Below, piece by piece: positions 1-64,000 of a stretch of 64,000 nucleotides of DNA (position 1 is its first letter; every line of letters starts with the position of its first letter). The notes under the pieces were generated by a model. The model searched no databases, had not been told where the DNA came from, and was given only the letters and a program-made list of their open reading frames with translations. This stretch comes from an uncultured Planctomycetales bacterium (GTDB lineage: Bacteria > 4484-113 > JAFGCY01). The stretch is from positions 27,148-91,147 of the forward strand of contig CAZEJB010000007.1 in the NCBI GenBank assembly GCA_964512635.1, written 5' to 3'. The translations under genes were made by a program, and so were the position numbers.

Positions 1-1461
1 GCGGAAGATGCCCGCGCCGCCCATCTCCAGCCAGCGTCCCTCCCATTTGACCAGCACGCCCACGCTGGGCTCGGTATAGGGGAAGAAGTCCGGCTTGAGC
101 ATCACATCGTCAATGCCCATGCGCTCATAGAACTTGCGCAGGGTACCCATCAGGCTGCTCAGCGAGGCGTTCTGGTCGACGATGATGCCGTCCACCTGAG
201 TAAACTCCGGCAGGTGCTTGAAGTCAACCGTCTCGCGGCGAAAGACGCGGCCGATCGAGAAGACCTTGTAGGGGTTGCTCGGCCCGCTGTCGTTCTGGCA
301 GATCTTCGCCAGGGCGTGGATGCTCGACGCGGTCATGTGTGTGCGCAGCACGACCTGACTCGCGCGCTTCTCGCTCCACTTATAGCGCCAGCCGCGGCCG
401 CCGGTGTCGCCGCCGTCCTCATGCGCGCGTTTGATGTTATCCACCAGATCGAGATTCGCTCCATCTGGCATCTGGTACGGCGCGGGCAGCGGATAGCTGG
501 CCGGGTGGCCGACATAAAATGTGTCCTGCATCTCGCGGGCGGGGTGGTCCTGGGGCTGGAACAGCGCGTCGAAGTCCCAGAAGGCCGTCTCGGCCATCGG
601 GCAGGAGGCCTCGGAAAAGCCCAGCTCCAGGAAAGCCAGGCGCACCTCTTCAATCAGCCGCACCAGCGGATGGGCTTTGCCCGGCGCGGGGGTCTCGGCG
701 GCCAGGGTGACGTCGTAGGCCCGGAACTGCACATCGCGCCATGAGCCATCAGCGAGCATCTCGGGCGTCAGCTCATTGGCCTCGCGGGCCTCGATGATCT
801 CCCCGGCGTCCCACAGCGCCCGCAGCTCAGCTCCGCGCTCCGCGCTGAGGCCGACGCTGCGACGGGTGCGCTCGGCGGCTGACAGCAGCTCCTTGCGCCC
901 CCTGGCCAGGGCGGCGATCTCGCTGTCCCGCGGCTCGCCAAAGCTCTGGCGTCCGCCGGCCTTGACCAGCTCATCCAGCGCCGTCTCCAGCGCGCTTAAC
1001 GGCGGCTCAGCGGCGGCCGCCTCGCCCAGCAGGGTCAGCGCGCCGCCTTCAAAGCTGGCCCAGCCCAGCTCAGCCAGGTTGCGGGCAAACTTGCCGGCCT
1101 GGATCCCGGCCAGTGACAGCTCCTCGTTGCTGCCAAGGTCCTTGATGCTCGCGCTGCCGCCCAGGCCGCGGATCACCCGCGCCAGCCTGCGCTCAGGCAG
1201 CTCGGCCTCCTCAGCGCCGATCAGGGTGCCCAGCTCGCCGAGCTTAAGCTCGGTAAAGCTCTCGGAGCTCAGCTCAAGCCAGCCCTGCGCCGCCAGCTCA
1301 GTCGCCGCGGCGGAGACCAGCGACTGGTCGATCCCGGCGCGTGCGGCAAGCTGCTCAAAGGTGGCGGCTGAACTGTCGGCGGCACCTGAAGCAGCGCTGT
1401 CCGAGGCCGGCTGGTCGAGCAAGGCCCGAAGCAAAGCATAGTGGTGTGGAGGAAGCTGCAT
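1..1461 (-). CDS. pheS: Phenylalanine--tRNA ligase alpha subunit, archaeal/eukaryotic type. Partial: the C-terminus lies beyond the window start.
   Basis: The minus-strand frame is open from the ATG at 1461 to position 1 and is not in the ORF track because it runs off the edge. The reverse complement of 1-120 reads ...MGIDDVMLKPDFFPYTEPSV...GVLVKWEGRWLEMGGAGIFR. FFPYTEPS is PheS motif 2, and W-LE-GG-GIFRPE matches the eukaryotic/archaeal FARSA signature WIEVGNSGVFRPE. A long N-terminal extension (MQLPPHHYALLRALL...) fits the DNA-binding-fold domains of this type. The plus-strand ORFs 214..744 and 776..1441 are antisense shadows. Confidence 0.8.
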   Translation of the reverse strand, partial: MQLPPHHYALLRALLDQPASDSAASGAADSSAATFEQLAARAGIDQSLVSAAATELAAQGWLELSSESFTELKLGELGTLIGAEEAELPERRLARVIRGLGGSASIKDLGSNEELSLAGIQAGKFARNLAELGWASFEGGALTLLGEAAAAEPPLSALETALDELVKAGGRQSFGEPRDSEIAALARGRKELLSAAERTRRSVGLSAERGAELRALWDAGEIIEAREANELTPEMLADGSWRDVQFRAYDVTLAAETPAPGKAHPLVRLIEEVRLAFLELGFSEASCPMAETAFWDFDALFQPQDHPAREMQDTFYVGHPASYPLPAPYQMPDGANLDLVDNIKRAHEDGGDTGGRGWRYKWSEKRASQVVLRTHMTASSIHALAKICQNDSGPSNPYKVFSIGRVFRRETVDFKHLPEFTQVDGIIVDQNASLSSLMGTLRKFYERMGIDDVMLKPDFFPYTEPSVGVLVKWEGRWLEMGGAGIFR

Positions 1462-1529
1462 TGGCACGGGAAGATTTTAGCTCTTGGCCCGCTGCCAACG
1501 GTGTCACCTTGATGCGAGATGGCCTCCGG

Positions 1530-2573
1530 CTATGAATCAGTACTGCTGGAATTAAGCCCCTCCCACATCGTCATCAGCTGGCGGGTCTCGGCCACGTCAT
1601 GCACGCGGTGCAGCATCACGCCCTGGTCCAGCAGGTGCCAGGTCGCACCCAGGCTGGCCGGCAGGCGCTGCTCCGGCTGCGCTGCCGCCTCAGGCCGGCC
1701 GGACTGGCTCATCAGGGTCTTGATAAAGCTCTTGCGCGAGAGGCCGTAGAGCAGCGGCGGTGCGCAGACATGGGGGACCGAATTTTCTTGTAGGGCCGTG
1801 GGCTTGTCCCCGGCCGTGTCTTCGGTAGGGCCGCAAGGATGTGCGGCCGTCCCAGCTTTGCCTGGGTCCAATAGGGCCGCACATCCGTGCGGCGCTACAA
1901 GATACCTGAGCCGCTCCGCTCCCTTGATCAACGCCAGGTTGTCCTCCAGGCGCTTGCCAAAGCCGATCCCCGGGTCGAGCACGACGCGTGCGGGGTCGAC
2001 GCCAAGGGCGATCAGCGCGTCGAGCTTTTCGCGCAGGAACGCTCCCACCTCGGCCACGCAGTCGTTGTACTGCGGCGACTGCTGCATATCCGCCGGCGTG
2101 CCGAGCATGTGCATCAGCACATAGCCGCAGTTGCCGCCGGCAATCACATCCCACAGGCCGGAGTCCATCCGCCCGGAGGAGATATCGTTGACGCAGTCCA
2201 CGCCAATGGCCAGGGCCTCGCGGGCCACCTGCGCATGGAAGGTGTCCACGCTGACGGCCAGACTTGTCCCGCCATCGCGCTCACGGATAAGGCTCAGCTC
2301 CACCGCCGCCTCAAGCACCGGCAGCACCCGCTGCAGCTCTTCCTCCGCGCCAACCGCCACGCTGCCCGGGCGCGTGCTCTGGCCGCCGATGTCGAGGATG
2401 TCCGCCCCCTGCTCAGCCAGCAGCGCCAAGCGCTCACGGATCAGCGCCGGCTCAGCGCCAATGCGGCTGCCGGGGTAGAAGCTCTCCGGGTCCGCGTTGA
2501 CGATCGCCATGATCCGCGGCCTGTCGAGAACGAGTACCTTTTCGCCCAGTTGCCAAATCGGGGCCGAGCTCAT
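1530..2573 (-). CDS. folP: Dihydropteroate synthase with an in-frame insertion of about 47 aa
   Basis: The 347-aa ORF reads ...RIMAIVNADPESF...DILDIGGQSTRPG...VDTFHAQVAREAL...GLSRKSF...LHRVHDV, which are typical FolP motifs. An extra segment sits between RYLV and GLSRKSF and is encoded by a palindromic REP-like stretch. Confidence 0.85.
   Translation of the reverse strand: MSSAPIWQLGEKVLVLDRPRIMAIVNADPESFYPGSRIGAEPALIRERLALLAEQGADILDIGGQSTRPGSVAVGAEEELQRVLPVLEAAVELSLIRERDGGTSLAVSVDTFHAQVAREALAIGVDCVNDISSGRMDSGLWDVIAGGNCGYVLMHMLGTPADMQQSPQYNDCVAEVGAFLREKLDALIALGVDPARVVLDPGIGFGKRLEDNLALIKGAERLRYLVAPHGCAALLDPGKAGTAAHPCGPTEDTAGDKPTALQENSVPHVCAPPLLYGLSRKSFIKTLMSQSGRPEAAAQPEQRLPASLGATWHLLDQGVMLHRVHDVAETRQLMTMWEGLNSSSTDS
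1750..1895. repeat. REP-like palindromic element embedded in-frame in folP
   Basis: Three TAGGGCCG-headed units are present, two forming a perfect inverted pair (ggccgcacatcc / ggatgtgcggcc). This is the same style as the intergenic REPs at 14045-14270 and 19198-19267. Confidence 0.5.
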
Positions 2574-2587
2574 TTGTTACCTCTTGT

Positions 2588-2745
2588 CGATGCGTCGATA
2601 AGTCGATGTGTCGATCTTGACATGTTCCTGGTCTGAGGCAAGCGTCCGTCTATATCCACTCCTTCAAAACAGAAGTGCAACAGATCAATTCAGTCTTGGA
2701 CCTTGCCGGCATCGACTCATCGACTTATCGACTCATCGACACCTG
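2588..2745. repeat. Inverted repeats of about 30 bp built from ATCGAC hexamers, in the folE-folP intergenic region
   Basis: 2588-2617 reads gtcgatgcgtcgataagtcgatgtgtcgat. Its near-perfect reverse complement, atcgactcatcgacttatcgactcatcgac, lies at 2709-2742. The two copies flank a spacer of about 90 bp. Confidence 0.5.
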
Positions 2746-2791
2746 GGGGGGCGAAGGCTAAGTGCCGGACTCCATCGGGCTCGCTAAGGGT

Positions 2792-3394
2792 CTACAATGC
2801 CGGCCGCTCACCCTTGATCAGCGTGAAGAACTCCATCCGGGTATTCTCCCGCGTCTCGAAGGCGCCGCGCAGCGCGCTGGTGCTGATCAGGCTGCCGGGG
2901 GCGCGCACGCCGCGCATCTCCATGCACATGTGCCGCGCCTCGACCACCACCGCCACGCCCAGGGGCTTGAGCTTCTCCATCATCAGGTCGGCCATCCGCT
3001 TGGTCAAGCGCTCCTGCACCTGCGGCTGCGCCGACAGGGCCTTAAAGGCCCGCACCACCTTGCTCAGGCCGGTGATATGCCCGTCGGGGATGTAAGCGAT
3101 ATGCGCCACGCCGAAGAAGGGCAACAGATGGTGCTCGCAGAGGCTGTAAAAGCGCACGTCGCGGAACAGCACCATCTCGCGGTGCTGCTCATCGAACTGC
3201 ACCTCCAGGTGCGCCCCGGCGTCCTCATGCATCCCGCCGAAGAGCTCGCCGTACATCCGCGCCACGCGTTGCGGCGTCTCGCGCAGCCCCTCGCTGCCTG
3301 TATCCGCGCCCACCGCGGAGAGAATCTCGCTCACCGCGCCCTCGACACGCTTCAGGTCTACCCAGCCATTGCCTTGCTCACTCATGCGGCGCAA
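2792..3394 (-). CDS. folE: GTP cyclohydrolase I
   Basis: 200 aa with ...ETPQRVARMYGELFGG...HREMVLFRDVRFYSLCEHHLLPFFGVAHIAYIP... Canonical FolE motifs, including the CEHH and HH zinc-ligand regions. Confidence 0.9.
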   Translation of the reverse strand: MRRMSEQGNGWVDLKRVEGAVSEILSAVGADTGSEGLRETPQRVARMYGELFGGMHEDAGAHLEVQFDEQHREMVLFRDVRFYSLCEHHLLPFFGVAHIAYIPDGHITGLSKVVRAFKALSAQPQVQERLTKRMADLMMEKLKPLGVAVVVEARHMCMEMRGVRAPGSLISTSALRGAFETRENTRMEFFTLIKGERPAL

Positions 3395-3497
3395 ATTATA
3401 TGCGTGTCCGCGCTGTCGCCAGCTAAGGGCAAAGCAAAGGCCCCGGTTTCCCGGGGCCTCTGGTCAATCACTTCCAATGGCGGGCAGAGCCCGCGGA

Positions 3498-5912
3498 TTA
3501 GTCGACGTTGATCGTCACCGTGAAGGTCTGGTCGGGGCGCACCGCCTCGCTGACCGTCAGGGTGCAGGTGATCGTGTTGGTACCCGGCGTCGCGGTGGCG
3601 AAGTTGGTCGCCGGGCTCGGGCCCGTCGCGTCCTCATTCCCGTCGCCGTCGAAGTCCCAGCTGAAAGTCGTGGTGTTCGGGGTTCCGCCCACGTCGCCGG
3701 TGTAAACATTCGCCGCGTTGGCGCGGAAGCGATAGTTCGCCGTCGCGCTCGTCACGAGGTTGTACACACCTGCGGTCGGGTTGATCGCGCTGCCGCTGAC
3801 ATCCTCGATCGTGATGCTGGCGCTCAGCGGGTTGATCACGTGGATCTGGAAGCTGGCGTTCGCGATGCGGCCGTCGGCATCCGTCACTTCAACATTGACG
3901 ATCTTAAAGCCCAGGGTGTCAAAGCCGCCGGCCAGGCTGATCGGATCGCCGTTGTTCCAGGGGTCAACCGTGGTGATGTTCGGCGGGTCGCCGCCGTTAT
4001 CCCAGTCCACCACCGCCGTGAAGGGCGCCGTGCCGTTGCTGACGTTGACGGTCACATCAAAGTCAGTGCCGCGGGTTACCGCCGCGAAGGGCTGGCTGAC
4101 CTGCAGGCTGGTGATCGCCATCGCCGGCAGGATCGTGTTCAGGTTACCGCCGTTGATCGCGCTGGTGGCCGCGGCGCCGGCATTCAGCAGACCGCCGGTA
4201 CCGGGGCCGGATCCGGCAACGCCGACCATGCCCGCGAACTGCACGGTGTTGAGCAGCTCGGCCAGCACCTCATCATCAGTCGGAGGCGTGCCATTGACGT
4301 TGGACAGGATCTGGAATACCTGGCTGGCCGCGCCGGCCACATAAGCGGCAGCGGCGGTGGTGCCGAAGTTGCCGATGATTGTGCGGTATTCCTCAGCGGG
4401 AATGCCGACGACCGGATCGCCGACCGTGCCCGCGCCGGAGACCAGGAAGGGCGAGAAGCCAAAGCCGATGCCATAGCCCACGCCGGCAATCGTCGCGCCG
4501 GTGTTGTTATAGCCCGCAATTTCACGGATACCCTCGGCCACCGGGGCGCCGAAGAGCGGCAGATAACCGGTGCCAATGTTGGGCAGATCCTCGGGACCCG
4601 GGCCCGCAGGATCGATATCAACAGTGCCCAGCTCGTCGGTGGTAACGCGGTTAACGCCGGTGGCGGTCACCGAAACCACGTTGGGGTCGGAGGCCGGGCT
4701 GACATCGGTCACAGTAATGTCCACCGGAGTTCCGGTGAAGGTCGTGCCGTCAAATGTGTCGGTAACGTCGCCCGCCGGAGCGATCACCAGCACGTTGTTG
4801 TCACGTGCATTCTGGATCGCGGTGGACAGGTTGGCCGAGACTGTACCGTTGCCGAACATACCAAAGAGCACGATGTCGGCGCCGTTGGCCACCGCATAGT
4901 CCAGGCTCTCGGTCAACTCGTTGTCGCTGAATGACCAGTTCTGGCCGACCAGCGTGCCGGTCTTGATCAGCAGGAAGTTGGCGTTCGGGTTCACACCGGC
5001 CATGCCCTCATTCCATATCTCGTCTTCAGTCAGCGCGCTTGACTGGTCAAAGTCAAAGGCGTTGAGCGCGAAGTCGTTAAGGGTGGCGCCGAGCATACCA
5101 AGCAGGTATTCGCCCGTGCCGCGGAAGGGGAAGTCGCGGGTCGCCGGATCGCCATCGTCGTCCAGCTCCCACTCAAGCGCCGGGAGGCCGGTCGTGGCGT
5201 TGCCACTTCCATCCACGGCAGCCGACAGGGGGTCAATACTGGTCTCGTCAAAACCGCTGCGGTCCACGGTGCTGTAGTCCAGCCAGCCGGCGTCGATGAT
5301 CGCGATGGTGACGGGCTCGGCACTGACCGCGCCATTGACATGCGCGATATCCCAGGCGCCGTTGAAGCCCTGGACGGTCATTGGCAGTCCCTGGCCGAAG
5401 AACGCGTCAAAGCTGACGTTGGTCCCGTCGAAGTTGAATTCGACGAACTGCTCGGAGTAGTACGGATCGCCCGGCACAAAGCTCGCGCCGCGGACATCCG
5501 TCCCGCCGTACTTCACCGATGGAGTCACGATGCGGCGCACCGGCTCCACACTGGTGACGTTGTATTCCTTCTCCAGCACTGCCGCAGCCTGGGCCACGCT
5601 CACGCCGCTGGGAAGCTGCATAGTCGCAAAGCCGCCGCGGGAGCCAACCACAGTGTAGCCGTGGCGCCCGGCCAGCGCCTGGAGCGACTTGCCTTCAGCC
5701 GAGGTGCGGACGTTGATCAGGCCCGGCACTTCGCTTACTTCGTGCTGGCCCCGCACGGAACTCGGGCCAACCAGCGAGTAAACGCTGTCCTTATCGCCGC
5801 CATTGTTGCCCCCATTGTTGCCGTCGGGGAGCGTGCTTGAAGCCCCGCCGCCGCAGCTGGCGCACAGAAGTGCCAGCAGGGCAAGCAGGACCCATGTCAT
5901 GCTGCGCTTCAT
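3498..5912 (-). CDS. Subtilisin-like S8 serine peptidase, a lipoprotein with a C-terminal PKD-like domain
   Basis: Signal peptide plus lipobox (MKRSMTWVLLALLALLCASCGG). It carries the D/H/S subtilase motifs (AIIDAG..., ...GTSMAGP-like GTTAAAAYVAGAAS) and a C-terminal PKD-like beta-sandwich. The plus-strand ORF 3369..4934 is a shadow. Confidence 0.8.
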   Translation of the reverse strand: MKRSMTWVLLALLALLCASCGGGASSTLPDGNNGGNNGGDKDSVYSLVGPSSVRGQHEVSEVPGLINVRTSAEGKSLQALAGRHGYTVVGSRGGFATMQLPSGVSVAQAAAVLEKEYNVTSVEPVRRIVTPSVKYGGTDVRGASFVPGDPYYSEQFVEFNFDGTNVSFDAFFGQGLPMTVQGFNGAWDIAHVNGAVSAEPVTIAIIDAGWLDYSTVDRSGFDETSIDPLSAAVDGSGNATTGLPALEWELDDDGDPATRDFPFRGTGEYLLGMLGATLNDFALNAFDFDQSSALTEDEIWNEGMAGVNPNANFLLIKTGTLVGQNWSFSDNELTESLDYAVANGADIVLFGMFGNGTVSANLSTAIQNARDNNVLVIAPAGDVTDTFDGTTFTGTPVDITVTDVSPASDPNVVSVTATGVNRVTTDELGTVDIDPAGPGPEDLPNIGTGYLPLFGAPVAEGIREIAGYNNTGATIAGVGYGIGFGFSPFLVSGAGTVGDPVVGIPAEEYRTIIGNFGTTAAAAYVAGAASQVFQILSNVNGTPPTDDEVLAELLNTVQFAGMVGVAGSGPGTGGLLNAGAAATSAINGGNLNTILPAMAITSLQVSQPFAAVTRGTDFDVTVNVSNGTAPFTAVVDWDNGGDPPNITTVDPWNNGDPISLAGGFDTLGFKIVNVEVTDADGRIANASFQIHVINPLSASITIEDVSGSAINPTAGVYNLVTSATANYRFRANAANVYTGDVGGTPNTTTFSWDFDGDGNEDATGPSPATNFATATPGTNTITCTLTVSEAVRPDQTFTVTINVD

Positions 5913-6020
5913 GGGTCTCTCCGGTAGGTTGGTCTACTGCTGAAATTATAGTACCCGCGATGCGCCGGACGCGCATCAAAGTGCCTCCGGGAGGCTTATC
6001 ACGCGCTTTAGCCCGGGATA

Positions 6021-7001
6021 TTGAGACAAAGGGCCTCCAGCATCTATCATTCCGCGTCCATGACCGATAGCAGCAAGGCGGGTGGCAAACGCAGGCGGGG
6101 CACAATCTGGCTCTGGCTTGGCGCGTCGCTGCTGGTTCACGTGCTCTTCCTGCTTATGCTGCCCTCGCCTTCCCGGGATAAGTTGCAGTGCCCCATTATG
6201 CTGCTGATCCGCGGACCCAGGACCGCTACCGGCCTGCCAGAACCGCCGGCCGCCGCACCGCCGCCGGCGGGCACGCCCTCCGCAGAACCGGAAAAGCCGG
6301 CGATCCCGCTGCAGCAGGTTAAACCGCAGGAGCCGGCGACAACCAGCAAACCCGTCGACAGTGCCAAAACGGCCAGCCCCTCCGCTGGCAAAGACCCTAA
6401 ATCCGCGCCGGCGCATGACGCCTCAACCTCGGGCGGAAAGGCAGACGATTCAGGCGGAACCGACTCCGGCACCGGCAAGGGCGAAGCTGGCGGGGTTCCG
6501 GGTGGCGTCCCGGGTGGAGTACCAGGGGGAGTGCCCGGGGGCGTCCCGGGCGGCGACCCCAATGGAAAGGTTGGTGGCGACGGAGATGGCAAGCCCCCCG
6601 CTAAGCCGGAGCCGGAAAAGCCGAAGCTGCCCGAGAAGCCCGAGCCTGAAAAACCCAAGGTGCCGGAAAAACCGGCAACGCCACCTGCCACTCCGACGGT
6701 TGACGTCAAGGCGCTGATGAAGAAGTACGGAGCTGCCGTCAAGCGCGAGATTCTTGGCAACAAGCACTATCCGGCCGCTGCCGAGCGCCTGGGTCACAGC
6801 GGATCGGTTAAGGTGCGGCTTAGCGTGGGCAGCGGTGGAAGCCTGGACAGCGTTGAAGTGGTCAGCTCATCCGGCTTTGATGAACTGGACAGCGCGGCCG
6901 TGGAAGCCGTGCGTAATGCCGCTCCCTTTGGCGCTTTCCCGGAAGGTGTGGATAAGCCCAGCGCGACCTTCACAGTGACACTGAACTTCGGTCTGAAGTA
7001 G
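6021..7001 (+). CDS. TonB-family energy transducer
   Basis: N-terminal TM anchor (IWLWLGASLLVHVLFLLML), a proline-rich spacer with GGVPGGVP and KPEPEKPK repeats, and a C-terminal TonB domain (HYPAAAERLGHSGSVKVRLSVGSGGSL...). The start may be the later Met near 6060. Confidence 0.75.
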   Translation: MRQRASSIYHSASMTDSSKAGGKRRRGTIWLWLGASLLVHVLFLLMLPSPSRDKLQCPIMLLIRGPRTATGLPEPPAAAPPPAGTPSAEPEKPAIPLQQVKPQEPATTSKPVDSAKTASPSAGKDPKSAPAHDASTSGGKADDSGGTDSGTGKGEAGGVPGGVPGGVPGGVPGGVPGGDPNGKVGGDGDGKPPAKPEPEKPKLPEKPEPEKPKVPEKPATPPATPTVDVKALMKKYGAAVKREILGNKHYPAAAERLGHSGSVKVRLSVGSGGSLDSVEVVSSSGFDELDSAAVEAVRNAAPFGAFPEGVDKPSATFTVTLNFGLK

Positions 7002-7051
7002 CTGCAACCTCAGGCAGGCTGTACAGGTCGACAGGATACGAGGCCGTCGAT

Positions 7052-8002
7052 CTAGTTGCTCTCGTCAGCGGCCGCGGCGGCTTCGGTGTTGTCGTCCTCG
7101 CTGCCCGGCTCGGCGGCCATCGCGCTGCCAGCGGGGATCACCTTGTCCTGGGCCAGCAGCTCATTTTGGATCAGCTTGGCACGGGTGAAGGGGAAGAAGA
7201 CGAAGAGCGCGCGGCCCTCAAAGAGCTGCTGATCCACAAAGCCCCAGACGCGGCTGTCCGAGCTGTGGTTGCGGTTGTCGCCCATCATGAAATAGCGGCC
7301 TTCCGGCACAGTGACCGGGCCGAAGTCCTGGATCGGCTGCTCTTTGATGTACGGTTCGGTCAGCGCTACGTCGTTGACGTAGACAATGCCCTCGCGAACC
7401 TCAACAGTGTCGCCAGGCAGACCGATGGTGCGCTTGATGTAGTCCTGTTTGTGGTTCTGCGGATACTGGAAGATCATCACATCGCCGCGGCGCGGCCCCT
7501 GATGCAGCAACTTGTAAGTCAGCTTGTCGGCAATCAGCAGGTCGTGCTTCAGCAGCGTGCCTTCCATGCTGCCGCTCGGGATGTAGTAGCTGGCCACCAC
7601 AAAGCTGCGCAGGAAGATGGCAATAATCAGTGATATGGCCAGGGTCGGCACCCACTCATAGATCAAGCTCTGGGCAAAGCTGACCGGAGTGAACTCAAAG
7701 CGCTGGCGGAAGCCGTCGCTGCTGAGAATTCCGGCACCCGGACGGCGCGGCGCATGGATCTGCACCTCAGCCATCTGGTTGACGATCGGAACACTCACCG
7801 TGCGGACGGTGCTGTCGGCGCTGAATGAGCCATGCTTGCTGAGTTTCAGATCAAGCCTGGCGCCCTCGGGCTGGACGTCAACAAAGTTGAAGGTGACAGT
7901 CGCAAAGGACTGTCCGTCCGCCCTGAGCCGCGTGGTATCCACGCTGGCTTCAAATTGTCCCTGCCGCCCACGGCCGATAGCTTTCATCCCAAAACGCTCC
8001 AT
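7052..8002 (-). CDS. lepB: Signal peptidase I
   Basis: Carries SGSMEGTL (catalytic Ser box), ...RTIGLPGDTV..., ...YFMMGDNRNHSSDSRVWGFV.... There is an unusual N-terminal extension of about 75 aa. An alternative start is the ATG at 7774, giving 241 aa. Confidence 0.8.
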   Translation of the reverse strand: MERFGMKAIGRGRQGQFEASVDTTRLRADGQSFATVTFNFVDVQPEGARLDLKLSKHGSFSADSTVRTVSVPIVNQMAEVQIHAPRRPGAGILSSDGFRQRFEFTPVSFAQSLIYEWVPTLAISLIIAIFLRSFVVASYYIPSGSMEGTLLKHDLLIADKLTYKLLHQGPRRGDVMIFQYPQNHKQDYIKRTIGLPGDTVEVREGIVYVNDVALTEPYIKEQPIQDFGPVTVPEGRYFMMGDNRNHSSDSRVWGFVDQQLFEGRALFVFFPFTRAKLIQNELLAQDKVIPAGSAMAAEPGSEDDNTEAAAAADESN

Positions 8003-8069
8003 TCACAGTCTGAACCAGACCGGCACGTCAACTATACCCGTGGACTGCGGCGTTTGCAGTTAAAACGGG

Positions 8070-8525
8070 CTAGCCGGCTGCTTCAGTGGTCTTGACCACG
8101 TTCTCACGCTTCTCGCGCAGGCGGGTCGCCTTGCCCACGCGGTCACGCAGGTAATACAGCTTCGCGCGGCGCACGTGGCTGCGGCGCACCACTTCTATCG
8201 CGGCGATGCGGGTGGTGTGGACGAAGAAAGTCTTCTCCACGCCGACGCCACTGGCCAGCTTGCGCACGGTGAACTTCTGGCGCAGGCCGGTGCCCTGGAC
8301 ACTGATCACAGTGCCCTCAAAGGTCTGCTGGCGCTCGGCCTTCTCGGCGCGTCCGCTCTTACCCTTGGCTGCGATACGCTGGATCTTCTTCATTGCGATG
8401 ACCGGCAGGATGCGGCCTTCATAGAGGCTGATCTTGACGCGCACGGTGTCCCCCGGCTTGATCACGGGCACATCGGCCGCAGCCTTAAGCTGCGCGGACT
8501 CAAATTCACGAATAAGCTGCTGCAT
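8070..8525 (-). CDS. rplS: 50S ribosomal protein L19, with an internal insertion of about 25 aa
   Basis: ...PGDTVRVKI...FEGTVISVQG...FTVRKLASGVGVEKTF...RRAKLYYLR.... L19 signature. It is the last gene of the rpsP-rimM-trmD-rplS operon. Confidence 0.9.
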   Translation of the reverse strand: MQQLIREFESAQLKAAADVPVIKPGDTVRVKISLYEGRILPVIAMKKIQRIAAKGKSGRAEKAERQQTFEGTVISVQGTGLRQKFTVRKLASGVGVEKTFFVHTTRIAAIEVVRRSHVRRAKLYYLRDRVGKATRLREKRENVVKTTEAAG

Positions 8526-8607
8526 TACGCTGCCACCTTCAATGACGAAGACTCGCCGTCCTCTGTTCTGATCCAGTCTGTTAAGCGGCGCCCCGGCAGT
8601 TCAGGCC

Positions 8608-9618
8608 CTAGGCCTGCCCCGGCTGTCCGGTTTGCGCTTCCAGGAGTCGCTCCGCGCGCTGACGCAGTTCGGGCGTCAGCAGATCGGGCCTGCGCTGATA
8701 GGTCAGCAAAAGCGCCGCATCTTCGCGGAAGCCGAGTATTTTAGCATGATTTCCGGAAAGCAATACCTCCGGCACGCGCCGGCCGTGCCAGATTTCCGGC
8801 CGGGTAAAGTGCGGCCAGTCCAGCAGGCAGGCGCCGTCCGGCCGGCTGGTGAAACTTTCACTTCCGGCGCTGTCGTCGTTGCCCAGCACGCCGGGGATCA
8901 GCCGCGTCACTGCGTCAATAAACACCATGGCGGCCAGCTCGCCGCCGGAGATTACGTAGTCACCGATGCTGACCTCGCGCGCCCCGACTTCCTCCAGCAG
9001 GCGCTGATCGATCCCTTCATAGCGGCCGCAGAGCAGGATCAGAGAGGCACAAGGGACAAGGGCCGAGGGACAAGAGTCCCGAGCACTGCGGCCTGGCTCC
9101 AGATTCTCTGTGTTTGTTGCCCAGTTTTCTCCAGTCCCTGGATACTCATCATCAGTATCTGTTTCTTTGTCTTCCAAGCTCTTAAGTCTCTCCGCCTCTT
9201 GCTTTTGGCTCATGGCCCTTGGCCCTTGGCCCTCTTCTCTCGTCCCTAGTCCCTGGTCCCTAGTCCCGTCTTCCCTTGCCCCTTGGCCCTTGACCCTTGT
9301 CGCTTGTTCGGCCAGCTCCTCCGCCAGCGCCTGCGTCAGCAGCTCGCCGGACGGGCTAAGGTAGATCACCGGCGTATCCGCACCATACAGCTCGCGCAGC
9401 GAAGCTATCGCGCGGAACAGCGGCTCGGCCAGCATCACCATGCCCGGCCCGCCGCCATAGGGCGTGTCGTCGGTGGTGCGGTGCTTGTCGCCGGTGAAGT
9501 CTCGCGGGTCGGTCAGACTAAAGCCGATCAGACCTGCGTCCACCGCCCGGCGCAGCACGCCGTGCTCAAAGACGGCTCTGACAAAGTCGGGGAAGATGCT
9601 GATGACGTGGAAGTTCAT
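8608..9618 (-). CDS. trmD: tRNA (guanine37-N1)-methyltransferase TrmD carrying a low-complexity in-frame insertion of about 85 aa
   Basis: MNFHVISIFPDFV...LLCGRYEGIDQRL...IGDYVISGGELAAMVFIDAVTRLIPGVLGN.... TrmD motifs are present. The insert (QGAREDGTRDQGLGTREEGQGPRA...DTDDEYPGTGENW...) lies between the N-domain and the LLCGRYEGID motif. Confidence 0.85.
   Translation of the reverse strand: MNFHVISIFPDFVRAVFEHGVLRRAVDAGLIGFSLTDPRDFTGDKHRTTDDTPYGGGPGMVMLAEPLFRAIASLRELYGADTPVIYLSPSGELLTQALAEELAEQATRVKGQGAREDGTRDQGLGTREEGQGPRAMSQKQEAERLKSLEDKETDTDDEYPGTGENWATNTENLEPGRSARDSCPSALVPCASLILLCGRYEGIDQRLLEEVGAREVSIGDYVISGGELAAMVFIDAVTRLIPGVLGNDDSAGSESFTSRPDGACLLDWPHFTRPEIWHGRRVPEVLLSGNHAKILGFREDAALLLTYQRRPDLLTPELRQRAERLLEAQTGQPGQA
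9040..9310. repeat. Lower-GC tandem or low-complexity repeat inside trmD (ggcccttg / tccctagtccctgg units)
   Basis: Direct reiterations are visible: ggcccttggcccttggccct, gtccctagtccctggtccctagtccc and cccttggcccttgacccttg. The encoded insert is absent from canonical TrmD. Confidence 0.5.
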
Positions 9619-9636
9619 GCCTGGGCTTCCCCTGCG

Positions 9637-10278
9637 TTAAGGACGGCGCCGGCCGGCGGCCCGCTTGGCCTGCACGCTGGCCTTGGAGGGGCCTCGGGCC
9701 GTCCGCGGACGTCGCGGCGCATGCTTGCGCGGGGCGCCATCCGGGTTGCCGCCTTCGACCACCTCGCGCCCGGCGGGCTCCAGCGGATAGCTGGTCACCA
9801 GATAACCCGCGGCCAGGTTGACCTCAACAATATGCTGGTCAATGTAGGGGAAAAGCGGCTCGCCCGGGCAGTCGAGCTGCAGCAGGAAATGCGGCCCGGA
9901 GTCGAGTATCTCGTTAATGTGCCCCAGCACCCGGCCTTCGGGGTTGCGAACCTCAAGTCCGGATAGCTCAAAGAGGTAGACTTCGCCCGGCTCGTCCCGG
10001 GGCAGTTCGCCGCGCCGGGCGTGGTACACCAGTTCCCAGCCGGTGAAGGCCTTCAGCGGCTCGGGGGCGTCGTACTCCTCAAAGCGGATCAGGAAATCCT
10101 GGTCGCGCAGCTTGACCGCGGCCACACTGAGTCGCAGGCACTCGCTGCTGCGGGGGTCAAGCAAAAGGTAGTGGCTGCGTCCGGGGATCCACTCGGGGTG
10201 GTCAGTGGTATAGGCGCACTTGAGTTCACCCTGCACTCCGAAAGGCGCCACCACATATCCGATGCGAACTAAAGGCAT
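9637..10278 (-). CDS. rimM: Ribosome maturation factor RimM with a basic C-terminal tail
   Basis: MPLVRIGYVVAPFGVQGELK.... RimM N-terminal signature plus a PRC barrel. Sits between trmD and the KH-domain gene. Confidence 0.85.
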   Translation of the reverse strand: MPLVRIGYVVAPFGVQGELKCAYTTDHPEWIPGRSHYLLLDPRSSECLRLSVAAVKLRDQDFLIRFEEYDAPEPLKAFTGWELVYHARRGELPRDEPGEVYLFELSGLEVRNPEGRVLGHINEILDSGPHFLLQLDCPGEPLFPYIDQHIVEVNLAAGYLVTSYPLEPAGREVVEGGNPDGAPRKHAPRRPRTARGPSKASVQAKRAAGRRRP

Positions 10279-10295
10279 GCCGCTGGCCGCCGGCC

Positions 10296-10583
10296 TTAGA
10301 CCGTGGCCTCGGGCTGCTCTACGCGCTCAGCTCGGGGGGTGGGTTCACCAGCGCCGACCAGCTCGATTCCAACCTTCTGGAAGCGCTTGCCGGCTCCTGC
10401 GCGCACCAGCAGGCGCAGCGCATTGATGATGCGTCCCTCGCGGCCAATCACCTTGCCGACATCCTCAGGCGCGACCGAAACCTGGAGCGTGACCTTGTCA
10501 CGTCCTTCCTGGTTTGCGACGATCTTCACCTGGTCAGGAAACTCGACGATGTGCCGCAGAATCTGGGTCAGAAGCTCGATCAT
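10296..10583 (-). CDS. KH-domain RNA-binding protein (UPF0109/YlqC-like)
   Basis: 95 aa containing ...VGKVIGREGRIINALR.... Canonical position between rpsP and rimM. Confidence 0.8.
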   Translation of the reverse strand: MIELLTQILRHIVEFPDQVKIVANQEGRDKVTLQVSVAPEDVGKVIGREGRIINALRLLVRAGAGKRFQKVGIELVGAGEPTPRAERVEQPEATV

Positions 10584-10628
10584 GTTTCAACCCACCTCCG
10601 TGGGTAATATGCGCGGCCAGCCGCGCGA

Positions 10629-10877
10629 CTAAACCTTGATGTCTGAGTGTGACTTGAGCAGGCGGCGCACCACATCGGTCGGCTGCGCGCCAACGCTGAG
10701 CCAGTGCTCAACGCGCTCCTTGTTGAAACGCACGCGGTCCGACTCGGACAGCGGGTTGTAGAAGCCCAAAAGCTCGATGTAATCGCCCGAACGCGGCGTG
10801 CGCGCTTCCTTCGCGACAACGCGGTAACTCGGCTGCTTGTGCTTTCCTGTACGGACAAGACGGATTCGAACGGCCAT
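10629..10877 (-). CDS. rpsP: 30S ribosomal protein S16
   Basis: MAVRIRLVRTGKHKQPSYRVVAKEARTPRSGDYIELLGFYNP... starts at the ATG at 10877. The longer track ORF extending to 11039 has a non-homologous N-terminus. Confidence 0.9.
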   Translation of the reverse strand: MAVRIRLVRTGKHKQPSYRVVAKEARTPRSGDYIELLGFYNPLSESDRVRFNKERVEHWLSVGAQPTDVVRRLLKSHSDIKV

Positions 10878-11091
10878 ATGCCCCTGATACCTCGCAGAAA
10901 TGAGACAGGGGATTATAGCAGAAGCCCCCGTCCGGTCAAACGTCAACACATTTTCCGCCCGGCCTGCGACAAAAGCCGGCCCGCCGGAGTAATCTTCTAT
11001 GGCCTGCGCGCTGCCAGCGCGGGAGGGACGGCCCTCCACCCAGGTCTGGCATGGACGGCCTGCCGGATGTTAAGCACACTGGAGGAACGCC

Positions 11092-11406
11092 ATGCCCTGG
11101 CTTCTGCTTATCCTCGCCGGCCTGCTCGAAATCGCCTGGGCCTTCGGCCTGAAGCGCTACGGCCTGTTTCAAAGCTACTGGCCCAGCCTGGCCATCATCT
11201 GCGCCATGCTCGGCAGCTTTTGGCTGCTCGCGCTGGCCATGCGCCAAATCCCCCTCGGCACGGCCTACAGCGTCTGGACCGGCATCGGCGTGCTGGGAGC
11301 CGTGCTGCTCGGCGCGATCCTGCTGGACGAGAAGCTCTCGCTGCTGCGCCTGGCCTGTATAGCCCTGCTCCTGCTCAGCATCCTCGGCCTGCGACTGCTG
11401 CGCTAG
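11092..11406 (+). CDS. sugE: SMR-family small multidrug/guanidinium exporter (SugE/Gdx-like)
   Basis: 104 aa with 4 TM helices. ...LLEIAWAFGLKRYG...AYSVWTGIGVLGAVLLG... SMR signature including the conserved Glu in TM1. Confidence 0.85.
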   Translation: MPWLLLILAGLLEIAWAFGLKRYGLFQSYWPSLAIICAMLGSFWLLALAMRQIPLGTAYSVWTGIGVLGAVLLGAILLDEKLSLLRLACIALLLLSILGLRLLR

Positions 11407-11433
11407 TACTTTCAGCCCGCCTTCCCGGCCTGC

Positions 11434-12444
11434 CTACATATCCACCGCGGGAGTCCCGTCCGCATGGCTGCCGTGCAGGCTGCCCGGCTTTGCCTTGATC
11501 AGCAGCGAAAGCACCACGCCAAGGGCGATCAGGCCGGCGACAACAGCCAGCGATACGCCGATCGGGACCTTCCAGGCTGTATCCAGCAGCAGCATCTTGC
11601 CGCCGATGAAGACCAGCACGCCGGCCAGGGCATAGTGCAGCAGGTGAAACAGGTTCAGCACGCCGGCGAGGGCGAAGTACATGCTGCGCAGGCCGAGAAT
11701 GGCGAAGACGTTGCTGGTGAAGACGATGAAGGGGTCGGTGGTAATCGCCAGGATCGCCGGGATGCTGTCCACCGCGAAGATCAGGTCGGTGAACTCAACC
11801 AGTACCAGCACCACCAGCAGCGGCGTGGCTACGCGTTTGCCATCGATCTTTGTCACCAGCTTCTCGCCGTCATACTTGTCGCTGACCGGCATGATCCGCC
11901 GCAGCAGCAGCAGCGCCGGGTTGCGGCTCAGGTCGGCCTTCTTGCCCTTCGCCAGCACCATCTTCAGGCCGGTCAGGATCAGGAAGGCGCCGAAGACATA
12001 GATCGTCCAGTGAAAGCGCTCGATCAGCGCGGCGCCGGCGAAGATGAACACCGCGCGCATGGCCAGCGCACCCAGGATGCCCCAGAACAGCACCTTGTGC
12101 TGATAGCGCGGCGGTACGGCGAAGTAGCCGAACAGCATCGCAAAGACAAAGATATTGTCGACCGCCAGGGCTTTCTCAACCAGATAGCCGGTCAGGTATT
12201 CCTTGCCCGACTGCGGCCCGAACCAGTACCAGACCAGCAGGTTGAAGATCAGCGCCGTGCCGATCCAGACAGCGCTCCAGATCGCGGCTTCCTTGAACTT
12301 GACCTCATGGCTCTCGCGGTGGAACACTCCAAGGTCAAGGGCCAGAAACAGCGCGACCAGCGCCAGGAAGCCGATCCAGAAGATCGGCGGCACATTGCCC
12401 GCGTCAAGCACGGCAAGCGGCAAGCTTGTCAGTGTGGTGAGCAT
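11434..12444 (-). CDS. TerC-family integral membrane protein
   Basis: Polytopic, with ...AVDNIFVFAMLFGYF... and ...EFTDLIFAVDSIPAILAITTDPFIVFTSNVFAILGLRSMYFALAGVL.... These are TerC motifs. The start is taken at the internal ATG at 12444 (MLTTLTS...). Confidence 0.8.
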   Translation of the reverse strand: MLTTLTSLPLAVLDAGNVPPIFWIGFLALVALFLALDLGVFHRESHEVKFKEAAIWSAVWIGTALIFNLLVWYWFGPQSGKEYLTGYLVEKALAVDNIFVFAMLFGYFAVPPRYQHKVLFWGILGALAMRAVFIFAGAALIERFHWTIYVFGAFLILTGLKMVLAKGKKADLSRNPALLLLRRIMPVSDKYDGEKLVTKIDGKRVATPLLVVLVLVEFTDLIFAVDSIPAILAITTDPFIVFTSNVFAILGLRSMYFALAGVLNLFHLLHYALAGVLVFIGGKMLLLDTAWKVPIGVSLAVVAGLIALGVVLSLLIKAKPGSLHGSHADGTPAVDM

Positions 12445-12572
12445 ACCTTCCCCGCCGCGCGCGTACTGTTTTTGGTGTGGCTCTATGAGCGCGGCTTTAA
12501 TTTCTACCAGCCTCAGTCGCGCACTATTGCACGGGAGTGCATATTTCTTTTTGACTCGCCCTCGCGTCCAGC

Positions 12573-13319
12573 TCAGGCTTCCCAGCCGCGCAGAGAGGCC
12601 TCCTGGCCGTGGATGCAATCATGCAGCGCGTGGCGGAAGGCGCCCTGTTCGGTGCGCCGCAGGGCCAGAAAGGGCAGGCGCAGCAGCAGCAGATCACAGA
12701 CGACCAGCAGCAAAAGGCCCCAGACGCCCATCGGATAGCGGCTGAAGATCAGATAGAAAGGCAGATTGGCAAAGGCCAGCAGGGCGCAAAAGCCCAGCAC
12801 CCGCTGGCGCTGCTGCTCCAGTGCCGGGCTGCGCGCCGTCAGCCGCAGCTCATCGCAGAGCGACAGATACGCCCCCGGCAGGCCTTCCAGCCGCGCGCCG
12901 AGGCTGTCGCGCTGAATCAGCTGCTGTTCCCGGCTGCGCCCAAGCCCCAGAAAGCCGCCGTCAACCGGCGGCAGCTGGCGGTCGAGGGTCAGCATCAGGA
13001 TGCCGCCGCCCTCCAAGTTATGCCGTGCCGCGTTATATAGCTCGGCATAGTGCTTGCTGTAACGGTACAGCAGCCAGTAACACAGCACTCCGCCGCCCAG
13101 CCCGCAAAGCAGAGCCAGCAGATCCCGCAGCCCCGGCGGGCTGCCGGCACTCAGCGCCGGGACCAGCAGCAGCAGCAGCAGCATGCCAAAGACCAGCGAT
13201 GCATTCGCGCTGCGGTTATGCAGCTCGCGCAGTGACGGATACTCCAGCGCCGCCAGCATGCGCAGCCGCTGAGCCGAAGCCCGCGCTGTCGCCGTCGCGC
13301 CGCTGGAGATCACATCCAT
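12573..13319 (-). CDS. Hypothetical integral membrane protein
   Basis: ORF with several hydrophobic helices. The start is chosen at MDVISSG (13319) to avoid overlapping alkB. No recognisable family. Confidence 0.4.
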   Translation of the reverse strand: MDVISSGATATARASAQRLRMLAALEYPSLRELHNRSANASLVFGMLLLLLLVPALSAGSPPGLRDLLALLCGLGGGVLCYWLLYRYSKHYAELYNAARHNLEGGGILMLTLDRQLPPVDGGFLGLGRSREQQLIQRDSLGARLEGLPGAYLSLCDELRLTARSPALEQQRQRVLGFCALLAFANLPFYLIFSRYPMGVWGLLLLVVCDLLLLRLPFLALRRTEQGAFRHALHDCIHGQEASLRGWEA

Positions 13320-13389
13320 ACCTGTATATGATTCCACATTGCCCGCGCGGGCGTACGAATAGGCAGGCGCGGCTGCTATAACTACACGC

Positions 13390-14040
13390 ATGATGGGCAG
13401 TCTGTTTGACGCGCAGCCACGGACCGTTGAGGCCCTCAGCCTCGCCGAAGGAGCCGTTCTGCTGCGCGCCTTTGCCGATCCGCAGGCGGCTGAGCTGCTC
13501 GCCGAGGTGGATCGTATCACCGCTGTTTCGCCCTTCCGCCACCTCGAGACGCCCGGCGGTTTTACGATGTCGGTGGCGATGACCAACGCCGGCAAGGTCG
13601 GCTGGGTCTCGGACCGCTCTGGCTATCGCTACCAGCCTACCGATCCGCTGAGCGTCCAGCCCTGGCCGGCCATGCCGCCGCTGCTGCTGGACCTCGCCGC
13701 GCGGGCAGCGGCCGCGGGCGGCTTCCCCGGGTTCGAGCCGGATGTGGCGCTGATCAACCGCTATGTCCCCGGCGCAAGTTTGTCCGCGCATCGCGACGGC
13801 GACGAACGCCACCATGACCAGCCCATCGTCTCGATCTCGCTCGGCCTGCCGGCGACATTCTTCTTCGGCGGCCTGGAGCGCAGCGACCCGGTGAAGAGTT
13901 ATCGTCTGGACAGCGGCGACGTGGTGGTCTGGGGCGGACCGGCGCGGTTGGCCTATCACGGAGTGCGCAAACTGAAGGACGGGCAGCACCCGCTGACCGG
14001 AAACTGCCGCATCAACATAACGTTCAGAAAGGCTTTGTAA
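13390..14040 (+). CDS. alkB: Alpha-ketoglutarate-dependent dioxygenase AlkB (DNA/RNA alkylation repair)
   Basis: ...LINRYVPGASLSAHRDGDE...VSISLGLPATFFFGG...GDVVVWGGPARLAYHGV.... The HxD...H iron ligands and AlkB fold motifs are present. Confidence 0.85.
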   Translation: MMGSLFDAQPRTVEALSLAEGAVLLRAFADPQAAELLAEVDRITAVSPFRHLETPGGFTMSVAMTNAGKVGWVSDRSGYRYQPTDPLSVQPWPAMPPLLLDLAARAAAAGGFPGFEPDVALINRYVPGASLSAHRDGDERHHDQPIVSISLGLPATFFFGGLERSDPVKSYRLDSGDVVVWGGPARLAYHGVRKLKDGQHPLTGNCRINITFRKAL

Positions 14041-14044
14041 CCCC

Positions 14045-14270
14045 TGAACGTAGGGGCGCGTGGATCGCGCCCGCGGTCGGAGCGTCGAGTCGTCGGGATG
14101 CAGGTAGGAGCGCACAGAGTGCGCCCGGCATCTGAACGCAACGCAGCAAGCACTTTTGCGCCCGGTCACTAAACTGTCAGTAACTGCCGGGCGCACTCTG
14201 TGCGCCCCTACCCCAAGTTCGGTACTGCACGGATTTCCCAACGCGGGCGCGCTCCACGCGCCCCTACGAT
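14045..14270. repeat. Cluster of nested REP-like palindromes between the convergent alkB and gmd genes
   Basis: The outer pair is gtaggggcgcgtggatcgcgccc / gggcgcgctccacgcgcccctac. The inner pair is gtaggagcgcacagagtgcgcccgg / ccgggcgcactctgtgcgcccctac. The gcgcacagagtgcgc core recurs at 19198-19267. Confidence 0.6.
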
Positions 14271-14314
14271 TCCATTAGCCTTCTGCCTTCTGCCTTCCGC
14301 CTTTTGCCTTTCTT

Positions 14315-15328
14315 CTAGCTCTCCCACCCGATCCCGCGGTCTACTCTGTCGATGTCCGCCGCCACCATGCGCCGCGTCATCTCCTCAAAGCTCACTTCGG
14401 GCTGCCAGCCCAGCTCTTTGCGCGCCGCCGATGAATCCCCGCGCAGGATATGCAGCTCCGCCGGGCGCATGAAGGCCGGGTCGACCTCAACGTGCTCTTC
14501 CCAGTTCAGGCTGGCCTCGCCGAAGGCCGTTTCGCACAGCTCGCGCACCGTCTTGCTGACGCCGGTGGCGATCACGAAATCCCGCGGCTCGTCCTGCTCC
14601 AGCATCAGCTGCATCGCGCGAACGTAGTCCGGGGCATAGCCCCAGTCGCGCCGCGCATCCAGGTTGCCCAGCGCCACCTTCTGCTGCAGGCCGCGCTTGA
14701 TCCGCGCCGCCGCCATCGTCACCTTGCGGGTCACAAAGGCCAGGCCGCGGCGCTCGCTCTCATGGTTGAACAGGATGCCGCTGACGGCGAACAGGCCATA
14801 GCTCTCGCGGTAGTTCACCGTGATGTGGTGGCCGAAGACCTTCGCCACGCCATAGGGGCTGCGCGGGTGGAAGGGCGTGGCTTCGCTTTGCGGCTCGCTC
14901 GCGGCGTTGCCGAACATCTCGCTGGAGCTGGCCTGATAGAAGCGGATCGGCTGGCCGCTGCCGTCAACGCGCACCTGGCGCACCGCCTCCAGCATGTTCA
15001 GCACGCCAAGGCCGGTGGCCTCGGCGGTCGCCAGCGGGACATCCCAGGAGTAGTGCACAAAGCTTTGCGCCGCCAGGTTGAACACAAAGCGCGGGCGCAG
15101 CTCGGACATGATCCGCATAATCGCGCCGCCGTCGGTGACATCGCCGGGGATGACGCTCAGCGCGCCGCTGTCCAGCAGCGGCTGGATGCGCCAGTTGCTG
15201 GTGTCGGCCTTGCGCCGCACCAGGCCGTGGACCTTGATCCCCTGCCCGGCCAGCACCTCAGCCAGATAGCTGCCGTCCTGGCCCGAAACACCGGTGATCA
15301 GCGCAACCGCGCCCGCATGAGATGGCAT
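14315..15328 (-). CDS. gmd: GDP-mannose 4,6-dehydratase
   Basis: MPSHAGAVALITGVSGQDGSYLAEVL...YQASSSEMFG...SPYGVAKVFGHHITVNYRESYGLFAVSGILFNHESERRG.... Canonical Gmd. Confidence 0.9.
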   Translation of the reverse strand: MPSHAGAVALITGVSGQDGSYLAEVLAGQGIKVHGLVRRKADTSNWRIQPLLDSGALSVIPGDVTDGGAIMRIMSELRPRFVFNLAAQSFVHYSWDVPLATAEATGLGVLNMLEAVRQVRVDGSGQPIRFYQASSSEMFGNAASEPQSEATPFHPRSPYGVAKVFGHHITVNYRESYGLFAVSGILFNHESERRGLAFVTRKVTMAAARIKRGLQQKVALGNLDARRDWGYAPDYVRAMQLMLEQDEPRDFVIATGVSKTVRELCETAFGEASLNWEEHVEVDPAFMRPAELHILRGDSSAARKELGWQPEVSFEEMTRRMVAADIDRVDRGIGWES

Positions 15329-15433
15329 GTGAGCATTGTAAGCGCGGGCCGCAGGTGTTGCATCGAAGGCACGGAGCGCGCCACGGTGTGCCGCCCTCAT
15401 GGAGCGCAGGCAACTTGCCTGCATCTTTGTCTC

Positions 15434-16085
15434 GGAGGGGCTCAGCTTGCCTGAGCCCGCGGCAAGAGTGACAGCTCGATGAAGGATTAAAGATGACCGT
15501 CACGTCTGAGCTGATATGCCTGCGGATTTTCCAGGATGTACTTTCGATAGGCAAACAGCTCTTCTTCATCTTCAATCACTTCGTCTCCATAGCTGCGCTG
15601 AAGGAACTGTCTTGGCAGTCGTTGATATTGTTCGCGAAAGGTGATGTACTCGCGAGCACTCAAGGACTTGAAGACCTGCATAAACCTAACCAGGCTTGTT
15701 CCAGCCTTCCCGGTCTGCAAGCTCAGTGCCAGTATGAAGTGCAGGTGATCCGGCATGACGCAGTGGCAATCGATCTCGGTGTCTGGAAAGCGAGTTGCTG
15801 TATGCAGCAGGTGCTTCTCCAGCATGACTCCAATGCGGGTCAGTCTTGGCTGGCCTTCTTCGATCCGGCACAACAGTGGAATTCGATCCTGAACGCACTG
15901 TGTAACCATGTACATTCCCGGCGTAGAGTAATCGAAACCCTTCGCCCGGGGATTCTTACGGCGGGGCACTTCAACCCATTCAGGTAAAGCCATCATCGAG
16001 AAAATTGTATCGCCGCGGGCTCAGGCAAGCTGAGCCCCTCCGATCCACGGAGCATCGTGCTGAAAGCGATGCAGCGAGCGGTCAG
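15434..16085 (-). mobile_element. REP-RAYT-REP unit: a REP-associated tyrosine transposase gene flanked by inverted REP copies
   Basis: The left REP at 15434-15463 (ggaggggctcagcttgcctgagcccgcggc) is the reverse complement of the core of the right REP at 16011-16085 (cgccgcgggctcaggcaagctgagcccctccgatccacggagcatcgtgctgaaagcgatgcagcgagc). A third copy lies at 57060-57130. Confidence 0.65.
15487..15996 (-). CDS. REP-associated tyrosine transposase (RAYT, IS200/IS605 TnpA-like HuH)
   Basis: 169 aa with the HuH motif (CHCVMPDHLHFIL) and a downstream conserved Tyr region (...AREYITFRE...), both typical of the Y1 transposase/RAYT fold. Single copy, flanked by REPs. Confidence 0.75.
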   Translation of the reverse strand: MMALPEWVEVPRRKNPRAKGFDYSTPGMYMVTQCVQDRIPLLCRIEEGQPRLTRIGVMLEKHLLHTATRFPDTEIDCHCVMPDHLHFILALSLQTGKAGTSLVRFMQVFKSLSAREYITFREQYQRLPRQFLQRSYGDEVIEDEEELFAYRKYILENPQAYQLRRDGHL

Positions 16086-16087
16086 TC

Positions 16088-17050
16088 TTGTCACGGGGGC
16101 TTGCGAAGCACTTCTCTGCGAGCTACCGTGGCCCAGTCACATCCCTCTCCCGCGGCTACAATCTCAGCAACACAGGGAGACAGCCCTTGCTCAAGCGCCG
16201 TAAAGCCCGCGCCTTATCCAGCCTGCAGGACAGGCAGGCGACGTTGGCGCAGGAGCAGCTGCTCAAGGGCTTCGTGGTCGCCGAGCCTCAGCCGGCCCAC
16301 AGCCGTCTGGCCCAGGCTCTCGATTTCAAGGACGCCCGGGAGATTCGCGCCAATATCTATTCCTCCTGCAGCATCCTTAGCGCGGTCGCCGCCTGTGAGT
16401 ACCTCGGCTTCACTGTGGTCAACTCCTCAACCTATGGCCGCGAGTGGCTCTGCCTGCTGCCTGCGCTCGGCGTCTTTGTGGTCTGCGCCGGCAGCCTGCT
16501 GCTCTACCTAAGCCTGCTTGGCACGCTGCGCAGCCATGCCGTCGAGAATCTGCTGGATCGCGGCCTCTATGTCGCCGTCTTCGACCAGACCTTAAGCGAT
16601 CCCCCGCCGAGCGGCATCTGGGCCAAGTTCTTCCAGAAACCCATCGACCGTCTCCTGCGCTCGGACTCGCTGGTCAAGCGCATCAGCGCGCTGGTCGAGT
16701 ACTTCCCGCGCCTGGCCGGAAACAGCGGCCTGGAGCCACTGCCGATGATGGCCTATGTCATTCGCCTGGTGCTCAGCGGAGGCGTCGTCCTGGCGCTCAG
16801 CGTGCCGCTGCTGCTCAGCCTGTATTACTTCGTGACTGCGCTGGTCAGCGGCGACGCCTGGCGCTATGGCAGCAACACCTTCAATGTCGCCGCGGTGCTG
16901 GCCTACATAATCGAGTCCGGCGGCGGGCCGGTTTTCCTGCCTGTAATGATTCTGCTCCATATCTATCTGGCTCTCATCGGCCTGCGGCTCTTTGGCGTCA
17001 TTGAGCGTGCGGCGGTGCGCCAGGCGATGAACGCCATCGTCAACAGCTAG
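16088..17050 (+). CDS. Hypothetical integral membrane protein
   Basis: 320 aa with multiple TM helices in the C-terminal half. The annotated 5' end overlaps the REP, so the true start is uncertain. Confidence 0.45.
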   Translation: MSRGLAKHFSASYRGPVTSLSRGYNLSNTGRQPLLKRRKARALSSLQDRQATLAQEQLLKGFVVAEPQPAHSRLAQALDFKDAREIRANIYSSCSILSAVAACEYLGFTVVNSSTYGREWLCLLPALGVFVVCAGSLLLYLSLLGTLRSHAVENLLDRGLYVAVFDQTLSDPPPSGIWAKFFQKPIDRLLRSDSLVKRISALVEYFPRLAGNSGLEPLPMMAYVIRLVLSGGVVLALSVPLLLSLYYFVTALVSGDAWRYGSNTFNVAAVLAYIIESGGGPVFLPVMILLHIYLALIGLRLFGVIERAAVRQAMNAIVNS

Positions 17051-17446
17051 GCGGTCCAGCTTTGGCACTGTTGTGCTAAACACTCAGGATTCGCCCGCCG
17101 GGCGCGCTAAATCCGGCCCTGGCGTGGTATGACTCAGACGGCGCTGCTTTGGCGTGGCAAGCGTCGCAGCGGGTTCACCGAAAGACGGACTTGAAAAGTG
17201 ATGCAAGTTGTAAGCAAAGCATCGAACAAGGGCGATTTGGAAGCCCCAATTTGCAAAAGGGTGTTTTCTGGTGGAAATCGGCGGGTCAAAGTTAAATCCA
17301 GCCGGGGCGGTAATTTGAAAAGTGCTTTTGACGTGCGAATCGGGCTCCGTAAGTTAAATCCTGTCGGTCGCTGTTCCAGCTTGAAACCCTTGCGCCTGAT
17401 GCCTCTCTTGCAGAGCTTTGCAACAAACACGCCGCGACCGGATGGC

Positions 17447-17476
17447 TTGACCGTGCCGCAGACCCTGGCCTATAAT
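17447..17476 (+). promoter_or_regulatory. Candidate sigma70 promoter for rpsD
   Basis: TTGACC (17447-17452), an 18-bp spacer, then TATAAT (17471-17476), about 210 nt upstream of the rpsD start. Confidence 0.45.
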
Positions 17477-17686
17477 CTTCCCTCGCCGTCGGCGCCTGGT
17501 ATGCCTATAGCGCGTTTCGCGCGACCGCCTCATTGGCGGGTGGCCCCGGGAGCGGCGGGACACCGCTTCAGCCGGTGCAGGGGCATGCACCCGGCGGACA
17601 GACCTTAGCGGTCTGCGCTGCCACCTTGCCTTCCTGCCCTGCTGTGTATGGTTGCGCCGGCGAGCAATACAGGTTTCAGGTGAAGC
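17477..17686 (+). promoter_or_regulatory. Long GC-rich 5' leader of rpsD, a candidate S4 autoregulatory leader
   Basis: About 210 nt lie between the candidate -10 and the rpsD ATG. Self-complementary segments include cgcgtttcgcgcg, ggcgggtggcc and gcggacagaccttagcggtctgcgc. Confidence 0.3.
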
Positions 17687-18292
17687 ATGGATCTCTTTAA
17701 GGGTTCACGCGGCAAATATTCGCGCACTTTCGGCCGCAAGGTCGACAACAAGCCGGATGACAAGTCGCCGCTTAATCGTCGCCAACCGCGCCGCCGGATG
17801 AAGAAGCTGTCGGACTACGGCCAGCACTTGATCGAAGTGCAGGTCTGCCGTCTGACCTATGGCATCTACGAGCGTCAGTTCCGTAACTATTTCAAGAAGG
17901 CCAAGGGCCGTCCCGGCAACACTGCTGAGGAGCTGCTGGTTCTGCTCGAGCGCCGTCTGGATAACGCGCTGTTCCGCGGCGGTCTGGCCGCCAGCCGTAA
18001 GCAGGCCCGCCAGATCGTGACCCACCGTCACATCATGATCAACGGCCGCTGCGTCGACCGTCCTTCCTTCAGCCTGCGCCCCGGCGATGTGATCACCGTC
18101 AAGACCAGCAAGGCTGAGAAGCCCTTCTATAAGCAGGCGGCCGGCGAGATCGTCGACCCCCGCGCCGGCTTCTGGCTGCAGCGCACCCCCGGTGAGTTCA
18201 AGTACACCGTCGAGCGCTACCCGAAGGCGGACGAGGCGGATCACGGCTTTAACGCCGCCTACGTGGTCGAGTACTACTCGAAGTTCGTTTAA
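17687..18292 (+). CDS. rpsD: 30S ribosomal protein S4
   Basis: 201 aa with ...QHLIEVQVCRLTYGIYERQFRNYFKKA...LERRLDNALFRGGLAASRKQARQIVTHRHIMINGRCVDRPSFSL.... The S4 domain is unmistakable. Confidence 0.95.
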   Translation: MDLFKGSRGKYSRTFGRKVDNKPDDKSPLNRRQPRRRMKKLSDYGQHLIEVQVCRLTYGIYERQFRNYFKKAKGRPGNTAEELLVLLERRLDNALFRGGLAASRKQARQIVTHRHIMINGRCVDRPSFSLRPGDVITVKTSKAEKPFYKQAAGEIVDPRAGFWLQRTPGEFKYTVERYPKADEADHGFNAAYVVEYYSKFV

Positions 18293-18475
18293 CGGAGCGC
18301 GGACTTTAGTCCGCATCCGGATGGAGCGCGGGACTGTGTCCCGTATTCCTGGAGCGCGGGACTGTGTCCCGTTCTTCTAAGAAGCAGAACCAAACAGGGC
18401 GCGGTGAAAGCCGCGCCCTTTGCGCACTAAGTCCTTGCCAGTCTGGATCAATGAATACGGGACACAGTCCCGGGC
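18293..18475. repeat. Second REP-like family (GGAGCGCGGGACTGTGTCCCG units) between rpsD and mazG
   Basis: Three direct copies of ggagcgcgggact(t/g)t(a/g)gtcc(g/c)g lie at 18293-18372, and one inverted copy (cgggacacagtcccgg) at 18455-18472. They flank a terminator-like hairpin. Confidence 0.55.
18397..18422 (+). terminator. Intrinsic terminator-like hairpin downstream of rpsD
   Basis: gggcgcgg-tgaaag-ccgcgccc followed by ttt. Confidence 0.5.
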
Positions 18476-18479
18476 TCCA

Positions 18480-19181
18480 TCAGCCTTTCTCCGCCTGCTT
18501 GATCCTCTCCCAGTTGGCCAGCACCTCGGCGCTGTCGGCGGCCGAGGCGTCGCCGTAAACGTGGGGATGCCGGCGGATCAGCTTGCGGACTATGGCCTCC
18601 AGGCTGGCATCCACCCCGCCCCGGCCCATGGCCTGCAGGATGTCGCCCATGAAGGCGCTCTGCAGGGTCAGGTCGCCCAGCTCCTCGGTCAGCTCGCCGT
18701 AGAGCCGGTCAAGCTCGGCCTGCTGATCTGCACTCAGGCTGGCTGCGGCAGGCAGCGGCGCGCCGGATGCCGACTGCTCCGAGCCGAAGTCGGGATGATG
18801 CGGATGGTGGACGATGCTGTGGCCCTTCTTCTTCGTCCGCGCCTTCTCCTCTTCCCCGGCCGGTGGCTCGGGGTTGGCTGGCGGCTGGCCGGCCTGCTCC
18901 CGCAGCCCGGCCTCAAAGGCCAATATGTTGTCGATCGCCTCGCAGACCTCGTCGGCCTCCTCCCGGACATACTGCCGCAGGCTGGCCAGGCTCTGCTCGC
19001 GGTCCCAGGGGCAGCCGCCCGGCGCGCGCAGATCAGCCATCAGCCGCGTCAGCTCCATAAACCACTGTCCAGCCTGGGCGATTTGTCCTTCGCGCCCAGC
19101 AGTGGCGCGGTCCCAGCGGGCGCGGACGGCGGGATCTATCGGGTCGGCAAAAGGGGGCTGAGTCATCGGACAAGTATCCAC
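18480..19181 (-). CDS. mazG: MazG-family nucleoside triphosphate pyrophosphohydrolase with a low-complexity insert
   Basis: ...GGCPWDREQSLASLRQYVREEADEVCEAID... (MazG EExxE motif), then a second half with ...ELGDLTLQSAFMG.... A His/Pro-rich insert lies between them. The start may be the internal ATG at 19058. Confidence 0.7.
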   Translation of the reverse strand: MDTCPMTQPPFADPIDPAVRARWDRATAGREGQIAQAGQWFMELTRLMADLRAPGGCPWDREQSLASLRQYVREEADEVCEAIDNILAFEAGLREQAGQPPANPEPPAGEEEKARTKKKGHSIVHHPHHPDFGSEQSASGAPLPAAASLSADQQAELDRLYGELTEELGDLTLQSAFMGDILQAMGRGGVDASLEAIVRKLIRRHPHVYGDASAADSAEVLANWERIKQAEKG

Positions 19182-19197
19182 GATGCTGCCGCGATCT

Positions 19198-19267
19198 GCA
19201 GGGGCGCACAGAGTGCGCCTGGCACAGCTGCTCTATTCGGGCCGGGCGCACTCTGTGCGCCCCTGCT
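19198..19267. repeat. REP inverted pair with the gcgcacagagtgcgc core
   Basis: gcaggggcgcacagagtgcgcc ... ggcgcactctgtgcgcccctgc. Same family as the 14045-14270 cluster. Confidence 0.6.
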
Positions 19268-19274
19268 GTAAACC

Positions 19275-20225
19275 CTACTTCTCACCCTTGTTGATCATTC
19301 GGATCATCTCTTCCTCGGCGAACTGGCCCTCGCCAATGGCCTCGGCAATAGCATCCGCTGGTGCCAGGATCTGGATGCCGGTCAGCTCGCTGAGCTTGCT
19401 GATCTGCTCCGGCAGCAGGCAGCCGATCAGCGCACTCTGACCATCAACGGGGAGTCCAAAAAAGCGCCGTGGACTGCCGCTTTCTCGCAGCAGCTCGTCC
19501 AGCTTGGTCATTACCCGAGGGTCAAACCAGTCACTCTTTTGCTCAAACTTCAGCTCCTGAGGCTGACCGTTGAAGACGAAGGTGATCGTCACCAGCATCT
19601 TGTCGAAATCGAAGCTGTTGCCATAGTCCCTAAGCCCCTCGTAATCAAACTTCTCCTTGACATCTTCCAGCTTCAGGTCGCCCTGAGCCAGTGCCGCAAG
19701 CTCACTGACCTTGTCGGCATACTCACCTTCGTTGCCTTCGATGCATTCTGTGTCAAAGTTCAACAGATTGCGGCAGAGTCTGGTCCAGTGCTCGTCGTCG
19801 TTGTTGTCGTCGTTGTCTTCGTCGTCGAGATCCATCTCTGCGTAGCCGGAGATGTAATGCAGGAAGCTCTGCATATCTTCGCTGTCCAGCGCATCCATGC
19901 CCCAGCTCTCGGCGACCGTCTCAAGTGTGATCCCATCGTTCAGGCTGATACCGACCTGCTCCAGGGCCGCCAGCTTCTCTGCCGCGGTGCCCTTGAAACC
20001 CGGCCCGGCAGGGCCGGCATTGGAAGGCGTCAGCTTCGCCGCGGTGGGAGCTGAGGTTGTTACGGGCCGCGGGGCAGCAGACACGGCGCCGTCAGAGCCA
20101 GCCTTGCTGCGCAGCAGGAAAACAGCGACCAGTCCGCCAAGCACGAGTGCTGCAATGAGGCCGACAAGTACGGGAGTGCTGATCAGGGCCAGGGGCATCT
20201 TTCGCTCCGGTGGTAGAGGCTTCAT
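19275..20225 (-). CDS. Hypothetical membrane-anchored protein with an acidic central region
   Basis: N-terminal TM (LALISTPVLVGLIAALVLGGLVAVFLL) and an acidic DDEDNDDNNDDE stretch. No family assignable. Confidence 0.45.
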   Translation of the reverse strand: MKPLPPERKMPLALISTPVLVGLIAALVLGGLVAVFLLRSKAGSDGAVSAAPRPVTTSAPTAAKLTPSNAGPAGPGFKGTAAEKLAALEQVGISLNDGITLETVAESWGMDALDSEDMQSFLHYISGYAEMDLDDEDNDDNNDDEHWTRLCRNLLNFDTECIEGNEGEYADKVSELAALAQGDLKLEDVKEKFDYEGLRDYGNSFDFDKMLVTITFVFNGQPQELKFEQKSDWFDPRVMTKLDELLRESGSPRRFFGLPVDGQSALIGCLLPEQISKLSELTGIQILAPADAIAEAIGEGQFAEEEMIRMINKGEK

Positions 20226-20257
20226 ACTGCCAAGGATTATAGGGGTACGCCCCAGCC

Positions 20258-21091
20258 TCAGCCCTCGCTGATCAGGCGTTCGAGGCGGTCGATGTAGGCC
20301 CGGGCGGTGACGATGCCCTGGTTGTCCTGCGCCTCCTCGGCCAGCGCCAGGTTGCCGCGCGCGGTGGACAGCGCCTCGACGTACTTCATCTCATAGATCA
20401 GGTCTTCAAGCACGGGGTCTTCCCGCGGCAGGGCCTTGAGCTGTTCCATCAGCGCCAGCTTCTGGGCCACCTGCTTCTGCTTGCGTTCGCTCAGCCGAAG
20501 CACGCTGCCATGGGCTCCGACCTTCTTTTGATCCTCACGCCGCTGCAGCGCCTTTTGCTTGCGTGCCTCCACGCGTCCCTTGTTCGCCTCTATCCGGGCC
20601 TGCCGCGCGGCCAGAGCCTTCTCCTGGCGCAGCTTGCGGATGTCCTTCTTCTCCTCGGCGGTCAGCGGGCGGCCCAGCTCCTTCTCCCGGGAGCGCTGGA
20701 CCCAGGGGCTGTAGCCTCCGCCTTCGCGCTTCCTGAAGATGTTCAGCTCCCTGAACATCTCAGAGCTCTGGTTGGCCTTGTACTGGTCGAAGTCGGTCCA
20801 CTCGTGCTCGCTCTCGTCGAAGAGCTCGGCGTCTTCGCGGTCAAGCTCAACCAGCGGGCTGCGGCGATAGAACAGGTAGAACATCCAGCCTGCCAGTGGC
20901 AGCAGCGCCACCGCAAAGGCCCATGGCGCCCCGCGGTTATAGCGCCACAGCGCGTCGCGGTAGACCCAGTAGACAACATAGAGGTGGGCGAGCAGCAGGA
21001 TCAGGTCAATGACCAGCAGCCAGGGCACGAAGGGGTTGTCCGCTTCGAAGAACCAGTGCAGGCGGTGGCTGAGCTCGCGCAGGAAGTCCAC
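20258..21091 (-). CDS. Hypothetical membrane protein with a coiled-coil, basic C-terminal half
   Basis: Two N-terminal TM helices, then a K/R/E-rich helical region. Confidence 0.45.
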   Translation of the reverse strand: MDFLRELSHRLHWFFEADNPFVPWLLVIDLILLLAHLYVVYWVYRDALWRYNRGAPWAFAVALLPLAGWMFYLFYRRSPLVELDREDAELFDESEHEWTDFDQYKANQSSEMFRELNIFRKREGGGYSPWVQRSREKELGRPLTAEEKKDIRKLRQEKALAARQARIEANKGRVEARKQKALQRREDQKKVGAHGSVLRLSERKQKQVAQKLALMEQLKALPREDPVLEDLIYEMKYVEALSTARGNLALAEEAQDNQGIVTARAYIDRLERLISEG

Positions 21092-21118
21092 GCCAATACT
21101 ATAGCGTTACTGTGAGTG

Positions 21119-21634
21119 TCAGTCCGGCGGACCAGTAAGAACTCTGAATAACTGACCTAGCGGTGGTCTTGTAGCAACAAATACGAAGAGCTCATCCCTT
21201 TCCAAAGCTGCTGCTTCGCTTGCTGTCAAAGGTGCTAGAAAGAGATCGAAGCGGTGCTCCGGGAGGCGCTTGTTCTCGACTCCAGACGGCTGCCATACAC
21301 TGACATGGGCAAAGTCGTCGTACTTGCTTAAGACAACATACTCATACCCATCAATTCTGACCTTGTCGGCCATGACCTTTGCCCTGGAGTAACCATCGGG
21401 CATCTGTTGCGGTGAAGTTGCGCCTGAAATGACATACACACCACCAATCTCCAGTCCGCCTTTACCATCCTGCGCCTCGATAACAATGCGATCTCCCTCT
21501 ACTTTGGCCCCAAGTATCTCAGGAGCGTAGTCAACACACGCCGTCTGCAAGCAGGCGAAGGTCAATACTGCCGCGAGCTTTCCTGGCAGTATCCGCCGTC
21601 TTAGCTTTCGAACTGGTTGGTCAAAGCGCACCAA
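21119..21634 (-). CDS. Hypothetical lipoprotein in a low-GC patch
   Basis: Signal plus lipobox (LAAVLTFACLQTAC). Local GC is clearly below that of its surroundings. Confidence 0.4.
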   Translation of the reverse strand: MVRFDQPVRKLRRRILPGKLAAVLTFACLQTACVDYAPEILGAKVEGDRIVIEAQDGKGGLEIGGVYVISGATSPQQMPDGYSRAKVMADKVRIDGYEYVVLSKYDDFAHVSVWQPSGVENKRLPEHRFDLFLAPLTASEAAALERDELFVFVATRPPLGQLFRVLTGPPD

Positions 21635-21848
21635 GTGATGATACCTTGGCCTCAGCTAAACATTCATTAAGCCTGTGCATAACTTGTGGACTTCCGCCAA
21701 ATGGGAGTACAATTGCAGTTTGTCCCCGCCCGCAGCTTAACGCAGCGCCTGCCGCGCGCGATTGTTAGGCGGCGGCGGACTATATGAGGGTTGAGTGCGG
21801 GTGTGCGGTGCACGGTGTCCCGCCTCACAGAAGGGCGGTTTCAACGCA

Positions 21849-22892
21849 ATGGGAATGATGGACTGGATCAGCGGGGCCTTTGGCAGCCTGAGCGCCGATA
21901 TCGGCATTGACCTCGGCACCGCCAACACGCTGGTCTACGTCAAGGGCCGCGGCATCGTGCTGCGCGAACCCTCAGTGGTGGCCATCGATATCACCACGGA
22001 CCAGGTCCTCGCCGTCGGCGAGGAAGCCAAGAACATGATCGGCAAGACCCCCAGCCGCGTGGTCGCCATGCGCCCGCTGAAGGACGGCGTCATCGCTGAC
22101 TGGGAGAAGACCGAGGCCATGCTGCGGGAGTTCATCCGCAAAGCCAAGCAGGACCGCGGCCTGTTCCAGTTCCCGCACCGCGTGGTCATCGGCATCCCGT
22201 CAGGCATCACCGCCGTGGAGCGCAAGGCCGTTCGCGACGCGGCGATCCGCACCGGCGCCCGTGAGGAAGGGCTGATCGAAGAGCCGATGGCGGCGGCAAT
22301 CGGCTGTAACCTGCCGATTGAAGAAGCCGGCGGCAATATGATTGTCGACATCGGCGGCGGTACAACTGAGGTTGCGGTTATCTCGCTCGGCGGCGTGGTG
22401 GTCAGCCAGTCGATCCGCACCGCCGGCGACGAGCTGGACCGCTCGATCATCGAGTACGCCCGCCGCCGCTTCAACCTGATCATCGGCGAGCGCACGGCCG
22501 AGCGGATCAAGATTTCCATCGGCGCGGCCTACGCCCAAAGCGAGGTCCTGACCACCGAGATGCGCGGTATGGACCAGGTAACGGGCCTGCCGAAAGTGGT
22601 TGAGGTCAGCACTGAAGACATCCGCGAGGCGATGAGCGAGAAGATCGATGGCATCCTGCGCTGCGTGCGCTACACACTTGAGGAATGCCCGCCGGAGCTG
22701 GCCGCCGACATCATCGACCAGGGCATCGTCCTGGCCGGCGGCGGCGCGCTTCTGCGCGACCTCGACATCCTGATCAGCAAGGACACCGGCATCGTCACGC
22801 GCGTGGCGGAAGACCCGCTGAGCGCCGTGGTGCTGGGTACCATGAAGGTGCTGGAGAATCTCGACCAGTACAAGCACATGCTGAGCATGTAG
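21849..22892 (+). CDS. mreB: Rod shape-determining protein MreB
   Basis: MGMMDW...IGIDLGTANTLVYVKGRGIVLREPSVVAI...VDIGGGTTEVAVISLGG...VLAGGGALLRDLD... Actin-fold MreB motifs. Confidence 0.9.
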   Translation: MGMMDWISGAFGSLSADIGIDLGTANTLVYVKGRGIVLREPSVVAIDITTDQVLAVGEEAKNMIGKTPSRVVAMRPLKDGVIADWEKTEAMLREFIRKAKQDRGLFQFPHRVVIGIPSGITAVERKAVRDAAIRTGAREEGLIEEPMAAAIGCNLPIEEAGGNMIVDIGGGTTEVAVISLGGVVVSQSIRTAGDELDRSIIEYARRRFNLIIGERTAERIKISIGAAYAQSEVLTTEMRGMDQVTGLPKVVEVSTEDIREAMSEKIDGILRCVRYTLEECPPELAADIIDQGIVLAGGGALLRDLDILISKDTGIVTRVAEDPLSAVVLGTMKVLENLDQYKHMLSM

Positions 22893-22918
22893 GATCTTCC
22901 TGCGTCTAGACTCATGTC

Positions 22919-24577
22919 ATGAGTCCTGTCCGCAAACTATTCCTCAGTCCTGAAGAACGACAGCAGGTAGTGCAGAGCATTACTGATATCGCGCTGCCTG
23001 GACCGTCGTTCTACATTCTGCTGCTCCTGGCCGGCCTGATTGCCGCCTTTGGCCTGTTGGCAAACAGCACAGCAACGGTTATCGGAGCGATGGTAGTCGC
23101 CCCCCTGATGGGGCCGATTTTCGGGATCACGCTTGGCCTTGTCACCGGTGAAAAGAGCATCCTCAGCAGTGCCCTGATTGCTGAGATTAGCGGTGTGATC
23201 ATCGTGATTTTGCTCGGCTGGCTGGTGGGTCAGTTGCCGCTGCTGCCGGATTATGGTTCAGAAATCCTGGGCCGGACCCAGCCAACTGTGCTAGATCTGA
23301 TTGCTGCGCTGGTATCCGGAGCGGCCGGCGCATACTGCTGGGTCAATCCTCGAGTTAACAACGCGATAGCCGGTGTGGCAATCGCTGTGGCGCTCGTACC
23401 TCCGCTGGCAACATGTGGACTTCTGCTGGCGGCCGGCAAGGTTCAACTGGCGCTGGGGGCACTGCTTCTTTTCGCAGCGAACTTCGTGGCTATTCAGTTC
23501 GCCGCCGCGGTGATCTTCCTGCTGGCCGGACTGCGACACCTTGACCCCCAGGCCAGTGAGCGCACTGCAATGCCTCGCCTGCTCAACGCACTGGGGCCGG
23601 GTCTGCTGGGACTGCTCGTGCTTGGCGCCTTGATGACCAAAACCCTGGTGCAGGTGATTGAAGAGCGGCGACTGGATTCTTCGATTCGTTCTCAGCTGCA
23701 GGCCGAGTTGGCCGGATACGACGGAGCTGCTCTTGAAGAGTTCGACTACAAGCGCGAAGCCGGCGGCGAACTCGCGCTTACGGCAAGTGTTCTGACACCT
23801 CGCCCGCTGACCGCTCCGGATGTGGCCAAGCTGGAGGGCCGCTTGATTCAACGCTGCGGCTGCGACATTCATCTGGTTGTGAGAAGCCTGATCAGCAGCG
23901 ATACCGATCGCAACGGCAGGGTCTATGTCAGTGCCGAGGAGCTTAAAGACTCTCAGGAGCAGGCTGAGCGCAGACAGGCGCAGGAGCATGCCTCCGAGAT
24001 TATCTCCGCCGAGCTGGCAGAAGTGCGCGGCGCAGTACTGGCTGGGCTCAACCTTGAAGGTTCGCTCGATGCACCTCTGCTGAGTGCCAACGTTGAAGCA
24101 CCAGAAGTTATCGCGCCATACCATGTAGCCTTCATCCAGGAGCGGCTGCGCCAGCAGATGGGCCGGCCGGTGCGACTGCGCATAAACTCGATCCTGACGC
24201 ATGTGGCCGAAGCGGACGGCTTTGTCTATAAGGACAAAGTTGTGCCGGAAAATGCGGAACAGCTTATGCTGAATGCACAGGCAGAGACGGCCTTTCGTCA
24301 GTCCCTGCTGGCCCTCCTACCAGGTTCCAGTATTCTCAGCTTCAAGGTGCAACCTTCGCCTGCGGAACTGAAACGGGACTCCAATCGCGAGGAAACACCG
24401 GCAGGCGAGACACCGCTGGAAGTTTCGGTTAGCGTGAGGTCCACCCGGATATTGCTGGGGGAAGATGTCGATACCCTCCAGAAGCAACTCGGGGCAAAGC
24501 TGGACCGACCGGTAAGTCTGCTCGTTGATTCAAGCGTTGGAGCATCGGCCAGCGCCAGTGGCCTCTATACACCCTGA
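22919..24577 (+). CDS. DUF389-family integral membrane protein with a C-terminal soluble domain
   Basis: The N-terminal half is polytopic (...GAMVVAPLMGPIFGITLGLVTGE...), typical of the DUF389/TIGR00341 family. Confidence 0.6.
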   Translation: MSPVRKLFLSPEERQQVVQSITDIALPGPSFYILLLLAGLIAAFGLLANSTATVIGAMVVAPLMGPIFGITLGLVTGEKSILSSALIAEISGVIIVILLGWLVGQLPLLPDYGSEILGRTQPTVLDLIAALVSGAAGAYCWVNPRVNNAIAGVAIAVALVPPLATCGLLLAAGKVQLALGALLLFAANFVAIQFAAAVIFLLAGLRHLDPQASERTAMPRLLNALGPGLLGLLVLGALMTKTLVQVIEERRLDSSIRSQLQAELAGYDGAALEEFDYKREAGGELALTASVLTPRPLTAPDVAKLEGRLIQRCGCDIHLVVRSLISSDTDRNGRVYVSAEELKDSQEQAERRQAQEHASEIISAELAEVRGAVLAGLNLEGSLDAPLLSANVEAPEVIAPYHVAFIQERLRQQMGRPVRLRINSILTHVAEADGFVYKDKVVPENAEQLMLNAQAETAFRQSLLALLPGSSILSFKVQPSPAELKRDSNREETPAGETPLEVSVSVRSTRILLGEDVDTLQKQLGAKLDRPVSLLVDSSVGASASASGLYTP

Positions 24578-24677
24578 TTTGGCTCAAGCGGCCCCCTTAG
24601 ATCGCGGCTGAACCGGTAACCATTCCCTCACGTCTGACGGGTATAATCCACTTGACACTAGGAGGGGAAGCCCGCCC

Positions 24678-26336
24678 ATGCGCAAAATCGTCTTCGCCGC
24701 CGCCCTGGCCGCCGCCCTTGGCGCGTCCACCGGCCTGCACATCGACTCAGCCTCGGCGCAGGCCACGCGCTACACCGCGCGTCTGAAGGACAGCCAGGTG
24801 CATCAGCGCCAGCTTCTGGTGCAGCTTGACACCTCCCGCGGGACGAAGAGCGTCTCGGCCCTGGCCAAGAGCACCGGCCTGCGGCACGTCAGCAGCATGA
24901 AGCTCTCCTACGCCACCTATGAAATCATGCAGGTGCCGGCGGGCCAGGACTACATGTCCGCCCTGCGTGCCCTTGAAAACAACCCGGCCGTGCTGTCAGT
25001 CGGCCCGAACGTGATCAAGACTGTCTCCGAATTTGTGCCCAACGATCCGCTGTTCCTTAACGGTGCCGCCGACACGGCAGCTGGCCTTGAAGAGCCCGCG
25101 GTGAAGAATGACCAGTGGGGACTGCTGCACACCGGTGCACAGGACGCCTGGGATCTGAACAAGGGCGAAAGCGATGTGGTGGTGGCGGTGCTCGACACAG
25201 GTATCAATTTCAGCGCCGAGGATCTGGTAAACCGACTTTGGACCAACCCGGGGGAAATCGCCGGCAACGACATCGATGATGACAGCAACGGCTTCGTCGA
25301 TGACGTCCATGGCTATGACTTCCAGACCTATGACCTGTCGACCAGCTCGGGCGGGGATGAAGACCCAACCGACACCCAGGGCGGCATCGTCAGTCACGGC
25401 ACGGCCACATCAAGCATTGTCGCCGCCCAGGGCAACAACGGCGTCGGCATCATGGGCGTTGCCGGTGGCAGCACCCAGGCTACCGGAGCGCGGATCATGG
25501 TCTGCCGCCTGGGAACAGACGACAACATTCCGGTCGCCGCCGAGATCGCCGCTTTGGACTACGCGCGCCAGAATGGTGCGCAAATCGTTTCGATGAGCTT
25601 TGGCGGGGCCAGTGGCGGCGCCCCCGAAGAGGATGCCATCAACCGCTGCTGGAACAACGGCAACGGCGTTCTGGTTATTGCCGCGGCTGGCAACATCGGC
25701 GCAGGCAATGAAGACGGCCAGGGCAACCCGCTGATCGACCTGCCCGCCGGTTTCGCCAACTGCCTGGCAGTCGGCGCGACGACCATCTTCAGTACGCAGA
25801 CAGTCAGCGGCAGCACGAATATCGTCAGCGAGACCGTTGCCGGTTACTCCAAGACCGGCCCGGAGCTGGACATCATGGCTCCGGGGACGCATATCATGGC
25901 GGCTTCTAACAGCGCCAACGAGTACACCAACAGCCTGGGCCGCCAGTTCACCGGCACCAGTGCGGCCACACCGATGGTCGCCGGTCTTGCGGCCCTGATG
26001 ATCAGCGCCGCGCCTGACAGCGGCCCCAACCCCACGGCGGCAGAGCTGCGTGCTTCTTTGATTGCCAACGCGGTTGATCTGGGCCCGGCCGGACGCGACG
26101 ACACTTATGGCAATGGCCGGATCAATATGCTTGGCTCCGTACTCGACTTCGCAGGTGGCAAGGAAGGCGACACCAACGGCGATAACGTGGTGAACGAGGC
26201 CGACCTCGACCAGATCCGCGCGCGCTTTGGCGCCCGCACCGGCGACAGCAACTATGACAAGAAGGCCGACGCCAACAATGACGGCGTGATCGACGAGCTG
26301 GATGTCTTCGTGGTCGGCCGCAAGTTCGGCAGCTAG
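24678..26336 (+). CDS. Secreted S8 subtilisin-like peptidase with a C-terminal dockerin module
   Basis: Signal peptide (MRKIVFAAALAAALGASTG...AQA), the subtilase Asp/His/Ser boxes (VAVLDTGIN..., HGTATSSIV, GTSAATPMVAGLAAL), and a C-terminal duplicated dockerin (DTNGDNVVNEADLDQIRARFG ... DANNDGVIDELDVFVVGRKFG). Confidence 0.85.
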   Translation: MRKIVFAAALAAALGASTGLHIDSASAQATRYTARLKDSQVHQRQLLVQLDTSRGTKSVSALAKSTGLRHVSSMKLSYATYEIMQVPAGQDYMSALRALENNPAVLSVGPNVIKTVSEFVPNDPLFLNGAADTAAGLEEPAVKNDQWGLLHTGAQDAWDLNKGESDVVVAVLDTGINFSAEDLVNRLWTNPGEIAGNDIDDDSNGFVDDVHGYDFQTYDLSTSSGGDEDPTDTQGGIVSHGTATSSIVAAQGNNGVGIMGVAGGSTQATGARIMVCRLGTDDNIPVAAEIAALDYARQNGAQIVSMSFGGASGGAPEEDAINRCWNNGNGVLVIAAAGNIGAGNEDGQGNPLIDLPAGFANCLAVGATTIFSTQTVSGSTNIVSETVAGYSKTGPELDIMAPGTHIMAASNSANEYTNSLGRQFTGTSAATPMVAGLAALMISAAPDSGPNPTAAELRASLIANAVDLGPAGRDDTYGNGRINMLGSVLDFAGGKEGDTNGDNVVNEADLDQIRARFGARTGDSNYDKKADANNDGVIDELDVFVVGRKFGS

Positions 26337-26387
26337 TGTAAGGTGTCCAAGGCAACAGCAAAAGGTCAGGCAAACAATGAGTAGGAA

Positions 26388-26414
26388 AAAGGGGCGCAGA
26401 CTGCGCCCCTTTTG
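26388..26414. terminator. Bidirectional intrinsic terminator between convergent genes
   Basis: aaaaaggggcgcag-ac-tgcgcccctttt. A perfect GC hairpin with T/A runs on both strands. Confidence 0.7.
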
Positions 26415-26447
26415 TTTCCGAAGTGATGTTGCCGCGCGGGCGAGCTT

Positions 26448-26783
26448 CTAGTCTTCGCGGGTTGCCAGCTGCAGCTTGTGTTCACGGCCCAGCGGCTCAG
26501 GGCCGGGCTTGCGCGGGTTGCCCTTGACGAAGTCAGCCGCGCGCTTGACCGCACTGCAGACCTCTTCGTGCATCTGCTGCAGCTCAGCGACTGTGAGATA
26601 GAAGCTGGTATCGACAGCAAAGCGCATATAGCGTGGCGGCAGCTGGTTAAGGGCCAGGCAGGCGATGTCCTCCAGGGCGCCGGGCTGGGTGGCCAGGGCG
26701 CTCTCAGAGTACTCCAGCATGATCTGCTCGCGCACCAGGCGCTCGTAGTAGTTGCTGACCGAATCGAAATCCACGTATCGCAT
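26448..26783 (-). CDS. ComFB-like protein (late competence development protein family)
   Basis: 111 aa with ...NYYERLVREQIM...DIACLALNQLPPRYM.... This matches the ComFB signature (CLALN.LPP.Y). Confidence 0.5.
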   Translation of the reverse strand: MRYVDFDSVSNYYERLVREQIMLEYSESALATQPGALEDIACLALNQLPPRYMRFAVDTSFYLTVAELQQMHEEVCSAVKRAADFVKGNPRKPGPEPLGREHKLQLATRED

Positions 26784-26913
26784 AGCTGCCTCGGCGGCGA
26801 TGGCCGCAAGGGATATATCGGCCGCTTCTGCCAGGGCGCACAGCGCTCGCCCTGCTATTTCTCGTCAAGCGGCCCGGCGCAATCTGCGCCAGCTACCCTG
26901 CTAAACTTCCAGC

Positions 26914-27348
26914 ATGCAGCATGCCCGCAGTGGAAACCTCGTTGCCGTGCGCCTCAAGGCGCCGGAGCCCGTTCACGAAAGCCTGTGCGAGATTGCCCGG
27001 CATTACGGCTTCAGCAGCGCCTACGTTATCTCCGGGATCGGGATGCTGGCTGACCCGTCGATCGGGTACTACGACCTGCCGACCCAGAAGTATCACGAGG
27101 AGACGATTCCGGGCAATCATGAGCTGCTGAACCTGGCCGGCAACATCAGCCTGCGAGACGGCGAACTCATGGGGCACCTGCATGTGACGCTCAGCCGTGA
27201 GGACCACAGCGCCTTCGGCGGGCATCTCTTTGGCGCCAGGGTTGGCCTGACCTGCGAGGTTATGCTGGCCGTCCTGGACCCGGTGAAGATGTGGCGTCAG
27301 CTTGAGCCGGAATTCGGCCTGCCGGGCCTGATGATCGACCCGGAGTAG
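26914..27348 (+). CDS. PPC/DUF296-domain protein
   Basis: 144 aa. ...GNLVAVRL...HESLCEIARHYGFSSAYVISGIG...GHLHVTLS...GHLFGARVGLTCEV... is typical of the PPC (DUF296) fold. Confidence 0.55.
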   Translation: MQHARSGNLVAVRLKAPEPVHESLCEIARHYGFSSAYVISGIGMLADPSIGYYDLPTQKYHEETIPGNHELLNLAGNISLRDGELMGHLHVTLSREDHSAFGGHLFGARVGLTCEVMLAVLDPVKMWRQLEPEFGLPGLMIDPE

Positions 27349-27392
27349 ACCAGCTGGCGCTGGCCGGCGGACACTGCGGCGCGGCAGAGGTC

Positions 27393-27749
27393 CTAGAGGT
27401 TGACCTCGGCCACGGCCAGAGCCGGCACAGGGGCGCCGGAGTTATAGGCCCGCAGCATCGCACCGGTCTCATGGGTCTTGCGGATCTCGTTGCGCAGCAC
27501 GCTAAGGCGGCGGCGGATGAGCCCCGAGAGGGCTTCATCGGCCTGCAGGATCAGTCCCAGACGCGCAAAGACCGTATTGTCCAGCTGCGGCTCGCGGACG
27601 ACGCGGTTGAGCACCGCGCTCATGCGGGCGCCCTTTTCCGCCAGCAGCTCCTCAAGCCCTTCCAGGCTGTCGTCTTCCACGACCTGGCGAATCCGGCTCT
27701 GGGCCGCTTCAACTCCGCGAAGCTGCAATTCAAGCTGAACGATGTTCAT
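27393..27749 (-). CDS. FliT/FlgN-like flagellar chaperone candidate
   Basis: 118-aa all-helical protein immediately downstream of fliS, which is the fliT position in fliD-S-T operons. Sequence similarity is weak. Confidence 0.35.
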   Translation of the reverse strand: MNIVQLELQLRGVEAAQSRIRQVVEDDSLEGLEELLAEKGARMSAVLNRVVREPQLDNTVFARLGLILQADEALSGLIRRRLSVLRNEIRKTHETGAMLRAYNSGAPVPALAVAEVNL

Positions 27750-27803
27750 GTCCGTCTCCGTGCACCCATGGTGCCAAATGATCTGATACTCCCCAAACAC
27801 GGC

Positions 27804-28457
27804 TTAGCCGGTCAGATCCAGGGCGCCCGCGAGCGCCTCTTCTTCTTCCGCGCCGGCATTAACTCCAGGGCTGTCGATATGACCAGGCTCATCGCCGATG
27901 GCGGCAGCGCCGCCTGGGCTGAGGCTCTCGCGGCGCTTATGGCCGACGCGCCCGCGCAGCTCCTCCGGTACCGAGGCCAGCCCGGCCGGGAAGGCCTCGT
28001 TCCAGGTGCGGGACAGCCCTTCCAGCAGGCCCTGCGCCTCACGCAGCGGCCGCTCGCTCTTGCTCATGTCGGCCTCGCGCAGCAGGTGCAGGATGTAGTC
28101 GTACAGGCGCTCCAGCTGCAGGGCAATTTCGCCGCCGTTCTCGTTGTCGAGAGTCGCCGCAAGCTCGGCGACGATGGCGTAGGCCTTGAGGATGGCGTTA
28201 TGCGCCTCCTCATAGGCCGGGCGGCCCGGCTCGCGCGCTGCACTCAGACGCGCGGCGGCTGCCGCAGCGGCGTTGCCCGAACTGCTGGCGGACTGGCTGC
28301 CGCCAGCGCCGGCCTGCGGGGCCGGCTCGCCGCGCAGCGCCGCCTGCGCCAGCAGGCAGTTGCGCAAGGCGCCGTCATACAAGAGCCCCACCAGCCGCAC
28401 AGGATCGGCCTGATTGACTGCGGTGGAGCGATAGTTCTGATAAGCCTGCATCGACAT
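27804..28457 (-). CDS. fliS: Flagellar export chaperone FliS with a low-complexity insert
   Basis: MSMQAYQNYRSTAVNQADPVRLVGLLYDGALRNC...GGEIALQLERLYDYILHLL.... Canonical FliS N-terminus and helix 3. Confidence 0.8.
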   Translation of the reverse strand: MSMQAYQNYRSTAVNQADPVRLVGLLYDGALRNCLLAQAALRGEPAPQAGAGGSQSASSSGNAAAAAAARLSAAREPGRPAYEEAHNAILKAYAIVAELAATLDNENGGEIALQLERLYDYILHLLREADMSKSERPLREAQGLLEGLSRTWNEAFPAGLASVPEELRGRVGHKRRESLSPGGAAAIGDEPGHIDSPGVNAGAEEEEALAGALDLTG

Positions 28458-28617
28458 GCGTAGAAGCTATATCGGCGGGGGGGCAGTGGGGTTGAGGGAG
28501 AAAGAAGGCGGGCCTGCTGATTCGGCCTGCAAAGCGAAGTAATAGAGTGAGATTAGTGGGGCAACATACGCCGCAGCTACGGAGCATCCTGTCCGCCTGG
28601 TAGAAAACCCTGACCAT

Positions 28618-28649
28618 GGAAAAAGAAAGGGCCGCCCTTGCGGGCGGCC
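28618..28649 (-). terminator. Intrinsic terminator after the scaffold lipoprotein gene
   Basis: On the minus strand: gggccgccc-gcaa-gggcggccc followed by TTTCTTTTTCC. Confidence 0.65.
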
Positions 28650-28703
28650 CTGAGAATCCAAATTCAACGTTGCAGTAAATCACTGCGACGCTGCTGCAGC
28701 GGT

Positions 28704-31151
28704 TTAGAGGTCCGCCAGTCCGGTCAGCTGAGCAATGATCGGGTGAGTACCCTCAGCGTTACCACCGACCCAGCGGCAGTTGCCGTCGCGGTCGAGCAGG
28801 ACGTTGAAGGGGATGTAGCCGTCATAGCCCATCATGCTGTAAGCCGGGTTATGGATGTCCGTACCACCCTTGCTGTGGAACTGGTACACATAGTCCAGGT
28901 TGTTGGTCTGGAAGTAGGGCTTGATGTCCACGATCTCGTAAGGAGCCGGATCGGAGGAATAGGCGAACATCACGTAGTCGGCATCGCCAAAGTGCTCAGC
29001 GATATCATCCAGGCCAGGCAGCTCCGCCTTGCACGGACCGCACCACAGCTCCCAGCGGTTAACGAGGGCCACACGGCCGTTGACCCAGTCCTTAAACTGG
29101 CCAAAGCCGCTGGTGGTGTCAGTAACAGCGCCACCCTGGCTGAGCGGCTGCAGATACTCAAGTCCATCCAGGCTGAAGTCAGGCATGATACCGCTTCCAG
29201 CAGGATCACCAACCGGACGATTGCCCGCGCCGCCGCGATCGGCAAACTCGGTCTTGATGCTCTCGTTGGTCAGGTAGATCTTGGTGGTAGCGCTGTCGTT
29301 CTGCGCGCCGAAGGTCGCGGAAGCGGTGATCGTCACAACCTGGGGCTGCGGGCTGCCGCTGGGCTTCCAGGTCACGCTGGGGCCGCTGCCGGTAAAGGAA
29401 CCGATATTCGGGTTGGCGGACCAGTTAACCGAATCCGGAGTGGTGTTGCAGCTCACCGTCAGGGTCGTGGCAGGCTCGCTGCCGTCAACGTTATGGGTGG
29501 TCTTGGTGTTGGTGATGCCAGTAACGTCAAAGACGATGGCGGCGCTGGGAATGCTGGAAGCGTGAGTCGACTCCAGGCTCTCCAGGCTGCCGGCATTGTT
29601 AAAGGCGGTGACGTAATACTCGTAGGTCTCACCCTCAGTCAAGCCGTCGTTGTCATCGAAGAAATCGATGAAGGCGTTCACTGTCTGGCCAATCTTGGTG
29701 AAGGACGATTCGGCCGGGCCCTTACGATAAACGTAATAGCGGTTGGCCAGACCATCGCTGGTGGTCGTCCAGGTCAGGTGAATGCTCAAGGCTCCGGCGC
29801 CAGGGGCGGCAGCCAGACCGGTGGGAGCGACCGGGAGGATGACCGGCGCGATGTACGGCGTGGCAGTAGCAACATTGCTGTAGACGCTGCTGTTCGCCGG
29901 GTTCTCACGGTCAATCGCCTGCAGACGGAAGTCGTAGTCGGCCTCAACGAAAGCAGGGTTGGTAATGCTGATACTGGTGGTCGGGCCGTCAGCGGTGGTA
30001 CCAAAGACCACGTAGGCGGAATCCGCTTCTGAGCTCAGCTTCCACTCGATGTTGTAGAAGTCAACGTCATTGCTGGTGCTGCCGGTCCAGTTCAGAAGGA
30101 TCGTGCGGTCGCCGATCGCTTCGCTGCCTTCAGCAGTAAGGTTGGTCGGCGGCAGCGGGGCGCCCGGATCAAAGACGATGGCCTCAGCCTCGTTGGACTT
30201 CGGGCCCGGATTGTCCATATCGTCATTGGACACAGGGGCAACCCAGAAGGAGGTCGCGCTGAAGTCCGCCAGATCGATCGGGACGTGGTAGATCATGGGC
30301 TTGTCAGACTCGCGGGTCTGCTCGCTGCGCGGGGCCCAGATGTCGCCACCCTCAGGAGAGCCGGTCTCGCTGGTGAACAGCATGTAACCGGTGATCTTGT
30401 GGCCAAAGTTCACGCCGATGGTGGTCAGGTCCTGTACGTTGATGGTGCCGTCGCCGGAACCGTCAACAATCCGCAGGATCGCCGGGTTGGCACCGGTGGC
30501 GACCTGCTGGCCGAAGCTGACACCGATCGGGGTCAGGTCCTGGGCGGAAACCACGCCGTCGATGTTGTAGTCGCCGGCGTTCTTCTCGGTCCAGGTCAAC
30601 TCATCACTGCCGCCGTTCTGCACCAGTTCCAGGTCGTCCACCGTGTTGGAGGCGCCGGAAGGAGTGGATGAGGCATTGCGCACGCCGCTGAAGGGCGTGT
30701 TGCGGAAGGTGATGGTCGCCAGCTGTCCACGACCGTCGGCAGGCTCAGCGCCCAGGCCATTAGCCTGGACAATGGAGACCGGGACGATGTCGGCCTGGTT
30801 GGTCAGGCTGAAGCTGAGGACCTCGTCCTCGGAGCCCAGGAAGGATCCCATCTCGACCTTCTCAGGGCTGAAGCGGCTGGAGTCATACTTCAGGTTGAAC
30901 GCAACCGCGGACAGATCCAGCGCCTCCGTGGCTTCAATGGTCACCACGGTGGAGCTGCCCGTGTCCTTCACGGTCAGCGCAGGGCTGTAGGAGCCCAGAC
31001 CGGTATCCTCGGTCTGAACCACGAATGCGGCGCCACGATCCTCAAACTCCGGCGCGAGATTGTCGCCGACGTTGGACGTGGAACACGCAAAGGCAAACAG
31101 AGCCAGTACTACGATCAGTACCAGCCCAAGCAGCTTGCGCATAGCCATCAC
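28704..31151 (-). CDS. Multidomain surface lipoprotein: cohesin-like domain, dockerin, two FN3 domains, Ig/PKD-like region and a C-terminal TlpA-like thioredoxin domain
   Basis: Lipoprotein signal (LALFAFACSTSN). The N-terminal beta-sandwich resembles cohesin. The dockerin is a duplicated Ca-binding repeat (DYNIDGVVSAQDLTPIGVSFG ... GDGTINVQDLTTIGVNFG). FN3-like segments are present (...LLNWTGS...YNIEWK...). The C-terminus carries a WCGPC thioredoxin motif (TlpA/ResA-like). Confidence 0.75.
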   Translation of the reverse strand: MMAMRKLLGLVLIVVLALFAFACSTSNVGDNLAPEFEDRGAAFVVQTEDTGLGSYSPALTVKDTGSSTVVTIEATEALDLSAVAFNLKYDSSRFSPEKVEMGSFLGSEDEVLSFSLTNQADIVPVSIVQANGLGAEPADGRGQLATITFRNTPFSGVRNASSTPSGASNTVDDLELVQNGGSDELTWTEKNAGDYNIDGVVSAQDLTPIGVSFGQQVATGANPAILRIVDGSGDGTINVQDLTTIGVNFGHKITGYMLFTSETGSPEGGDIWAPRSEQTRESDKPMIYHVPIDLADFSATSFWVAPVSNDDMDNPGPKSNEAEAIVFDPGAPLPPTNLTAEGSEAIGDRTILLNWTGSTSNDVDFYNIEWKLSSEADSAYVVFGTTADGPTTSISITNPAFVEADYDFRLQAIDRENPANSSVYSNVATATPYIAPVILPVAPTGLAAAPGAGALSIHLTWTTTSDGLANRYYVYRKGPAESSFTKIGQTVNAFIDFFDDNDGLTEGETYEYYVTAFNNAGSLESLESTHASSIPSAAIVFDVTGITNTKTTHNVDGSEPATTLTVSCNTTPDSVNWSANPNIGSFTGSGPSVTWKPSGSPQPQVVTITASATFGAQNDSATTKIYLTNESIKTEFADRGGAGNRPVGDPAGSGIMPDFSLDGLEYLQPLSQGGAVTDTTSGFGQFKDWVNGRVALVNRWELWCGPCKAELPGLDDIAEHFGDADYVMFAYSSDPAPYEIVDIKPYFQTNNLDYVYQFHSKGGTDIHNPAYSMMGYDGYIPFNVLLDRDGNCRWVGGNAEGTHPIIAQLTGLADL

Positions 31152-31322
31152 CTTTTCCTTTGGATTAGAAACGAGACCAAGCTTTAGGCTTGGTCCTAGC
31201 CAATACTAAGGTACCACAAGGCAGTCATACTGACAAGGAATATTGCTTTAATGCAGTACGATTTTTTAGGCGGGTCTTAACTTTCCGTGACTGTTCAGCC
31301 CTTGATTCCGGCAAAAACAGGA

Positions 31323-32981
31323 TCAGAAACGCCGCGTGAAGTCTACCCGCAGGCCCTCGAACTCTGGCTCGAGCCGGCAAACACCTCCAGAGCACACGAA
31401 ACCTGCCCGGCGGCTGCCGGTGATGATATCGATCTCAGTCAGCTCATCGGGATGCAGCTTTAGCTCCCAGAGCTTCCAGGTGGACTTGTCGTCTGGTCCG
31501 CCAGTTCCGGTTTTTTCCCAGCGGTAGATCAGGTTGGCAAGGCTCATGTAGGCGAGCTCAGGCTCAATGATGTAATCTGTGTAACCAATGGAGTAGTTGT
31601 TATCCAGCCGCTCGTTTTCCAGGAACATAGTCCCTGTCCAGTCTTCGTTGAGTATCTGGTTCAGCGTCATGCGGGTGATCTCATGATGCTGATCGAAATC
31701 AAGAACCTGCCAGTATTCGGCGATGTAAGAGAAGTCCTGGCCCCCGGGACTGTTATAGGTGGCAAAAAACTCGGAATAGGGCCGGCCACCAGCGTTGCTG
31801 TTGTCCTGACCGTAGCCAAAGTTGAAGAAGGATCCGTCGCCGATTGGGTTCCAGTTCATCGAGAATCCATAACCAAAATCATCGTTTGGGTCTGCCTGAG
31901 ACTTCTCCTGCCAGCGGCGAACCGGAGGCAGTACTGCGAAGGGCTGAGTCAAACCGCGATATTCCTTGTACTCACCGGTAAGCGCAAGACCCTTAATGCT
32001 GTAGTTGGCAGTCAGGTAGGTCCCATGCCCATCCTGGCCGCTCAAGTCAAACTGGTTGTTAGAGGCAAAATCGATGGCTGAACGCTGAAGGCGAACAGTT
32101 TCGCCATACACCTTGAACTTGCCAAATTTGACCTGGGCATCAAGGCCGGTCAGTTTGTAGTCCAGCATCTGAGGCATTGCAGGACTGTGTGCGCCGAATG
32201 GAATATCGAGGTTCACCAGGTAGGCTTCGACATCGACGTTATCTCCCACCGGACTTTTCATCCTGACTGCATTTACCTTTGATGCAGCCGCTGCAGCGAG
32301 CTCCTTGCGAGAGCCGTAAAGGGCTTCAATCTCCGCATCACCGAGTTTCTGCTCGACCAGAACTCCTTCGACCTCGTTGTCGAACTCCAGGAAGCGCTCC
32401 TCAAACATGTTCAAGGCAAGTCCCCGGCCAAAGACCGTGCCATAACTTCCCACAGTGGCCTTGCCGTCGTCCCAGCGGTAGCGGGCGCGGGCTTTACTGA
32501 TGCGAAAAGGCTCGGTCTTATAGTTGAAAGCGTTGACGTCGGAAAGCCGAATGAAGGCATCATAATTCTCATAGGAGAGGTTCAGCTCGAATTCCTTCTC
32601 CCACTTCTCAGTGTCGCTGATCTCGTCTTTGCTGTATTTTCCGAAGACGCGGCCGCTGTAGCGCACTTCCTCGGGCTTCTCACGGCGCAGGTCGAAATCA
32701 TGTTCCAGGGCTTCAGAAGCGGGGTAAGTGCCCTCATGAACGACCGTCTCGGGGAAGAACTTCTTGATGACGTCTTCTACGGTCTGGGCGGAGGTACCGG
32801 GCTCTGTAACTTCGCGCATGGCGTCGAAGGCCTCGTCAGAGCCGCTGATCACCAGCACCCCGTCTTCGGTATCTTCGGCGGCGAAGGCAGGGCTGAAGTT
32901 TAGTGCGCCAAAGGCCGCGCAGGCCACCAGGGCCGCGCAGGCGCCAAGCCAAATTTTGCTGCAGCCCAGGGGCCGGGCCAT
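31323..32981 (-). CDS. Outer-membrane beta-barrel protein, uncharacterised family
   Basis: Signal peptide (MARPLGCSKIWLGACAALVACAAFGA...AFAAE), alternating amphipathic beta-strand pattern, and a C-terminal aromatic residue (...VDFTRRF). Confidence 0.55.
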   Translation of the reverse strand: MARPLGCSKIWLGACAALVACAAFGALNFSPAFAAEDTEDGVLVISGSDEAFDAMREVTEPGTSAQTVEDVIKKFFPETVVHEGTYPASEALEHDFDLRREKPEEVRYSGRVFGKYSKDEISDTEKWEKEFELNLSYENYDAFIRLSDVNAFNYKTEPFRISKARARYRWDDGKATVGSYGTVFGRGLALNMFEERFLEFDNEVEGVLVEQKLGDAEIEALYGSRKELAAAAASKVNAVRMKSPVGDNVDVEAYLVNLDIPFGAHSPAMPQMLDYKLTGLDAQVKFGKFKVYGETVRLQRSAIDFASNNQFDLSGQDGHGTYLTANYSIKGLALTGEYKEYRGLTQPFAVLPPVRRWQEKSQADPNDDFGYGFSMNWNPIGDGSFFNFGYGQDNSNAGGRPYSEFFATYNSPGGQDFSYIAEYWQVLDFDQHHEITRMTLNQILNEDWTGTMFLENERLDNNYSIGYTDYIIEPELAYMSLANLIYRWEKTGTGGPDDKSTWKLWELKLHPDELTEIDIITGSRRAGFVCSGGVCRLEPEFEGLRVDFTRRF

Positions 32982-33139
32982 CGCAGTCCAGTCCACAGTT
33001 GCTCCATCCCCACCGGGGCCGGGCCCCGCTTGCTTCCATCCTCGTCGCCGCCGGAGCGGCTCTCCGCTTGCCCCTCGGACCTGGCGCCGCGGATCTTGCA
33101 CCAGCCGGGCGGCATCCCGCCGCCGCTTACATCTCTATT

Positions 33140-33682
33140 TTAGCTCTCGCCTTCGATCTCCACGGCCTCAACTTCCTCGCCCGCGAGAAACTTCTCGATG
33201 ACGTCCTTCAGCTCCTCTTCCTGACCAGGCTTGTAGCCATAGTGCTGAAAGAGCAGGTTACGATCCTGGTCGATAACAAAGCTGGCCGGGCTGGCCTTGA
33301 CGCCAAAGTCGCCGCTGACTTCGAGGTCAGTGTCGAGCAGCACGTCGAAGCTGTAGTCGTTGCTCTTGAAGAAGGGCTCGACCTGAGGCAGGGTCAGGCT
33401 GGTGTCACGGCTGATGATCACGAAAACCACGCCGTCATCCTTGTAATCGTCGTAATACTCCTGCAGGTGCGGAAGCAGCTCGTTGCAGGGCTTGCAGCCG
33501 ACCTGCCAGAAATCGATGACCACCAGCTTGTGGTCCTCAAGCAGGCCCTTGAGGCTGACCTCGTCGCCGCTGAGGTTCTCCAGTTCAAAGTTTGACACGC
33601 CGGCTGCATGGGCTGCCAGGGGCAGTGTGAACAGCAGGGGGGCGGCCAGAATGATGGCGGCCAGAGCGATCAGGTGGCGCAT
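33140..33682 (-). CDS. Periplasmic TlpA-like thiol:disulfide oxidoreductase
   Basis: Signal peptide, ...VVIDFWQVGCKPCNELLP... (CxxC), and a thioredoxin-fold C-terminal region. Confidence 0.8.
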   Translation of the reverse strand: MRHLIALAAIILAAPLLFTLPLAAHAAGVSNFELENLSGDEVSLKGLLEDHKLVVIDFWQVGCKPCNELLPHLQEYYDDYKDDGVVFVIISRDTSLTLPQVEPFFKSNDYSFDVLLDTDLEVSGDFGVKASPASFVIDQDRNLLFQHYGYKPGQEEELKDVIEKFLAGEEVEAVEIEGES

Positions 33683-33794
33683 GTGCTTCCTCCGAAGCCA
33701 GGATTTTAGCATTCGCTTTACATGAAACGAGCGCAGGCGAAGGCCACAGACAGGACAGCCTGCAAGCTACGGATGTTCATAGTAGAGTCGAAGC

Positions 33795-33975
33795 CGATGG
33801 CAAATGGCGAATGGCTAATGGCTAATGGCTAATGGAAAGGCAGAAGCGAGTGCTTGTTCAACATCGTGTATGCAGCGTCATGCTATAGTTTAGGCAACAT
33901 GATATAGCACTGTATAAGGTAGGTGCTTTCTTTCTTTTCCTTTATTCTCGCCATTCGCCATTAACCATTAGCCAT
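33795..33975. repeat. AT-rich mini-element flanked by inverted repeats rich in CTAATGG heptamers
   Basis: The left arm is gatggcaaatggcgaatggctaatggctaatggctaatgg (33795-33834). The right arm is ccattcgccattaaccattagccatc (33950-33975). The core of about 115 bp is much lower in GC than its flanks. Confidence 0.5.
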
Positions 33976-34618
33976 CTTTTGCCTGGAGCCTGCCACCTAT
34001 GATCTCCGGCGCGAGGCTGCCGAGGCTGAGCACAATCTTGGTCATCTCCTCGACGCTGAGGTTGATGTCTTCCAGGTCTGCCTCCGGGATTAGCAGGTTC
34101 TGGCCGGTAGCCGGGACAGGCGTCGCTGGAAGGAACACCATGTAGTAGGGGCCGTCGGCCAGCTGCACCGGATCCGGCGAACTGAGGATACCGAGGCAGC
34201 GGGCGTTGGCCACCCGCACCAACACGACATTGCCCAGCGCGGCCGCCTGCTGGCCTTCCTTACGCGACAGCAGTCCGATGACCTGCTCGGCGGAAGTGTA
34301 GACCTTATTGATCAGCGGCACGCGCGCGACCATGCTGGTGATGAACGCGCCCACACGTTTGCCGGTGATGCGCCGCGCAAGGTAACCGACGGCGCAGATC
34401 AGGATTATCGCGGCGGCGACAGTGATTGCGTAGTTAAGCGTCGGCGGGATGCCCCAGGCCTCGGAGAGCGCGTGCAACCCGCGGCCGAGCAGGGATTCCT
34501 CGCCAAACCAGTCGTTGAGCTTGCCCACCACAAAGCCGACCACGGCGATGGTGATCAGGAGCGGCAGTATCGCCAGCACGCCGGCGATGAAGGTGGCGCT
34601 GAAACGGCGCAGGAGCAT
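33968..34618 (-). CDS. DUF502-family membrane protein
   Basis: MLLRRFSATFIAGVLAILPLLITIAVVGFVV.... Two N-terminal TM helices followed by a conserved domain typical of DUF502. Confidence 0.55.
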   Translation of the reverse strand: MLLRRFSATFIAGVLAILPLLITIAVVGFVVGKLNDWFGEESLLGRGLHALSEAWGIPPTLNYAITVAAAIILICAVGYLARRITGKRVGAFITSMVARVPLINKVYTSAEQVIGLLSRKEGQQAAALGNVVLVRVANARCLGILSSPDPVQLADGPYYMVFLPATPVPATGQNLLIPEADLEDINLSVEEMTKIVLSLGSLAPEIIGGRLQAKDG

Positions 34619-34669
34619 GAGGTGGCCTCCGGTGCGGGCTGAAACCCGCGCTATATTCAAGCAGCAGGT

Positions 34670-35614
34670 ATGGAGAGCTTCACCCTACAGCACGATGGCC
34701 GAGCACAACTCAGGTTCCCCGCGGGGTTTCCGGAGGAGCTGAAGGCGCTCGCCGAAGATCCATCAGTTGCATTTGCGAAATATCCTTATCATTTACGGCT
34801 TTTTGGACGAATACCTGTCTACACCATAGAGCATGCTCGTGAAGTTCTTCGCACGCTGCTGGAAAAGTGCCCCCTAGTCGGGCAAACACTTTACTGTGTC
34901 AACTGCCTGACGCTACCTTCACGCGGCCTGTACCTTGAGTTCGAGCCGCTGGCCGAACTGCCCAACGCATCGCAGGATTTTCATTTGCAAGAAGATGACG
35001 AGTTTGCGCGAAGCACAGTGCAGGACGGCATCAACGTGCTCGCAACTCAGGATGGCAAGGCGCGCGATCTTGACGAGCCGTGGGAGCACGCGGTGGTTGG
35101 AAGCGCACTGTTCCATTTATGTCTTCTGCCTACATTTTTGACCGGCCCGTCTGAGTTTGAAGGCGTGAGATTACTGACAAATGAACAAGCCATTGAGGAG
35201 CTGTTGCGGATTCAACTTGCCAAGGAGGAGGACTGGTTGTGTTCATACCAGCGGTTCTGGGTCTCAAAGAAATCAAAGAAGGTCGTGCGCTGGGAATGGA
35301 GCGCGATTGGTGACTATCATGCGATGGCACTTCCATTTGCGGAGGCTGCCCACTACTCTATCCAGCAGGGAATCGACGCACTGAGAATACATGCCGCGGG
35401 GCAACCCGAAGATCAGATCAGCTACTATTTGCTAGACGTTCAACATGAGTCCTGGCGTAGCGTAGAGTCCGAGTTGGTGCTCAGGTGCATCGAGTCTGAG
35501 ACTCGCTCGGAGCGACGTTCGCAACAAGCATCGCATTTCTTTGCTTGGGCAATTCTTGGACTCTTGCTGCTTGGTCTTTACAAATTGGTTACTTGGATCT
35601 GGTCACTGTTCTAG
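34670..35614 (+). CDS. Hypothetical protein with a C-terminal TM helix, in a low-GC region
   Basis: 314 aa, no recognisable family. Codon usage and GC are visibly different from neighbouring genes. Confidence 0.4.
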   Translation: MESFTLQHDGRAQLRFPAGFPEELKALAEDPSVAFAKYPYHLRLFGRIPVYTIEHAREVLRTLLEKCPLVGQTLYCVNCLTLPSRGLYLEFEPLAELPNASQDFHLQEDDEFARSTVQDGINVLATQDGKARDLDEPWEHAVVGSALFHLCLLPTFLTGPSEFEGVRLLTNEQAIEELLRIQLAKEEDWLCSYQRFWVSKKSKKVVRWEWSAIGDYHAMALPFAEAAHYSIQQGIDALRIHAAGQPEDQISYYLLDVQHESWRSVESELVLRCIESETRSERRSQQASHFFAWAILGLLLLGLYKLVTWIWSLF

Positions 35615-35635
35615 TCATGGTCATACAATTGAGTC

Positions 35636-37876
35636 ATCTCTCGCAAGCCACTCAACCTCCGCGTCGGCGTCGACTCCGGCGGCACCTTCACCGACTTCGT
35701 CTGGACACAACCCGACGACGCGGGCGTCTGGTCGCGCCACAGCTTCAAGCTGCACAGCACACCGGATGACCCGGCGCGCGCGGTGCTGGAGGGCGTGGAG
35801 CGGATCGTTTCCGGTCTTGTAGGTGCGGACCTCGGTGGCGCGGGCATGCCTGCCCGCAGAGCGCGGTCGGCGGGCGCGAACACCCGCCGCACCATGACCA
35901 TCGATGTCATCCACGGCACGACCGTCGCCACCAATGCGCTGCTGACGCGCAGCGGCGCGCGGGTTGTGCTGCTGACGACTGCGGGGATGGAGGACGTGCT
36001 GGAGATCGGCCGCCAGGACCGCCCCGCGCTGTATGACCTGCACCCTGCACTGCCCCCGCCGTTGGTGCCACGCGAGCTGCGCCTTGGCGTGCAGGAGCGC
36101 GTCGGCGTCAGCGAGACGCAGCCGGGGGCGCCGGAGGTGTTGATCGAGCTGAGCGCTGCCGAGGCGCAGCGGGCCGCGCGCAAGGTTAAGGCGCTTAAAC
36201 CCGAAGCGGTGGCGGTCTGTCTGCTGCACAGCTATATGTATCCGCAGCATGAGCAACTGCTGGCCGCAGCGCTGCGCGCAGTTCTGCCAGCGGATGTGCC
36301 GGTGTTTCTAAGCAGCGAGCTTGACCCGCAACCGCGCGAGTATGAGCGCACATCGACGACGGTGATCCACGCCTATCTTTCGCGCGAAGTGGATGCATAC
36401 TTGCGACGGCTCGAAGCCGGGCTGGCCGAGCTTGGCGCTCGCAGCGGCATCGCTTGCCGACTGAGCGTGCTGTCCAGCAGCGGCGGAACTTTGACGGCAG
36501 CGCAGGCCATCGCCCGTCCGGCCGAGCTGGTGCTGAGCGGCCCGGCCGGCGGAGTACGCGGCGCGGCAGCGGTGATGACGCGTGCATGGCTAAATGTGGA
36601 GGGCATCTCTGCCAGCGGAATTTTGAACGCAGGCTCGGTTTCTGAGACTTTGCAAACTTGGCCAATCAGCTCTTCGGCCAATGCTTCACGGGCGGGAACG
36701 CCCGCGCCACTGGGAGGCGGCCACGGACGACCGCCCCACCAGACAAGCAGCTTCCTCGGACTCGACATGGGCGGCACATCCACCGATGTCTGCCTGGGCT
36801 GGGAAGGCCGCGTGGCTCTGGACAGCGGGCGGCTGATTGAGGGCATGCCGCTGCGCACCGCGCGGCTGGCGGTGCACACTATCGGCGCCGGCGGCGGCAG
36901 TCTGGCCCGCGTCGGAAGTGGCGGAGCGCTGCTGGTTGGCCCGCAAAGCGCCGGGGCTGACCCCGGCCCGGCGGCCTATGGCCGCGGTGAAGGAGTGACC
37001 GTCACTGACGCCGCGTTGCTGACCGGCCGGCTGCCAGACGGCTTGTTGCTGGGCACGGGATCCATTATCAGGCTGGATGCCAGTCGCGCCGCTAAGTACC
37101 TTAGCGCGCTGGCCAGGGAGCTGAAGCTCAATGCCGCGGCCTGCGCCGACGGCATCCTGCGGATCGCCGAGCAGCACATGGCCCAGGCCGTGCGCCAGGT
37201 CAGCCAGGCGCGCGGCTATGACCCGCGGGCCTGCGTGCTGCTGCCCTTCGGCGGGGCCGGCGGGCTGTGCGCCTGTGGCGTGGCCGAGCAGCTTGGCATC
37301 ACGCGCATTCTGGTGCCCGCCGACGCCGGCTGTCTAAGCGCGCTGGGCGCGCTGCTGACCAGCCCAGAGCAAACGCGGATCATCAACGTCTTGCGCGTTG
37401 TTGACTCCTGGCCGGCGAAGGAGCTGCGCGAGTTGCTGGCCGGCCCAAAGGCTGAGCTGCAGGAAGAGTTCCGCACCTTCAGCTCGCGGCGCGTGCAGTG
37501 GAGCTGCCGCGCGCTGTGCCGCTACAGTGGTCAGGGCCATGAGCTGTCGATCCCCTGCTCGCCGGAGTACGAGAACCGTGTGCGGGTCGCCGAGTACTTC
37601 CACAGCGAGCATCAGCGTCAGTACGGCTACAGCCGTAAAGACGCGCCGGTTGAGGTAGTCAGCCTGGTCCTGAGCGGACGCGCTGAGGAACCTGCGCCGC
37701 CGGGAGCCTGGGACTTTGAAGCGCGGTGGATCAACGCGGCGAACGGCAAGCCTCTCGCGGTCGGAAGAGCTGTGCGCGGCCCGCTGCTGGTCACCGAACC
37801 GAGCTGCACTGTGTTCGTCGCGGCGGGCTGGAAGGCGCAGGTGGATGGGCTGGGGAACTTGCTGCTGTTCTTGTAA
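35636..37876 (+). CDS. Hydantoinase/oxoprolinase family protein (HyuA-like)
   Basis: The N-terminal LRVGVDSGGTFTDFV motif begins at about 35660, and there is strong similarity throughout. The in-frame region starts right after two stops (35612 TAG, 35630 TGA), with no canonical ATG/GTG/TTG before the conserved motif. The start is assigned tentatively at ATC 35636. Confidence 0.7.
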   Translation: MSRKPLNLRVGVDSGGTFTDFVWTQPDDAGVWSRHSFKLHSTPDDPARAVLEGVERIVSGLVGADLGGAGMPARRARSAGANTRRTMTIDVIHGTTVATNALLTRSGARVVLLTTAGMEDVLEIGRQDRPALYDLHPALPPPLVPRELRLGVQERVGVSETQPGAPEVLIELSAAEAQRAARKVKALKPEAVAVCLLHSYMYPQHEQLLAAALRAVLPADVPVFLSSELDPQPREYERTSTTVIHAYLSREVDAYLRRLEAGLAELGARSGIACRLSVLSSSGGTLTAAQAIARPAELVLSGPAGGVRGAAAVMTRAWLNVEGISASGILNAGSVSETLQTWPISSSANASRAGTPAPLGGGHGRPPHQTSSFLGLDMGGTSTDVCLGWEGRVALDSGRLIEGMPLRTARLAVHTIGAGGGSLARVGSGGALLVGPQSAGADPGPAAYGRGEGVTVTDAALLTGRLPDGLLLGTGSIIRLDASRAAKYLSALARELKLNAAACADGILRIAEQHMAQAVRQVSQARGYDPRACVLLPFGGAGGLCACGVAEQLGITRILVPADAGCLSALGALLTSPEQTRIINVLRVVDSWPAKELRELLAGPKAELQEEFRTFSSRRVQWSCRALCRYSGQGHELSIPCSPEYENRVRVAEYFHSEHQRQYGYSRKDAPVEVVSLVLSGRAEEPAPPGAWDFEARWINAANGKPLAVGRAVRGPLLVTEPSCTVFVAAGWKAQVDGLGNLLLFL

Positions 37877-37981
37877 GGCCTTGGGTTTATCTCCAGCCGG
37901 TCTTTAAGTGGAAAATACGGAGCCGACCAAGCAATGTTTCTACTTGAGAATTGTCACTCATTCACCTCACGCAGTCTCCAT

Positions 37982-38434
37982 TTAGACATCTGCTGAAAAT
38001 ACTGCTCGTAGAAAGAATGCGGTTACGATTGCTGCTCCTGCTAGTAATCCATATCCCCAAAGCAGCGTGAAACGCGCACCATTCCGAAGAAAACCTCGAC
38101 TACCTAGCTCCCAGGCCGCCAAATGGTCTCTCCGAATCAGTGTTTCCCTATCTCCAATTTCGTCGGCATAGCCTGGCTGGGAAACTATTAGCTCTTTGCC
38201 TTCATCATTGCCGTTTAGAATTTTGGCGAGATAGAAGTCATTTCCCGAATACTCGCCTGGGGGTCGTCCAACAGGCTCAATTATGCTCGCATCGCATTCC
38301 TCAGTTTGCTCCGCTCTGCGGAGTCCGCTGTGTCCGCGAATAACCAACCAAATGGCCAGCAGCCACCAAATCAACAACATTACATCCCTAGAATCAATGT
38401 TGCTCATAGTCGCCCGTCCAATAAGATAGATCAC
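37982..38434 (-). CDS. Hypothetical small membrane protein (low GC)
   Basis: 150 aa with one or two TM helices. Lies immediately downstream of xerC/D in the same orientation. Its GC is far below that of the flanks. Confidence 0.35.
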   Translation of the reverse strand: MIYLIGRATMSNIDSRDVMLLIWWLLAIWLVIRGHSGLRRAEQTEECDASIIEPVGRPPGEYSGNDFYLAKILNGNDEGKELIVSQPGYADEIGDRETLIRRDHLAAWELGSRGFLRNGARFTLLWGYGLLAGAAIVTAFFLRAVFSADV

Positions 38435-38436
38435 CC

Positions 38437-39477
38437 CTACCGCTTCGCCCGCGGGTGCGTCTTCTCGTAGCTCTCCAGCAGCTGCTTACGCGTGATCTGC
38501 GTATAGACCTGCGTGGTGTTGATGCTGCTGTGGCCCAGCAGCTCCTGCAGCAGGCGCACATCCGCCCCGCCCTCCAGCATATGCGTGGCGCAGGCATGCC
38601 GCAGCTTATGCGGTGAGACCGGCTTGAGGCAGCCGGCAAGCAGCGCCGCCTCATCAACGATGCGCTGGATCGCTCGCGGTCCGAGCGGCTGGCCGCGAGT
38701 GCTGAGCCACAGCGGCGCATCCTGGCCGGTTCCAGAAAGTCCAGCTGCGGCCAGTAAATCTCCCGCACCAGAGCTGCTCGCCCTGGCCGCCAGCAGCGGG
38801 CGCGACTGGCAGATGTAGCGTTCCAACAGCTCGGACGCGCGCTCGCCATAAGGCACTGTCCGCAGCTTGCTGCCCTTGCCGAGCACACTTAGCAGGCACT
38901 CGGAGCTGCGCAGGCTGCCCAGCCTCAGCCCGGCGCATTCGCTGACACGCAGACCGGCGGAGTAAAGGATGTGCAGGACTGCACTGTTGCGGAGGGCTAC
39001 CGGGCCCTTGATCTCGTCAAAGGCTCGCACCAGCGCCAGGATTTCGTCGACATTGAAATAGGCCGGCAGCTGGCGGCTGTACTTCGGTGCGCTGGGAGAG
39101 GTCTGCGCCAGCCCTGAGTCGCCAGAAGCGACATCTCCGGCACCTGGCAACTGTCCGCTGAACTCAAGATAGCGCCGGTAAGCCTTAAGCGCGCTGACTG
39201 CCCGGGCCGCACTGCGGCTGCTCAGCACTCGCTTCGGCCCGGCATCGCGGCGGCCCGGCAGGCTGCGCTGCATGATGTAGAGCCCGACCTGGCTGCGTCC
39301 CAGCGCCCGCGCAGTTTCAAGCCCGTTGCCTTCACACCATTTATGAAAGGCAGACACATCCCGGATGTAGGCTTCAGCCGTCCGTGCGGCGCGTCCAAGT
39401 ACCTGCTGCAGGTACGCGCCGAAGCTCAGCGCGGCCGCGCTGTCAGCCGACTCCTTATGGCCGGGAAAGTCTGACAT
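38437..39477 (-). CDS. Tyrosine recombinase XerC/XerD family
   Basis: ...LRHACATHMLEGGADVRLLQELLGHSSINTTQVYTQI.... The R..HxxR...Y catalytic signature is present. The start is taken at the ATG at 39477 (MSDFPGH...). Confidence 0.8.
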   Translation of the reverse strand: MSDFPGHKESADSAAALSFGAYLQQVLGRAARTAEAYIRDVSAFHKWCEGNGLETARALGRSQVGLYIMQRSLPGRRDAGPKRVLSSRSAARAVSALKAYRRYLEFSGQLPGAGDVASGDSGLAQTSPSAPKYSRQLPAYFNVDEILALVRAFDEIKGPVALRNSAVLHILYSAGLRVSECAGLRLGSLRSSECLLSVLGKGSKLRTVPYGERASELLERYICQSRPLLAARASSSGAGDLLAAAGLSGTGQDAPLWLSTRGQPLGPRAIQRIVDEAALLAGCLKPVSPHKLRHACATHMLEGGADVRLLQELLGHSSINTTQVYTQITRKQLLESYEKTHPRAKR

Positions 39478-39563
39478 GAACAAGTCCGGCGCGGCAGCGT
39501 TCAATGCATGTGGGCCAGGCCCAGCCGCGCGCAGGAATACTATACAATATATGAGTTAAACAA

Positions 39564-41432
39564 ATGACAATGCACAAACTCAAACGGATCCTGGGCGGGC
39601 TGCTCTGCGGGGGCACCCTGCTGCTGGCCTGCACCTGTGCGCGGGATGTGACGGGCGATATCGACGCCGAGCCCGAACCGGTGCTGGTGCGGCTGGGCAT
39701 GCGAACACAGGGGAACTTCGAAGCGGATACCTGGTATTACTTCGTGGTCAACTTCAGCAAGTATCCAACATCGAACGCCGACACAGCCCCGCTTGACTCG
39801 ATCTCCAGCGAAGACCGCGGAAAGAACTGGGAGCTGTATGTCATGTACCACCGTGACGAGACCCTTGGTGAGCAGCTGCTGACCCTGCAGCGCCCACGGG
39901 TTCCGACCCAGATCGGCACCGGCCTGGAGCCGGTGGATGCCGTGGCCGGTAACTTCACCCCCGGCGATGACACCCCGGCGGAAGTGGATGTGTTTGTCGC
40001 CTGCCGCGGCGCCAACCGAGTGCAACTGGTCAAGGGCCGCGAGCTGCTCCTGATCAACAACCGCTTTTTTGATGAGGCGGTTTCGATTGACGTCATGAAT
40101 GGCCCGGCGCCGCTGCGGGTCCACAGCCTTGATCTGGACGGCGACACTGACCTCGACCTGGCGGTGATTTATCAGGGCCGCGACGGCGAGGGCGGGCCTT
40201 TTGTGCGTTTCTTCCTGAGCGACGGCAAAGGCACTTTTGCTCTGCAGAGCGAACTGGCCCTGCCGGAGCAGCCTGTCGACAGCATGCTGGTGGATGTAAA
40301 CCCGGACACCGATACCGCGCCAGAGTTGCTGGTACTGACCCGCGATGCCGCGGGAAATGGCACGCTGCGGGTCTTCAACAATGACGGCGCAGCGGTAAAC
40401 AACTTCACCGCGGGTGATACCGCTGAAGTCGGCCTGAACCCGGTGCAGATCAGTTCCGGCAACCTTGATGCGGATGATCTGGACCTCGCGATCGCGAACC
40501 GCGGCGCCGACGGCGGCAACGGATCGGTCTCCGTGCTGCTTGGTGGTGGCGATGGTACTTTTGCCCCGGGCCCGGTACTGACAGCCACCGGTAACGTAAC
40601 CGGCGTCAGCATTGCCAAGTTCTTTGGTACCGGCAATGATGTCGCCTACACCACGCTGGAAGGTGGAACCGTCGGCAAGGTGAATGTCTATCTGAAGGAA
40701 ACTTCGGAGGACTTCGCACCGACCCCGATCAGCAAGGTCTTAGTCAACAACGACCGTCCGCAGTCCATGATTGCCTTTGACAGTGACGCCGACAGCCGGG
40801 CCGAGGCCTATGTGGTCAACGGTATCCCTGGCAGCGGCAACAGCGCGATGCTGATTGAACGTGGCGAAGCTGTCACCGAAACCGGGTCGACCAACACGAA
40901 CTTCGGTTGGAATGAGATTCAGCTGGCCTATCCCGTCGGCCTTGAGCCGAGCAGAATCATTCCCTCAACTCTGGATGCCAATGGTGTTCAGGACCTGATC
41001 ATCACCAACTCCGGTTCTGGCACCAATGGCAACAGCATCTCGCTGTTCTACGGCCTTGGCAAACACAACTACACCAATGCAGATGTCTTCTGGACCGACG
41101 AAGCGCCACAACTTCTGACCGCCCAGCCCTGGTACATCAGCCATACGATCGGGCCGAACTCCATCGAACTGGAGATCGACCCGCGACTGTTTTTCGACTT
41201 GACCAATGAAGTCCCGGAAGGCTTCCTGTTCGACTGGATGACCGGCACCACAGATGTCGAGCTGACCGACAACCTGCTGCAGGACGGCGAAATCCGTGAG
41301 CATTTCTCGAGCCCCGGTGCCGTGCCCTTCCGCGTGGACGTAATTGATAACGAGCAAACCAACCCCCGCGTACCGATCAGCGATGACGCGCCGCAGCAGG
41401 ACATCATCGACTGGTACGTTGAAACGAGCTAA
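39564..41432 (+). CDS. Lipoprotein with FG-GAP/VCBS (integrin-alpha-like beta-propeller) repeats
   Basis: Lipobox (LLLACTCA) and repeated ...DLDGDTDLDLAV..., ...VNPDTDTAPELLV..., ...GNLDADDLDLAIANRGADG... FG-GAP-type motifs. Confidence 0.6.
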   Translation: MTMHKLKRILGGLLCGGTLLLACTCARDVTGDIDAEPEPVLVRLGMRTQGNFEADTWYYFVVNFSKYPTSNADTAPLDSISSEDRGKNWELYVMYHRDETLGEQLLTLQRPRVPTQIGTGLEPVDAVAGNFTPGDDTPAEVDVFVACRGANRVQLVKGRELLLINNRFFDEAVSIDVMNGPAPLRVHSLDLDGDTDLDLAVIYQGRDGEGGPFVRFFLSDGKGTFALQSELALPEQPVDSMLVDVNPDTDTAPELLVLTRDAAGNGTLRVFNNDGAAVNNFTAGDTAEVGLNPVQISSGNLDADDLDLAIANRGADGGNGSVSVLLGGGDGTFAPGPVLTATGNVTGVSIAKFFGTGNDVAYTTLEGGTVGKVNVYLKETSEDFAPTPISKVLVNNDRPQSMIAFDSDADSRAEAYVVNGIPGSGNSAMLIERGEAVTETGSTNTNFGWNEIQLAYPVGLEPSRIIPSTLDANGVQDLIITNSGSGTNGNSISLFYGLGKHNYTNADVFWTDEAPQLLTAQPWYISHTIGPNSIELEIDPRLFFDLTNEVPEGFLFDWMTGTTDVELTDNLLQDGEIREHFSSPGAVPFRVDVIDNEQTNPRVPISDDAPQQDIIDWYVETS

Positions 41433-42319
41433 TGCGCTGTCTGAGCAAGTTATTCGGCTGCTTCTTTGGCCTGCTGGTCCTGGTCGGGCTGGCGATTGCG
41501 GCGATGTATCTGTGGGTCTTTCCGCGGCTCGACACCATCTTTGCCGATGCTGTGCGCCGCGAGTTCATGCTCGCCCCGAGCAGTACGGTCAAGATGACAC
41601 GCGGCAGCCTTATTGACACCCTGCAGGGCCAGGTCCCGGAAATGCTGGTTGAGGCCGACGAGGCCAAGATTGAAGGGCTGCTGGTCGAGGATGTAAAGCT
41701 GCTGGCAGAGGATGTGTCCTTTGACCTGCCGCGGACGCTGGCCACCGGCAACGCCGAGTGGAAGCACATGAGCTCCGGCCGGCTCGAGTTCAAAGTTTCC
41801 GAGAAGTCGCTGAAGGAACGCTGGGCCGGTGAGCTGGAGAAACGCGGCCTGAAGAAGGTTGAGGTCAAGCTGGCCGGCGGCGAAGTCAGCATCAGCGGGC
41901 TGCTGGATGCGGCAATCTTCAAGCTGCGGGTCGGCGCAAAGGGCAAGGTTGAGGTAGACGGTACCGACCGCATTGTTTTCAAACCCAGCGGTCTTGAGCT
42001 TGGCGGCGCGGACTTTGGCGTCGAGCAGGTCAATGCGATCTTTGCGGCATTGACACCGGTGCTTGACCTGGGTAGCCTCAAGCTTGGCGTTGGCGTCGAG
42101 AGCATGGAACCCCGGGACGGCTACCTCTATGTTGTGGCCCGCAGTATGGAGCTTGATGATCTGTCACAGCGCATGAGCGAAAGCAGCGCGGGCGATGCAG
42201 AGGAGAATGATGCCGAAGAGAAGGCCGCGGGTGAGGCCGAAAACAGGGACGCAGCAGAAAGCAGCGCGGATGAAAAGGACAAGAAGAAAGACGCGGCTGC
42301 CTCAGGCAGTGGTGAGTAG
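41432..42319 (+). CDS. DUF2993 (LmeA-like) membrane-anchored protein
   Basis: N-terminal TM, with repeated ...VEVKLAGGEVSISGLL... and ...KLRVGAKGKVEVDG... beta-rich segments typical of DUF2993. The start overlaps the previous stop (TAATG). Confidence 0.5.
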   Translation: MRCLSKLFGCFFGLLVLVGLAIAAMYLWVFPRLDTIFADAVRREFMLAPSSTVKMTRGSLIDTLQGQVPEMLVEADEAKIEGLLVEDVKLLAEDVSFDLPRTLATGNAEWKHMSSGRLEFKVSEKSLKERWAGELEKRGLKKVEVKLAGGEVSISGLLDAAIFKLRVGAKGKVEVDGTDRIVFKPSGLELGGADFGVEQVNAIFAALTPVLDLGSLKLGVGVESMEPRDGYLYVVARSMELDDLSQRMSESSAGDAEENDAEEKAAGEAENRDAAESSADEKDKKKDAAASGSGE

Positions 42320-42402
42320 CTGGTACAGACTCCCGGCGCCGGATGGCCGCGGGGATTAAGATAGGACGTGGCCGTCAGCGATGGCCCGCGCGGGAGGCAG
42401 GG

Positions 42403-42801
42403 ATGCTCAGGTTGGTGGGAATTGCATTTGCACTGTCCGTGCTGCTGATTGGCGGCGCGGTGCTGTTCGCCCTGGCGGCTGACCCCGGCAGCAAGGATGA
42501 CCCGCTGGTTACCCAGAGCTATGTGCGTAACCTGGCCAACTTCAAGCGTACCGAGGTGCCGGCCAAGCGCAGCCTGCGTCTGTCGCCGGGGGCGGAGTTC
42601 GTGTTGCTTGACCCTGTCGAGCCCACTGCATGCCCCGGCCTGGACCCGCGCAAAAGCGTCGCGGTTGACCTCAGCGACGGCGAGCGGCTTGGCGCGGCCA
42701 CTCTGGAGCCCTTCCACCACTATGTGAACGGGGGCAATGGTGATCTCTTCCTGAAGTTCAACGCAAGCGTGACCCTATTGCTGAAGGGTGAATGGAAGTG
42801 A
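42403..42801 (+). CDS. Hypothetical membrane-anchored protein
   Basis: MLRLVGIAFALSVLLIGGAVLFAL.... Overlaps the next gene's start (ATGGAAGTGA). Confidence 0.4.
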   Translation: MLRLVGIAFALSVLLIGGAVLFALAADPGSKDDPLVTQSYVRNLANFKRTEVPAKRSLRLSPGAEFVLLDPVEPTACPGLDPRKSVAVDLSDGERLGAATLEPFHHYVNGGNGDLFLKFNASVTLLLKGEWK

Positions 42802-44897
42802 ACAGCGCTACCGGCGGCAGCACCGGTTTCAGCGCGGTGTCCAGTGGTTCAACCGGGGAGACAGCCCGCGGCCTTTCCCGCGCCCAGCGCGCACTTTGTT
42901 ATCTGCTGCTGGTCGTCGGTCTGGTCTTCGCCTCCATCTCGGCGGCCCAGCGTATCGGCGCAGATAACGACTACCGCGAGGTTATGGTGCTGGTGGACTG
43001 GCAGGGCCTCACCGGCCTGCCGGAGGTGGAGTCAAGCCCGGGCCTGTTCCTGAAGCCTGAAGAGCGCGAAGTACGCTGGAAGCTGCTGGAGAGAATCCCG
43101 AAAGCCATGCTGTGCTACGGGGAAGAGACCGTGGCCCAGCTTGTTAACGAGAACATCCTCAAGGCCGCGGCCTTCCGTGGAGAAGCGCCGACCTATGTAG
43201 TCACCGACAAGCGCCTGATCGACGACCTGGCCGCGGGCTGCTCGCGGCATGGGTACGCCTTTGACTTCGCCAGCGATGGCAGCATGCTGATCCAGTTTCC
43301 CGAACTTGGCCAGGAGGCACTGAACAACCTGCCGGTCTGCTGGCGCAGCGACTTCATCGACCAGGCGCGGGAGCGTGACATCCCTATCGTGCTGCGGCCG
43401 GACGGCAGCGAGTATCTGGGTCCTGGAGGGCTGGAAGCGACGCTGGGCTTTTGCCAGCAGCAGCCACTCATCCTGTTCCAAGGCAATACAGTGCTCGGCT
43501 ATCCCGGCCGGCTCGACGACACCATCAAGATGCTGCGCTCACAAAAGCAGGTCTATGGCTGGGTCGAGTTTGACGAGCAGGACGGCGGCGAGGTACTTGC
43601 CAGCAAACTGGCGCCCTGGATCATCCGCGTGCACTCCATCACCGCCGAGGAGATGGAAAAATACAGCGTCGCGGATGCGGTTCAGCGCTTTTACCGCGCA
43701 CTGTCCGAGCGCAACATTCGCTGCATTTATCTGCGTCCTTATGTTTCCGGCCCACTGCTGAATGCTGCCGACGAAACTGGCAGCTCAAGCTCAACCGCGG
43801 GCTACCGCACACGCCTGTTTGAACTGAACAGCCGCTACTTCAGTTCAGTGCAAGACATGCTGGTCGGGGCCGGCTATCGCATCACCGACAAAGTCAGGCC
43901 GCCACACGATGCGCCGCGCTGGCTCAAGAGTATTCGCCCCCTGCCCTTTGCGCTGGCCAAGGGTGGAGTCTTCGTGCTGCTGCTGGCGCTTCTGTTCCCC
44001 CTGCTTCGGCGCTGGGTCTTCAGCGCCCTGCTGGGTCTGGTTGCGCTGAAAGCCGTCGCTGCTTTGTTTGTTCCACAGCTGCTGACTATCTTTCTGCTAG
44101 AGACCGCCGTCATCTTCCCGCTGTGGGCCTTCTTCGGCTCGCTGAAGCTCTATCAGTCGCTGGTCCGAGAGCGGCCAGCCTGGTGCCCGCGGCGCTGGCT
44201 GACGGCCATGGGCTGCCTGATACTGGCGAGCCTGATCTCAGCTTCCGGCGGCCTGCTGATTCACAGCGTGCTGTGGGACGAGCGGATGATGCTGCATGTC
44301 GGCCAGTTCCGCGGAGTCACAATCGGGCTGGCCCTGCCGATGCTGGTCCTGGCAGCCTATGCCTGGCAGGCTGAAAGCCTGCAGGACGCCTGGGACAGCG
44401 CACGGCGCGGTCTGACCGACTACTGGCTGCGCTTCAGTCAGCTTTGGCAGGCGCCGATCCGCTATGGCGACGTGGCCTTCATCCTGATCGCGCTGGGTGT
44501 GCTGGGCATTGTGCTGCTGCGCAGCGGCAATGAGGGCGGCCTGCCGGTGCTGGACTTCGAGACAATGCTGCGTGGCAGCCTGGAGCAGGCCCTGACCGTC
44601 CGCCCGCGGACCAAGGAGCTGCTGGGCCATCCGGCCTTCGTGCTCTTCCTGCTGTCCCTGCCCTGGCGCAACCGCCTCAGCCTGCTGCTGGGCCTCGCAG
44701 GCATGCTGGGACAGGTCAGCATCCTCAACACCTTCTGCCACATCCACACGCCGCTGCTGGTGACACTTCAGCGCGTGGGCCTCGGCCTGCTGATCGGCCT
44801 GATCAGTGCGGCGCTCTGGGGCGTGATTGTGCAGGCAATCGCGTGGGGATCTGGAAAGCTCAGGTCCCGCTACTCAAAGCCACAAGCGGCGGCGTAG
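42792..44897 (+). CDS. Large membrane protein with an N-terminal extracytoplasmic domain and a C-terminal polytopic domain (possibly DUF5693-like)
   Basis: 701 aa. TM1 is followed by a soluble domain of about 330 aa, then 8 or more TM helices. Confidence 0.5.
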   Translation: MEVNSATGGSTGFSAVSSGSTGETARGLSRAQRALCYLLLVVGLVFASISAAQRIGADNDYREVMVLVDWQGLTGLPEVESSPGLFLKPEEREVRWKLLERIPKAMLCYGEETVAQLVNENILKAAAFRGEAPTYVVTDKRLIDDLAAGCSRHGYAFDFASDGSMLIQFPELGQEALNNLPVCWRSDFIDQARERDIPIVLRPDGSEYLGPGGLEATLGFCQQQPLILFQGNTVLGYPGRLDDTIKMLRSQKQVYGWVEFDEQDGGEVLASKLAPWIIRVHSITAEEMEKYSVADAVQRFYRALSERNIRCIYLRPYVSGPLLNAADETGSSSSTAGYRTRLFELNSRYFSSVQDMLVGAGYRITDKVRPPHDAPRWLKSIRPLPFALAKGGVFVLLLALLFPLLRRWVFSALLGLVALKAVAALFVPQLLTIFLLETAVIFPLWAFFGSLKLYQSLVRERPAWCPRRWLTAMGCLILASLISASGGLLIHSVLWDERMMLHVGQFRGVTIGLALPMLVLAAYAWQAESLQDAWDSARRGLTDYWLRFSQLWQAPIRYGDVAFILIALGVLGIVLLRSGNEGGLPVLDFETMLRGSLEQALTVRPRTKELLGHPAFVLFLLSLPWRNRLSLLLGLAGMLGQVSILNTFCHIHTPLLVTLQRVGLGLLIGLISAALWGVIVQAIAWGSGKLRSRYSKPQAAA

Positions 44898-44904
44898 CAG
44901 GTCG

Positions 44905-45351
44905 ATGCGTCGCATTGGCATACTGCAGCTGATGTGTGCACTGGCCTGCCTTGTTCTGGGCTGGCTGATGTGGCGCGCCGACGACGCCCTCCTGTATGCC
45001 GGTGCCTACCTCCCGCAGGTGCTGATAGCCCTGCTGCTCCTGCTGGCAGCAGCCGGCAACTTCTATGCTGACAACACCGTGGGCAACGGTGGTGAAACGG
45101 CACGCCCGAAGTACCAGGGTCCCCTGCTGGTGGCGATATGTGGTGCCATGCTGCTTGTATTCAGATACAGCCCGCTTATCGGTCGCGGCAGAAGGCATCA
45201 GCTCTACACCGTGCGATTTCTTGAAGGCTTCCACGACTACATCGAGCCCTTCAGCCTCTGGCTGCTGTTGCTGGGCTGTGTGATCATCGCCACTGCGGTG
45301 CTGAGCTATGTGCTGGAATACAGCGCCTGGAAGCAGAACAGCAGGTACTAG
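44905..45351 (+). CDS. Hypothetical small polytopic membrane protein
   Basis: MRRIGILQLMCALACLVLGWLMW.... Four predicted TM helices. Confidence 0.4.
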   Translation: MRRIGILQLMCALACLVLGWLMWRADDALLYAGAYLPQVLIALLLLLAAAGNFYADNTVGNGGETARPKYQGPLLVAICGAMLLVFRYSPLIGRGRRHQLYTVRFLEGFHDYIEPFSLWLLLLGCVIIATAVLSYVLEYSAWKQNSRY

Positions 45352-45360
45352 ACTCTATCC

Positions 45361-46323
45361 ATGCCCTGCCGCTGCTGCGGCAACGAGGCAGGCAGCCGAG
45401 TCTTCGTTGCCCCTGAAATTTCTTATGGCACGCGCGAGCCCTTCGACTACCTCGAATGCGCCGCCTGCGGCAGCCTGCAGATCCGGGAGATCCCAGCTGA
45501 CCTCTCGCGCTTCTATCCCGCCGACTACTATGCCTATACGCAAAAGCGCGAAGCGCAGGAGCGCGGCCTGAAGCACTGGCTCAAGCGCTGCCGTACACGC
45601 GCGGCGCTGGGCGCACCTGACCCGGCAGGCTGGCTGGCATTGAAGCTGCTGGGCCGGCCGGCGATGCTCCGCTACTTCAGGCTGATGGGCCTGCGTTTCG
45701 ACAGCTGCATCCTGGACGTCGGCTGCGGCGCCGGCGAGCTGCTGGCGACGCTGCGCAACTGGGGCTTCACACGGCTTGAGGGCATAGACGCCTTCGCCTC
45801 AGAGGCGGTGAACGAACCCGGTCTGCGAATCCGCCTGCTCGATCTGGCGCAGCTTGACCCGGCTGAGCGCTTTGACGCCCTGCTCTTTAACCACAGCTTT
45901 GAGCACCTGCCCGATCCGGCCGCGGCGCTTCGCGACGCCCGCCAGCGACTCACGCCCGGCGGCGGCGTACTGATCCGCATTCCGGTGGCGGGCTGCAGGG
46001 CCTGGCGCGAATACGGAGTGCTCTGGGCCGGGCTTGATGCGCCGCGGCACCTGTGCATCCCCAGCGAGAAGGGCATGCGGATGCTGGCTGAGCGCTGCGG
46101 CTTTGAGGTGTCGGCGGTCATCTACGACTCCAGCGCGCGGCAGTTCTGGGTCAGTGAGCAGAACCGCAAGGGCATCCCGGTGACCAGCCCGGAAAGCTTC
46201 TTCATCAGGCGCCGCTCCCCGCACTTTGATGCCGAGCAGTTTGCCAAGTGGGAACGCGAGGCCAGGCGCCTCAACGCCGCCAGCGACGGGGACTGCGCTG
46301 CTTTTGTGCTGAAGCTGCTTTAG
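45361..46323 (+). CDS. Class I SAM-dependent methyltransferase with an N-terminal Cys4 zinc ribbon
   Basis: CRCCGN...CAACGS zinc ribbon. ILDVGCGAGELL (motif I) ...LLFNHSFEHLPD... ...GGVLIRIP.... Confidence 0.7.
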   Translation: MPCRCCGNEAGSRVFVAPEISYGTREPFDYLECAACGSLQIREIPADLSRFYPADYYAYTQKREAQERGLKHWLKRCRTRAALGAPDPAGWLALKLLGRPAMLRYFRLMGLRFDSCILDVGCGAGELLATLRNWGFTRLEGIDAFASEAVNEPGLRIRLLDLAQLDPAERFDALLFNHSFEHLPDPAAALRDARQRLTPGGGVLIRIPVAGCRAWREYGVLWAGLDAPRHLCIPSEKGMRMLAERCGFEVSAVIYDSSARQFWVSEQNRKGIPVTSPESFFIRRRSPHFDAEQFAKWEREARRLNAASDGDCAAFVLKLL

Positions 46324-46324
46324 C

Positions 46325-46413
46325 TGTAGGGGCGGTCTTGACCCGCCCATCCTCCTGCCACTGTGGTCGTCTGGCGGAAAGCAGCGTGGGTCGGTCAAGA
46401 CCGACCCCTACAC
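46325..46413. repeat. REP inverted pair (GTAGGGGCGGTCTTGACCCGCCC) between the convergent methyltransferase and acs genes
   Basis: gtaggggcggtcttgacccgccc ... gggtcggtcaagaccgacccctac. It shares the GTAGGGG head with the 14045-14270 REPs. Confidence 0.55.
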
Positions 46414-46417
46414 TTGC

Positions 46418-48451
<2,034 letters not shown>

Positions 48452-48522
48452 ACTCTGATTATAGGCAGGGCGCGCTCTGCTCTCGAGTCGCAAAAAATGC
48501 ATGAAGACGTGTTGGAACTGGT

Positions 48523-49449
48523 CTAGTCCGGGTTGCCTGCATCGAGGAATGGGTTTGGCTCGTCTGCGCGGTGCAACTTTCCATGCCAGGGAACAAGCTG
48601 GCCCGGCTCGAAGTAGAGGACCTGAAAGTCGTCCTGCAGAATCTTGTCATTATTCTCACCGCAGACCACTACACGCCAGACGCTGGGTTGGCGATTGCCA
48701 ATCTTGGCCGGGTCTGTTTCAAGCTTGTGGCTGGCGGAGTAACTCGTGGGCTCAATGCGCTGAATACAGATCGCGCCGGGTTCCCATACTTCCGGTTCAA
48801 AAGTCTGATACACACTACCGCTGATGGGGTTTACCGCCGCCGCCATGTTCATGTATTGCATTGAGCGGCTCAGTGTCATCCAGTCCTTGATCTGCCCCGG
48901 CTCCTTCAACTGGGGACAGAGTTCCAAACCATCCTGGGGCAGTTCCCCGTGTGCTACGGCGTAATCAATCACCTTGGCGACAATGGTCTTTGGAGCAAAC
49001 GTGACGCCTTCTCCCAGATCCAGTACGCCAGTCATGCGTTTTTCTGCGGGTGTCAGGTCTGCAAGTTTGTCGGTATAGATGAAGCCGGCGGGCAGGCTGA
49101 TGATTTCTCCCGCCTGTGCGGGCGGCTCTTGTTGGGGTGTGCTTCCAGGTACAACAGGCAGTTCTGAAAGCAACTCACCGAAGGACTGACCGAGCAAAAT
49201 CCTGCGGCTTGCCTCTGGGCTTTCGGTTGTTTCCCGGGCTGGTGGCCCTCCAGTCCGGCCTACCTGAGTTTTAGTATTCGTGGAAGGCGCTGGCTTGGGA
49301 TTGCAGGAAAGCAGGCCGAATACAAGAATCAGCACTGCTAGAAGCAAGGCCCGCGTCTCCAACCACCTGGGTGGAACGAGCGCTCGATAGTTCATCCTTT
49401 GCATATGGTCGCCTCTATCGCATCGGTATGCCTTCCTCGTTCCACCCAT
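48523..49449 (-). CDS. Hypothetical exported protein (paralog pair, member 1) in a low-GC insertion
   Basis: N-terminal TM/signal. The C-terminal half is similar to 49460..50209 ([24 protein letters not shown] vs GRFYESFQSREWTPGGIFIERMPDD). Confidence 0.45.
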
Positions 49450-49459
49450 AGACCCAAGA

Positions 49460-50209
49460 TCACTTAGGCATCATAGGCATATCTGGGTTCGCCTCCGCAG
49501 CGTCGATGATTGCCTGTTCATAGGCCGGATCAGGCTTGCCATTGGCAATCTCGTAGTCGTCCAGCAGCACCGAACCCTGCTGCGCACCGTAGATTATGTA
49601 GTGGAACATCACCGGCGCGTTGGTGCCATCTTCGCTTATGTAGTTGGGAAAGCGCGAGAGCAGAAAGTCATCAGGCATCCGCTCAATGAATATTCCGCCA
49701 GGAGTCCATTCGCGAGATTGAAAACTCTCGTAGAATCGCCCGGTAACAGGGTTGATTCCCTGACAACAGGCCAGGTAGCGCTCATCATCGCTTAGATTCT
49801 CGATGTACTGCACGCCTTGAATCTGCTCTGCATCCTGATAGAGGGCAAGCCCATTCGCCGGCAGACTGCCGGTGGTCAAGAGCTGGTTGGATGCCCGCCG
49901 CAAAGTACTAGCTACGGTATGAAAGTTGCCATTGCTCAGCAGCATGACCCCCAGTATCTTCTGTTCAGCAAGGGATGGCTCGTGGCCCAGCGCACCGGCA
50001 GGATCATGAATCCCAAACTGGAAGCCAATGGAGGCTTTGGAACGCAGATCGCTTGAGTTGGCCGGTATCAGGCCGGCTGCTGCTGTATAGGTGCTGAAGT
50101 CTGTGGTCATCATGGTCTTGCAGTCTTCCTCATTCTGACCAAAAACCCGATGGACACCCGCACAGGCAAGCACGGTCGCGATTACAAGCGGAAGCAAGTG
50201 AAGCTTCAT
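49460..50209 (-). CDS. Hypothetical exported protein (paralog pair, member 2)
   Basis: Signal peptide (MKLHLLPLVIATVLACAGVHRVFGQNEED). Paralogous to 48523..49449. Confidence 0.45.
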   Translation of the reverse strand: MKLHLLPLVIATVLACAGVHRVFGQNEEDCKTMMTTDFSTYTAAAGLIPANSSDLRSKASIGFQFGIHDPAGALGHEPSLAEQKILGVMLLSNGNFHTVASTLRRASNQLLTTGSLPANGLALYQDAEQIQGVQYIENLSDDERYLACCQGINPVTGRFYESFQSREWTPGGIFIERMPDDFLLSRFPNYISEDGTNAPVMFHYIIYGAQQGSVLLDDYEIANGKPDPAYEQAIIDAAEANPDMPMMPK

Positions 50210-50531
50210 AAATACCTCCCTTTAAAACGACATCCTAACTCGGCCAGTATAACCACGCTCAATGCCTTGTCAATGAATGTTCCCAAAGTTTCCCACTCCA
50301 AGCAGGAATGTCATCACCTATAAGTGTTGTTGCATGTAGTGCGAGGCCCAGTTTAATGCTGTTCATAGTCTATATGCGCAACTTTGACACTGTTTACCCA
50401 CAAGGCAAATCTGTTTCGAGCGAACCGCTCGGTCTATTCATGCTCATCTTGATTCTAAGCTGACTGAGAAAGTACAGATCTTGATTCAACATTCTGACCA
50501 CTCTAGAGTCAAACGCGGACATCCACAATTG

Positions 50532-50620
50532 GCGCGAACTCGCGCTCCTCGACCAGAAGGTCGCTGATATGGGTGTCCTGCTCGCTCATGGGCTGATTAT
50601 AGGCAGCGCGGTCGTCGGCT
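50532..50620. repeat. Direct repeat copy B (degenerate duplicate of the acs 5' end and promoter)
   Basis: See 48393-48480. It encodes only a truncated remnant, [20 protein letters not shown].... Confidence 0.6.
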
Positions 50621-52055
50621 AGGACCCGCCCGCCTTACCGTAGTCCAGGGCCTGATAGCGCGCAAAACGCGGCAGTGCCCAGTCCCTGTACCAGTCGCGG
50701 GAGCTTGCCGTCGCCTGCAGCGCATTGGCGGCCCAGGCGCTGTAGGTCTGGCGGGCTGTCCCCTCGAAGCTGCGCTGCGCCAGCTCGGGGATAAGTTGGA
50801 TTGCCTCGGCCTGCTGTGCCTCGCTGAGCGGCTGGCCAATGCGCTGCTGCCAGTAGACATAGCTTTGCGCACCGGGCAGCGCCCAGAAATAGGCCAGCCG
50901 TCCGGCGGGCAGATTCCACAGGTCCGGCTGAGTGCCGCCGTAGAACACCAAGGGCGAAGTCGTCGCATAGTCCAGCGACGCCATGGCCTCCGCCTGCCGC
51001 GTTGCCGGCGGGGCCCAGCAGATATTCAGACGAGCCAGCCAGGTCATCGGCTGCTGGATCAACTGCGGGTCTGCTGTCCGCGCCTGGGCCAGCCGCAAAA
51101 AACAGCCCCGCAGTTCCGCCGCGAGTTCGAGGTCCCGGTCCTGCAGCGCCTGGTCAGTGATTCCGGTAAAAAGGTCATAGTCGCGCAGCAGCAGCGGCGG
51201 GTCATCCGTCAGTTCCGCGTCGAGCACCAGACCAGCCACGGCAAGGTTGCCGGGATCTTTGAAGTCCTCAAAGTGCTCGTGCACATAGCTCAGCGGAAAG
51301 ATTCGGGGCAGTTCAGCATGTGCTGCGCTGTTGCCGGCCCTGATCGACTCCCGGGCGCGCTGATAGTCATTTTGCTGCAGGTAGAACTCAGCCAGAGAGT
51401 AGTGCGCCCAGGCCTCGTCAGGCATCTCGCGGACGAGCGTCCGCAACAGTTTGCCTTCTTCACCGATGAAATGAAACAGACCCCCGCGGAATTCCGCGCG
51501 ATCCTCCGGCGTCATCCAGCCACCCTCTTCGCCGGCGCTGCCGCTGAGCTCCGGCCACAGGCGGTAGGCATGGTCCATCTGCAGCTCCAGAAAGCGCAGG
51601 CGCATGGTGATGCTGGCTTCCTTGCGCTCTTTAAGCACCTCGGCGAAGTCAGTCGCATCCCGGATCAGCCGCCACAGGGCTTCGCCTTCCGGCAGTTCGT
51701 TCTGGCCGTCCAGCAGATACCAGTTCGCCGCGCCAATGCTGCAGAACTCCCGCAGTTCAAAGAAGCGTGGATCGGGCACCATGTCATGCCAGTCAATGAG
51801 CACACTCTCTGGAACAAAGGCCGGATGCCAGCCCTGCTGGCGCTGGGCCGCGGTGCTGGCACGCTCAAAGACCGCGGCGCTGTAGCGGTCCCACAGGGCA
51901 TCGCCGGTTGGCACAGGCGGAGCAGAAAACACATCCAGCAGAGCGATTGCGGCTTCGGGAGGACTGGAACTGCCGGCTGCCAGCGCCGGGTCATCCCGGA
52001 AAGCTGTGCAAAGGAGCAGCAGGACGGTCACAAAGACGCAGCGCACAACACTCAT
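50619..52055 (-). CDS. Exported protein, paralog family A member 1
   Basis: Signal peptide. Shares VPTGD.LWDRYSA, DPGNLAVAGLVLD and L.AGN.A...ELP motifs with 53248..54981, and the GN/ELP helical motif with 60568..61950 and 63211..64000. Confidence 0.55.
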   Translation of the reverse strand: MSVVRCVFVTVLLLLCTAFRDDPALAAGSSSPPEAAIALLDVFSAPPVPTGDALWDRYSAAVFERASTAAQRQQGWHPAFVPESVLIDWHDMVPDPRFFELREFCSIGAANWYLLDGQNELPEGEALWRLIRDATDFAEVLKERKEASITMRLRFLELQMDHAYRLWPELSGSAGEEGGWMTPEDRAEFRGGLFHFIGEEGKLLRTLVREMPDEAWAHYSLAEFYLQQNDYQRARESIRAGNSAAHAELPRIFPLSYVHEHFEDFKDPGNLAVAGLVLDAELTDDPPLLLRDYDLFTGITDQALQDRDLELAAELRGCFLRLAQARTADPQLIQQPMTWLARLNICWAPPATRQAEAMASLDYATTSPLVFYGGTQPDLWNLPAGRLAYFWALPGAQSYVYWQQRIGQPLSEAQQAEAIQLIPELAQRSFEGTARQTYSAWAANALQATASSRDWYRDWALPRFARYQALDYGKAGGS

Positions 52056-52201
52056 TTAGTGATCATAGCGTCCGGCTGGACAAGCGCTGCTACCGAAACA
52101 CCCGCCTTGCTTTCTGTATAGCTTTGATGAAGCCGGCTGCAACCTTACCGCTGAAATGCTATATTCGCCCCACGCATCACCCTGCCAGAGAGGAGACGAC
52201 A

Positions 52202-53236
52202 GTGTCAACAAAGCCTGCTATTGATTCCAGTGAGCTTCAGGTGCATATGACCCTCTGCGCCCTGGCTTATACCGACGAAGTCGCTAACCCCGGTGAAACC
52301 GTGCCGCAGCAGATCCTGCGCATGCGCACCGACATCAACGCCGCGCTACGCAACCCGGCCTATGCCACTACCAACGACTGGCTGATCGCCTGGGGGCCCG
52401 GCCTGAGCTCCGACCGCAGCAACATGTTCTATGTCGCCAAGCAGCGCGGCGCGCCGGTCTTCGCCATCGTCATCCGCGGCACTGACTGGTCCTTTATCAA
52501 TGACTGGTACGAGGACGGTGATGTCTGGACCATGACCAACCCCTGGCAGGTTGGCCAGGTCGACGCTTATAACGAGATCTCCACGGGCTCGCATTTCGGC
52601 GTCCACCGGCTCAGTTCCCTAAAGAGCACCTACTACCTCGTCGGCGAGGATCCGGCCAGCGACCAGGCGGAGGTGGGCCTTAGCCCGCTGACTGCCTGGG
52701 AGTTCCTCTGCGGCCAGGCGCGCTGGCGCGGCGACATCGCCGTCTATGTCACCGGGCACAGTCTTGGCGGCTGTCTGGCCAACCTGCTGAGCTGCAAGCT
52801 GGACTATGAGCTGTCGATCGACCCGCTGCCGATCAGCCTCTTCAGCACGACCTTTGCCGCGCCGACCGCCGGCAACTCTAACTATGCACAGTATTACGAG
52901 CAGCGCTATGGCTATAGCGCTCTGCGCGTGTTCAACGAGCTTGACCTGGTACCCCGCGGCTGGAGCGACGTCGGCAGCATCCCGGACATGTATGAGCCCT
53001 ATATCTCCTGCCCCCTCAGCCTGCGCGCACTGTTTGACACCGTCTATGAAGGGCTGCAGCTCAGTGGCGTGGACTACACCCAGCCGGGCCCCAGCGAGAG
53101 CCTGCCAAACAGCATCAACATGCAGTGGCCGGACTTCTGCCAGCAGGTGGCCTGGAACCACAGCAGCCAGACCTACCTGCAGTTGCTCGGCGCGCCGCTG
53201 ACCGGCCCGAATACCGGCTTCCCAACCTGTCCCTGA
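52202..53236 (+). CDS. Lipase class 3 (alpha/beta-hydrolase, GHSLGG nucleophile elbow)
   Basis: ...VFAIVIRGTDWSFINDWYEDGD... ...AVYVTGHSLGGCLANLLSC.... Lipase_3 family signature. No signal peptide. GTG start at 52202 with an AGGAG RBS (alternative ATG at 52247). Confidence 0.7.
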   Translation: MSTKPAIDSSELQVHMTLCALAYTDEVANPGETVPQQILRMRTDINAALRNPAYATTNDWLIAWGPGLSSDRSNMFYVAKQRGAPVFAIVIRGTDWSFINDWYEDGDVWTMTNPWQVGQVDAYNEISTGSHFGVHRLSSLKSTYYLVGEDPASDQAEVGLSPLTAWEFLCGQARWRGDIAVYVTGHSLGGCLANLLSCKLDYELSIDPLPISLFSTTFAAPTAGNSNYAQYYEQRYGYSALRVFNELDLVPRGWSDVGSIPDMYEPYISCPLSLRALFDTVYEGLQLSGVDYTQPGPSESLPNSINMQWPDFCQQVAWNHSSQTYLQLLGAPLTGPNTGFPTCP

Positions 53237-53247
53237 CCTGAGTGGGG

Positions 53248-54981
53248 CTACTCGGTGCCTTCGCCCTTCAGCGGCCAGGTAGGCCGCGGCGGAAGCTGGC
53301 GGTAATCCAGTCGCGCCAGCTCGGCCAGCATGCTGGCTGTGTAGGCCGAGCTCAGCTGCTGCGCATAGTCCTGGGCCAGCCCGTTGAGCGCCCACGTAGT
53401 CAGTACCGCCTGGTTGTTCGGTATCTCCACAATCTCTGGTGGTACCTCGCCTGCTTCCGGCGGAGCGGGGAAGTCCTGTTTCACGCGCTGGTACTGCAGG
53501 CTGGCCCAGCGCGGCAGATAGTTGTAATGCTGATCCGCAGCGAAGACCGCGTTGAACCAGGCAGCGTCGCTCGGCCCCTCCCACTGGCCAAGCCGCAGTG
53601 GCCAGACTGAAGCGAGCCCGCCCGTCGGGAGTCCAAGAAAATAGGCGGTGTAACCTGCGGGATGGTTGTTGCGCTGTGCGTCCCGCACTGCTTCACCGGG
53701 CGTGTAGTCATACAGAAACTGCGGGATGCTGGCGAAGAGCGCAGCCTCCTGATCCAGCAGGTCCTGCTGGGCAGCTTCAACCGCCGGCGCGTTGTTCTGC
53801 CAGGCCTGCGCCAGGTCCGAGAGCAGGTTGCTTGCCGTGAACAGGAAGCGCGGATCGCTGCGCCGCGTGGCCGCCAGACGCAGGCCATAGACATGCAGAT
53901 CCTGCATCGCCGAGGCATCGCCAGAGAGCACGATGGACTGGACAAATGCGGCCAGGCCCCAGTCCTCAAAGAGCACGCCCGGTGGTGTTTCAGTGCAGCC
54001 GCTGTCCAGCACAAGCCCTGCCACCGCCAGATTTCCGGGATCGCTGAAGGTGCTGGACCTGCCCGCCACGGCACTGAGCGGAAAGAGATACGGCAGCTCG
54101 TAGACCGGTGCCTGGTTACCGGCCCGCAGCATGTCCAGGGCACCGGCCTCGTCGCCTTGTAGTGCCAGGTACTGGGCCCTCACATAGAAGGGCCAGGCCG
54201 ACTGCGGGTGCGCCGCGCTGAAGTCATCAAGAAATGCTGGCGGGCCGCTGGCAACCCTGCGGCCATGCAGCTGCACGCCGCTGCGCCGATCCGGCTGCGG
54301 CCAGCGGCCGATCGCATCCTGCAGCAGCCACTCTGCGTGCGTGATGTCGGACAAGGTTCCTTCTATTTCCAGGCTGCGCAGCTCGGCCGCGAGACTTGCC
54401 TGTCCACGTTCTCGCAGGATCTTCAGCGGAGCTAGACTCGCGCCGGCCATGACAGCGATGTCCGGCACCGCGCTGGCCTCGACCGCCGCCTCGTAAGGTA
54501 CGAGCCAGGGCGGCGCGGCCGGCGGCTGCTCGCGATTCAGGTAGGCCCGCTCGCGCCTGCCATCCAGCCAGTCATGGACTGACTGAACATAGGCGTTTTG
54601 CATGTCCAGTTCAAAGAAGCTGTACTCAGTCTGGCCATAGAGGCAATAGTGGTACAGCTCCCAGTAGCGCGGGTCAGCGCCAAGATCCGCCCAGCTGATC
54701 AGCGTGTCTTCGTCCAACAGCGCCGGGTGCCAGTCCTGCAGGTCGTCCGGCGGATTTAGCGCCCGCCGATACACCTCCGCGCTGTAGCGGTCCCATAGCT
54801 CATCGCCCGTTGGCACTGGTGCTGCGCCAAAGACTTCGCTGTACGACGGCAATTCCTGCGGAAGAACACTTGAACTCTCTGTTTCAGGACTGGCAGGTTC
54901 TTCAGCGGCCCGGGCGGCGGCCGCCAGCAGCAGCAGAGCGAGCAGGCAGCAGGAGATTGCAAGGCGCAGTGTGATGGACAT
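53248..54981 (-). CDS. Exported protein, paralog family A member 2
   Basis: Sec signal (…LLLLAAAARA-AEEP). Homologous to 50619..52055 throughout. Confidence 0.55.
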   Translation of the reverse strand: MSITLRLAISCCLLALLLLAAAARAAEEPASPETESSSVLPQELPSYSEVFGAAPVPTGDELWDRYSAEVYRRALNPPDDLQDWHPALLDEDTLISWADLGADPRYWELYHYCLYGQTEYSFFELDMQNAYVQSVHDWLDGRRERAYLNREQPPAAPPWLVPYEAAVEASAVPDIAVMAGASLAPLKILRERGQASLAAELRSLEIEGTLSDITHAEWLLQDAIGRWPQPDRRSGVQLHGRRVASGPPAFLDDFSAAHPQSAWPFYVRAQYLALQGDEAGALDMLRAGNQAPVYELPYLFPLSAVAGRSSTFSDPGNLAVAGLVLDSGCTETPPGVLFEDWGLAAFVQSIVLSGDASAMQDLHVYGLRLAATRRSDPRFLFTASNLLSDLAQAWQNNAPAVEAAQQDLLDQEAALFASIPQFLYDYTPGEAVRDAQRNNHPAGYTAYFLGLPTGGLASVWPLRLGQWEGPSDAAWFNAVFAADQHYNYLPRWASLQYQRVKQDFPAPPEAGEVPPEIVEIPNNQAVLTTWALNGLAQDYAQQLSSAYTASMLAELARLDYRQLPPRPTWPLKGEGTE

Positions 54982-55041
54982 CTGCAGATTCTAGAACAAA
55001 GTTGCAGTGGAGCAGTGCTGCCAGGTGGCCAAGGACCGTGC

Positions 55042-55881
55042 TCACTTGTCCGGCTGCGTGGAATTGTCGACCTTTCCGCCTTCCATCCGGCAAAGCTGCT
55101 TCTCGATTCGTTGCAGCTGGCGTTTGACCCGCCGCAGTTCAACCTGTACTTCGACCTCGCCCGGGGCCGGCTCGCGGATGATGTAGCCGGTGATCACGGC
55201 GGTGATGCTGCCGACGATTACGATGCCAAGGAAGGCGATGGAGATACTGACTACACGGCCCAGCGAGGTCACCGGCGCGACGTCGCCATAGCTGTCGGTG
55301 GTGGCCGAGGTGACCGCCAGCCACAGCGCGTCCCACCAGGTGTGGATGGTCCCGCCGTGCCCGCGCTCGGCAAAATAGAGCAGTGATGAGCCGCCAAGCA
55401 GCAGCAGCGCGGTGGCGATCAGCAGCAGGTCAACGGGATGGTGCAGCAGCGCGCGGACCCAGTAGCGCCAGGCCTCGCGGGCCTGGGGGCTGAGTCGGAA
55501 GACCAGCAGGAAGCGGAGCACCCTGAAGATGCGCAGCCAGCGCAGCGGCCAGAGCAACGGGATCGCGCCGAGCAGCCAGAGGCTGCGGGTCAGGACATAA
55601 GCCCGCTGGTCCGGGTGGGTCCGCAGATTGTGGAAGTACTCCCACCAGAAGTAGAGGCAGCACAGCGTATCAAGACCGACCAGGCTTAAGCGCAGGGGCA
55701 GCAGGCCCAGGTTCTCCGGGCAGATATCAAACATCAGCACAGTCGCGAGGCCAACCGACAGTACAGTCAGCAGTGCTGTCAGCAGCTCGAGGCGCAAACG
55801 CTGCCGCGGCCGCACTGGCGCGCTGACAACCGCTGTGCCTGCGGCTGCATCCTGTCCGCCTGGCGGGACTGCCTTGTCCAT
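55042..55881 (-). CDS. Voltage-sensor-containing ion channel (ion transport protein family) with a non-canonical pore motif
   Basis: S4-like LRIFRVLRFLLVFRL with Arg at every third position, and a pore-loop WWDALWLAVTSATTDSYGDV (TTDSYGD rather than TVGYGD). Confidence 0.55.
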   Translation of the reverse strand: MDKAVPPGGQDAAAGTAVVSAPVRPRQRLRLELLTALLTVLSVGLATVLMFDICPENLGLLPLRLSLVGLDTLCCLYFWWEYFHNLRTHPDQRAYVLTRSLWLLGAIPLLWPLRWLRIFRVLRFLLVFRLSPQAREAWRYWVRALLHHPVDLLLIATALLLLGGSSLLYFAERGHGGTIHTWWDALWLAVTSATTDSYGDVAPVTSLGRVVSISIAFLGIVIVGSITAVITGYIIREPAPGEVEVQVELRRVKRQLQRIEKQLCRMEGGKVDNSTQPDK

Positions 55882-55928
55882 AAGGCTAAGTGTAGCGCGG
55901 CCCGATCCGAGAGAAGCGAACTGACCAA

Positions 55929-57038
55929 GTGGAGCTCAGATACAATGCCTGCGTGACCCTCATCACTCCCCTGCTGGCTCGCGTTATTGTCGGTTTTGAA
56001 GACACTCTAGAGGAGTGCTTCGGCGATCCCAACTACGTTGAGCCGACCGCGGAAGAACGCGCCGCGGCGGAAGCCGCCGATCTGGCCGAGCGCGAACAGG
56101 ACCGGCAGGAGCGCATGGCCGCGCTCGAAGCACGATTGGCTGAACTGCCGGAAGACACCGATCCTCGTTACAAACAAATGGGAGAGTTCCTGTACTCGGT
56201 GGGGCTCCCAAACAAGCCGACGCACCATGGTCTGCTGGATCCAACAGAGCCGTTGAACGAAGGGCTGACCGTGCTGTGGGCTGATTCGTCTGAAGAACTC
56301 GCCAACAAGCACGCTCTTAAGTACGACCTGCCACGCCTCGACTTACACCTCCACAATCTGCCCCAACTGGTGCATGAACTTGAGAAACGCCCCATCCTGA
56401 ATCTGTACAAGAGCATGATCATTAGCACCGAAGGTCCAACTGAGGTCTATGCTGCTCTCAGGCGCCTGCTGGCAAGTCCAGCCAATTCTGACCGGACCAA
56501 GCTCTATGTTGGACTGCAGCGCGACTGGTGGGGCGAGAACAATGGAGACTTCTATTTGTCACTCGTCCTTGACCCTAGCTACAACGCCCTGTATGACGAA
56601 ATCGCTGCCGAGTATTCAATTCTACGAGCCTATCTCAAGAGCTTCAAACTGATTGACACCCCCCGGAGTGAGCATGGCGCGGGCCGGCGCGTCGAGCTGC
56701 TGATCGGTTCAACGGCTTCGCCGGAGCATGAGGTCTCGATGAGTTGCAGCGTCTTCGCCACGGAAGAACTGGCCTCAGAGCTGCGACGCGGCATCTTCGT
56801 AGGCCGTCGAGGGTGGCTGTTGGCCGACCATGTTACACCGCAACAACTGGCAGACCACCTTGCTACAGAGGTACGGGGGCTGGTTGACGTTAACTGGGAA
56901 CGTCTGTGCGTACATCTTTCAGAGTTCTTTGATTGGGATGGCTACGAATCCCTCTTTCAACTGTCAAACGCAGAGTTCGAGCGCCTGATCATGAAGCCAA
57001 GTCTGGACCTTTTTCAAAGAAGTAGCCTCAGGCGCTAG
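55929..57038 (+). CDS. Hypothetical cytoplasmic protein in a low-GC patch
   Basis: 369 aa, no recognisable family. Followed by a REP copy. Confidence 0.4.
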   Translation: MELRYNACVTLITPLLARVIVGFEDTLEECFGDPNYVEPTAEERAAAEAADLAEREQDRQERMAALEARLAELPEDTDPRYKQMGEFLYSVGLPNKPTHHGLLDPTEPLNEGLTVLWADSSEELANKHALKYDLPRLDLHLHNLPQLVHELEKRPILNLYKSMIISTEGPTEVYAALRRLLASPANSDRTKLYVGLQRDWWGENNGDFYLSLVLDPSYNALYDEIAAEYSILRAYLKSFKLIDTPRSEHGAGRRVELLIGSTASPEHEVSMSCSVFATEELASELRRGIFVGRRGWLLADHVTPQQLADHLATEVRGLVDVNWERLCVHLSEFFDWDGYESLFQLSNAEFERLIMKPSLDLFQRSSLRR

Positions 57039-57059
57039 TACGCGACGAGCAGATTGTTT

Positions 57060-57130
57060 CGCCGCGGGCCTAGGCAAGCTAGGCCCCTCCGATCTTCGGA
57101 GCAACGTGCTCAAAGCTAGGCAGCGAGCAT
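57060..57130. repeat. REP copy of the RAYT-associated family
   Basis: cgccgcgggcctaggcaagctaggcccctccgatcttcggagcaacgtgctcaaagctaggcagcgagc is about 85% identical to 16011-16085. Confidence 0.65.
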
Positions 57131-57230
57131 TAACTCCTGACGCGGGCCGGGTCAAGACGGGCGCTCCGGAGGCTTCGTCCTGCTCTGTGGCAGTGAGCAG
57201 GCTGTCAGTTCGCCAACTACAATCCCCCGC

Positions 57231-58040
57231 GTGCATCCCAACCAGGAGCAGCCCTGTGGCCCCAGCATGGCGCAGCGCATTGCGGTACGGCAGCGGCCGG
57301 CCGGGCGCGCTTTCATGTTCAACCGCTGGGAGCGCCTGCTGTTCGCGCACTGGGAGTACCCCGTCGCCGACCTGGCCTATAGGATTCCACAGGGTCTACA
57401 CCTCGATACATACGACGGCAAAGCATATATAGGCGTGGTGCCCTTCCTGATGCGCCGGGTCACCCTGGCCGGCTGGCCAGTACTGCCGGGAATCTCCAGC
57501 TTCCTCGAGCTCAACGTGCGCACCTATGTCTACGACGACTACGGCCGTCCCGGCGTCTGGTTCTTCAGCCTCGACTGCAACCAGCCGCTGGCGGTCATCG
57601 GCGCGCGGCGGCTGTATAACCTGCCTTATGAGCACGCCGCAATGCGCGCTGGCCTGGTCAGTGGAACCCAGTTGCATACTTACCAGTGCCGTCGGCGCGG
57701 GCACAGCTCCGCGCGCAGCTTTGGCATACCGACGCACGAACCTTATGGGCGGGCACAGTTCACTTGGCAACTATTGGAGACGCTGAAGGAGGCCGAGCCC
57801 GGCAGCCTGGAGTTCTTCCTCGCCGAGCGCTACCTGCTCTTCGCTTTTGACTATCGCCGCGAGAAGCTCTATAGCGGCGCCGTGCACCATGCCCCTTATC
57901 GCGTTGCCGCGCTGAAGGCAACTGTATGGGACGAGCAGCCGCTGCTTTGGAACGGCTTTGAGGCGCCCAACAGACCGCCCGACCACTGCATGCTGGCCGC
58001 CAGCGTCGATGTTGAGATCTTCAAGCTGCAGGCGATGTAG
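57231..58040 (+). CDS. Hypothetical protein, possibly DUF2071-like
   Basis: ...WERLLFAHWEYPVADL... ...YIGVVPF.... The family assignment is tentative. Confidence 0.35.
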   Translation: MHPNQEQPCGPSMAQRIAVRQRPAGRAFMFNRWERLLFAHWEYPVADLAYRIPQGLHLDTYDGKAYIGVVPFLMRRVTLAGWPVLPGISSFLELNVRTYVYDDYGRPGVWFFSLDCNQPLAVIGARRLYNLPYEHAAMRAGLVSGTQLHTYQCRRRGHSSARSFGIPTHEPYGRAQFTWQLLETLKEAEPGSLEFFLAERYLLFAFDYRREKLYSGAVHHAPYRVAALKATVWDEQPLLWNGFEAPNRPPDHCMLAASVDVEIFKLQAM

Positions 58041-58058
58041 CCCCAGCGCGCGAGTCGG

Positions 58059-59279
58059 CTAGGTCAGCTCGAGCTTCACCGGCGCTTCCACTTCGGCCTG
58101 GCTCCAGCGCTGCGTTTCCTCAATGATCGCGAAGCTCTCGATGCCGATTTGCGGATGCTCGACCAGGTGGATCGTCCGCGCCGCTCCGACCACGCTGTGT
58201 CCTTCCGGCCCATGTGTGATGGTCACCGTCGGCCGCGTTGGCAGGTGCAGCGGGAAGGATACCGGCTCGGCGATCTCGCCTGTCGAGAGGCGCAGCATGC
58301 TGCCGCGTGGATAGAGCAGCACATGCTTCAGGAAGGCGACGAAGATCCGCGGGCTGACACTGCTCTTGGTCTGGGCCAGCAGCATCTCGTAAGCCTGGTA
58401 GGGCTGGAAGCGCTCGCGCCAGTCGCGGGCGGTCACCAGCGCGGCGAACTTGTCGGCCAGGCTGACGATCTGGCTGAACTCGTGGATCGCCGAGCCGCGC
58501 TTGTTCTTTGGGTAGCCGCCACCGTAGTAGTTCTCATGATGCTCAAAGGCCACTATGGCGGCCGTACTGCTGAAAGAGTTGACTTCCTCAAGGATGCGGC
58601 GGCCGAAGTAGCTGTGCTTGCGCACCTCGCCCCACTCGCTCTCCGTCAGGCGGCCGGGCTTGGCCAGCACCCGCGGGTTGACCCGCAGCATGCCCACGTC
58701 ATAGAACAACGCAGCGATGCCGAGGTCCAGCAGGTGCGGCACGTTATAGCCCAACCCGGCGCCGATGCAGAGGCTGTAGACCCAGGCCGTCGGGCAGTGG
58801 CGCACGCAGCGCGCCTGGAAGAATCGTGTTTGTCGCAGCAGCTCAAAACAGCGCCGTGAGCTGAACAGCAGGTCGATCGTGTGGTGGATCGTCTCCTCGA
58901 CGACACGGGCCACCGCGGGCTCGCGGGTGCAGTGCTCGGGCCGGGCGAAGCTGGGGACCAGCTCCCAGAAGGCCTCGCGCAGCATACGCCCCATTCCGTC
59001 GTAGGTCGGCGGGCTGTCGTGGTTCAGCACCAGGCGCTTGTAGAACTCCACGTCCTGGTCGGAGAAGTGGATATAGATATGATCGACCTGCTGCTCACGC
59101 AGGCGCTCGATCAGCGCGCTGTCCAGCGCTGTGTTGTGGCGCAGCAGCATCTGGCCTCGGTGCTCCAGGTTGCGTGAAAGCACCATGCCAGGAACGGCCC
59201 GCTCGATCGGCACGCGGAATTCGGGCAGCGCCATCGCCGGCGCGTTATCCGTCCTGCTCAGTTCCTTGGCCACATCCAT
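58059..59279 (-). CDS. HD-GYP domain protein (putative c-di-GMP phosphodiesterase)
   Basis: HD motif region (...HLLDLGIAALFYDVGM...) and HHENYYGGGYPKN (GYP signature). Confidence 0.75.
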   Translation of the reverse strand: MDVAKELSRTDNAPAMALPEFRVPIERAVPGMVLSRNLEHRGQMLLRHNTALDSALIERLREQQVDHIYIHFSDQDVEFYKRLVLNHDSPPTYDGMGRMLREAFWELVPSFARPEHCTREPAVARVVEETIHHTIDLLFSSRRCFELLRQTRFFQARCVRHCPTAWVYSLCIGAGLGYNVPHLLDLGIAALFYDVGMLRVNPRVLAKPGRLTESEWGEVRKHSYFGRRILEEVNSFSSTAAIVAFEHHENYYGGGYPKNKRGSAIHEFSQIVSLADKFAALVTARDWRERFQPYQAYEMLLAQTKSSVSPRIFVAFLKHVLLYPRGSMLRLSTGEIAEPVSFPLHLPTRPTVTITHGPEGHSVVGAARTIHLVEHPQIGIESFAIIEETQRWSQAEVEAPVKLELT

Positions 59280-59324
59280 CTTCTTGCGGCCCCGTCTGGG
59301 CCAGAGGGTATATCGGCAGGAAGA

Positions 59325-59380
59325 CGCGCACTCAGCAATTGGCCGCGGTATGACGCGTGCGCACAGCTACAATCGCTGCA
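59325..59380 (+). promoter_or_regulatory. Conserved 5' sequence of cassette copy 1
   Basis: tgcgcacagctacaatcgctgcagtgcgtgcggtctacagcaaaccggg is nearly identical to 61958-62010. It contains a TACAAT -10-like hexamer 7 nt before the GTG. Confidence 0.35.
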
Positions 59381-60571
59381 GTGCGTGCGGTCTACAGCAA
59401 ACCGGGTGAAGTACTGAAGGGGTGGAACGAGGCTCTGCTTGGCCTGCGTGAGAGTCCTCTGCCTCGCTACTGGTGGGCTCAGGATCAAGCCGTCTCGGCA
59501 GCACGCCCCTGGTATGCCCGCGGGATCGGACTGTACCTGTTTGCGGCTGTGCTCAGCGCTGCGGTTTGCATAGTGATCTGGCTCCTCAATCAGCGGCTGG
59601 CGTCTTTCCCGGCCCGCAGCCTCACTGCGCATGAACTCGCCGCAGTCGAGCTTGGACTAGTCAGTGCCGCCGCCAGTGCTTCCGTCTGCCTCTATCTCAT
59701 TACGCTGTTTCTTTCCCGTTTACATCGCGCCATCTTCATCTGCCTCGGCTTTCTGGAAGCCCAGCCCAGGCGTGTGCAGCGGCGCAGCCTGGACGACCTG
59801 CTGGCAGTAGCCCGGCTTTCCGAAATGGAGTTGCTAGTTGGTCTCCTGGCTTATTGCCTTCGCAGCCTGCTGCCACCTCTGTGCGCAGTGTACTTTTCAG
59901 CGACGCTGTTCATCGTCTGCCTGCAAGCCACTGCCGGCGAGACTCGCGTGAATCCAATGCTTTTACTCTCCTACCTGCCGGTCGTACTGGCTGCCTGTCT
60001 GGGAGGAGCACTTGGGACGGCCAACAGCCTGCTGCTCAGCGTCGTACTGAGCCGCAGCTACCGTGCCAGCCTGCTGCCTCAGCTGGGCTCGGCGATGCAG
60101 ATTATGCTGCAGGCGGTCAGTATCCCGCTGCTGCTGGCCACATTCTCAGAGAGTGCTTTTCTCGGGTTGGTCTTCGATCGCTTTGGCCTTGCAGGCAGTC
60201 AGCTTGTGGTCATTGGGGAATTGTTCTTTCTGTTCCTCCTCGTCTACACGGCACGGAGAGTCACCGGACTGCGCTTCCTGCTGGGAAGCGGGCCATTGAT
60301 AGCGCTTGGACTGTTTCTTGTCTTGCCGCTGGCCTCATCCATCCTCGACGGCGATCATTCCGGTTTAGCGTCATTACTGCTGCTTGGTCTCCTTGCAGTT
60401 CAGTGTTGCTTTTGCGGCGTCAATCCGGTTTTGCCGAAGCTGTTGTCTGAAGGCAGTCATGAGGTCTTCCTCTTTACTATCAGCCTGATCCCGCAGCAGC
60501 TGGCACTGCTGCTGGTCCTGGCCGAACTGGCGCGGGATGCGGTGCTGCGTCGAAAGTGGGAGGGGACATGA
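59381..60571 (+). CDS. Polytopic membrane protein, family B copy 1
   Basis: About 10 TM helices. 45-50% identical to 61988..63214, with the same N-terminus (MRAVYSKPG.....GW..AL.GLRE.P) and C-terminus (ARDA..RRKWE). Alternative GTG start at 59357. Confidence 0.6.
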   Translation: MRAVYSKPGEVLKGWNEALLGLRESPLPRYWWAQDQAVSAARPWYARGIGLYLFAAVLSAAVCIVIWLLNQRLASFPARSLTAHELAAVELGLVSAAASASVCLYLITLFLSRLHRAIFICLGFLEAQPRRVQRRSLDDLLAVARLSEMELLVGLLAYCLRSLLPPLCAVYFSATLFIVCLQATAGETRVNPMLLLSYLPVVLAACLGGALGTANSLLLSVVLSRSYRASLLPQLGSAMQIMLQAVSIPLLLATFSESAFLGLVFDRFGLAGSQLVVIGELFFLFLLVYTARRVTGLRFLLGSGPLIALGLFLVLPLASSILDGDHSGLASLLLLGLLAVQCCFCGVNPVLPKLLSEGSHEVFLFTISLIPQQLALLLVLAELARDAVLRRKWEGT

Positions 60572-61950
60572 GAGGCGTTCAGGAGAGACAGCGGTCCGAG
60601 TATCAGCGCGATCCCCGCTGGCAAAATGCTCAGAGACGTATAGCCCTCCTTTTCTGGGCGCTGCTCTTGCTGTCGCCGCTGGTTCTGTGCATGCCGATCC
60701 TGGCGGCGCGTCTTCTGCCCGTGCGGCATCCGGCATCGACCGGCGACAAGCTGGCCGATGCACTGGTAGACGCATCAAGTCATGCGCGTAAGCACGCGCA
60801 GGGCAGGGAACTGCCAGGCAATGGAGTCCTGACTAGCGGTCTGCTGGAAGAGCTGGAGCCGGCACTTGAGGGCGAGCCTGGCTGGAACGAACTGCTGGTG
60901 CTGGTTTCGAGCTATGACCCGGGGCCAATGGCTGCGGGCGGTCAGGGGCGCACGGAAGAGATTATCGAGAAGGCCAGGCAAAGCGGGGATCTAAGCCCTG
61001 AGCTCATGCTTATTGACCTGCAGCTTGCTCGGAAGGCACGAAGAGCCGAGGCCATCAAGGCTCATCTTCTCTCGATAAAGGAAGAAGAGTTTGATCGTCA
61101 ACAGGAACTGGCAGGCCAGATTGAGCGCCTCGAAGCCCGGCACGAGGAGATGTACATTCAGAGCTTGAAGCAGCTTCAATCCGTGGACCAGGACAACGCT
61201 TATCCACTCTACCTGGAGGCCCAGGCTGAGCTTGAACGTGGGCATTACGACGCTGCACTGATCCTGCTCCGCAAGGGGAACGAGCTCCCAGCGGCCGATA
61301 TGCTTCCACTCAGCCCGCGAAAACAGTTTCTTGCGCTTTGCGCAACCGGGCGGCAGCCCAGGGATCAGCTCAGCGCGCTGTATCTGAGCTACGACTACAC
61401 CGGCCTGCTGAGCGAGCCATTCCTTGATATCTACGAGAGTCTGGTGGTCAACGCGCAGCGCGATTCTGACCTGCAGCTTATGGACGATCTGCATACTTAC
61501 CTGTGTCGCTTGGGCCGCGCCCACGGTGTCTCTCGCGACCTCAGTCGCAAGTGCTGGTTTGCGCTGGATGATCTGGCGAATGCGCGCCTTGGCAGCGTGG
61601 CTGGCGGCCGCAAGCTCAGCTCCGATCAGAATGCAGCAATCATCGGCCTGCGCCGGAAGCTGAACTCGCTCAGTCAGCAGTACAGTGTGCCGGCGTACCT
61701 TGGCAGCTCGCATTGGGCGACATACTCCAGTGGAGCTGGTCCCCAGGCCTGGCTCAGTTACGTCTCAGGCGTCCTGGATGAACAAGTCAGGTCTGTCAGT
61801 GAGGTTTATGACCAGGCCGGAGAATACGATTGGGAGGTCGACTGGTGTCGCAGCTCGATGCCTGGTGGCACTGTCTATGAGAGGCTGCGCGAACTTGAGC
61901 ATTTCGACTACCGCAGCCTGAACTGGACTGCCGACGGCTCAGGCCCCTAG
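60568..61950 (+). CDS. N-anchored protein, paralog family A member 3
   Basis: The start overlaps the upstream stop (ATGA). Signal-anchor (IALLFWALLLLSPLVLCMPILAA). Shares the ...LLRKGNELPAAD... motif with the other family A members. Confidence 0.55.
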   Translation: MRGVQERQRSEYQRDPRWQNAQRRIALLFWALLLLSPLVLCMPILAARLLPVRHPASTGDKLADALVDASSHARKHAQGRELPGNGVLTSGLLEELEPALEGEPGWNELLVLVSSYDPGPMAAGGQGRTEEIIEKARQSGDLSPELMLIDLQLARKARRAEAIKAHLLSIKEEEFDRQQELAGQIERLEARHEEMYIQSLKQLQSVDQDNAYPLYLEAQAELERGHYDAALILLRKGNELPAADMLPLSPRKQFLALCATGRQPRDQLSALYLSYDYTGLLSEPFLDIYESLVVNAQRDSDLQLMDDLHTYLCRLGRAHGVSRDLSRKCWFALDDLANARLGSVAGGRKLSSDQNAAIIGLRRKLNSLSQQYSVPAYLGSSHWATYSSGAGPQAWLSYVSGVLDEQVRSVSEVYDQAGEYDWEVDWCRSSMPGGTVYERLRELEHFDYRSLNWTADGSGP

Positions 61951-61957
61951 CCTGCCG

Positions 61958-61987
61958 CGAAGCCTGCGCACAGCTACAATCGTTGCA
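61958..61987 (+). promoter_or_regulatory. Conserved 5' sequence of cassette copy 2
   Basis: See 59325-59380. Confidence 0.35.
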
Positions 61988-63214
61988 GTGCGTGCGGTCT
62001 ACAGCAAACCGGGACCTCTGATTCAAGGCTGGCTGGCTGCTCTCCGCGGCTTGCGCGAGAACCCAATGGCGCATTACTGGGGAGCGCAGGACAGCGCTGC
62101 TGCCGCAGCTCGGCCGTGGCTTGCTCGCGGCAACTCCCGCCTGATCGTCGCTGCTGCCTTATGTGCTGCGATCGTGTTTTTCCTGCTGCGTCTGCAGACC
62201 AGCATGCAGCTTGAGGCCTCCGGCACCCTCGCCAGGCAGCAGATCGCCCAGGCCTACAGCAGCCTTGGCGGAATGCTGATTCTGCTGGGGGCTCTGCTCA
62301 TCTGCTGGCTGTGGATGCTGCAGCGCTTCTATCTCTGTGCCCAGCTCGCGCTGGCCTTTCTGGAGCCGCAGCCTAAAAACCGCCAGCGACGGAGCCTGGA
62401 CGACCTGCTGGCCGTCTCAAGTCTTAGTGAGCAGGAACTGCTCTGCGGCCTGCTGCTGCACTGCCTGCGACGGCTGCTGCTTCCCATGCTCATCTTTACA
62501 GCCAGCTGCGCCATCTGCGTCGCCTTTGCCCGCGGGCAGGCATTTCTGCCGGACCTGATAAGGTACGACAGCGCAAGCCTGACCGATTGGTTCCTGCTTA
62601 CAGCTGTCATCCTGGGCGCACTCATCAGTGGGATTCTTGGGGCACTGAACAGCATCCTGCTGCTGCTCAGCCTTGGTCTCAGCCGCAGACCCAGCCTGCT
62701 GCCTCTCAGCGGCGCCTGCGCCCAGGCGCTGACCCAGTTCGCCGTCGGTGCGCTGATGAGCGCGGCAATACTCAGCTCCGGTCCGCTGGCCTCTGACGCC
62801 GAGCCCCTGCCGGCATTCGAGGTCTACAGCGGCGTACTGGCCGCCTTGTTCTTCACCTGGCTGCTGGGCATCCTGGCGCTCTACCTTGCACGGCGCTGGT
62901 CATGGCTGCGCTTCGTGCTTGGGCACGGCATTCTGTTCCCGCTGTTCTTCGTGATCGGCCCACTCCTGGCCTTTGAGCTTTTCGCCGGCGACGACCCTGA
63001 GGGCAGCGCGACGCTTGTCCTGGGGCAGATCGTCATGCTGATCGCCTACTCTTTGCCCTCGCCCCTGCTTTTCGCGGCCTGGCTGCAGGGTTCAGGAGTC
63101 TTCTTTCTTTCGCTGCTGCTCGTGCTGGTGCCGGTGCAGGTGCTGGGTATCCTCGTGTTGGCCGGCTTTGCCCGGGACGCGATCCAGCGCCGCAAGTGGG
63201 AGACCCAGGCATGA
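61988..63214 (+). CDS. Polytopic membrane protein, family B copy 2
   Basis: GTG start. Homologous to 59381..60571. Confidence 0.6.
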   Translation: MRAVYSKPGPLIQGWLAALRGLRENPMAHYWGAQDSAAAAARPWLARGNSRLIVAAALCAAIVFFLLRLQTSMQLEASGTLARQQIAQAYSSLGGMLILLGALLICWLWMLQRFYLCAQLALAFLEPQPKNRQRRSLDDLLAVSSLSEQELLCGLLLHCLRRLLLPMLIFTASCAICVAFARGQAFLPDLIRYDSASLTDWFLLTAVILGALISGILGALNSILLLLSLGLSRRPSLLPLSGACAQALTQFAVGALMSAAILSSGPLASDAEPLPAFEVYSGVLAALFFTWLLGILALYLARRWSWLRFVLGHGILFPLFFVIGPLLAFELFAGDDPEGSATLVLGQIVMLIAYSLPSPLLFAAWLQGSGVFFLSLLLVLVPVQVLGILVLAGFARDAIQRRKWETQA

Positions 63215-64000
63215 AAGCTCTGCCCACCAGCAGCTCTGCGCCCCAAACTAGGCGATCAGACTTGTCAAAGCGCAGTCCGGTATGGCAACGCCGCCAGCGC
63301 CTCCTCCATTCTGCTGCTTGGGTGCTGCTGGCATTTGCCTGTATCGGAGCATGGCTGCCGCTGGCCCTTGATGCGCGGCGTCAGACACAGCCGCTTGAAG
63401 CAACCGGAGACGCCCTGCTGGATGAGTACATGCGTGTCATGGTCCAGAAGTGGCGCCGCGGCAGTCCGGACAACGATGACTGGCAGCTGGACCGCCGGGA
63501 AGTTGAAGCCCTGCGCGAACGCTTCCCTGACGATCCGCGAGTAAACGACCTGTACCTGCCGGCCATCCGCATGGAGATGGATTACGAGAAGGTTGATGTT
63601 GAGCGAACCACCTTTATTCGTAAATGTCAGAGCGAAGGGACTTCCACCCCGGCCATGGACTATCAACTGCTCGTCTCAACCCTGCGGCAGTGGCGCTCGG
63701 ATGCGGAGAAAGCGACCGGACTGAAACGGCCCCAGCGCTCCAGGTCCACGCCACAGCAGCTTGTCGACTATTACAAGGGCATCGAGAAGTGGATTAGCGA
63801 GCATCACGGGTCCGAGCGCGAGGCAGCCCTCGCCGCGGTACAGTCGGGGCCGGTGAGCTACGCCGCGGCCTACTACTTTGAAGCTGCTCGGCTCGCCGAC
63901 CTGGGCGAGTATGAAGGAGCGATGGACAAGCTGCGTGAAGGCAACCGCCAGCCTGACGCCCGGCCGAAGGCCTTCCCCTACTCCGCCTTCGTCGAGCTCT
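63211..64000 (+). CDS. N-anchored protein, paralog family A member 4 (partial; runs off the window end)
   Basis: ATGA overlap with the upstream gene. Signal-anchor (AAWVLLAFACIGAWLPLAL). Carries ...AMDKLREGNRQPDARPKAFPY.... Confidence 0.5.
   Translation, partial: MKALPTSSSAPQTRRSDLSKRSPVWQRRQRLLHSAAWVLLAFACIGAWLPLALDARRQTQPLEATGDALLDEYMRVMVQKWRRGSPDNDDWQLDRREVEALRERFPDDPRVNDLYLPAIRMEMDYEKVDVERTTFIRKCQSEGTSTPAMDYQLLVSTLRQWRSDAEKATGLKRPQRSRSTPQQLVDYYKGIEKWISEHHGSEREAALAAVQSGPVSYAAAYYFEAARLADLGEYEGAMDKLREGNRQPDARPKAFPYSAFVEL

Follow-up and report, generated by a model that had tools for sequence, protein, structure and literature searches.

How does a cluster of palindromic repeats come to lie inside folP, the gene of an essential and well-understood enzyme, and for how long has it been there? 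REPs are short mobile repeats that form hairpins and whose movement is attributed to RAYT tyrosine transposases. In the window, by which we mean the whole stretch of 64,000 nucleotides analysed here, what reads as such a cluster lies in frame within the gene for dihydropteroate synthase (DHPS). The explanation we favor, with a probability of roughly 80%, is that a RAYT-type REP cluster entered the loop between helix alpha6 and strand beta7 of the enzyme in a single, old insertion, that it is translated as part of the protein, and that it has later been remodelled in frame.

The original prediction held that folP is uninterrupted and contains a particular inserted peptide, and the DNA agrees on both points: the ORF is intact throughout, and its translation contains RLRYLVAPHGCAALLDPGKAGTAAHPCGPTEDTAGDKPTALQENSVPHVCAPPLLYGLSRKSF. 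The Pfam family PF00809 matches the protein (E = 4.6e-58) in two stretches with the insert between them, and no domain besides PF00809 was returned by the Pfam search of FolP. An intein or intron was considered and rejected, since 47 codons are far too short, PF00809 is the only family in the protein, and no Rfam family was matched anywhere in the window at gathering thresholds. In alignments, solved DHPS chains cover FolP residues 5-225 and 267/272-341, and none has residues opposite ~226-271. All of the 37 invariant DHPS alignment columns are kept (37/37, including D110, N129, D200, K281, R323 and H325), and the protein possesses the PF00809 TIM barrel and the conserved catalytic residues by which the class is defined. 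The AlphaFold model has eight beta/alpha units, with a pLDDT of 89.6 and a pTM of 0.88, and Foldseek comparisons of this model with solved DHPS structures gave target-normalised TM scores of 0.87-0.94. Against the folP of L001, from a relative metagenome-assembled genome (MAG), the core is 77% identical at the amino acid level versus 52% at 4-fold sites, which indicates that purifying selection acts on the core. Given the invariant columns, this selection, the model confidence and the TM scores, the product looks functional as a DHPS. A second FolP extension, of 8 aa at residues ~95-102, occurs in the proteins P0001-P0003 and is not palindromic at the DNA level.

Where the insert lies in the protein bears on how an essential enzyme could carry it. 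In 64 of 68 aligned homologs the position is a turn of 2-3 residues with the consensus L-G-R-P-LLY; in the window FolP, 47 residues separate L225 from P273. The insert had been described as an in-frame, REP-like palindromic element forming an extra loop of about 47 aa, and this description stands, with 47 codons and a net gain of 45 aa (Table 1). In the AlphaFold model it is flanked by helix alpha6 (209-226) and strand beta7 (274-276). It is the only low-confidence part of the model (pLDDT 44-58, a measure of model confidence and not proof of disorder), and the loop of ~45 residues is probably disordered. In (beta/alpha)8 barrels, the alpha-to-beta connections lie on the face opposite the catalytic beta-to-alpha loops. 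By this topology, and from its position between alpha6 and beta7, the insert should lie on the N-terminal face of the barrel and at a distance from the pterin/pABA site. Since the loop is placed on the face opposite this site, the enzyme probably tolerates it, and the insert would then be neutral for the enzyme. Two lines of evidence suggest that the insert is translated as a loop of ~45 extra residues. First, the insert consists of a whole number of codons, and no stop occurs in the frame in which GTAG is read as GTA-G. Secondly, the frame is intact and the downstream catalytic motifs (SRK, RVHD) are conserved, which argues for translation and tolerance alike.

Table 1. Features of the folP locus and of related repeats in the window (positions in the window; "." where no strand is assigned).
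Feature	Position	Strand	Basis or context
folP (dihydropteroate synthase, 347 aa)	1530..2573	-	ORF intact, insert inside
In-frame insert, 47 codons (residues 226-272; net +45 aa)	1758..1898	-	homolog alignment, solved DHPS, pLDDT
REP unit 1 (arm A): GTAG CGCCGCAC GGAT GTGCGGCC on the coding strand; predicted translation VAPHGCAA	1875..1898	-	
Spacer between the REPIN arms, 26 nt, with its own small hairpin (CCCAG/CTGGG)	1849..1874	.	fold prediction
REP unit 2 (arm B): GTAG GGCCGCA AGGATG TGCGGCC; inverted partner of unit 1; predicted translation (T)AAHPCGPT	1825..1848	+	
REP unit 3: GTAG GGCCGTGG(G) CTTGT CCCCGGCC; different subfamily, CTTGT loop	1790..1815	+	
Putative degenerate remnant (…VPHVCAP), similar to the 3' half of a REP after decay; cf. 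QPCAP in L004	1758..1789	-	sequence reading
Two GTAG REPINs, nested, with stems GGGCGCG and GGGCGCAC; architecture as in the folP element	14050..14267	.	intergenic
RAYT-like Y1 transposase ORF, 169 aa	15487..15996	-	Pfam, NCBIfam
REPIN: GCAG/GTAG GGGCGCAC AGA GTGCGCCC	19198..19266	.	intergenic
GTAG REP pair (GGGCGG / GGGTCGGT stems)	46326..46411	.	intergenic

A palindromic insert in such a gene raises the question of whether a repeat has led to a chimeric join during assembly or binning, all the more so as repeats such as REPs can confuse assemblers and the source is a metagenome-assembled genome. However, the separate Logan assembly of SRR14271334 contains an identical 1044-nt folP on a 6.4-kb contig with the same neighbours, homologous inserts are present in four other samples, and the frame and the downstream catalytic motifs are undamaged. 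Because an independent assembly gives the identical gene, the insert is not an assembly artefact; the concern that the original prediction raised on this point is largely answered, and we assign a chimeric join next to no probability.

On the coding strand, the first part of the insert reads CTT, GTAG CGCCGCAC GGAT GTGCGGCC, a 26-nt spacer, and GGCCGCAC ATCC TTGCGGCC CTAC. The rest reads CGAAGACAC GGCCGGGG ACAAG CCCACGGCC CTAC, a 32-nt remnant, and CCG CTG CTC TAC. The perfect 12-nt inverted pair noted earlier was recovered, with ggccgcacatcc at 1875-1886 and ggatgtgcggcc at 1837-1848, and it extends to 24-nt arms (1825-1848 and 1875-1898) that are 92% complementary and have their heads pointing outward. 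The accompanying account of three units, each headed by TAGGGCCG, needs revision in part: this 8-mer does occur at 1791, 1826 and 1872, but the copy at 1872 belongs to the tail side of its unit (1872-1898), which is inverted relative to the other two and has its true GTAG head at 1898-1895 on the minus strand. As an 8-mer alone, TAGGGCCG is not significant (4 found, 2.4 expected), whereas the 24-nt arm pattern with up to three mismatches has 2 matches versus 0.00 expected from shuffles. The 171-nt region folds better than shuffled sequences (z = -3.4 as RNA, -4.0 as DNA). In both the MFE and the centroid structure, the arms are paired with each other in a single long hairpin.

These features were compared with those that define REPs and REPINs. 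Unpaired GTAG (GYAG) heads are present at 1790 and 1825 on the plus strand and at 1898-1895 on the minus strand, and they are kept in the four orthologous inserts; the GC-rich palindromes have 7-8 bp in the stem and 4-6 nt in the loop, within the accepted range of 5-13 bp and 2-20 nt; and the two 24-nt arms form the head-outward inverted doublet, folding into one long hairpin, that characterizes a REPIN. The extragenic location of REPs is lacking, as the element lies within the folP ORF. In an alignment of 11 REP units, 96.6% of the stem cells are paired, versus 28-64% when the partner is slid, and three of the eight stem pairs have changed in both partners, among them the G-C to C-G change seen in each folP arm of the window; on this alignment, the hairpin is supported by covariation. 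Unit 3 is absent from all three of the orthologous inserts described below. It resembles GTAG GGGCCGAG CTTGT CTCGGCCC at 15474-15498 of L001 and also the CTTGC-loop repeats that flank the RAYT-like gene of the window, and its CTTGT loop ties it to the CTTG(C/T)-loop subfamily. The 32-nt remnant may be a decayed half of a REP unit. Judged by its GTAG heads, GC-rich stems, short loops and head-outward inverted pair, the insert is a GTAG-type REP cluster, in which a REPIN is accompanied by a third unit from a different subfamily and by a putative decayed remnant.

The same type of element occurs at four intergenic places in the window, all of them downstream of real genes, GTAG-GGG-headed and with their heads outward. 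The statement that the insert shares the architecture of the window's intergenic REPs is borne out by the outward-headed pairs listed in Table 1. At the superfamily level (GTAG-GGG stem), the folP REP type is thus multi-copy within the 64-kb window; the particular variant found in folP, with a GCCGCAC stem and a GGAT loop, has no second copy there. The RAYT-like ORF matches Pfam Y1_Tnp at 25.1 bits (cutoff 23) and NCBIfam REP_Tyr_transpos at 54.7 bits (E = 9.5e-15), the latter under the curated cutoff of 80. Its flanks are inverted hairpins of the form GGAG GGGCTCAG CTTGC CTGAGCCC, at 15434-15458 and 16017-16041, and these are related to folP unit 3 and not to units 1-2. A solo copy of this flank, with the compensated stem GGGCCTAG/CTAGGCCC, is located at ~57046-57146.

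Beyond the window, a metagenome scan for GGCCGCACATCCKTGCGGC gave 84 loci, none of which has a CTAC tail or a REPIN partner; as copies of the folP subfamily they were rejected on these grounds, being unrelated hairpins or terminators. A scan of genome contigs with the generic pattern GTAGSRSCGCACN{3,4}GTGCGSCC gave at least 174 matches to this REP type at no fewer than 119 loci, in other genomes only and spread over many phyla, among them Chloroflexota, Cyanobacteria and Bacillota. Intergenic REPs common to the window and L001 were sought in the syntenic 10 kb, and none were found there. L121 of the relative MAG SJ870 carries REPs with the same architecture as the folP element. Since the intergenic REPINs of SJ870 and of the window are near-identical (e.g. 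GTAGGGGCGCAC-AGA-GTGCGCCC and GTAGGGGCGCAC-AGA-GTGCGCCCGGCA), strong conservation of the REP consensus is a general property of the clade to which both belong.

Among 5.8 billion proteins, the only other long FolPs are those of the three nearest relatives, which are 64-70% identical to the window protein: P0002 (344 aa), P0003 (334 aa; MAG SJ870, GCA_020849855.1) and P0004 (320 aa). All three carry extra residues at the site of the window's insert (GAHGCAP…GAHPCAPT and variants). In their DNA, the arm A side reads GTAG GGGCGCAC, then GGAT, ATCC or GGAC, then GTGCGCCC and the spacer, and the arm B side reads GGGCGCAC, then ATCC or AACC, then GTGCGCCC CTAC. In all four lineages the REPIN starts at one codon boundary, after the Leu of RLxxL, and the frame of arm A is 0 and that of arm B is 2 (4/4). 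The next homolog, P0005 (51% identical, with the same folE-folP synteny), has no insert. An alignment of orthologs had been proposed as the way to learn whether the insert is specific to one strain: it is not, for three relatives carry the REPIN in the same site and frame, and their inserts are still palindromic, where non-palindromic ones would have pointed to an ordinary lineage-specific loop. With such divergence between the proteins, and with near-saturated synonymous sites, the sequences indicate that the insert is old, neither recent nor strain-specific. The original prediction had left a choice between tolerance in a surface loop and recent insertion; our results favor the former, and recency is contradicted by the three other lineages.

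The inserts have nevertheless not stayed the same. Spacers are unalignable between the deeper lineages, and those of L001 and L003, the two closest, are identical. The L003 insert contains a 33-nt duplicated unit and a flipped arm-A loop, and both L001 and L003 have an additional truncated unit upstream. Every variant in unit content among the four lineages stays in the reading frame.

Most likely, there was a single insertion, in an ancestor shared by all members of a small clade of uncultured bacteria. Common descent is favored by the shared GGAT/ATCC loop, which does not occur in the sampled intergenic REPs of the same genomes: it is absent from the window's intergenic REPs and from 29 kb of SJ870, and 0 of the 174 matches listed of this REP type (119 loci in other genomes) contain it. 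A single origin should be read with some caution insofar that it is not provable from the alignment, because spacers and unit numbers diverge between the deeper lineages. It could instead be hypothesized that the four lineages gained REPINs independently and fairly recently, the spot in folP being a preferred REP/RAYT target or a rare permissive site. High identity between arms would then reflect a conserved family consensus and not orthology. Such a history would fit arms that are far more alike than the flanking synonymous sites, spacers that cannot be aligned except between L001 and L003, an order and number of units that vary by lineage, a REP consensus that is nearly identical across genomes (the GTAGGGGCGCAC-AGA-GTGCGCCC REPINs of SJ870 equal those of the window), and a third unit in the window that is clearly later and lineage-specific. 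However, it leaves as coincidences the left junction codon and the frame of both arms, which are common to all four lineages, and the common GGAT/ATCC loop, which is found neither in the sampled intergenic REPs nor in the 174 matches listed elsewhere; moreover, no insert-free close relative of the window FolP was found among the 5.8 billion proteins. We consider independent insertion unlikely.

The arms of the REPIN differ from the rest of folP in how they have changed. Between carriers they are 87-96% identical; the 4-fold sites of the folP core show 52-70% identity between carriers and 40-50% versus the outgroup. Within the arms, 14-16 of 17 third codon positions are identical, to be compared with the 52-70% for 4-fold sites elsewhere in folP (P = 0.001-0.08 per pair), and most codon differences in the arms between carriers are non-synonymous. 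Since third positions are conserved while most of the codon differences alter the amino acid, the constraint on the arms acts on nucleotides and not on amino acids. Relative to the other lineages, each arm of the window carries a G-C to C-G change, at the same stem pair in the two arms, which amounts to four concerted substitutions. We also observed that the arms have not decayed as the spacers did, whereas decay of the arms would be predicted for a purely neutral passenger.

This pattern bears on the view that the insert is an ordinary lineage-specific functional loop, for instance a Cys/His metal site or an interaction surface, with incidental palindromy. Recurring HxC motifs (PHGCA, AHPCG and PHVCA in the window; AHGCA/AHPCA in P0003) lend that view some appeal, but HxC motifs are entirely absent from P0004 (AHGRA, AQPCA, SQPCA), and P0002 has lost the motif of its first arm (AHIRA) and kept two AHPCA motifs. 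A metal site was rejected on these two observations. Differences between the orthologs that are mostly non-synonymous, with conserved third positions, likewise speak against a functional peptide; in its GTAG heads and stems the insert agrees with the REPs found between genes in this genome, and its pLDDT is low. A functional loop is therefore a very improbable explanation.

A more demanding alternative accepts the nucleotide-level constraint and takes the hairpin itself to be selected as a nucleic-acid element, with the peptide as a by-product. The element would act either as an mRNA structure that influences the translation rate or the decay of folP, or as a DNA site that RAYT, gyrase or a nucleoid protein could bind. 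Constraint that falls on nucleotides and not on amino acids, compensatory G-C to C-G changes in both arms, GTAG/CTAC heads kept in all lineages and a stable predicted long hairpin are all as this alternative would have it. Nonetheless, where palindrome arms evolve in concert, by templated repair or by gene conversion with other copies of the REP, the same pattern results and no function is required; the flipped arm-A loop of L003 breaks the long REPIN hairpin at its centre; and the element has no Rfam match. That the hairpin is selected seems to us improbable on this balance, and the corresponding conclusion, that an intragenic REPIN has long been kept in an essential gene through selection on its hairpin and not on its peptide, is equally doubtful. 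If true, REPINs could be beneficial and vertically inherited residents even in coding sequence, an idea for which this locus would offer a natural test.

Returning to a single, old insertion remodelled in frame, we propose the following course of events. In a single event, a RAYT-type REP doublet would have entered an alpha-beta loop in which an essential enzyme could accommodate it. Since then local remodelling of the cluster may have added units, removed them or flipped their loops, and selection on folP would keep these later gains and losses in frame. The arms could have been kept REP-like by a process acting at the nucleotide level, namely correction with the hairpin or the partner as template, conversion by copies elsewhere in the genome, or selection for the structure. 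The conservation of the arms suggests that some such process has operated, and it does not discriminate among the three candidates.

The locus clearly illustrates how an essential and well-understood enzyme can take up a mobile palindromic repeat, and it indicates where the TIM barrel of DHPS tolerates ~45 extra residues, namely in an alpha-beta loop on the non-catalytic face. New at this locus are orthologous retention across deep divergence, conservation at the nucleotide level and compensatory change inside coding sequence. The orthologous copies offer a rare comparison, within one gene, of the decay rates of REPIN arms, spacers and synonymous sites, and such a comparison bears on whether REPINs persist through selection, homogenisation or chance. 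For annotation, inserts of this kind can pass for assembly errors or novel domains.

Intragenic REP insertion as such is already known, even for folP, and the notion that a coding REP is unusual was overstated. Di Nocera, De Gregorio and Rocco (2013; BMC Genomics 14:522, PMC3733652) sort REPs into GTAG and CGTC superfamilies, and the accessible portion of their paper catalogues intragenic REP units, dimers and clusters encoding 20-82 aa and argues for neutral insertion in flexible loops. Its supplementary table includes a GTAG-17 dimer in the dihydropteroate synthase of Opitutus terrae (Oter_2350, aa 144-168). The window folP resembles the GTAG REPs catalogued there in that a GC-rich cluster of GTAG hairpins lies in frame within the gene of a known protein. 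In contrast to the O. terrae dimer at aa 144-168, the window insert occupies the alpha6-beta7 loop (residues 226-272), its stem and loop sequences differ, and so does the phylum. Sharing of one site by four deeply diverged lineages, with conservation of the arms at the nucleotide level, is not reported in that portion of the catalogue (PMC3733652).

The folP element also bears an analogy to the Rickettsia palindromic elements RPE-1, RPE-4 and RPE-6, in-frame palindromic inserts in functional genes (Ogata et al. 2000, as cited in PMC3733652). Like these, it would be a palindromic mobile repeat that lies in frame within a gene and adds a peptide segment, and the gene appears to have stayed functional, to judge from the intact ORF, the retained invariant DHPS residues and the purifying selection on the core. 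Unlike the RPEs, which as described in that source are restricted to Rickettsia, with RPE-4 and RPE-6 of the CGTC type and RPE-1 longer, the folP element has GTAG heads and belongs to another sequence family. Membership in the RPE family is further contradicted by the ribosomal protein S4 of this organism, whose identity to hits that carry a phylum name is 48% or lower, with no Rickettsiales among them.

A further parallel is offered by the REP-RAYT systems, in which REPINs are REP doublets that form hairpins (Bertels and Rainey; Nunvar et al.; PMC8049555; bioRxiv 10.1101/2024.10.14.618302). REPINs are, by their definition, extragenic, whereas the REPIN in folP is coding. The window's RAYT-like gene also departs from these systems insofar that it is flanked by GGAG/CTTGC repeats and not by repeats of the type of folP units 1-2. 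In the remaining respects compared, the folP element is like the REP-RAYT systems: it consists of an inverted GTAG-headed pair with a variable spacer that forms one long hairpin, related copies are found elsewhere in the window, a RAYT-like gene lies between inverted REPs, and its persistence is apparently vertical.

The folP gene of the window, which encodes a dihydropteroate synthase, is preceded by a leader, the spacer between folE and folP, in which a long inverted repeat is found. Four 8-nt units in tandem make up each arm, GTCGATGA GTCGATAA GTCGATGA GTCGATG on one side and the complement on the other, and the motif array gives 6 matches where 0.11 are expected and occurs at no other place in the window. 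The spacer RNA folds at -83.9 kcal/mol (z = -5.0), and its 3' arm stops a short way ahead of the folP ribosome-binding site. In the orthologous spacers of three relatives carrying the folP insert (L001, L003 and L004), GTCGA/GGTCA arrays stand opposite TCGAC arrays and the remainder is unalignable; in the insert-free outgroup only 4 nt lie between folE and folP. An Rfam scan of the window returned no match for the inverted repeat, which may be a regulatory hairpin of the leader or a protein-binding array.

FolP itself carries a second, lineage-specific extension of 8 aa (LIRERDGG, residues ~95-102) in the alpha2-beta3 region, common to the protein of the window and two of the related proteins with the REPIN insert (P0002 and P0003) and absent from the third (P0004). 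Since its DNA contains no palindrome, it is an ordinary loop extension.

Repeats and associated features in the window
Feature	Position	Strand	Remarks
FolP 8-aa extension	~2265-2300	minus	
folE-folP spacer	2574-2791		
Spacer inverted-repeat arms	2585-2636 and 2690-2741		
Degenerate 7-nt repeat run	9216-9307		within long ORF 8608-9618 (minus)
RAYT-like Y1 transposase ORF	15487-15996	minus	REPtron-like unit, whole 15434-16041
Third hairpin family	18294-18481		between rpsD and MazG-like gene
80-nt direct repeat	48393-48472 and 50531-50610		91% identity; copies ~2.1 kb apart
Copy of RAYT-ORF flank	57046-57146		~100 nt; 80% identity
55-nt direct repeat	59352-59406 and 61959-62013		95% identity; GA.GC.TGCGCACAGCTACAATCG.TGCAGTGCGTGCGGTCTACAGCAAACCGGG

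Two direct repeats lie at ORF starts. Copies of the 55-nt repeat mark the starts of two plus-strand ORFs that are close in length (404 and 408 aa), and the repeat is probably a leader or promoter common to paralogous genes; those of the 80-nt repeat adjoin the starts of two minus-strand ORFs and may represent duplicated 5' ends or regulatory regions. The 7-nt run consists of CCCTTGG, CCCTAGT and CCCTGGT.

Among the matches listed (loci L007-L125 of our pattern scan), the REP type GTAG GGGCGCAC N3-4 GTGCGCCC (CTAC) recurs with the same stems in both MAGs and isolates from many phyla, including Chloroflexota, Cyanobacteria, Bacillota, Acidobacteriota and Armatimonadota, and one Dehalococcoidia locus (L081) holds at least 8 copies within 8 kb. 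For a single REP stem sequence, such a distribution is unusually wide.

The third hairpin family comprises two tandem copies and one inverted copy of GGAGCGCGGGAC TGT GTCCCG, together with one GGAGC GCGGAC TTTA GTCCGC unit, and units resembling these hairpins are present in a relative MAG (locus L121). Inverted hairpins, GGAG GGGCTCAG CTTGC CTGAGCCC, also lie on both sides of the RAYT-like ORF; part of one flank recurs elsewhere in the window, where the stem is compensated (GGGCCTAG/CTAGGCCC) and no transposase is present. The ORF and its flanking hairpins together resemble a REPtron.

Follow-up and report, generated by a model that had tools for sequence, protein, structure and literature searches.

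Does a dockerin-tagged protease encoded near a cohesin-bearing lipoprotein mean that the two are assembled on a common cell-surface scaffold? The question is raised by the stretch of DNA analysed here in full (64 kb, the window), for which an initial annotation proposed such an assembly between a subtilase and an 815-aa lipoprotein. All of its domain calls hold, while the scaffold interpretation is only partly supported. The features on which the argument rests are collected in Table 1.

Table 1. Coordinates of the genes and protein domains discussed, with the support for each.
Feature	Positions	Strand	Residues	Remarks
S8 subtilase	24678-26336	+		552 aa; ORF intact
S8 signal peptide			1-28	
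S8 Fervidolysin-like prodomain			43-111	Pfam
S8 catalytic domain			165-480	D/H/S motifs seen
S8 type-I dockerin, C-terminal	26166-26324	+	497-549	Pfam
PCC (DUF296) protein	26914-27348	+		Pfam PCC 98.8 bits; no signal peptide
Lipoprotein	28704-31151	-		815 aa; ORF present
Signal peptide and lipobox	31083-31151	-	1-23	...LFAFAC, read from sequence
Cohesin-fold beta-sandwich	30678-31025	-	~43-158	Pfam, AlphaFold, Foldseek
Conserved linker with beta-hairpin	30579-30677	-	~159-191	R..S..P, VDDL, L.W.E.N
Dockerin-like EF-hand pair	30396-30578	-	~192-252	loops DYNIDGVVSAQD and DGSGDGTINVQD
Small domain	30162-30395	-	~253-330	FWV.P...D....PG..S
Two FN3 domains	29562-30155	-	~333-432, 442-530	Pfam fn3 37.8 bits, two stretches
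Ig-like domain (probable)	29256-29540	-	~538-632	TDKTTH...SV.W
TlpA/ResA-like thioredoxin-fold domain	28707-29189	-	~655-815	C-terminal
DUF6029 protein	31323-33101	-		Pfam DUF6029 70.8 bits; second gene of cluster
TlpA/ResA-like periplasmic thiol-disulfide oxidoreductase	33140-33712	-		190 aa; signal peptide; active site GCKPC

The protease matches Peptidase_S8 in Pfam with an E value of 4.9e-43 and subtilases in the PDB with E values down to 6e-26. Its duplicated calcium-binding dockerin had been correctly recognized: Dockerin_1 scores 32.3 bits on the whole protein and 38.7 bits on the C-terminus alone, against a Pfam cut-off of 22.9, and the two calcium-loop repeats read DTNGDNVVNEAD and DANNDGVIDELD.

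The lipoprotein is built from a signal peptide and lipobox, a cohesin, a beta-hairpin, a dockerin-like pair, a beta-sandwich, two FN3 domains, an Ig-like domain and a thioredoxin domain, in that order. The signal peptide ends in AFAC, with a predicted lipidated Cys23, shared by almost all sequences of the subfamily alignment, and Ser at +2. The Pfam Cohesin model scores 27.5 bits, or 31.4 bits on the isolated region, above its cut-off of 24.1. The linker residues R119, L146 and W148 (numbered as in the 51-sequence alignment A3; add 39 for the protein number) are nearly invariant. The lipoprotein's own Dockerin_1 match, at 18.4 bits, falls below the 22.9-bit cut-off and covers profile positions 1-51 of 57; despite this, both EF-hand loops are retained, and the profile of the cohesin-dockerin module matches calmodulin EF-hand pairs. 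The only invariant columns in the alignment of this module are the loop Asp residues. The small domain that follows is probably a beta-sandwich, judging from its sequence. Its motif persists as WVRP.D.....G..S in a consensus built from 69 diverse family members, and the subfamily alignment has S319 in every sequence and V304, P306 and G316 in almost every one; the N-terminal region shared by the family therefore reaches approximately residue 330. Together with the two FN3 domains, which the initial annotation had also placed here and which fn3 matches separately, and the probable Ig-like domain, the small domain makes up a stalk. The Ig-like block is conserved in alignments A1 and A5, but its fold is a putative assignment because Pfam gave no match to these residues. 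The best reading of this architecture is an outer-membrane lipoprotein in which an N-terminal module and a stalk would carry a thioredoxin domain.

The suggestion that the N-terminal sandwich resembles cohesin was borne out by structure prediction. An AlphaFold2 model computed from the 51-sequence alignment has a mean pLDDT of 94.1 and a pTM of 0.87 over all 221 residues; from 6 sequences instead, the pTM is 0.57 and the dockerin is disordered. Within the model, the cohesin has pLDDT values of 91-98, the hairpin strands (136-140 and 143-147) of 80-93, and the three helices of the dockerin-like pair of 94-97. In a Foldseek search of the PDB with the module model, ranks 1-47 are cohesins except for a cellulose-binding module at rank 39, and the cohesin matches have a probability of 1.0 and E values of 3e-4 to 2e-2. 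Sandwich, hairpin and EF-hand pair are thus predicted to form one rigid unit, in which the cis contact of cohesin and dockerin comes from a monomer prediction, a type of model that can draw a trans contact in cis. The unit is most likely a self-contained anchor or spacer close to the membrane, held together by docking in cis and stabilized by calcium.

At E ≤ 1e-3, a profile search with the module returned at least 2,819 clusters, and 224 remained at the stricter limit of E ≤ 1e-30; the match falls at residues ~40-260 in nearly all clusters. A lipobox-like Cys precedes the module in 131 of the 133 N-terminally complete members, in which the module begins at a median of residue 43. The C-terminal domains are highly diverse, with PKD, fn3, CotH, clostripain, beta-propeller and redoxin domains among those represented. 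Dockerin_1 matches the dockerin region of 16 of 69 family members at E ≤ 1e-3, and neither Pfam nor NCBIfam has a model that spans the whole module. By these comparisons the lipoproteins constitute a very large, undescribed family from uncultured bacteria with a fused cohesin-dockerin at its start, and its host lineage is probably GTDB phylum 4484-113. One 2.38 Mb contig bears two members; elsewhere within the 64 kb window no further dockerin motif or cohesin-dockerin module was found. Model and profile search together do not uphold the view of the 815-aa protein as a dedicated scaffold: it has a single cohesin, fused to a dockerin of the same protein, and the sequence comparison identifies this unit as a family-wide N-terminal module.

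The make-up of the family bears on an alternative in which each dockerin binds the cohesin of the next lipoprotein, by head-to-tail chaining or domain swapping, and so builds a mixed outer-membrane protein layer of which the thioredoxin protein would be one functional head. Every member has a single cohesin and a single dockerin, always in the same order, and paralogues occur in tandem or several per genome (among the loci compared, designated L, three in L003 and in L010, four in L023, and two in L019, L037 and L052). Conservation within the module peaks at the calcium-loop residues and the DLTPIG..FG helices, a pattern that a shared interface would be expected to show. Archaeoglobus fulgidus AF2375 likewise carries both a cohesin and a dockerin, and self-association has been proposed for such proteins. 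However, AlphaFold places both domains confidently in a compact monomer, and the 24-residue linker and hairpin show both sequence conservation and good prediction quality, in keeping with a fixed arrangement within one molecule. Homotypic assembly is accordingly regarded here as quite improbable.

The position of the protease gene bears on a further alternative, namely that the lipoprotein, likened to the single-cohesin anchoring proteins OlpA and OlpC of Clostridium thermocellum, captures the S8 dockerin and brings reductase and protease together at the envelope for redox-assisted, keratinase-like proteolysis. The cohesin fold and the type-I dockerin are both genuine. When aligned with that of the lipoprotein, the S8 dockerin proves collinear and 32% identical; both end in ...G.xFG. 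The S8 copy is picked up by the module HMM at E values of 1e-6 to 1e-9. By sequence it belongs to the same lineage-specific subtype, and the protease may dock onto this lipoprotein or another family cohesin. The prodomain, moreover, is of the type found in fervidolysin, a keratinase, and keratin degradation requires disulfide reduction. A dockerin-bearing S8 gene lies 0.1-4.5 kb from the lipoprotein gene(s) in eight of the nine loci with enough flank, and the dockerin is kept by the orthologues in all eight. These orthologues adjoin the cluster in L001, L006, L007, L010, L011, L054 and L055, and they stay beside it through rearrangements: L006, L007, L010 and L011 have lost FliS, FliT and ComFB, and L006 has in addition an inverted PCC-S8 segment, with the S8 gene directly after the lipoprotein gene(s) on the same strand. 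Such persistence fits a functional link. Yet the same syntenic block keeps NadE, PFK, FliS, ComFB and MazG in order, and the gene for the cytoplasmic PCC protein lies between the lipoprotein and S8 genes in nine loci and accompanies S8 in every related locus. Since these unrelated genes are co-syntenic, the adjacency of S8 may be inherited synteny. L008, the only locus with the operon in a different context, has neither an S8 nor a PCC gene. In the window, the two genes do lie on opposite strands within the 3 kb first described, but they are convergent, 2.4 kb apart, and separated by four unrelated genes. The cohesin is, furthermore, already fused to a dockerin of its own in a rigid predicted unit, and dockerins without cohesin partners are reportedly common among bacteria. 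With this unit at the start of thousands of unrelated lipoproteins, nothing marks this cohesin as an S8 receptor. Capture of the protease is therefore considered unlikely, and a role of the cohesin-dockerin unit as its dedicated receptor is improbable.

The protease might instead serve in maturation or shedding, docking transiently on family cohesins, cutting the stalk and freeing the C-terminal domains. Its dockerin of the family subtype, the location of its gene near a family member, and the long stalks with exposed linkers in family members would suit such a role. Against it, among the family loci compared, the Trx subfamily locus is the only one to which S8 is linked, the gene being absent at L023, L030, L034, L037, L038, L040, L043, L046, L051 and L052, and no conserved cleavage motif was identified. 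This role is highly improbable.

What the lipoprotein does is indicated by its C-terminal domain, whose WCGPC motif, noted from the outset as TlpA-like, occupies residues 703-707 (CGPC active site at 29031-29042). AhpC-TSA and Redoxin score just under their Pfam gathering thresholds, NCBIfam gives partial TlpA, ResA and DsbE matches, and phmmer against the PDB finds thioredoxin, TlpA and putative thiol-disulfide oxidoreductases at E values of 1.4e-5 to 5e-5. In 16 orthologues or paralogues, TGA-x-x-C aligns exactly with the C-G-P-C of the window, and in all 16 the reading frame past the TGA is open and thioredoxin-like. Counted from the U of UGA, a SECIS-like hairpin follows at 13-31 nt; 79.6% of its cells are paired, compared with 58% in shuffles, and its covariation score is 0.576, compared with 0.19 in shuffles (0 of 500 reach 0.576) and 0.15-0.26 in slid-position controls. 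The stem is 3-7 bp long in 12 of 14 Sec forms, the other two having the hairpin in a shifted register, as opposed to 1-2 bp in the seven Cys forms, from all of which the hairpin is absent. The TGA at the first Cys and the covarying hairpin identify those 16 relatives as selenoproteins. The window lipoprotein is a Cys form, but most relatives use selenocysteine at the attacking position, which argues that the thioredoxin domain is catalytic. On these sequence grounds, the C-terminal domain is classed as a catalytic thiol-disulfide oxidoreductase.

The conserved operon partners of the lipoprotein are not the S8 protease but two co-oriented genes, with the TlpA-like gene first, DUF6029 second and the lipoprotein third. 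The TlpA-like product scores 72.5 bits for AhpC-TSA, 59.3 for Redoxin and 49.1 for Thioredoxin_8 in Pfam and matches the ResA subfamily of NCBIfam at E 1.7e-20. The DUF6029 reading frame is 592 aa as listed; the database gene call of 552 aa places its true start probably near 32981. DUF6029 has been likened by HHpred to the 18-stranded barrel of Wzi (PMC9603273), and the protein is a probable outer-membrane beta-barrel. Its orthologues are 39-78% identical and all match PF19494, and its gene always lies between the other two in the loci compared. The three-gene order is found in 12 independent loci (the window, L001, L003, L005, L006, L008, L010, L011, L015, L021, L054 and L055) at identities as low as 33%; L008 is among these loci and keeps the cluster between different flanking genes.

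The explanation put forward here, with roughly even confidence, is that the locus encodes a thiol-disulfide redox system of the envelope, mounted on an anchor specific to the lineage, and that the cohesin-dockerin unit is probably not dedicated to the protease. The periplasmic TlpA-like protein would receive reducing equivalents, the presumed source being a CcdA/DsbD-type membrane protein encoded outside the window, no such donor having been found in its annotated parts. The TlpA-like protein would hand electrons over to the U/CxxC domain of the lipoprotein, and the DUF6029 barrel may provide for the surface exposure of the lipoprotein or act as its membrane partner. The dockerin-bearing S8 protease would be a conserved neighbour that may dock. 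The U/CxxC domain, held on its anchor and stalk, would then reduce or isomerize the disulfides of envelope or extracellular substrates.

The two open reading frames that the initial annotation had joined in a surface assembly, an 815-aa lipoprotein and a 552-aa S8 protease, are both present in the window sequence where it had placed them. The lipoprotein opens with the cohesin proposed for it: Pfam Cohesin (PF00963) matches the whole protein at 27.5 bits and the isolated region at 31.4 bits, against a cut-off of 24.1. The claim that it carries a dockerin of its own (the cis dockerin, residues ~192–252) holds for the Ca loops and helices and fails at the HMM threshold (16.1–18.4 bits versus 22.9). 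In its loops, DYNIDGVVSAQD and DGSGDGTINVQD, positions 1, 5 and 12 are Asp, and these are the sole invariant or near-invariant acidic columns of the N-terminal module (cohesin, β-hairpin and dockerin-like EF-hand pair) in a 51-sequence alignment. The module profile matches calmodulin EF-hand pairs in the PDB over this region at E 2e-4, and the equivalent region reaches E ≤ 1e-3 for Dockerin_1 in 16 of 69 family members, at best 5.7e-12. Two Pfam fn3 stretches correspond to the two FN3 domains that had been described.

Searches of PDB sequences with the whole lipoprotein and with a six-sequence module profile returned thioredoxins and calmodulin EF-hands only and no cohesin, and a comparison of folds was therefore needed to confirm the cohesin. 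AlphaFold2 modeled residues 40–260 from the 51-sequence alignment with a mean pLDDT of 94.1, a pTM of 0.87 and no segment below 50; a six-sequence run of the same residues (pLDDT 58, pTM 0.57) was set aside. The predicted unit consists of a β-sandwich, a conserved linker with a β-hairpin, and three dockerin helices at pLDDT 94–97. When compared with the PDB by Foldseek, ranks 1–47 are cohesins, among them ones of type II, type I and Clostridium perfringens (probability 1.0, E 3e-4 to 2e-2), with the exception of one cellulose-binding module at rank 39. These top matches rule out an unrelated Ig fold, and the N-terminal domain is thus predicted to be a cohesin jelly-roll β-sandwich, closest to solved cohesins. 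Because a pTM of 0.87 fixes the mutual position of the domains, cohesin and dockerin appear to form one supradomain, although the value speaks only for the fixed position of dockerin and sandwich and not for the face of the cohesin that is covered. The prediction is of a monomer, and the cis contact that it draws could really lie between molecules; head-to-tail chaining of family members, to be weighed here against the cis-docked arrangement of the model, is improbable in our judgment.

The module extends far beyond this protein. A full HMMER scan of representative clusters, drawn at 50% identity, places its profile in at least 2,819 clusters at E ≤ 1e-3, with 1,679 at E ≤ 1e-10 and 224 at E ≤ 1e-30. 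The full scan was necessary, as word-index homologue searches are nearly blind to the family (6 and 1 matches); a scan of genome contigs with back-translated patterns, which proved too specific, found two species genomes only. The module nearly always occupies residues ~40–260, in proteins of 180–1,527 aa, and a lipobox-like Cys lies ahead of it in 131 of 133 N-terminally complete matches (median module start, residue 43). Behind the dockerin, a small domain with the motif WVRP.D...G..S is also common to the whole family, while the C-terminal domains are very varied and include PKD, fn3, CotH, clostripain, β-propeller, chitinase-N and redoxin, among others. Single genomes contain several paralogues, and tandem copies occur. 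Only 5 of 69 members reach E ≤ 1e-3 for PF00963, which suggests that the family is a divergent cohesin branch. Neither Pfam nor NCBIfam holds a model covering the cohesin–dockerin unit, a literature search found nothing on this lipoprotein family, and members are deposited as 'hypothetical protein [bacterium]', 'PKD repeat protein', 'redoxin family protein' or 'thiol-disulfide isomerase'.

A module shared by a large family with such varied C-terminal domains argues against a dedicated scaffold role for the 815-aa protein; the initial annotation stands in its domain calls and only in part in its interpretation. Since the unit is a family-wide N-terminal anchor, the protein is better described as a thioredoxin-bearing family member. 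What is new here is a lipid-anchored, fused cohesin–dockerin module that heads a very large family and is combined, in this case, with a thioredoxin domain alternating between selenocysteine (Sec) and Cys and with an outer-membrane barrel cluster. Within the family, a subfamily of ~500-aa lipoproteins (P0042, P0049, P0052, P0059, P0066, P0123, P0128 and others) shares the conserved C-terminal motif ...[YC][AGC]GTPSN[LMH]V..., which might be a sorting or processing signal.

Cohesin–dockerin pairs are understood almost wholly from the cellulosomes of Gram-positive anaerobes. Non-cellulosomal cohesin and dockerin proteins exist, some with both modules, such as AF2375/AF2376 of Archaeoglobus fulgidus, and were reportedly surveyed by Peer et al. 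in 2009. The lipoprotein resembles these in combining cohesin and dockerin in one polypeptide, in the lack of nearby cellulases or CBMs, in the presence of dockerins on peptidases, and in a module function that is likewise without assignment. It differs in that a conserved hairpin joins the modules into a predicted rigid unit, which always directly follows a lipobox. In an uncultured diderm lineage, this unit heads a paralogous family that comprises at least 2,819 clusters. PMC12484212 also makes mention of the A. fulgidus pair. The Foldseek list also contains the Clostridium thermocellum OlpA/OlpC structures (PDB 3UL4 and 4DH2), which similarly place one cohesin on a cell-envelope anchor, able in principle to tether a single dockerin-bearing enzyme. 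In contrast to these, the anchor here is a lipid in place of SLH repeats, cohesin and dockerin are fused in one protein, and the lipoprotein bears a catalytic thioredoxin domain of its own. In the type II X-module–dockerin dyads of cellulosomal scaffoldins, a β-sandwich packs rigidly on the dockerin, and complexes of this kind (2B59, 4FL4, 5K39) are in the Foldseek list as well. The predicted unit shares this rigid packing of a sandwich immediately N-terminal to the dockerin, yet its sandwich matches cohesins (Pfam above threshold, Foldseek top chains) and not X modules, and its proteins are already lipid-anchored in the membrane. A cellulosome or scaffoldin system is ruled out by the single cohesin and by the lack of any CBM or GH domain in the lipoprotein; the ~30 window ORFs scanned yielded neither a glycoside hydrolase nor a CBM, and the 64 kb hold no dockerin motif or cohesin–dockerin module beyond those of the lipoprotein and the protease.

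The C-terminal WCGPC domain that had been called TlpA-like is borne out by residues 685–791, which align with thioredoxin, TlpA and TlpA-like oxidoreductases. The domain has WCGPCKAELP and ...YIPFNVLLDRDG, that is, the CxxC, the downstream E-x-P and the cis-Pro loop. Its phmmer matches in the PDB are 2LJA, 1JFU (TlpA) and 3HDC (E 1.5e-5 to 7e-5), and partial NCBIfam matches point to TlpA, ResA and DsbE. Scores fall slightly under the Pfam cut-offs (AhpC-TSA, 24.9 versus 26; Redoxin, 22.5 versus 26.6), and the orthologue P0016 carries the NCBI name 'redoxin family protein'. Judged by these sequence features, which are those that define the class, the domain is a TlpA/ResA/DsbE-type thiol-disulfide oxidoreductase, and the lipobox signal peptide makes it extracytoplasmic. 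With TlpA, ResA and CcmG (DsbE) it has in common the fold, W-C-x-x-C-x-x-E-x-P with the cis-Pro loop, export, similarity in PDB and NCBIfam searches, and the pairing with a second periplasmic TlpA-like protein. Unlike them, it forms the C-terminal end of a lipoprotein with a stalk of ~650 residues, whose gene shares an operon with that of a DUF6029 barrel, and no cytochrome-maturation or Msr genes were found near the cluster. A TlpA-like domain on an outer-membrane protein is known from Neisseria PilB/MsrAB.

In the closest homologues, annotated proteins end in ...W-E-S-W, exactly ahead of the first Cys position of WCGPC. That stop is a TGA, after which T-Y-C-K-Q-E-L-P-G-L and the remaining thioredoxin domain continue in frame. 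Sixteen such cases occur in the fetched loci (each with ~20 kb around it), all with TGA, all followed by x-x-C and all with at least 45 open thioredoxin-like codons. Cys forms are found in eight loci, and in one locus, L003, a Cys paralogue stands in tandem with two Sec paralogues; the window protein is a Cys form, since its gene has TGC at this position. Downstream of the UGA lies a hairpin with a stem of 5–7 bp (nt 13–19/25–31) and the loop AGUUN, in which 79.6% of cells pair versus 58% in shuffles. Its covariation score is 0.576 versus 0.19 in shuffles, of which 0 of 500 reach 0.576, and slid controls give 0.15–0.26. Columns 17:27 are CG seven times, GC four times, AU twice and UA once, with none broken. 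A stem of 3–7 bp in this register is seen in 12 of 14 Sec forms, the other two having a shifted register, whereas the site has only 1–2 bp in the seven Cys forms that were examined, E-[LFM]-P being encoded there too. No Rfam model recognizes the hairpin. The orthologues thus bear, in their sequences, the standard signature of bacterial selenoproteins with Cys homologues, an in-frame UGA and a SECIS hairpin. The alternation of Sec and Cys at the attacking position is firm evidence that the domain is a redox catalyst.

Thioredoxin-fold UxxC selenoprotein families have already been catalogued, among them a Prx-like thiol:disulfide oxidoreductase, a thiol:disulfide interchange protein and a redoxin family protein (PMC9312934), and the Sec feature is for this reason an addition to known kinds. 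As in those families, including the NCBIfam 'ResA-like WAxxUGC', the orthologues place Sec at the attacking position of the CxxC with a hairpin after the UGA, Cys homologues coexist, and gene callers truncate the Sec forms. They differ in their motif, [WSGT]-U-x-x-C instead of WAxxUGC, in that their Sec domain heads a multidomain cohesin–dockerin lipoprotein, and in that the window protein is itself a Cys form. The reading frame halts at the UGA in 16 of 16 Sec cases, and ~22 of 150 family representatives end exactly there. The products are a ~670-aa 'hypothetical protein' and a ~100-aa fragment, such as IT575_15445 in GCA_020849855.1.

The lipoprotein gene is the last of a three-gene cluster. 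Twelve independent loci have the order TlpA-like reductase, DUF6029 protein and lipoprotein, the last in one to three copies, with lipoprotein identity down to ~33% (the window and database loci L001, L003, L005, L006, L008, L010, L011, L015, L021, L054 and L055). In L007, DUF6029 and lipoprotein are kept and a 4HBT gene stands at the place of the TlpA-like gene. DUF6029 is missing from loci of other family members, for example L023, L030, L034 and L037, which suggests that it tracks the thioredoxin function and not the cohesin–dockerin module. The thioredoxin lipoprotein often occurs as two to four tandem paralogues behind one TlpA-like/DUF6029 pair, with Cys and Sec forms mixed; the window has a single Cys copy. 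Gene pairs of an outer-membrane barrel and a surface lipoprotein are known from Slam/TbpB- and SusC/SusD-type systems. The cluster resembles these, by analogy only, in its conserved barrel gene immediately upstream of the lipoprotein gene. DUF6029 is nonetheless unrelated to Slam or TonB-dependent barrels and is Wzi-like, having been linked by HHpred to the 18-stranded outer-membrane barrel Wzi (PMC9603273); sequence searches of the PDB with it gave nothing usable. L008 is the single locus in which the three-gene operon lies in different surroundings, with an SLH-domain protein and a 702-aa PKD protein nearby, and the former hints that the lineage possibly also uses S-layer-homology anchoring.

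The S8 protease has a Fervidolysin-type prodomain, a cleavable signal peptide without a lipobox, and an intact D/H/S triad in VLDTG, HGT and GTSAATP. Its nearest solved structures are ordinary secreted subtilases (E down to 6e-26 in a PDB sequence search). The duplicated Ca-loop dockerin attributed to its C-terminus was confirmed, Dockerin_1 (PF00404) scoring 32.3 bits on the whole protein and 38.7 bits on its final 63 residues taken alone (cut-off 22.9), over profile positions 2–55 of 57. The loops DTNGDNVVNEAD and DANNDGVIDELD are kept in eight orthologues, and the region has the features of a type I dockerin, a match above threshold and two repeats of ~22 residues in each of which a helix comes after a D-x-[ND]-x-D-G...D loop. 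It is collinear with the cis dockerin of the family, with one 3-residue indel, 32% identity and a common ending ...G.xFG. Because the two are collinear and 32% identical, a common cohesin type for both is plausible. Nothing singles out the lipoprotein's own cohesin as the partner of the S8 dockerin.

Dockerin-bearing S8 orthologues lie 0.1–4.5 kb downstream of the lipoprotein gene or genes in the window, L001, L006, L007, L010, L011, L054 and L055. In L003 the contig ends right after the gene for PCC, a DUF296 protein and constant companion of the protease, and L008 has neither. The presence of the protease gene in L006, L007, L010 and L011 seemingly overturned an explanation by mere synteny of two close genomes. 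L054 and L055, however, share a block of ~15 genes in the order NadE, DUF502, PFK, [TlpA, DUF6029, lipoprotein], FliS, FliT-like, PCC, ComFB, S8, MazG, an unnamed ORF of ~290 aa and CN_hydrolase, portions of which are also in L003, L006 and L007. With clearly unrelated genes equally linked, adjacency is weak functional evidence, and after this block it is by itself indecisive on the protease. Docking of the protease in trans on the lipoprotein, as initially proposed, draws on its proximity across distant loci and its position directly after the lipoprotein gene on the same strand in L006; set against the unrelated genes that the conserved block also keeps, we consider it rather unlikely. That the protease serves in shedding or maturation is very improbable.

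Between lipoprotein and protease, and with no further flagellar genes in the vicinity, are a gene for a FliS chaperone, whose Pfam match an Ala/Ser-rich insertion breaks into two parts, and a weak FliT-like gene. Both are kept in synteny in L001, L054 and L055 and are missing in L006, L007, L010 and L011. Wherever a related locus has the S8-dockerin gene, the gene for PCC, a cytoplasmic protein, is found with it, and the inversion of L006 has not parted the two. A ComFB-family gene adjoins the S8 gene, a synteny shared by L001, L054 and L055. Elsewhere in the window, a tyrosine recombinase (phage-integrase family) gene stands beside a hydantoinase gene; the same arrangement in L001 indicates that it is probably a resident XerC/D-like gene and not a mobile-element boundary. 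A DUF5693 protein lies in a block with FG-GAP and LmeA-like proteins that is possibly envelope-related. Some of the long ORFs (200–804 aa) without a Pfam match at E ≤ 1e-4 may be spurious, given the 62% GC sequence, and others may encode lineage-specific proteins.

Features of the window and of related loci (L001–L055), with positions in the respective sequence
Feature	Locus	Position	Strand	Remarks
ORFs without Pfam match	window	3498–5912	−
	window	11464–12738	+
	window	13216–14241	−
	window	16088–17050	+
	window	18420–21091
S8 subtilase	window	24678–26336	+	552 aa; Pfam Peptidase_S8 147.9 bits, E 4.9e-43
ComFB-family	window	26448–26783	−
PCC/DUF296	window	26914–27348	+
FliT-like	window	27393–27800	−
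FliS	window	27804–28457	−	217 aa
Lipoprotein	window	28704–31151	−	815 aa; signal peptide ending ...AFAC
DUF6029 protein	window	31323–33101	−	upstream of lipoprotein, same strand
TlpA/ResA-like periplasmic oxidoreductase	window	33140–33712	−	upstream of lipoprotein, same strand
Tyrosine recombinase	window	38437–39504	−
DUF5693 protein	window	42792–44897	+	701 aa; 350 bits
Tandem Trx lipoprotein paralogues	L003	9926–18320
	L010	4726–12330
	L023	2832–11515
	L055	4838–10039
SLH-domain and PKD proteins	L008	1–405 and 1342–3450
Sec (TGA) forms	L001	12005–12343
	L003	14524–14832, 18018–18320
	L010	6847, 9439, 12014
	L011	11963
	L012	2546
	L013	2524
	L014	1623
	L017	2309
	L018	1967
	L023	9230, 11516
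	L054	13805
	L055	9713

Taking as given the domain architecture, the family-wide N-terminal module, the conserved three-gene cluster and the catalytic U/CxxC, the best explanation is an envelope redox system on a cis-docked anchor, which we hold to be about evenly balanced between right and wrong. In E. coli, lipoproteins are sorted by the residue at +2 after the lipidated Cys. The Ser at this position would place the lipoprotein in the outer membrane, with its cohesin–dockerin unit acting as a Ca-stabilized, cis-docked spacer. The TlpA-like protein would receive electrons from a donor of the CcdA/DsbD kind, one not seen in the window, and hand them on to the thioredoxin head that the stalk bears. 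This head would reduce or isomerize disulfides of envelope or external substrates, while DUF6029 would act as a membrane partner or exposure device. Neither CcdA/DsbD nor Sec-machinery genes were found among the ~30 window ORFs scanned, and the window contains no tRNA genes.

A broader reading is doubtful when its parts are taken together, and more so than docking or chaining considered singly. It pictures an uncultured diderm phylum with lipid-anchored, non-cellulosomal cohesin–dockerin display and a 'reduce-and-cut' cluster, in which the units of thousands of lipoproteins would link proteins to one another and accept dockerin-only enzymes. The Sec/Cys thioredoxin head would draw electrons from the periplasmic TlpA-like protein, the DUF6029 barrel would be a conduit or exposure device, and the S8 protease would be docked through its dockerin, so that disulfide-rich proteins would be reduced and then degraded extracellularly.

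The Sec/Cys switch marks the thioredoxin head as the true catalytic center, and the Sec forms cut in two at UGA by gene callers present a concrete annotation fix. The trio of TlpA-like protein, DUF6029 and thioredoxin lipoprotein is the first specific genomic association of DUF6029 with envelope thiol redox chemistry. For engineering, the cohesin–dockerin unit could serve as a compact, Ca-dependent anchor. The interest of the locus, moderate as it stands, would be raised by trans docking or chaining, if demonstrated. Whether the unit is cis-locked, chaining or enzyme-capturing would show which roles these modules play outside cellulose degradation.

Follow-up and report, generated by a model that had tools for sequence, protein, structure and literature searches.

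Systems of the GldF/GldG type are ABC-2 permeases arranged with periplasmic accessory subunits, and GldF/GldG, MlaE/MlaD, LptFG/LptC and PqiA/PqiB are the layout analogues of a gene pair, here termed B-A, that is found twice in the window (the whole stretch of 64,000 nt that was analysed). Tle/Tli pairs, in which a T6SS lipase effector is matched with a periplasmic immunity protein, are a further described arrangement with which the locus can be compared. A and B are two protein families defined here for which there is neither a Pfam nor an NCBIfam model and which are, as far as present data show, confined to uncultured bacteria. The best guess, with a probability of about 50%, is that the A proteins are periplasmic scaffold or accessory proteins and that B-A forms an envelope transport-like complex.

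Four A genes were found in the window. A1 (50619-52055, minus strand; 478 aa) and A2 (53248-54981, minus strand; 577 aa) are ORFs for stand-alone family members with predicted signal peptides, that of A1 being of the Sec type and followed by a predicted all-alpha TPR-like solenoid. A3 (60568-61950, plus strand; 460 aa from the ATG at 60568, or 464 aa from an alternative GTG at 60556) and A4 (63211 to beyond 64000, plus strand; the first 263 codons fall within the window) are ORFs for signal-anchored members. Each of the four peptides quoted for A1-A4 in the preliminary description is found where it was placed. Scanned with HMMs, the whole window showed no further copies of A or B, and an Rfam search of the window found no RNA genes. 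A1 and A2 are clear paralogs (32% identity, E 3e-45, BLASTP), A2 being the closest paralog of A1. Inside the window alone, BLASTP connects A3 and A4 to A2 and to each other only weakly (A2-A3, 5e-5; A2-A4, 0.01; A3-A4, 0.03), but the full-length A4 ortholog of MAG SJ870 (about 466 aa; 9e-15 with A3 and 2e-5 with A2) makes these links solid. The MAG also carries an A2 ortholog (P0002, 69% identity). The family profile matches A1 (P0010) at 2e-210, A3 (P0011) at 1.5e-141 and the SJ870 A4 ortholog (P0012) at 5e-68. The paralog family that had been proposed is thus both real and specific, as seen from pairwise BLASTP, the family profile and shared motifs outside the TPR unit. However, A3 and A4 are not mutual closest relatives, suggesting that the cluster consists mostly of old paralogs and did not arise in a recent local burst.

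The alignment, HMM and database search proposed earlier as a check on the four copies recovered a specific family. An exhaustive HMMER profile search recovered 235 cluster representatives at E<=1e-3, of which 117 reach E<=1e-10; with clustering at 50% identity, the family comprises at least 235 clusters. Word-indexed searching is too insensitive for the A family, and with A2 alone or a 5-sequence A alignment as query it recovered nothing beyond A2 and the A2 ortholog of SJ870. A 135-sequence alignment was too diverse for DNA patterns; from a subset of 14 sequences, 20 JGI loci were obtained, a sample that is biased to the stand-alone type. Most members are 430-550 aa long, and the profile matches span the N-terminal TGD/DPRYW region and the core. 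The near-invariant motifs are TGDxLxD, DPRYWxL and GN...P, and the near-invariant columns (A1 numbering) are G51, D52, L54, D56, D95, P96, W99, L101, Y219, G241, N242 and P254, the last three of which are the GN...P motif of the preliminary description. TGD, which had been reported as a feature of A1 and A2, is present in both, but it is not restricted to them and occurs in A3 and A4 as well. The copies further share an (L/F)DY(R)xL motif at the C-terminus. Beyond about 35 TPR-like residues, the A proteins are not covered by any Pfam, NCBIfam or PADLOC family, and there were no informative domain fusions in a Pfam scan of the 40 longest members. Judged from sequence, A is a previously undescribed family of putatively exported, all-helical proteins of uncultured bacteria.

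The N-terminus of each A-family member is predicted to be a signal peptide or a signal anchor, and a hydrophobic N-terminal segment with TGD about 30 residues after it is a pattern seen across the family. As read by eye from the sequence, the N-termini agree with the earlier division into secreted-type A1 and A2 and anchor-type A3 and A4. Predicted signal peptides end in ALA|AG and ARA|AE in A1 and A2, respectively, and A3 and A4 begin with a charged tail of about 35 residues followed by a predicted TM anchor. The A3 tail is juxtamembrane and predicted to be cytoplasmic, with the sequence DPRWQxxQRR, and anchor-type members have a cytoplasmic PxWQxRQ tail. The AF2 model of A1 is all-alpha with about 20 helices (pLDDT 77.7, pTM 0.79), consistent with a TPR-like, all-alpha solenoid for these putatively extracytoplasmic proteins. 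Only weak TPR/IFIT-like fold matches to this model were found in the PDB with Foldseek (E>=0.02, TM<=0.25). In the model, TGD and DPR are found at the N-terminal ends of helices and GN at the C-terminal end of one; thus, the hallmark residues look like structural caps or turns and not like a catalytic set.

The genes for A3 and A4 each follow a gene for a polytopic membrane protein. These are B1 (P0009; 59381-60571, plus strand; 396 aa from the GTG at 59381, in an ORF that opens at 59357), the partner of A3, and B2 (61988-63214, plus strand; 408 aa, GTG start), the partner of A4; the two are paralogs (E 3e-41). The coupling of A3 and A4 to B that was noted previously is confirmed at both junctions by stop/start codon overlaps, which were read in the window only: the TGA of B1 overlaps the ATG of A3 (ATGA, 60568-60571), and the stop of B2 overlaps the ATG of A4 (ATGA, 63211-63214). 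B is directly upstream of A in 10/10 anchor-type loci examined (two in the window, two in L003, and one each in L004, L005, L006, L014, L036 and L037), among which B identity falls to about 33%. On this gene order, A3 and A4 are part of a conserved two-gene B-A module, with B as the apparently obligate partner of the anchored A subclass. At least two copies of the module are present in this genome and at least three in SJ870. The same genomes encode many dockerin, cohesin and PKD surface proteins. Scanning with a B profile gave a match in MAG SJ870 only among genome contigs and found nothing in metagenome contigs. The genes upstream of B vary by locus (HD-GYP, RtcB, MerR and uncharacterised proteins), and a Pfam scan of the genes flanking B-A in L014, L004, L003 and L001 found nothing informative.

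B has about 8 predicted TM segments and a possible re-entrant hairpin, with an N-in/C-in topology predicted by the positive-inside rule. In a hand tally, at least 45 of the 61 B positions conserved at >=90% fall in predicted cytoplasmic segments, and none falls in periplasmic loops. An AF2 model of B2 (pLDDT 77.4), made from an alignment of only 7 sequences, gave no significant Foldseek match in the PDB (best E 0.23, TM 0.20). Upstream of the B genes, TACAAT boxes resembling a -10 element are found at 59368-59373 (plus strand), 7 nt before the family-consensus GTG start of B1 at 59381, and at 61975-61980 (plus strand), 7 nt before the GTG of B2 and within the 37-nt gap between A3 and B2. The window contains the pattern TAnAAT-N7-RTG 4 times, where 0.74 would be expected. 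A TAnAAT box precedes the start codon by 7-8 nt in 10/11 B genes inspected, the spacing in L004 and L036 being counted from an upstream GTG picked by eye and not from the printed start. This placement suggests that B transcripts, including that of B1-A3, are leaderless, and it is in line with B-A being an independent operon.

Gene order and codon overlap argue for co-expression only, and an A-B complex would be a step beyond them. If B-A is an envelope transport-like complex, A3 with B1 and A4 with B2 would form membrane complexes in which B would serve as a cytoplasm-facing transport or energising module and the anchored A as a periplasmic scaffold or substrate-binding accessory. A1 and A2 would be soluble periplasmic paralogs with a related binding or scaffolding job and no dedicated B. 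The existence of stand-alone copies implies that the fold works without B, and thus a role as accessory of B is not the whole story for A.

The weakest step of this explanation is the origin of B, which may lie in an ABC-2-like permease with its ATPase encoded elsewhere, a derivation that is only weakly hinted at. In L037/L038 a DrrA-like ABC ATPase is encoded at 2521-3366, 1.3 kb upstream of B, and a second, C-terminal ATPase fragment (81% identity) lies 77 nt upstream of B. However, tblastn found no ABC ATPase nearby in 9/10 B-A loci, the window included. Comparison of B with E. coli YbhR/YbhS/YadH by hhalign gave a probability of 2% (P 0.024, 32 columns). Only B 130-162 is aligned, with the ABC-2 'RExERGTLExLLVSP' motif, both lying between TM2 and TM3; this acidic conserved segment of B, 'SLDDLLAVSxLSxxELLxG', is the only one aligned to the motif '[20 protein letters not shown]'. 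The ABC2_membrane Pfam model did not match any of 10 B proteins even at E<=10, and no significant sequence or profile match to the ABC-2 permease family was found for B. There was also no type V exporter fold in the top 50 Foldseek matches of the B2 model, a weak negative as the model comes from 7 sequences. A fuller reading, possible but rather doubtful, is that B-A is a new kind of envelope machine of an uncultured lineage, in which B would be either strongly diverged from ABC-2 permeases or wholly new, with its conserved face cytoplasmic, and the fast-diverging helical periplasmic subunit A would be its permanent partner and set substrate specificity. The machine would be multiplied per genome and expressed from a leaderless operon, and the soluble A proteins, free in the periplasm, would be receptors or chaperones for this class of substrate.

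The preliminary description considered the locus typical of immunity or polymorphic-toxin loci, and it named as its own refuting case that the A proteins are unrelated exported proteins which share no more than a generic TPR consensus. This case is exceedingly unlikely. A1 has one TPR_19 unit (residues 203-247, 26.2 bits against a Pfam cut-off of 25), and the only PDB sequence matches of the A profile are consensus TPR designs at profile positions 185-220 (E 1e-6). However, all other Pfam TPR models are below cut-off in A1. No TPR match above cut-off is present in A2, A3 or A4, A2 having no Pfam match at all, and the several tandem 34-residue repeats above gathering threshold that mark TPR repeat proteins (Pfam TPR_1/2/16/17/19) were not found in A. 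Even a single TPR match is present in only 2-4 of the 40 longest members, and most A members have none at all. Homology reaches far beyond the TPR unit (TGD, DPRYW, the GN..P..FP loop, the LSGD..H.F.CR region and the C-terminal DY..L), and the 117 representatives at E<=1e-10 are alike in length with a constant motif order. The generic reading is thus refuted by the exhaustive profile search and the conserved family columns. A toxin/immunity locus, in which a class-3 lipase would be a secreted Tle-like effector with A1 and A2 as its periplasmic immunity proteins, is very unlikely. The lipase gene (52196-53236; Lipase_3 E 7e-14, GHSLGG) is flanked by A1 and A2 and its product lacks an obvious signal peptide, and as in T6SS Tle/Tli pairs a GxSxG lipase adjoins multi-copy genes for periplasmic proteins. 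However, its transcription diverges from that of A1 and converges with that of A2, so that it forms no operon with either, and an adjacent lipase is seen in 0 of about 25 other family loci with called genes. The A2-lipase arrangement is retained in MAG SJ870, but this synteny is known from two close relatives only, and SJ870 has a single A copy there. Gene content is variable, A1, C1, C2, B1-A3 and orf369 being absent from the syntenic SJ870 stretch, and orf369 has an Imm8 match (E 0.017), although this is sub-threshold (15.7 bits against a cut-off of 27). Among the proteins scanned, A, B and their neighbours matched no toxin, Rhs, PAAR, VgrG, Imm or defence model (Pfam, NCBIfam, PADLOC), with 0 PADLOC-DB matches at E<=0.01 among 10 proteins from the region, and no T6SS or delivery genes were found in the window and fetched loci. 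Family members elsewhere adjoin housekeeping genes (rplS/lepB, RNR, Pol B and an apparent pheT). The dN/dS ratios of 0.26 for A2 and 0.18 for A4, taken from SJ870 ortholog pairs because synonymous sites are saturated among the paralogs (20-32% aa identity), indicate purifying selection, with no sign of an arms race; other ortholog pairs give 0.08-0.24. With old paralogs in place of a recent burst, the toxin/immunity reading is already largely refuted.

It is somewhat less improbable, though still unlikely, that B-A is a signalling module in which the A solenoid senses a periplasmic cue and the cytoplasmic loops of B relay it to a cytoplasmic partner. The concentration of B conservation on the cytoplasmic face is consistent with this, as are an HD-GYP phosphodiesterase gene that divergently adjoins B1 in the window and an ECF sigma/anti-sigma pair near B-A in L037. 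However, neither A nor B has a kinase, GGDEF, HAMP, anti-sigma or other output domain, and the change of upstream neighbours from locus to locus argues against a fixed signalling partner. An envelope transport-like complex remains the favoured reading. Should B-A prove to be a complex for transport or assembly, it would represent a lineage-specific envelope system and offer a handle on the cell-surface biology of the lineage; the present value lies mainly in annotation, that is, in the family definitions, the conserved operon and the putative leaderless promoters, the mechanism being a proposal.

In fold, A resembles TPR and TPR-like alpha-solenoids (CTPR designs, IFIT, P58IPK) in its predicted all-helical hairpin repeats, in the one A1 unit that fits the TPR consensus and in having TPR proteins as its top, though weak, Foldseek matches. 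It differs from them in that the recognisable TPR part is limited to about 35 of 450-550 residues, TM to solved TPR proteins is <=0.25, and TGDxLxD, DPRYWxL, GN..P..FP and the C-terminal DY..L are specific to the A family. B resembles the ABC-2 permeases YbhR/YbhS/YadH of E. coli in its predicted N-in topology and N-terminal amphipathic helices, although those have 6 TM segments and B about 8 with the possible hairpin. The likeness extends to GldF/GldG-type systems, as the gene after B encodes a predicted membrane-anchored periplasmic protein and one locus has a DrrA-like ATPase; unlike GldG, however, the accessory A is all-alpha. With PqiA/PqiB, LetA/LetB, MlaE/MlaD and LptFG/LptC there is no kinship of sequence or fold, A being a predicted helical solenoid in place of an MCE or LptC beta structure. 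The likeness to these pairs is one of layout, namely a membrane-protein gene first, followed in tight coupling by a gene for an N-anchored periplasmic protein, with similar sizes of about 400 aa and then about 460 aa.

Four genes in the window, A1-A4, encode members of a real and specific family of exported helical-repeat proteins that is previously undescribed. A1 (50619-52055, reverse strand, 478 aa) and A2 (53248-54981, reverse strand, 577 aa) are unambiguous paralogs within the window (E 3e-45), and their relationship to A3 (60556/60568-61950, forward strand, two candidate starts) and A4 (63211 to the window end, forward strand, 263 codons present) is marginal by window sequences alone (E 5e-5 to 0.03). 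The syntenic stretch (L001) of the related MAG SJ870 (GCA_020849855.1) encodes a full-length A4 ortholog, with ~92% identity across the shared part, which matches A3 with E 9e-15 and A2 with E 2e-5. With this ortholog, homology of A1/A2 with A3/A4 is firm. All peptides quoted in the preliminary description are found in the window; many long antisense ORFs in the ORF list are spurious, given the window's G+C of ~62%.

An exhaustive search of 1.84 billion representatives with a profile of A1-A4 and the A2 ortholog yielded 235 proteins with E<=1e-3; of these, 117 have E<=1e-10 and 4 have E<=1e-30. These are mostly 430-550 aa long, with matches covering an N-terminal region (positions ~45-118) and a core (~200-395). 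The family motifs are, in order, PTGDALFDRYA, LPDxxLAxWExxFGxDPRYWELRY, one TPR-like hairpin with AGNxAPxNxxPxPFPxS at its end, LSGDxxxLxxxHxFACR and a C-terminal DYxxL. Columns conserved at >=90% in a 135-sequence alignment (A1 numbering) are G51, D52, L54, D56, D95, P96, W99, L101, Y219, G241, N242 and P254. As G241, N242 and P254 are among them, the GN...P motif first noticed by eye is a genuine family hallmark; TGD, described as shared by A1 and A2, is indeed found there but is present in all four copies. Generic TPR resemblance as the basis of the family is rejected, as the profile's similarity to consensus-TPR designs in the PDB is confined to positions 185-220: the helix part of the originally described motif is generic TPR, but its surroundings are family-specific. 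In A1, one unit scores above the Pfam TPR_19 cut-off (26.2 vs 25 bits), and A2, A3 and A4 have nothing above Pfam cut-offs. Pfam scans gave one TPR_17 match and otherwise none in ten close family members, and 2-4 single-unit TPR matches with no informative fused domain in the 40 longest. NCBIfam and PADLOC searches were empty.

Family members carry a hydrophobic segment at the N-terminus, with TGD ~30 residues further on. The earlier division into two types is correct: some members, including A1 (...ALA/AG) and A2 (...ARA/AE), have classical signal peptides, as read from sequence, and in others, including A3 and A4, a TM anchor comes after a charged cytoplasmic tail. The B-linked A proteins have a common cytoplasmic juxtamembrane motif, (D)PxWQxRQ. 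The AlphaFold2 model of A1, made with the 135-sequence alignment, is all-alpha with ~20 helices (pLDDT 77.7, pTM 0.79) and one disordered stretch (residues 364-410). In this model, TGD (50-52) and DP (95-96) fall right at the N-terminal ends of helices 53-67 and 96-115, respectively, and GN (241-242) at the C-terminal end of helix 231-243. Such placements are typical capping positions, and we therefore infer that the invariant residues would be determinants of the fold and of a loop surface, not a catalytic center. A Foldseek search of the model against the PDB found weak TPR/IFIT-like similarity only (best E 0.02, TM<=0.25).

The anchored subclass has a dedicated membrane partner, B. In every anchor-type locus inspected, a B gene is immediately upstream of A: in the window (B1, 59357/59381-60571, two candidate starts, with A3; B2, 61988-63214, with A4; all on the forward strand), L003 (two tandem B-A pairs), L004 (A-B-A), L005, L006, L014, L036 and L037/L038. 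In the window, the stop codon of B and the start codon of A share the sequence ATGA, and in the other loci the genes as called adjoin or overlap. The pairing is kept down to ~33% B identity and ~25% A identity. Stand-alone members (such as A1, A2, P0013, P0162, P0015 and those of 20 JGI loci) are found in unrelated, mostly housekeeping neighborhoods; among the JGI loci, L032 has a distant B-like ORF ~2 kb downstream, and L023 has a tandem A-A pair. On two contigs, stand-alone A genes are near a lepB-rplS(-trmD-rimM-rpsP) cluster (L015 1574-3681, L009 1077-11590); one orthologous group may have kept this chromosomal location. In L003, from SJ870, RtcB and the double B-A module are preceded by seven tandem genes of ~200-234 aa (2819-8290). 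BLAST detects paralogy among six of these (28-68% identity, best E 5e-56) and does not link the first (2819-3523) to the others. Scans of this gene and the next (3669-4334) found no Pfam family, with sub-threshold matches in the latter, and the array genes resemble none of the window proteins compared.

Near-identical DNA precedes both window B genes: TGCGCACAGCTACAATCG(C/T)TGCA-GTG. A TAnAAT box is found 7-8 nt ahead of the start codon in 10 of 11 B genes inspected (the L004 and L036 starts being upstream GTGs read by eye), the exception being the operon-internal B gene of L014. The window has four occurrences of TAnAAT-N7-RTG (expected 0.74; 0/100 shuffles reach four), in regions 59340-59383 (B1), 61960-61990 (B2), 57218-57233 (DUF2071 protein) and 15994-16009 (reverse strand); the first three end exactly on predicted starts. 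The same geometry precedes B genes in eight other loci. It is that of leaderless mRNAs, which suggests that leaderless transcription may be used in the window's lineage. With this box before each B gene, each B-A pair shows a putative promoter of its own, one of them inside the 37-nt A3-B2 gap.

A1 and A2 are mutually closest, A2's ortholog aside, with just 31% identity, and the closest relatives of A3 (P0042, 31%, from another metagenome) and A4 (P0055 and P0024) are elsewhere. Thus, the cluster consists of two old tandem B-A modules plus an old A1/A2 pair, and is not a recent burst. Gene content in this region is fluid: compared with SJ870, the window additionally has A1, C1 (48523-49449, reverse), C2 (49460-50209, reverse), orf369 (55929-57038, forward) and B1-A3, and is without MerR-ArsC-MIP. 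B1-A3 is found between the HD-GYP gene (58059-59279, reverse) and B2, where SJ870 has MIP-ArsC-MerR. As ArsC-MerR also adjoins a B2-type gene in a third relative (L006), this adjacency seems ancestral and replaced in the window's genome. C1 and C2 (E 3e-15) are a second adjoining pair of exported or lipoprotein-like paralogs, with no Pfam, NCBIfam or PADLOC match. The orf369 product is without a signal peptide, and its sole matches are sub-threshold (Imm8, E 0.017; LPD39, E 0.023). A tyrosine recombinase (38437-39504, reverse; Phage_integrase E 5e-35) precedes the A/B region by ~11 kb. The window's surface-protein repertoire includes cellulosome-type modules, with a subtilase with dockerin (24678-26336, forward), a cohesin + fn3 + redoxin protein (28704-31151, reverse) and an FG-GAP protein (39564-41432, forward), and family A members in L009 and L011 are flanked by dockerin and PKD giants.

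The preliminary description took the local expansion as typical of immunity or polymorphic-toxin loci. This is unsupported: Pfam matches of the A proteins are to TPR only, the NCBIfam and PADLOC searches are empty, contexts of stand-alone members are mostly housekeeping, the paralogs are old and selection is purifying. Between the window and SJ870, dN/dS is 0.26 for A2, 0.18 for A4 and 0.14 for B2, against 0.08-0.24 for other ortholog pairs (lipase, HD-GYP, DUF2071 (57231-58040, forward), K-channel-like protein (55042-55881, reverse) and ACS); A2 is merely the fastest. In its most concrete version, the class-3 lipase between A1 and A2 (52196-53236, forward) would be a Tle-like effector and A1/A2 Tli-like immunity proteins. 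This fails because of gene orientation, and because no lipase adjoins the family members of other loci and no delivery genes are found in the window and fetched loci. The likeliest role of the A proteins would be that of a scaffold or accessory in the periplasm, serving a transport-like membrane module. The value of these results is moderate: they provide new definitions of families and an operon that are useful for microbial dark matter, with no surprising mechanism yet.

B1 and B2 are unambiguous paralogs (E 3e-41) with few detectable relatives (seven in a word-indexed search), no Pfam match even at E<=10 and no PDB sequence match. An AlphaFold2 model built from seven sequences (pLDDT 77.4) has no significant PDB fold match. 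Hydropathy, DSSP on the model and the positive-inside rule predict an N-in/C-in topology with ~8 TM helices; residues 338-367 may form a re-entrant hairpin. Of 61 positions with >=90% conservation, a manual tally places at least 45 in predicted cytoplasmic segments and none in predicted periplasmic loops. The conserved cytoplasmic parts are an N-terminal amphipathic region (W15, NPL25-27, YW30-31, W44, R47), the TM2-TM3 (FLExQ...R..LDDLLAVS.LSE) and TM6-TM7 (Y..ARR....R) loops, and the C-terminus (ARDAxxRRKW). In L037/L038, a DrrA-like ABC ATPase (2521-3366) is 1.3 kb upstream of B, and a duplicate of its last 129 residues (4261-4641, 81% identity) ends 77 nt upstream of B, with an unrelated 238-aa opposite-strand gene between the two; this looks like the remnant of a rearranged ATPase-B-A operon. 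No ABC ATPase is found in the window or the other fetched loci. An ABC-2-like origin of B is a lead that we consider rather unlikely to hold. The TM2-TM3 segment resembles the ABC-2 permease motif, and hhalign of the B alignment against one of E. coli YbhR, YbhS and YadH aligns B 130-162 alone (RRSLDDLLAVSSLSEQELLCG) with YbhR 198-229 (probability 2%, P 0.024). The correspondence is not significant but suggestive: in B as in ABC-2 permeases, the motif follows TM2 on the cytoplasmic side.
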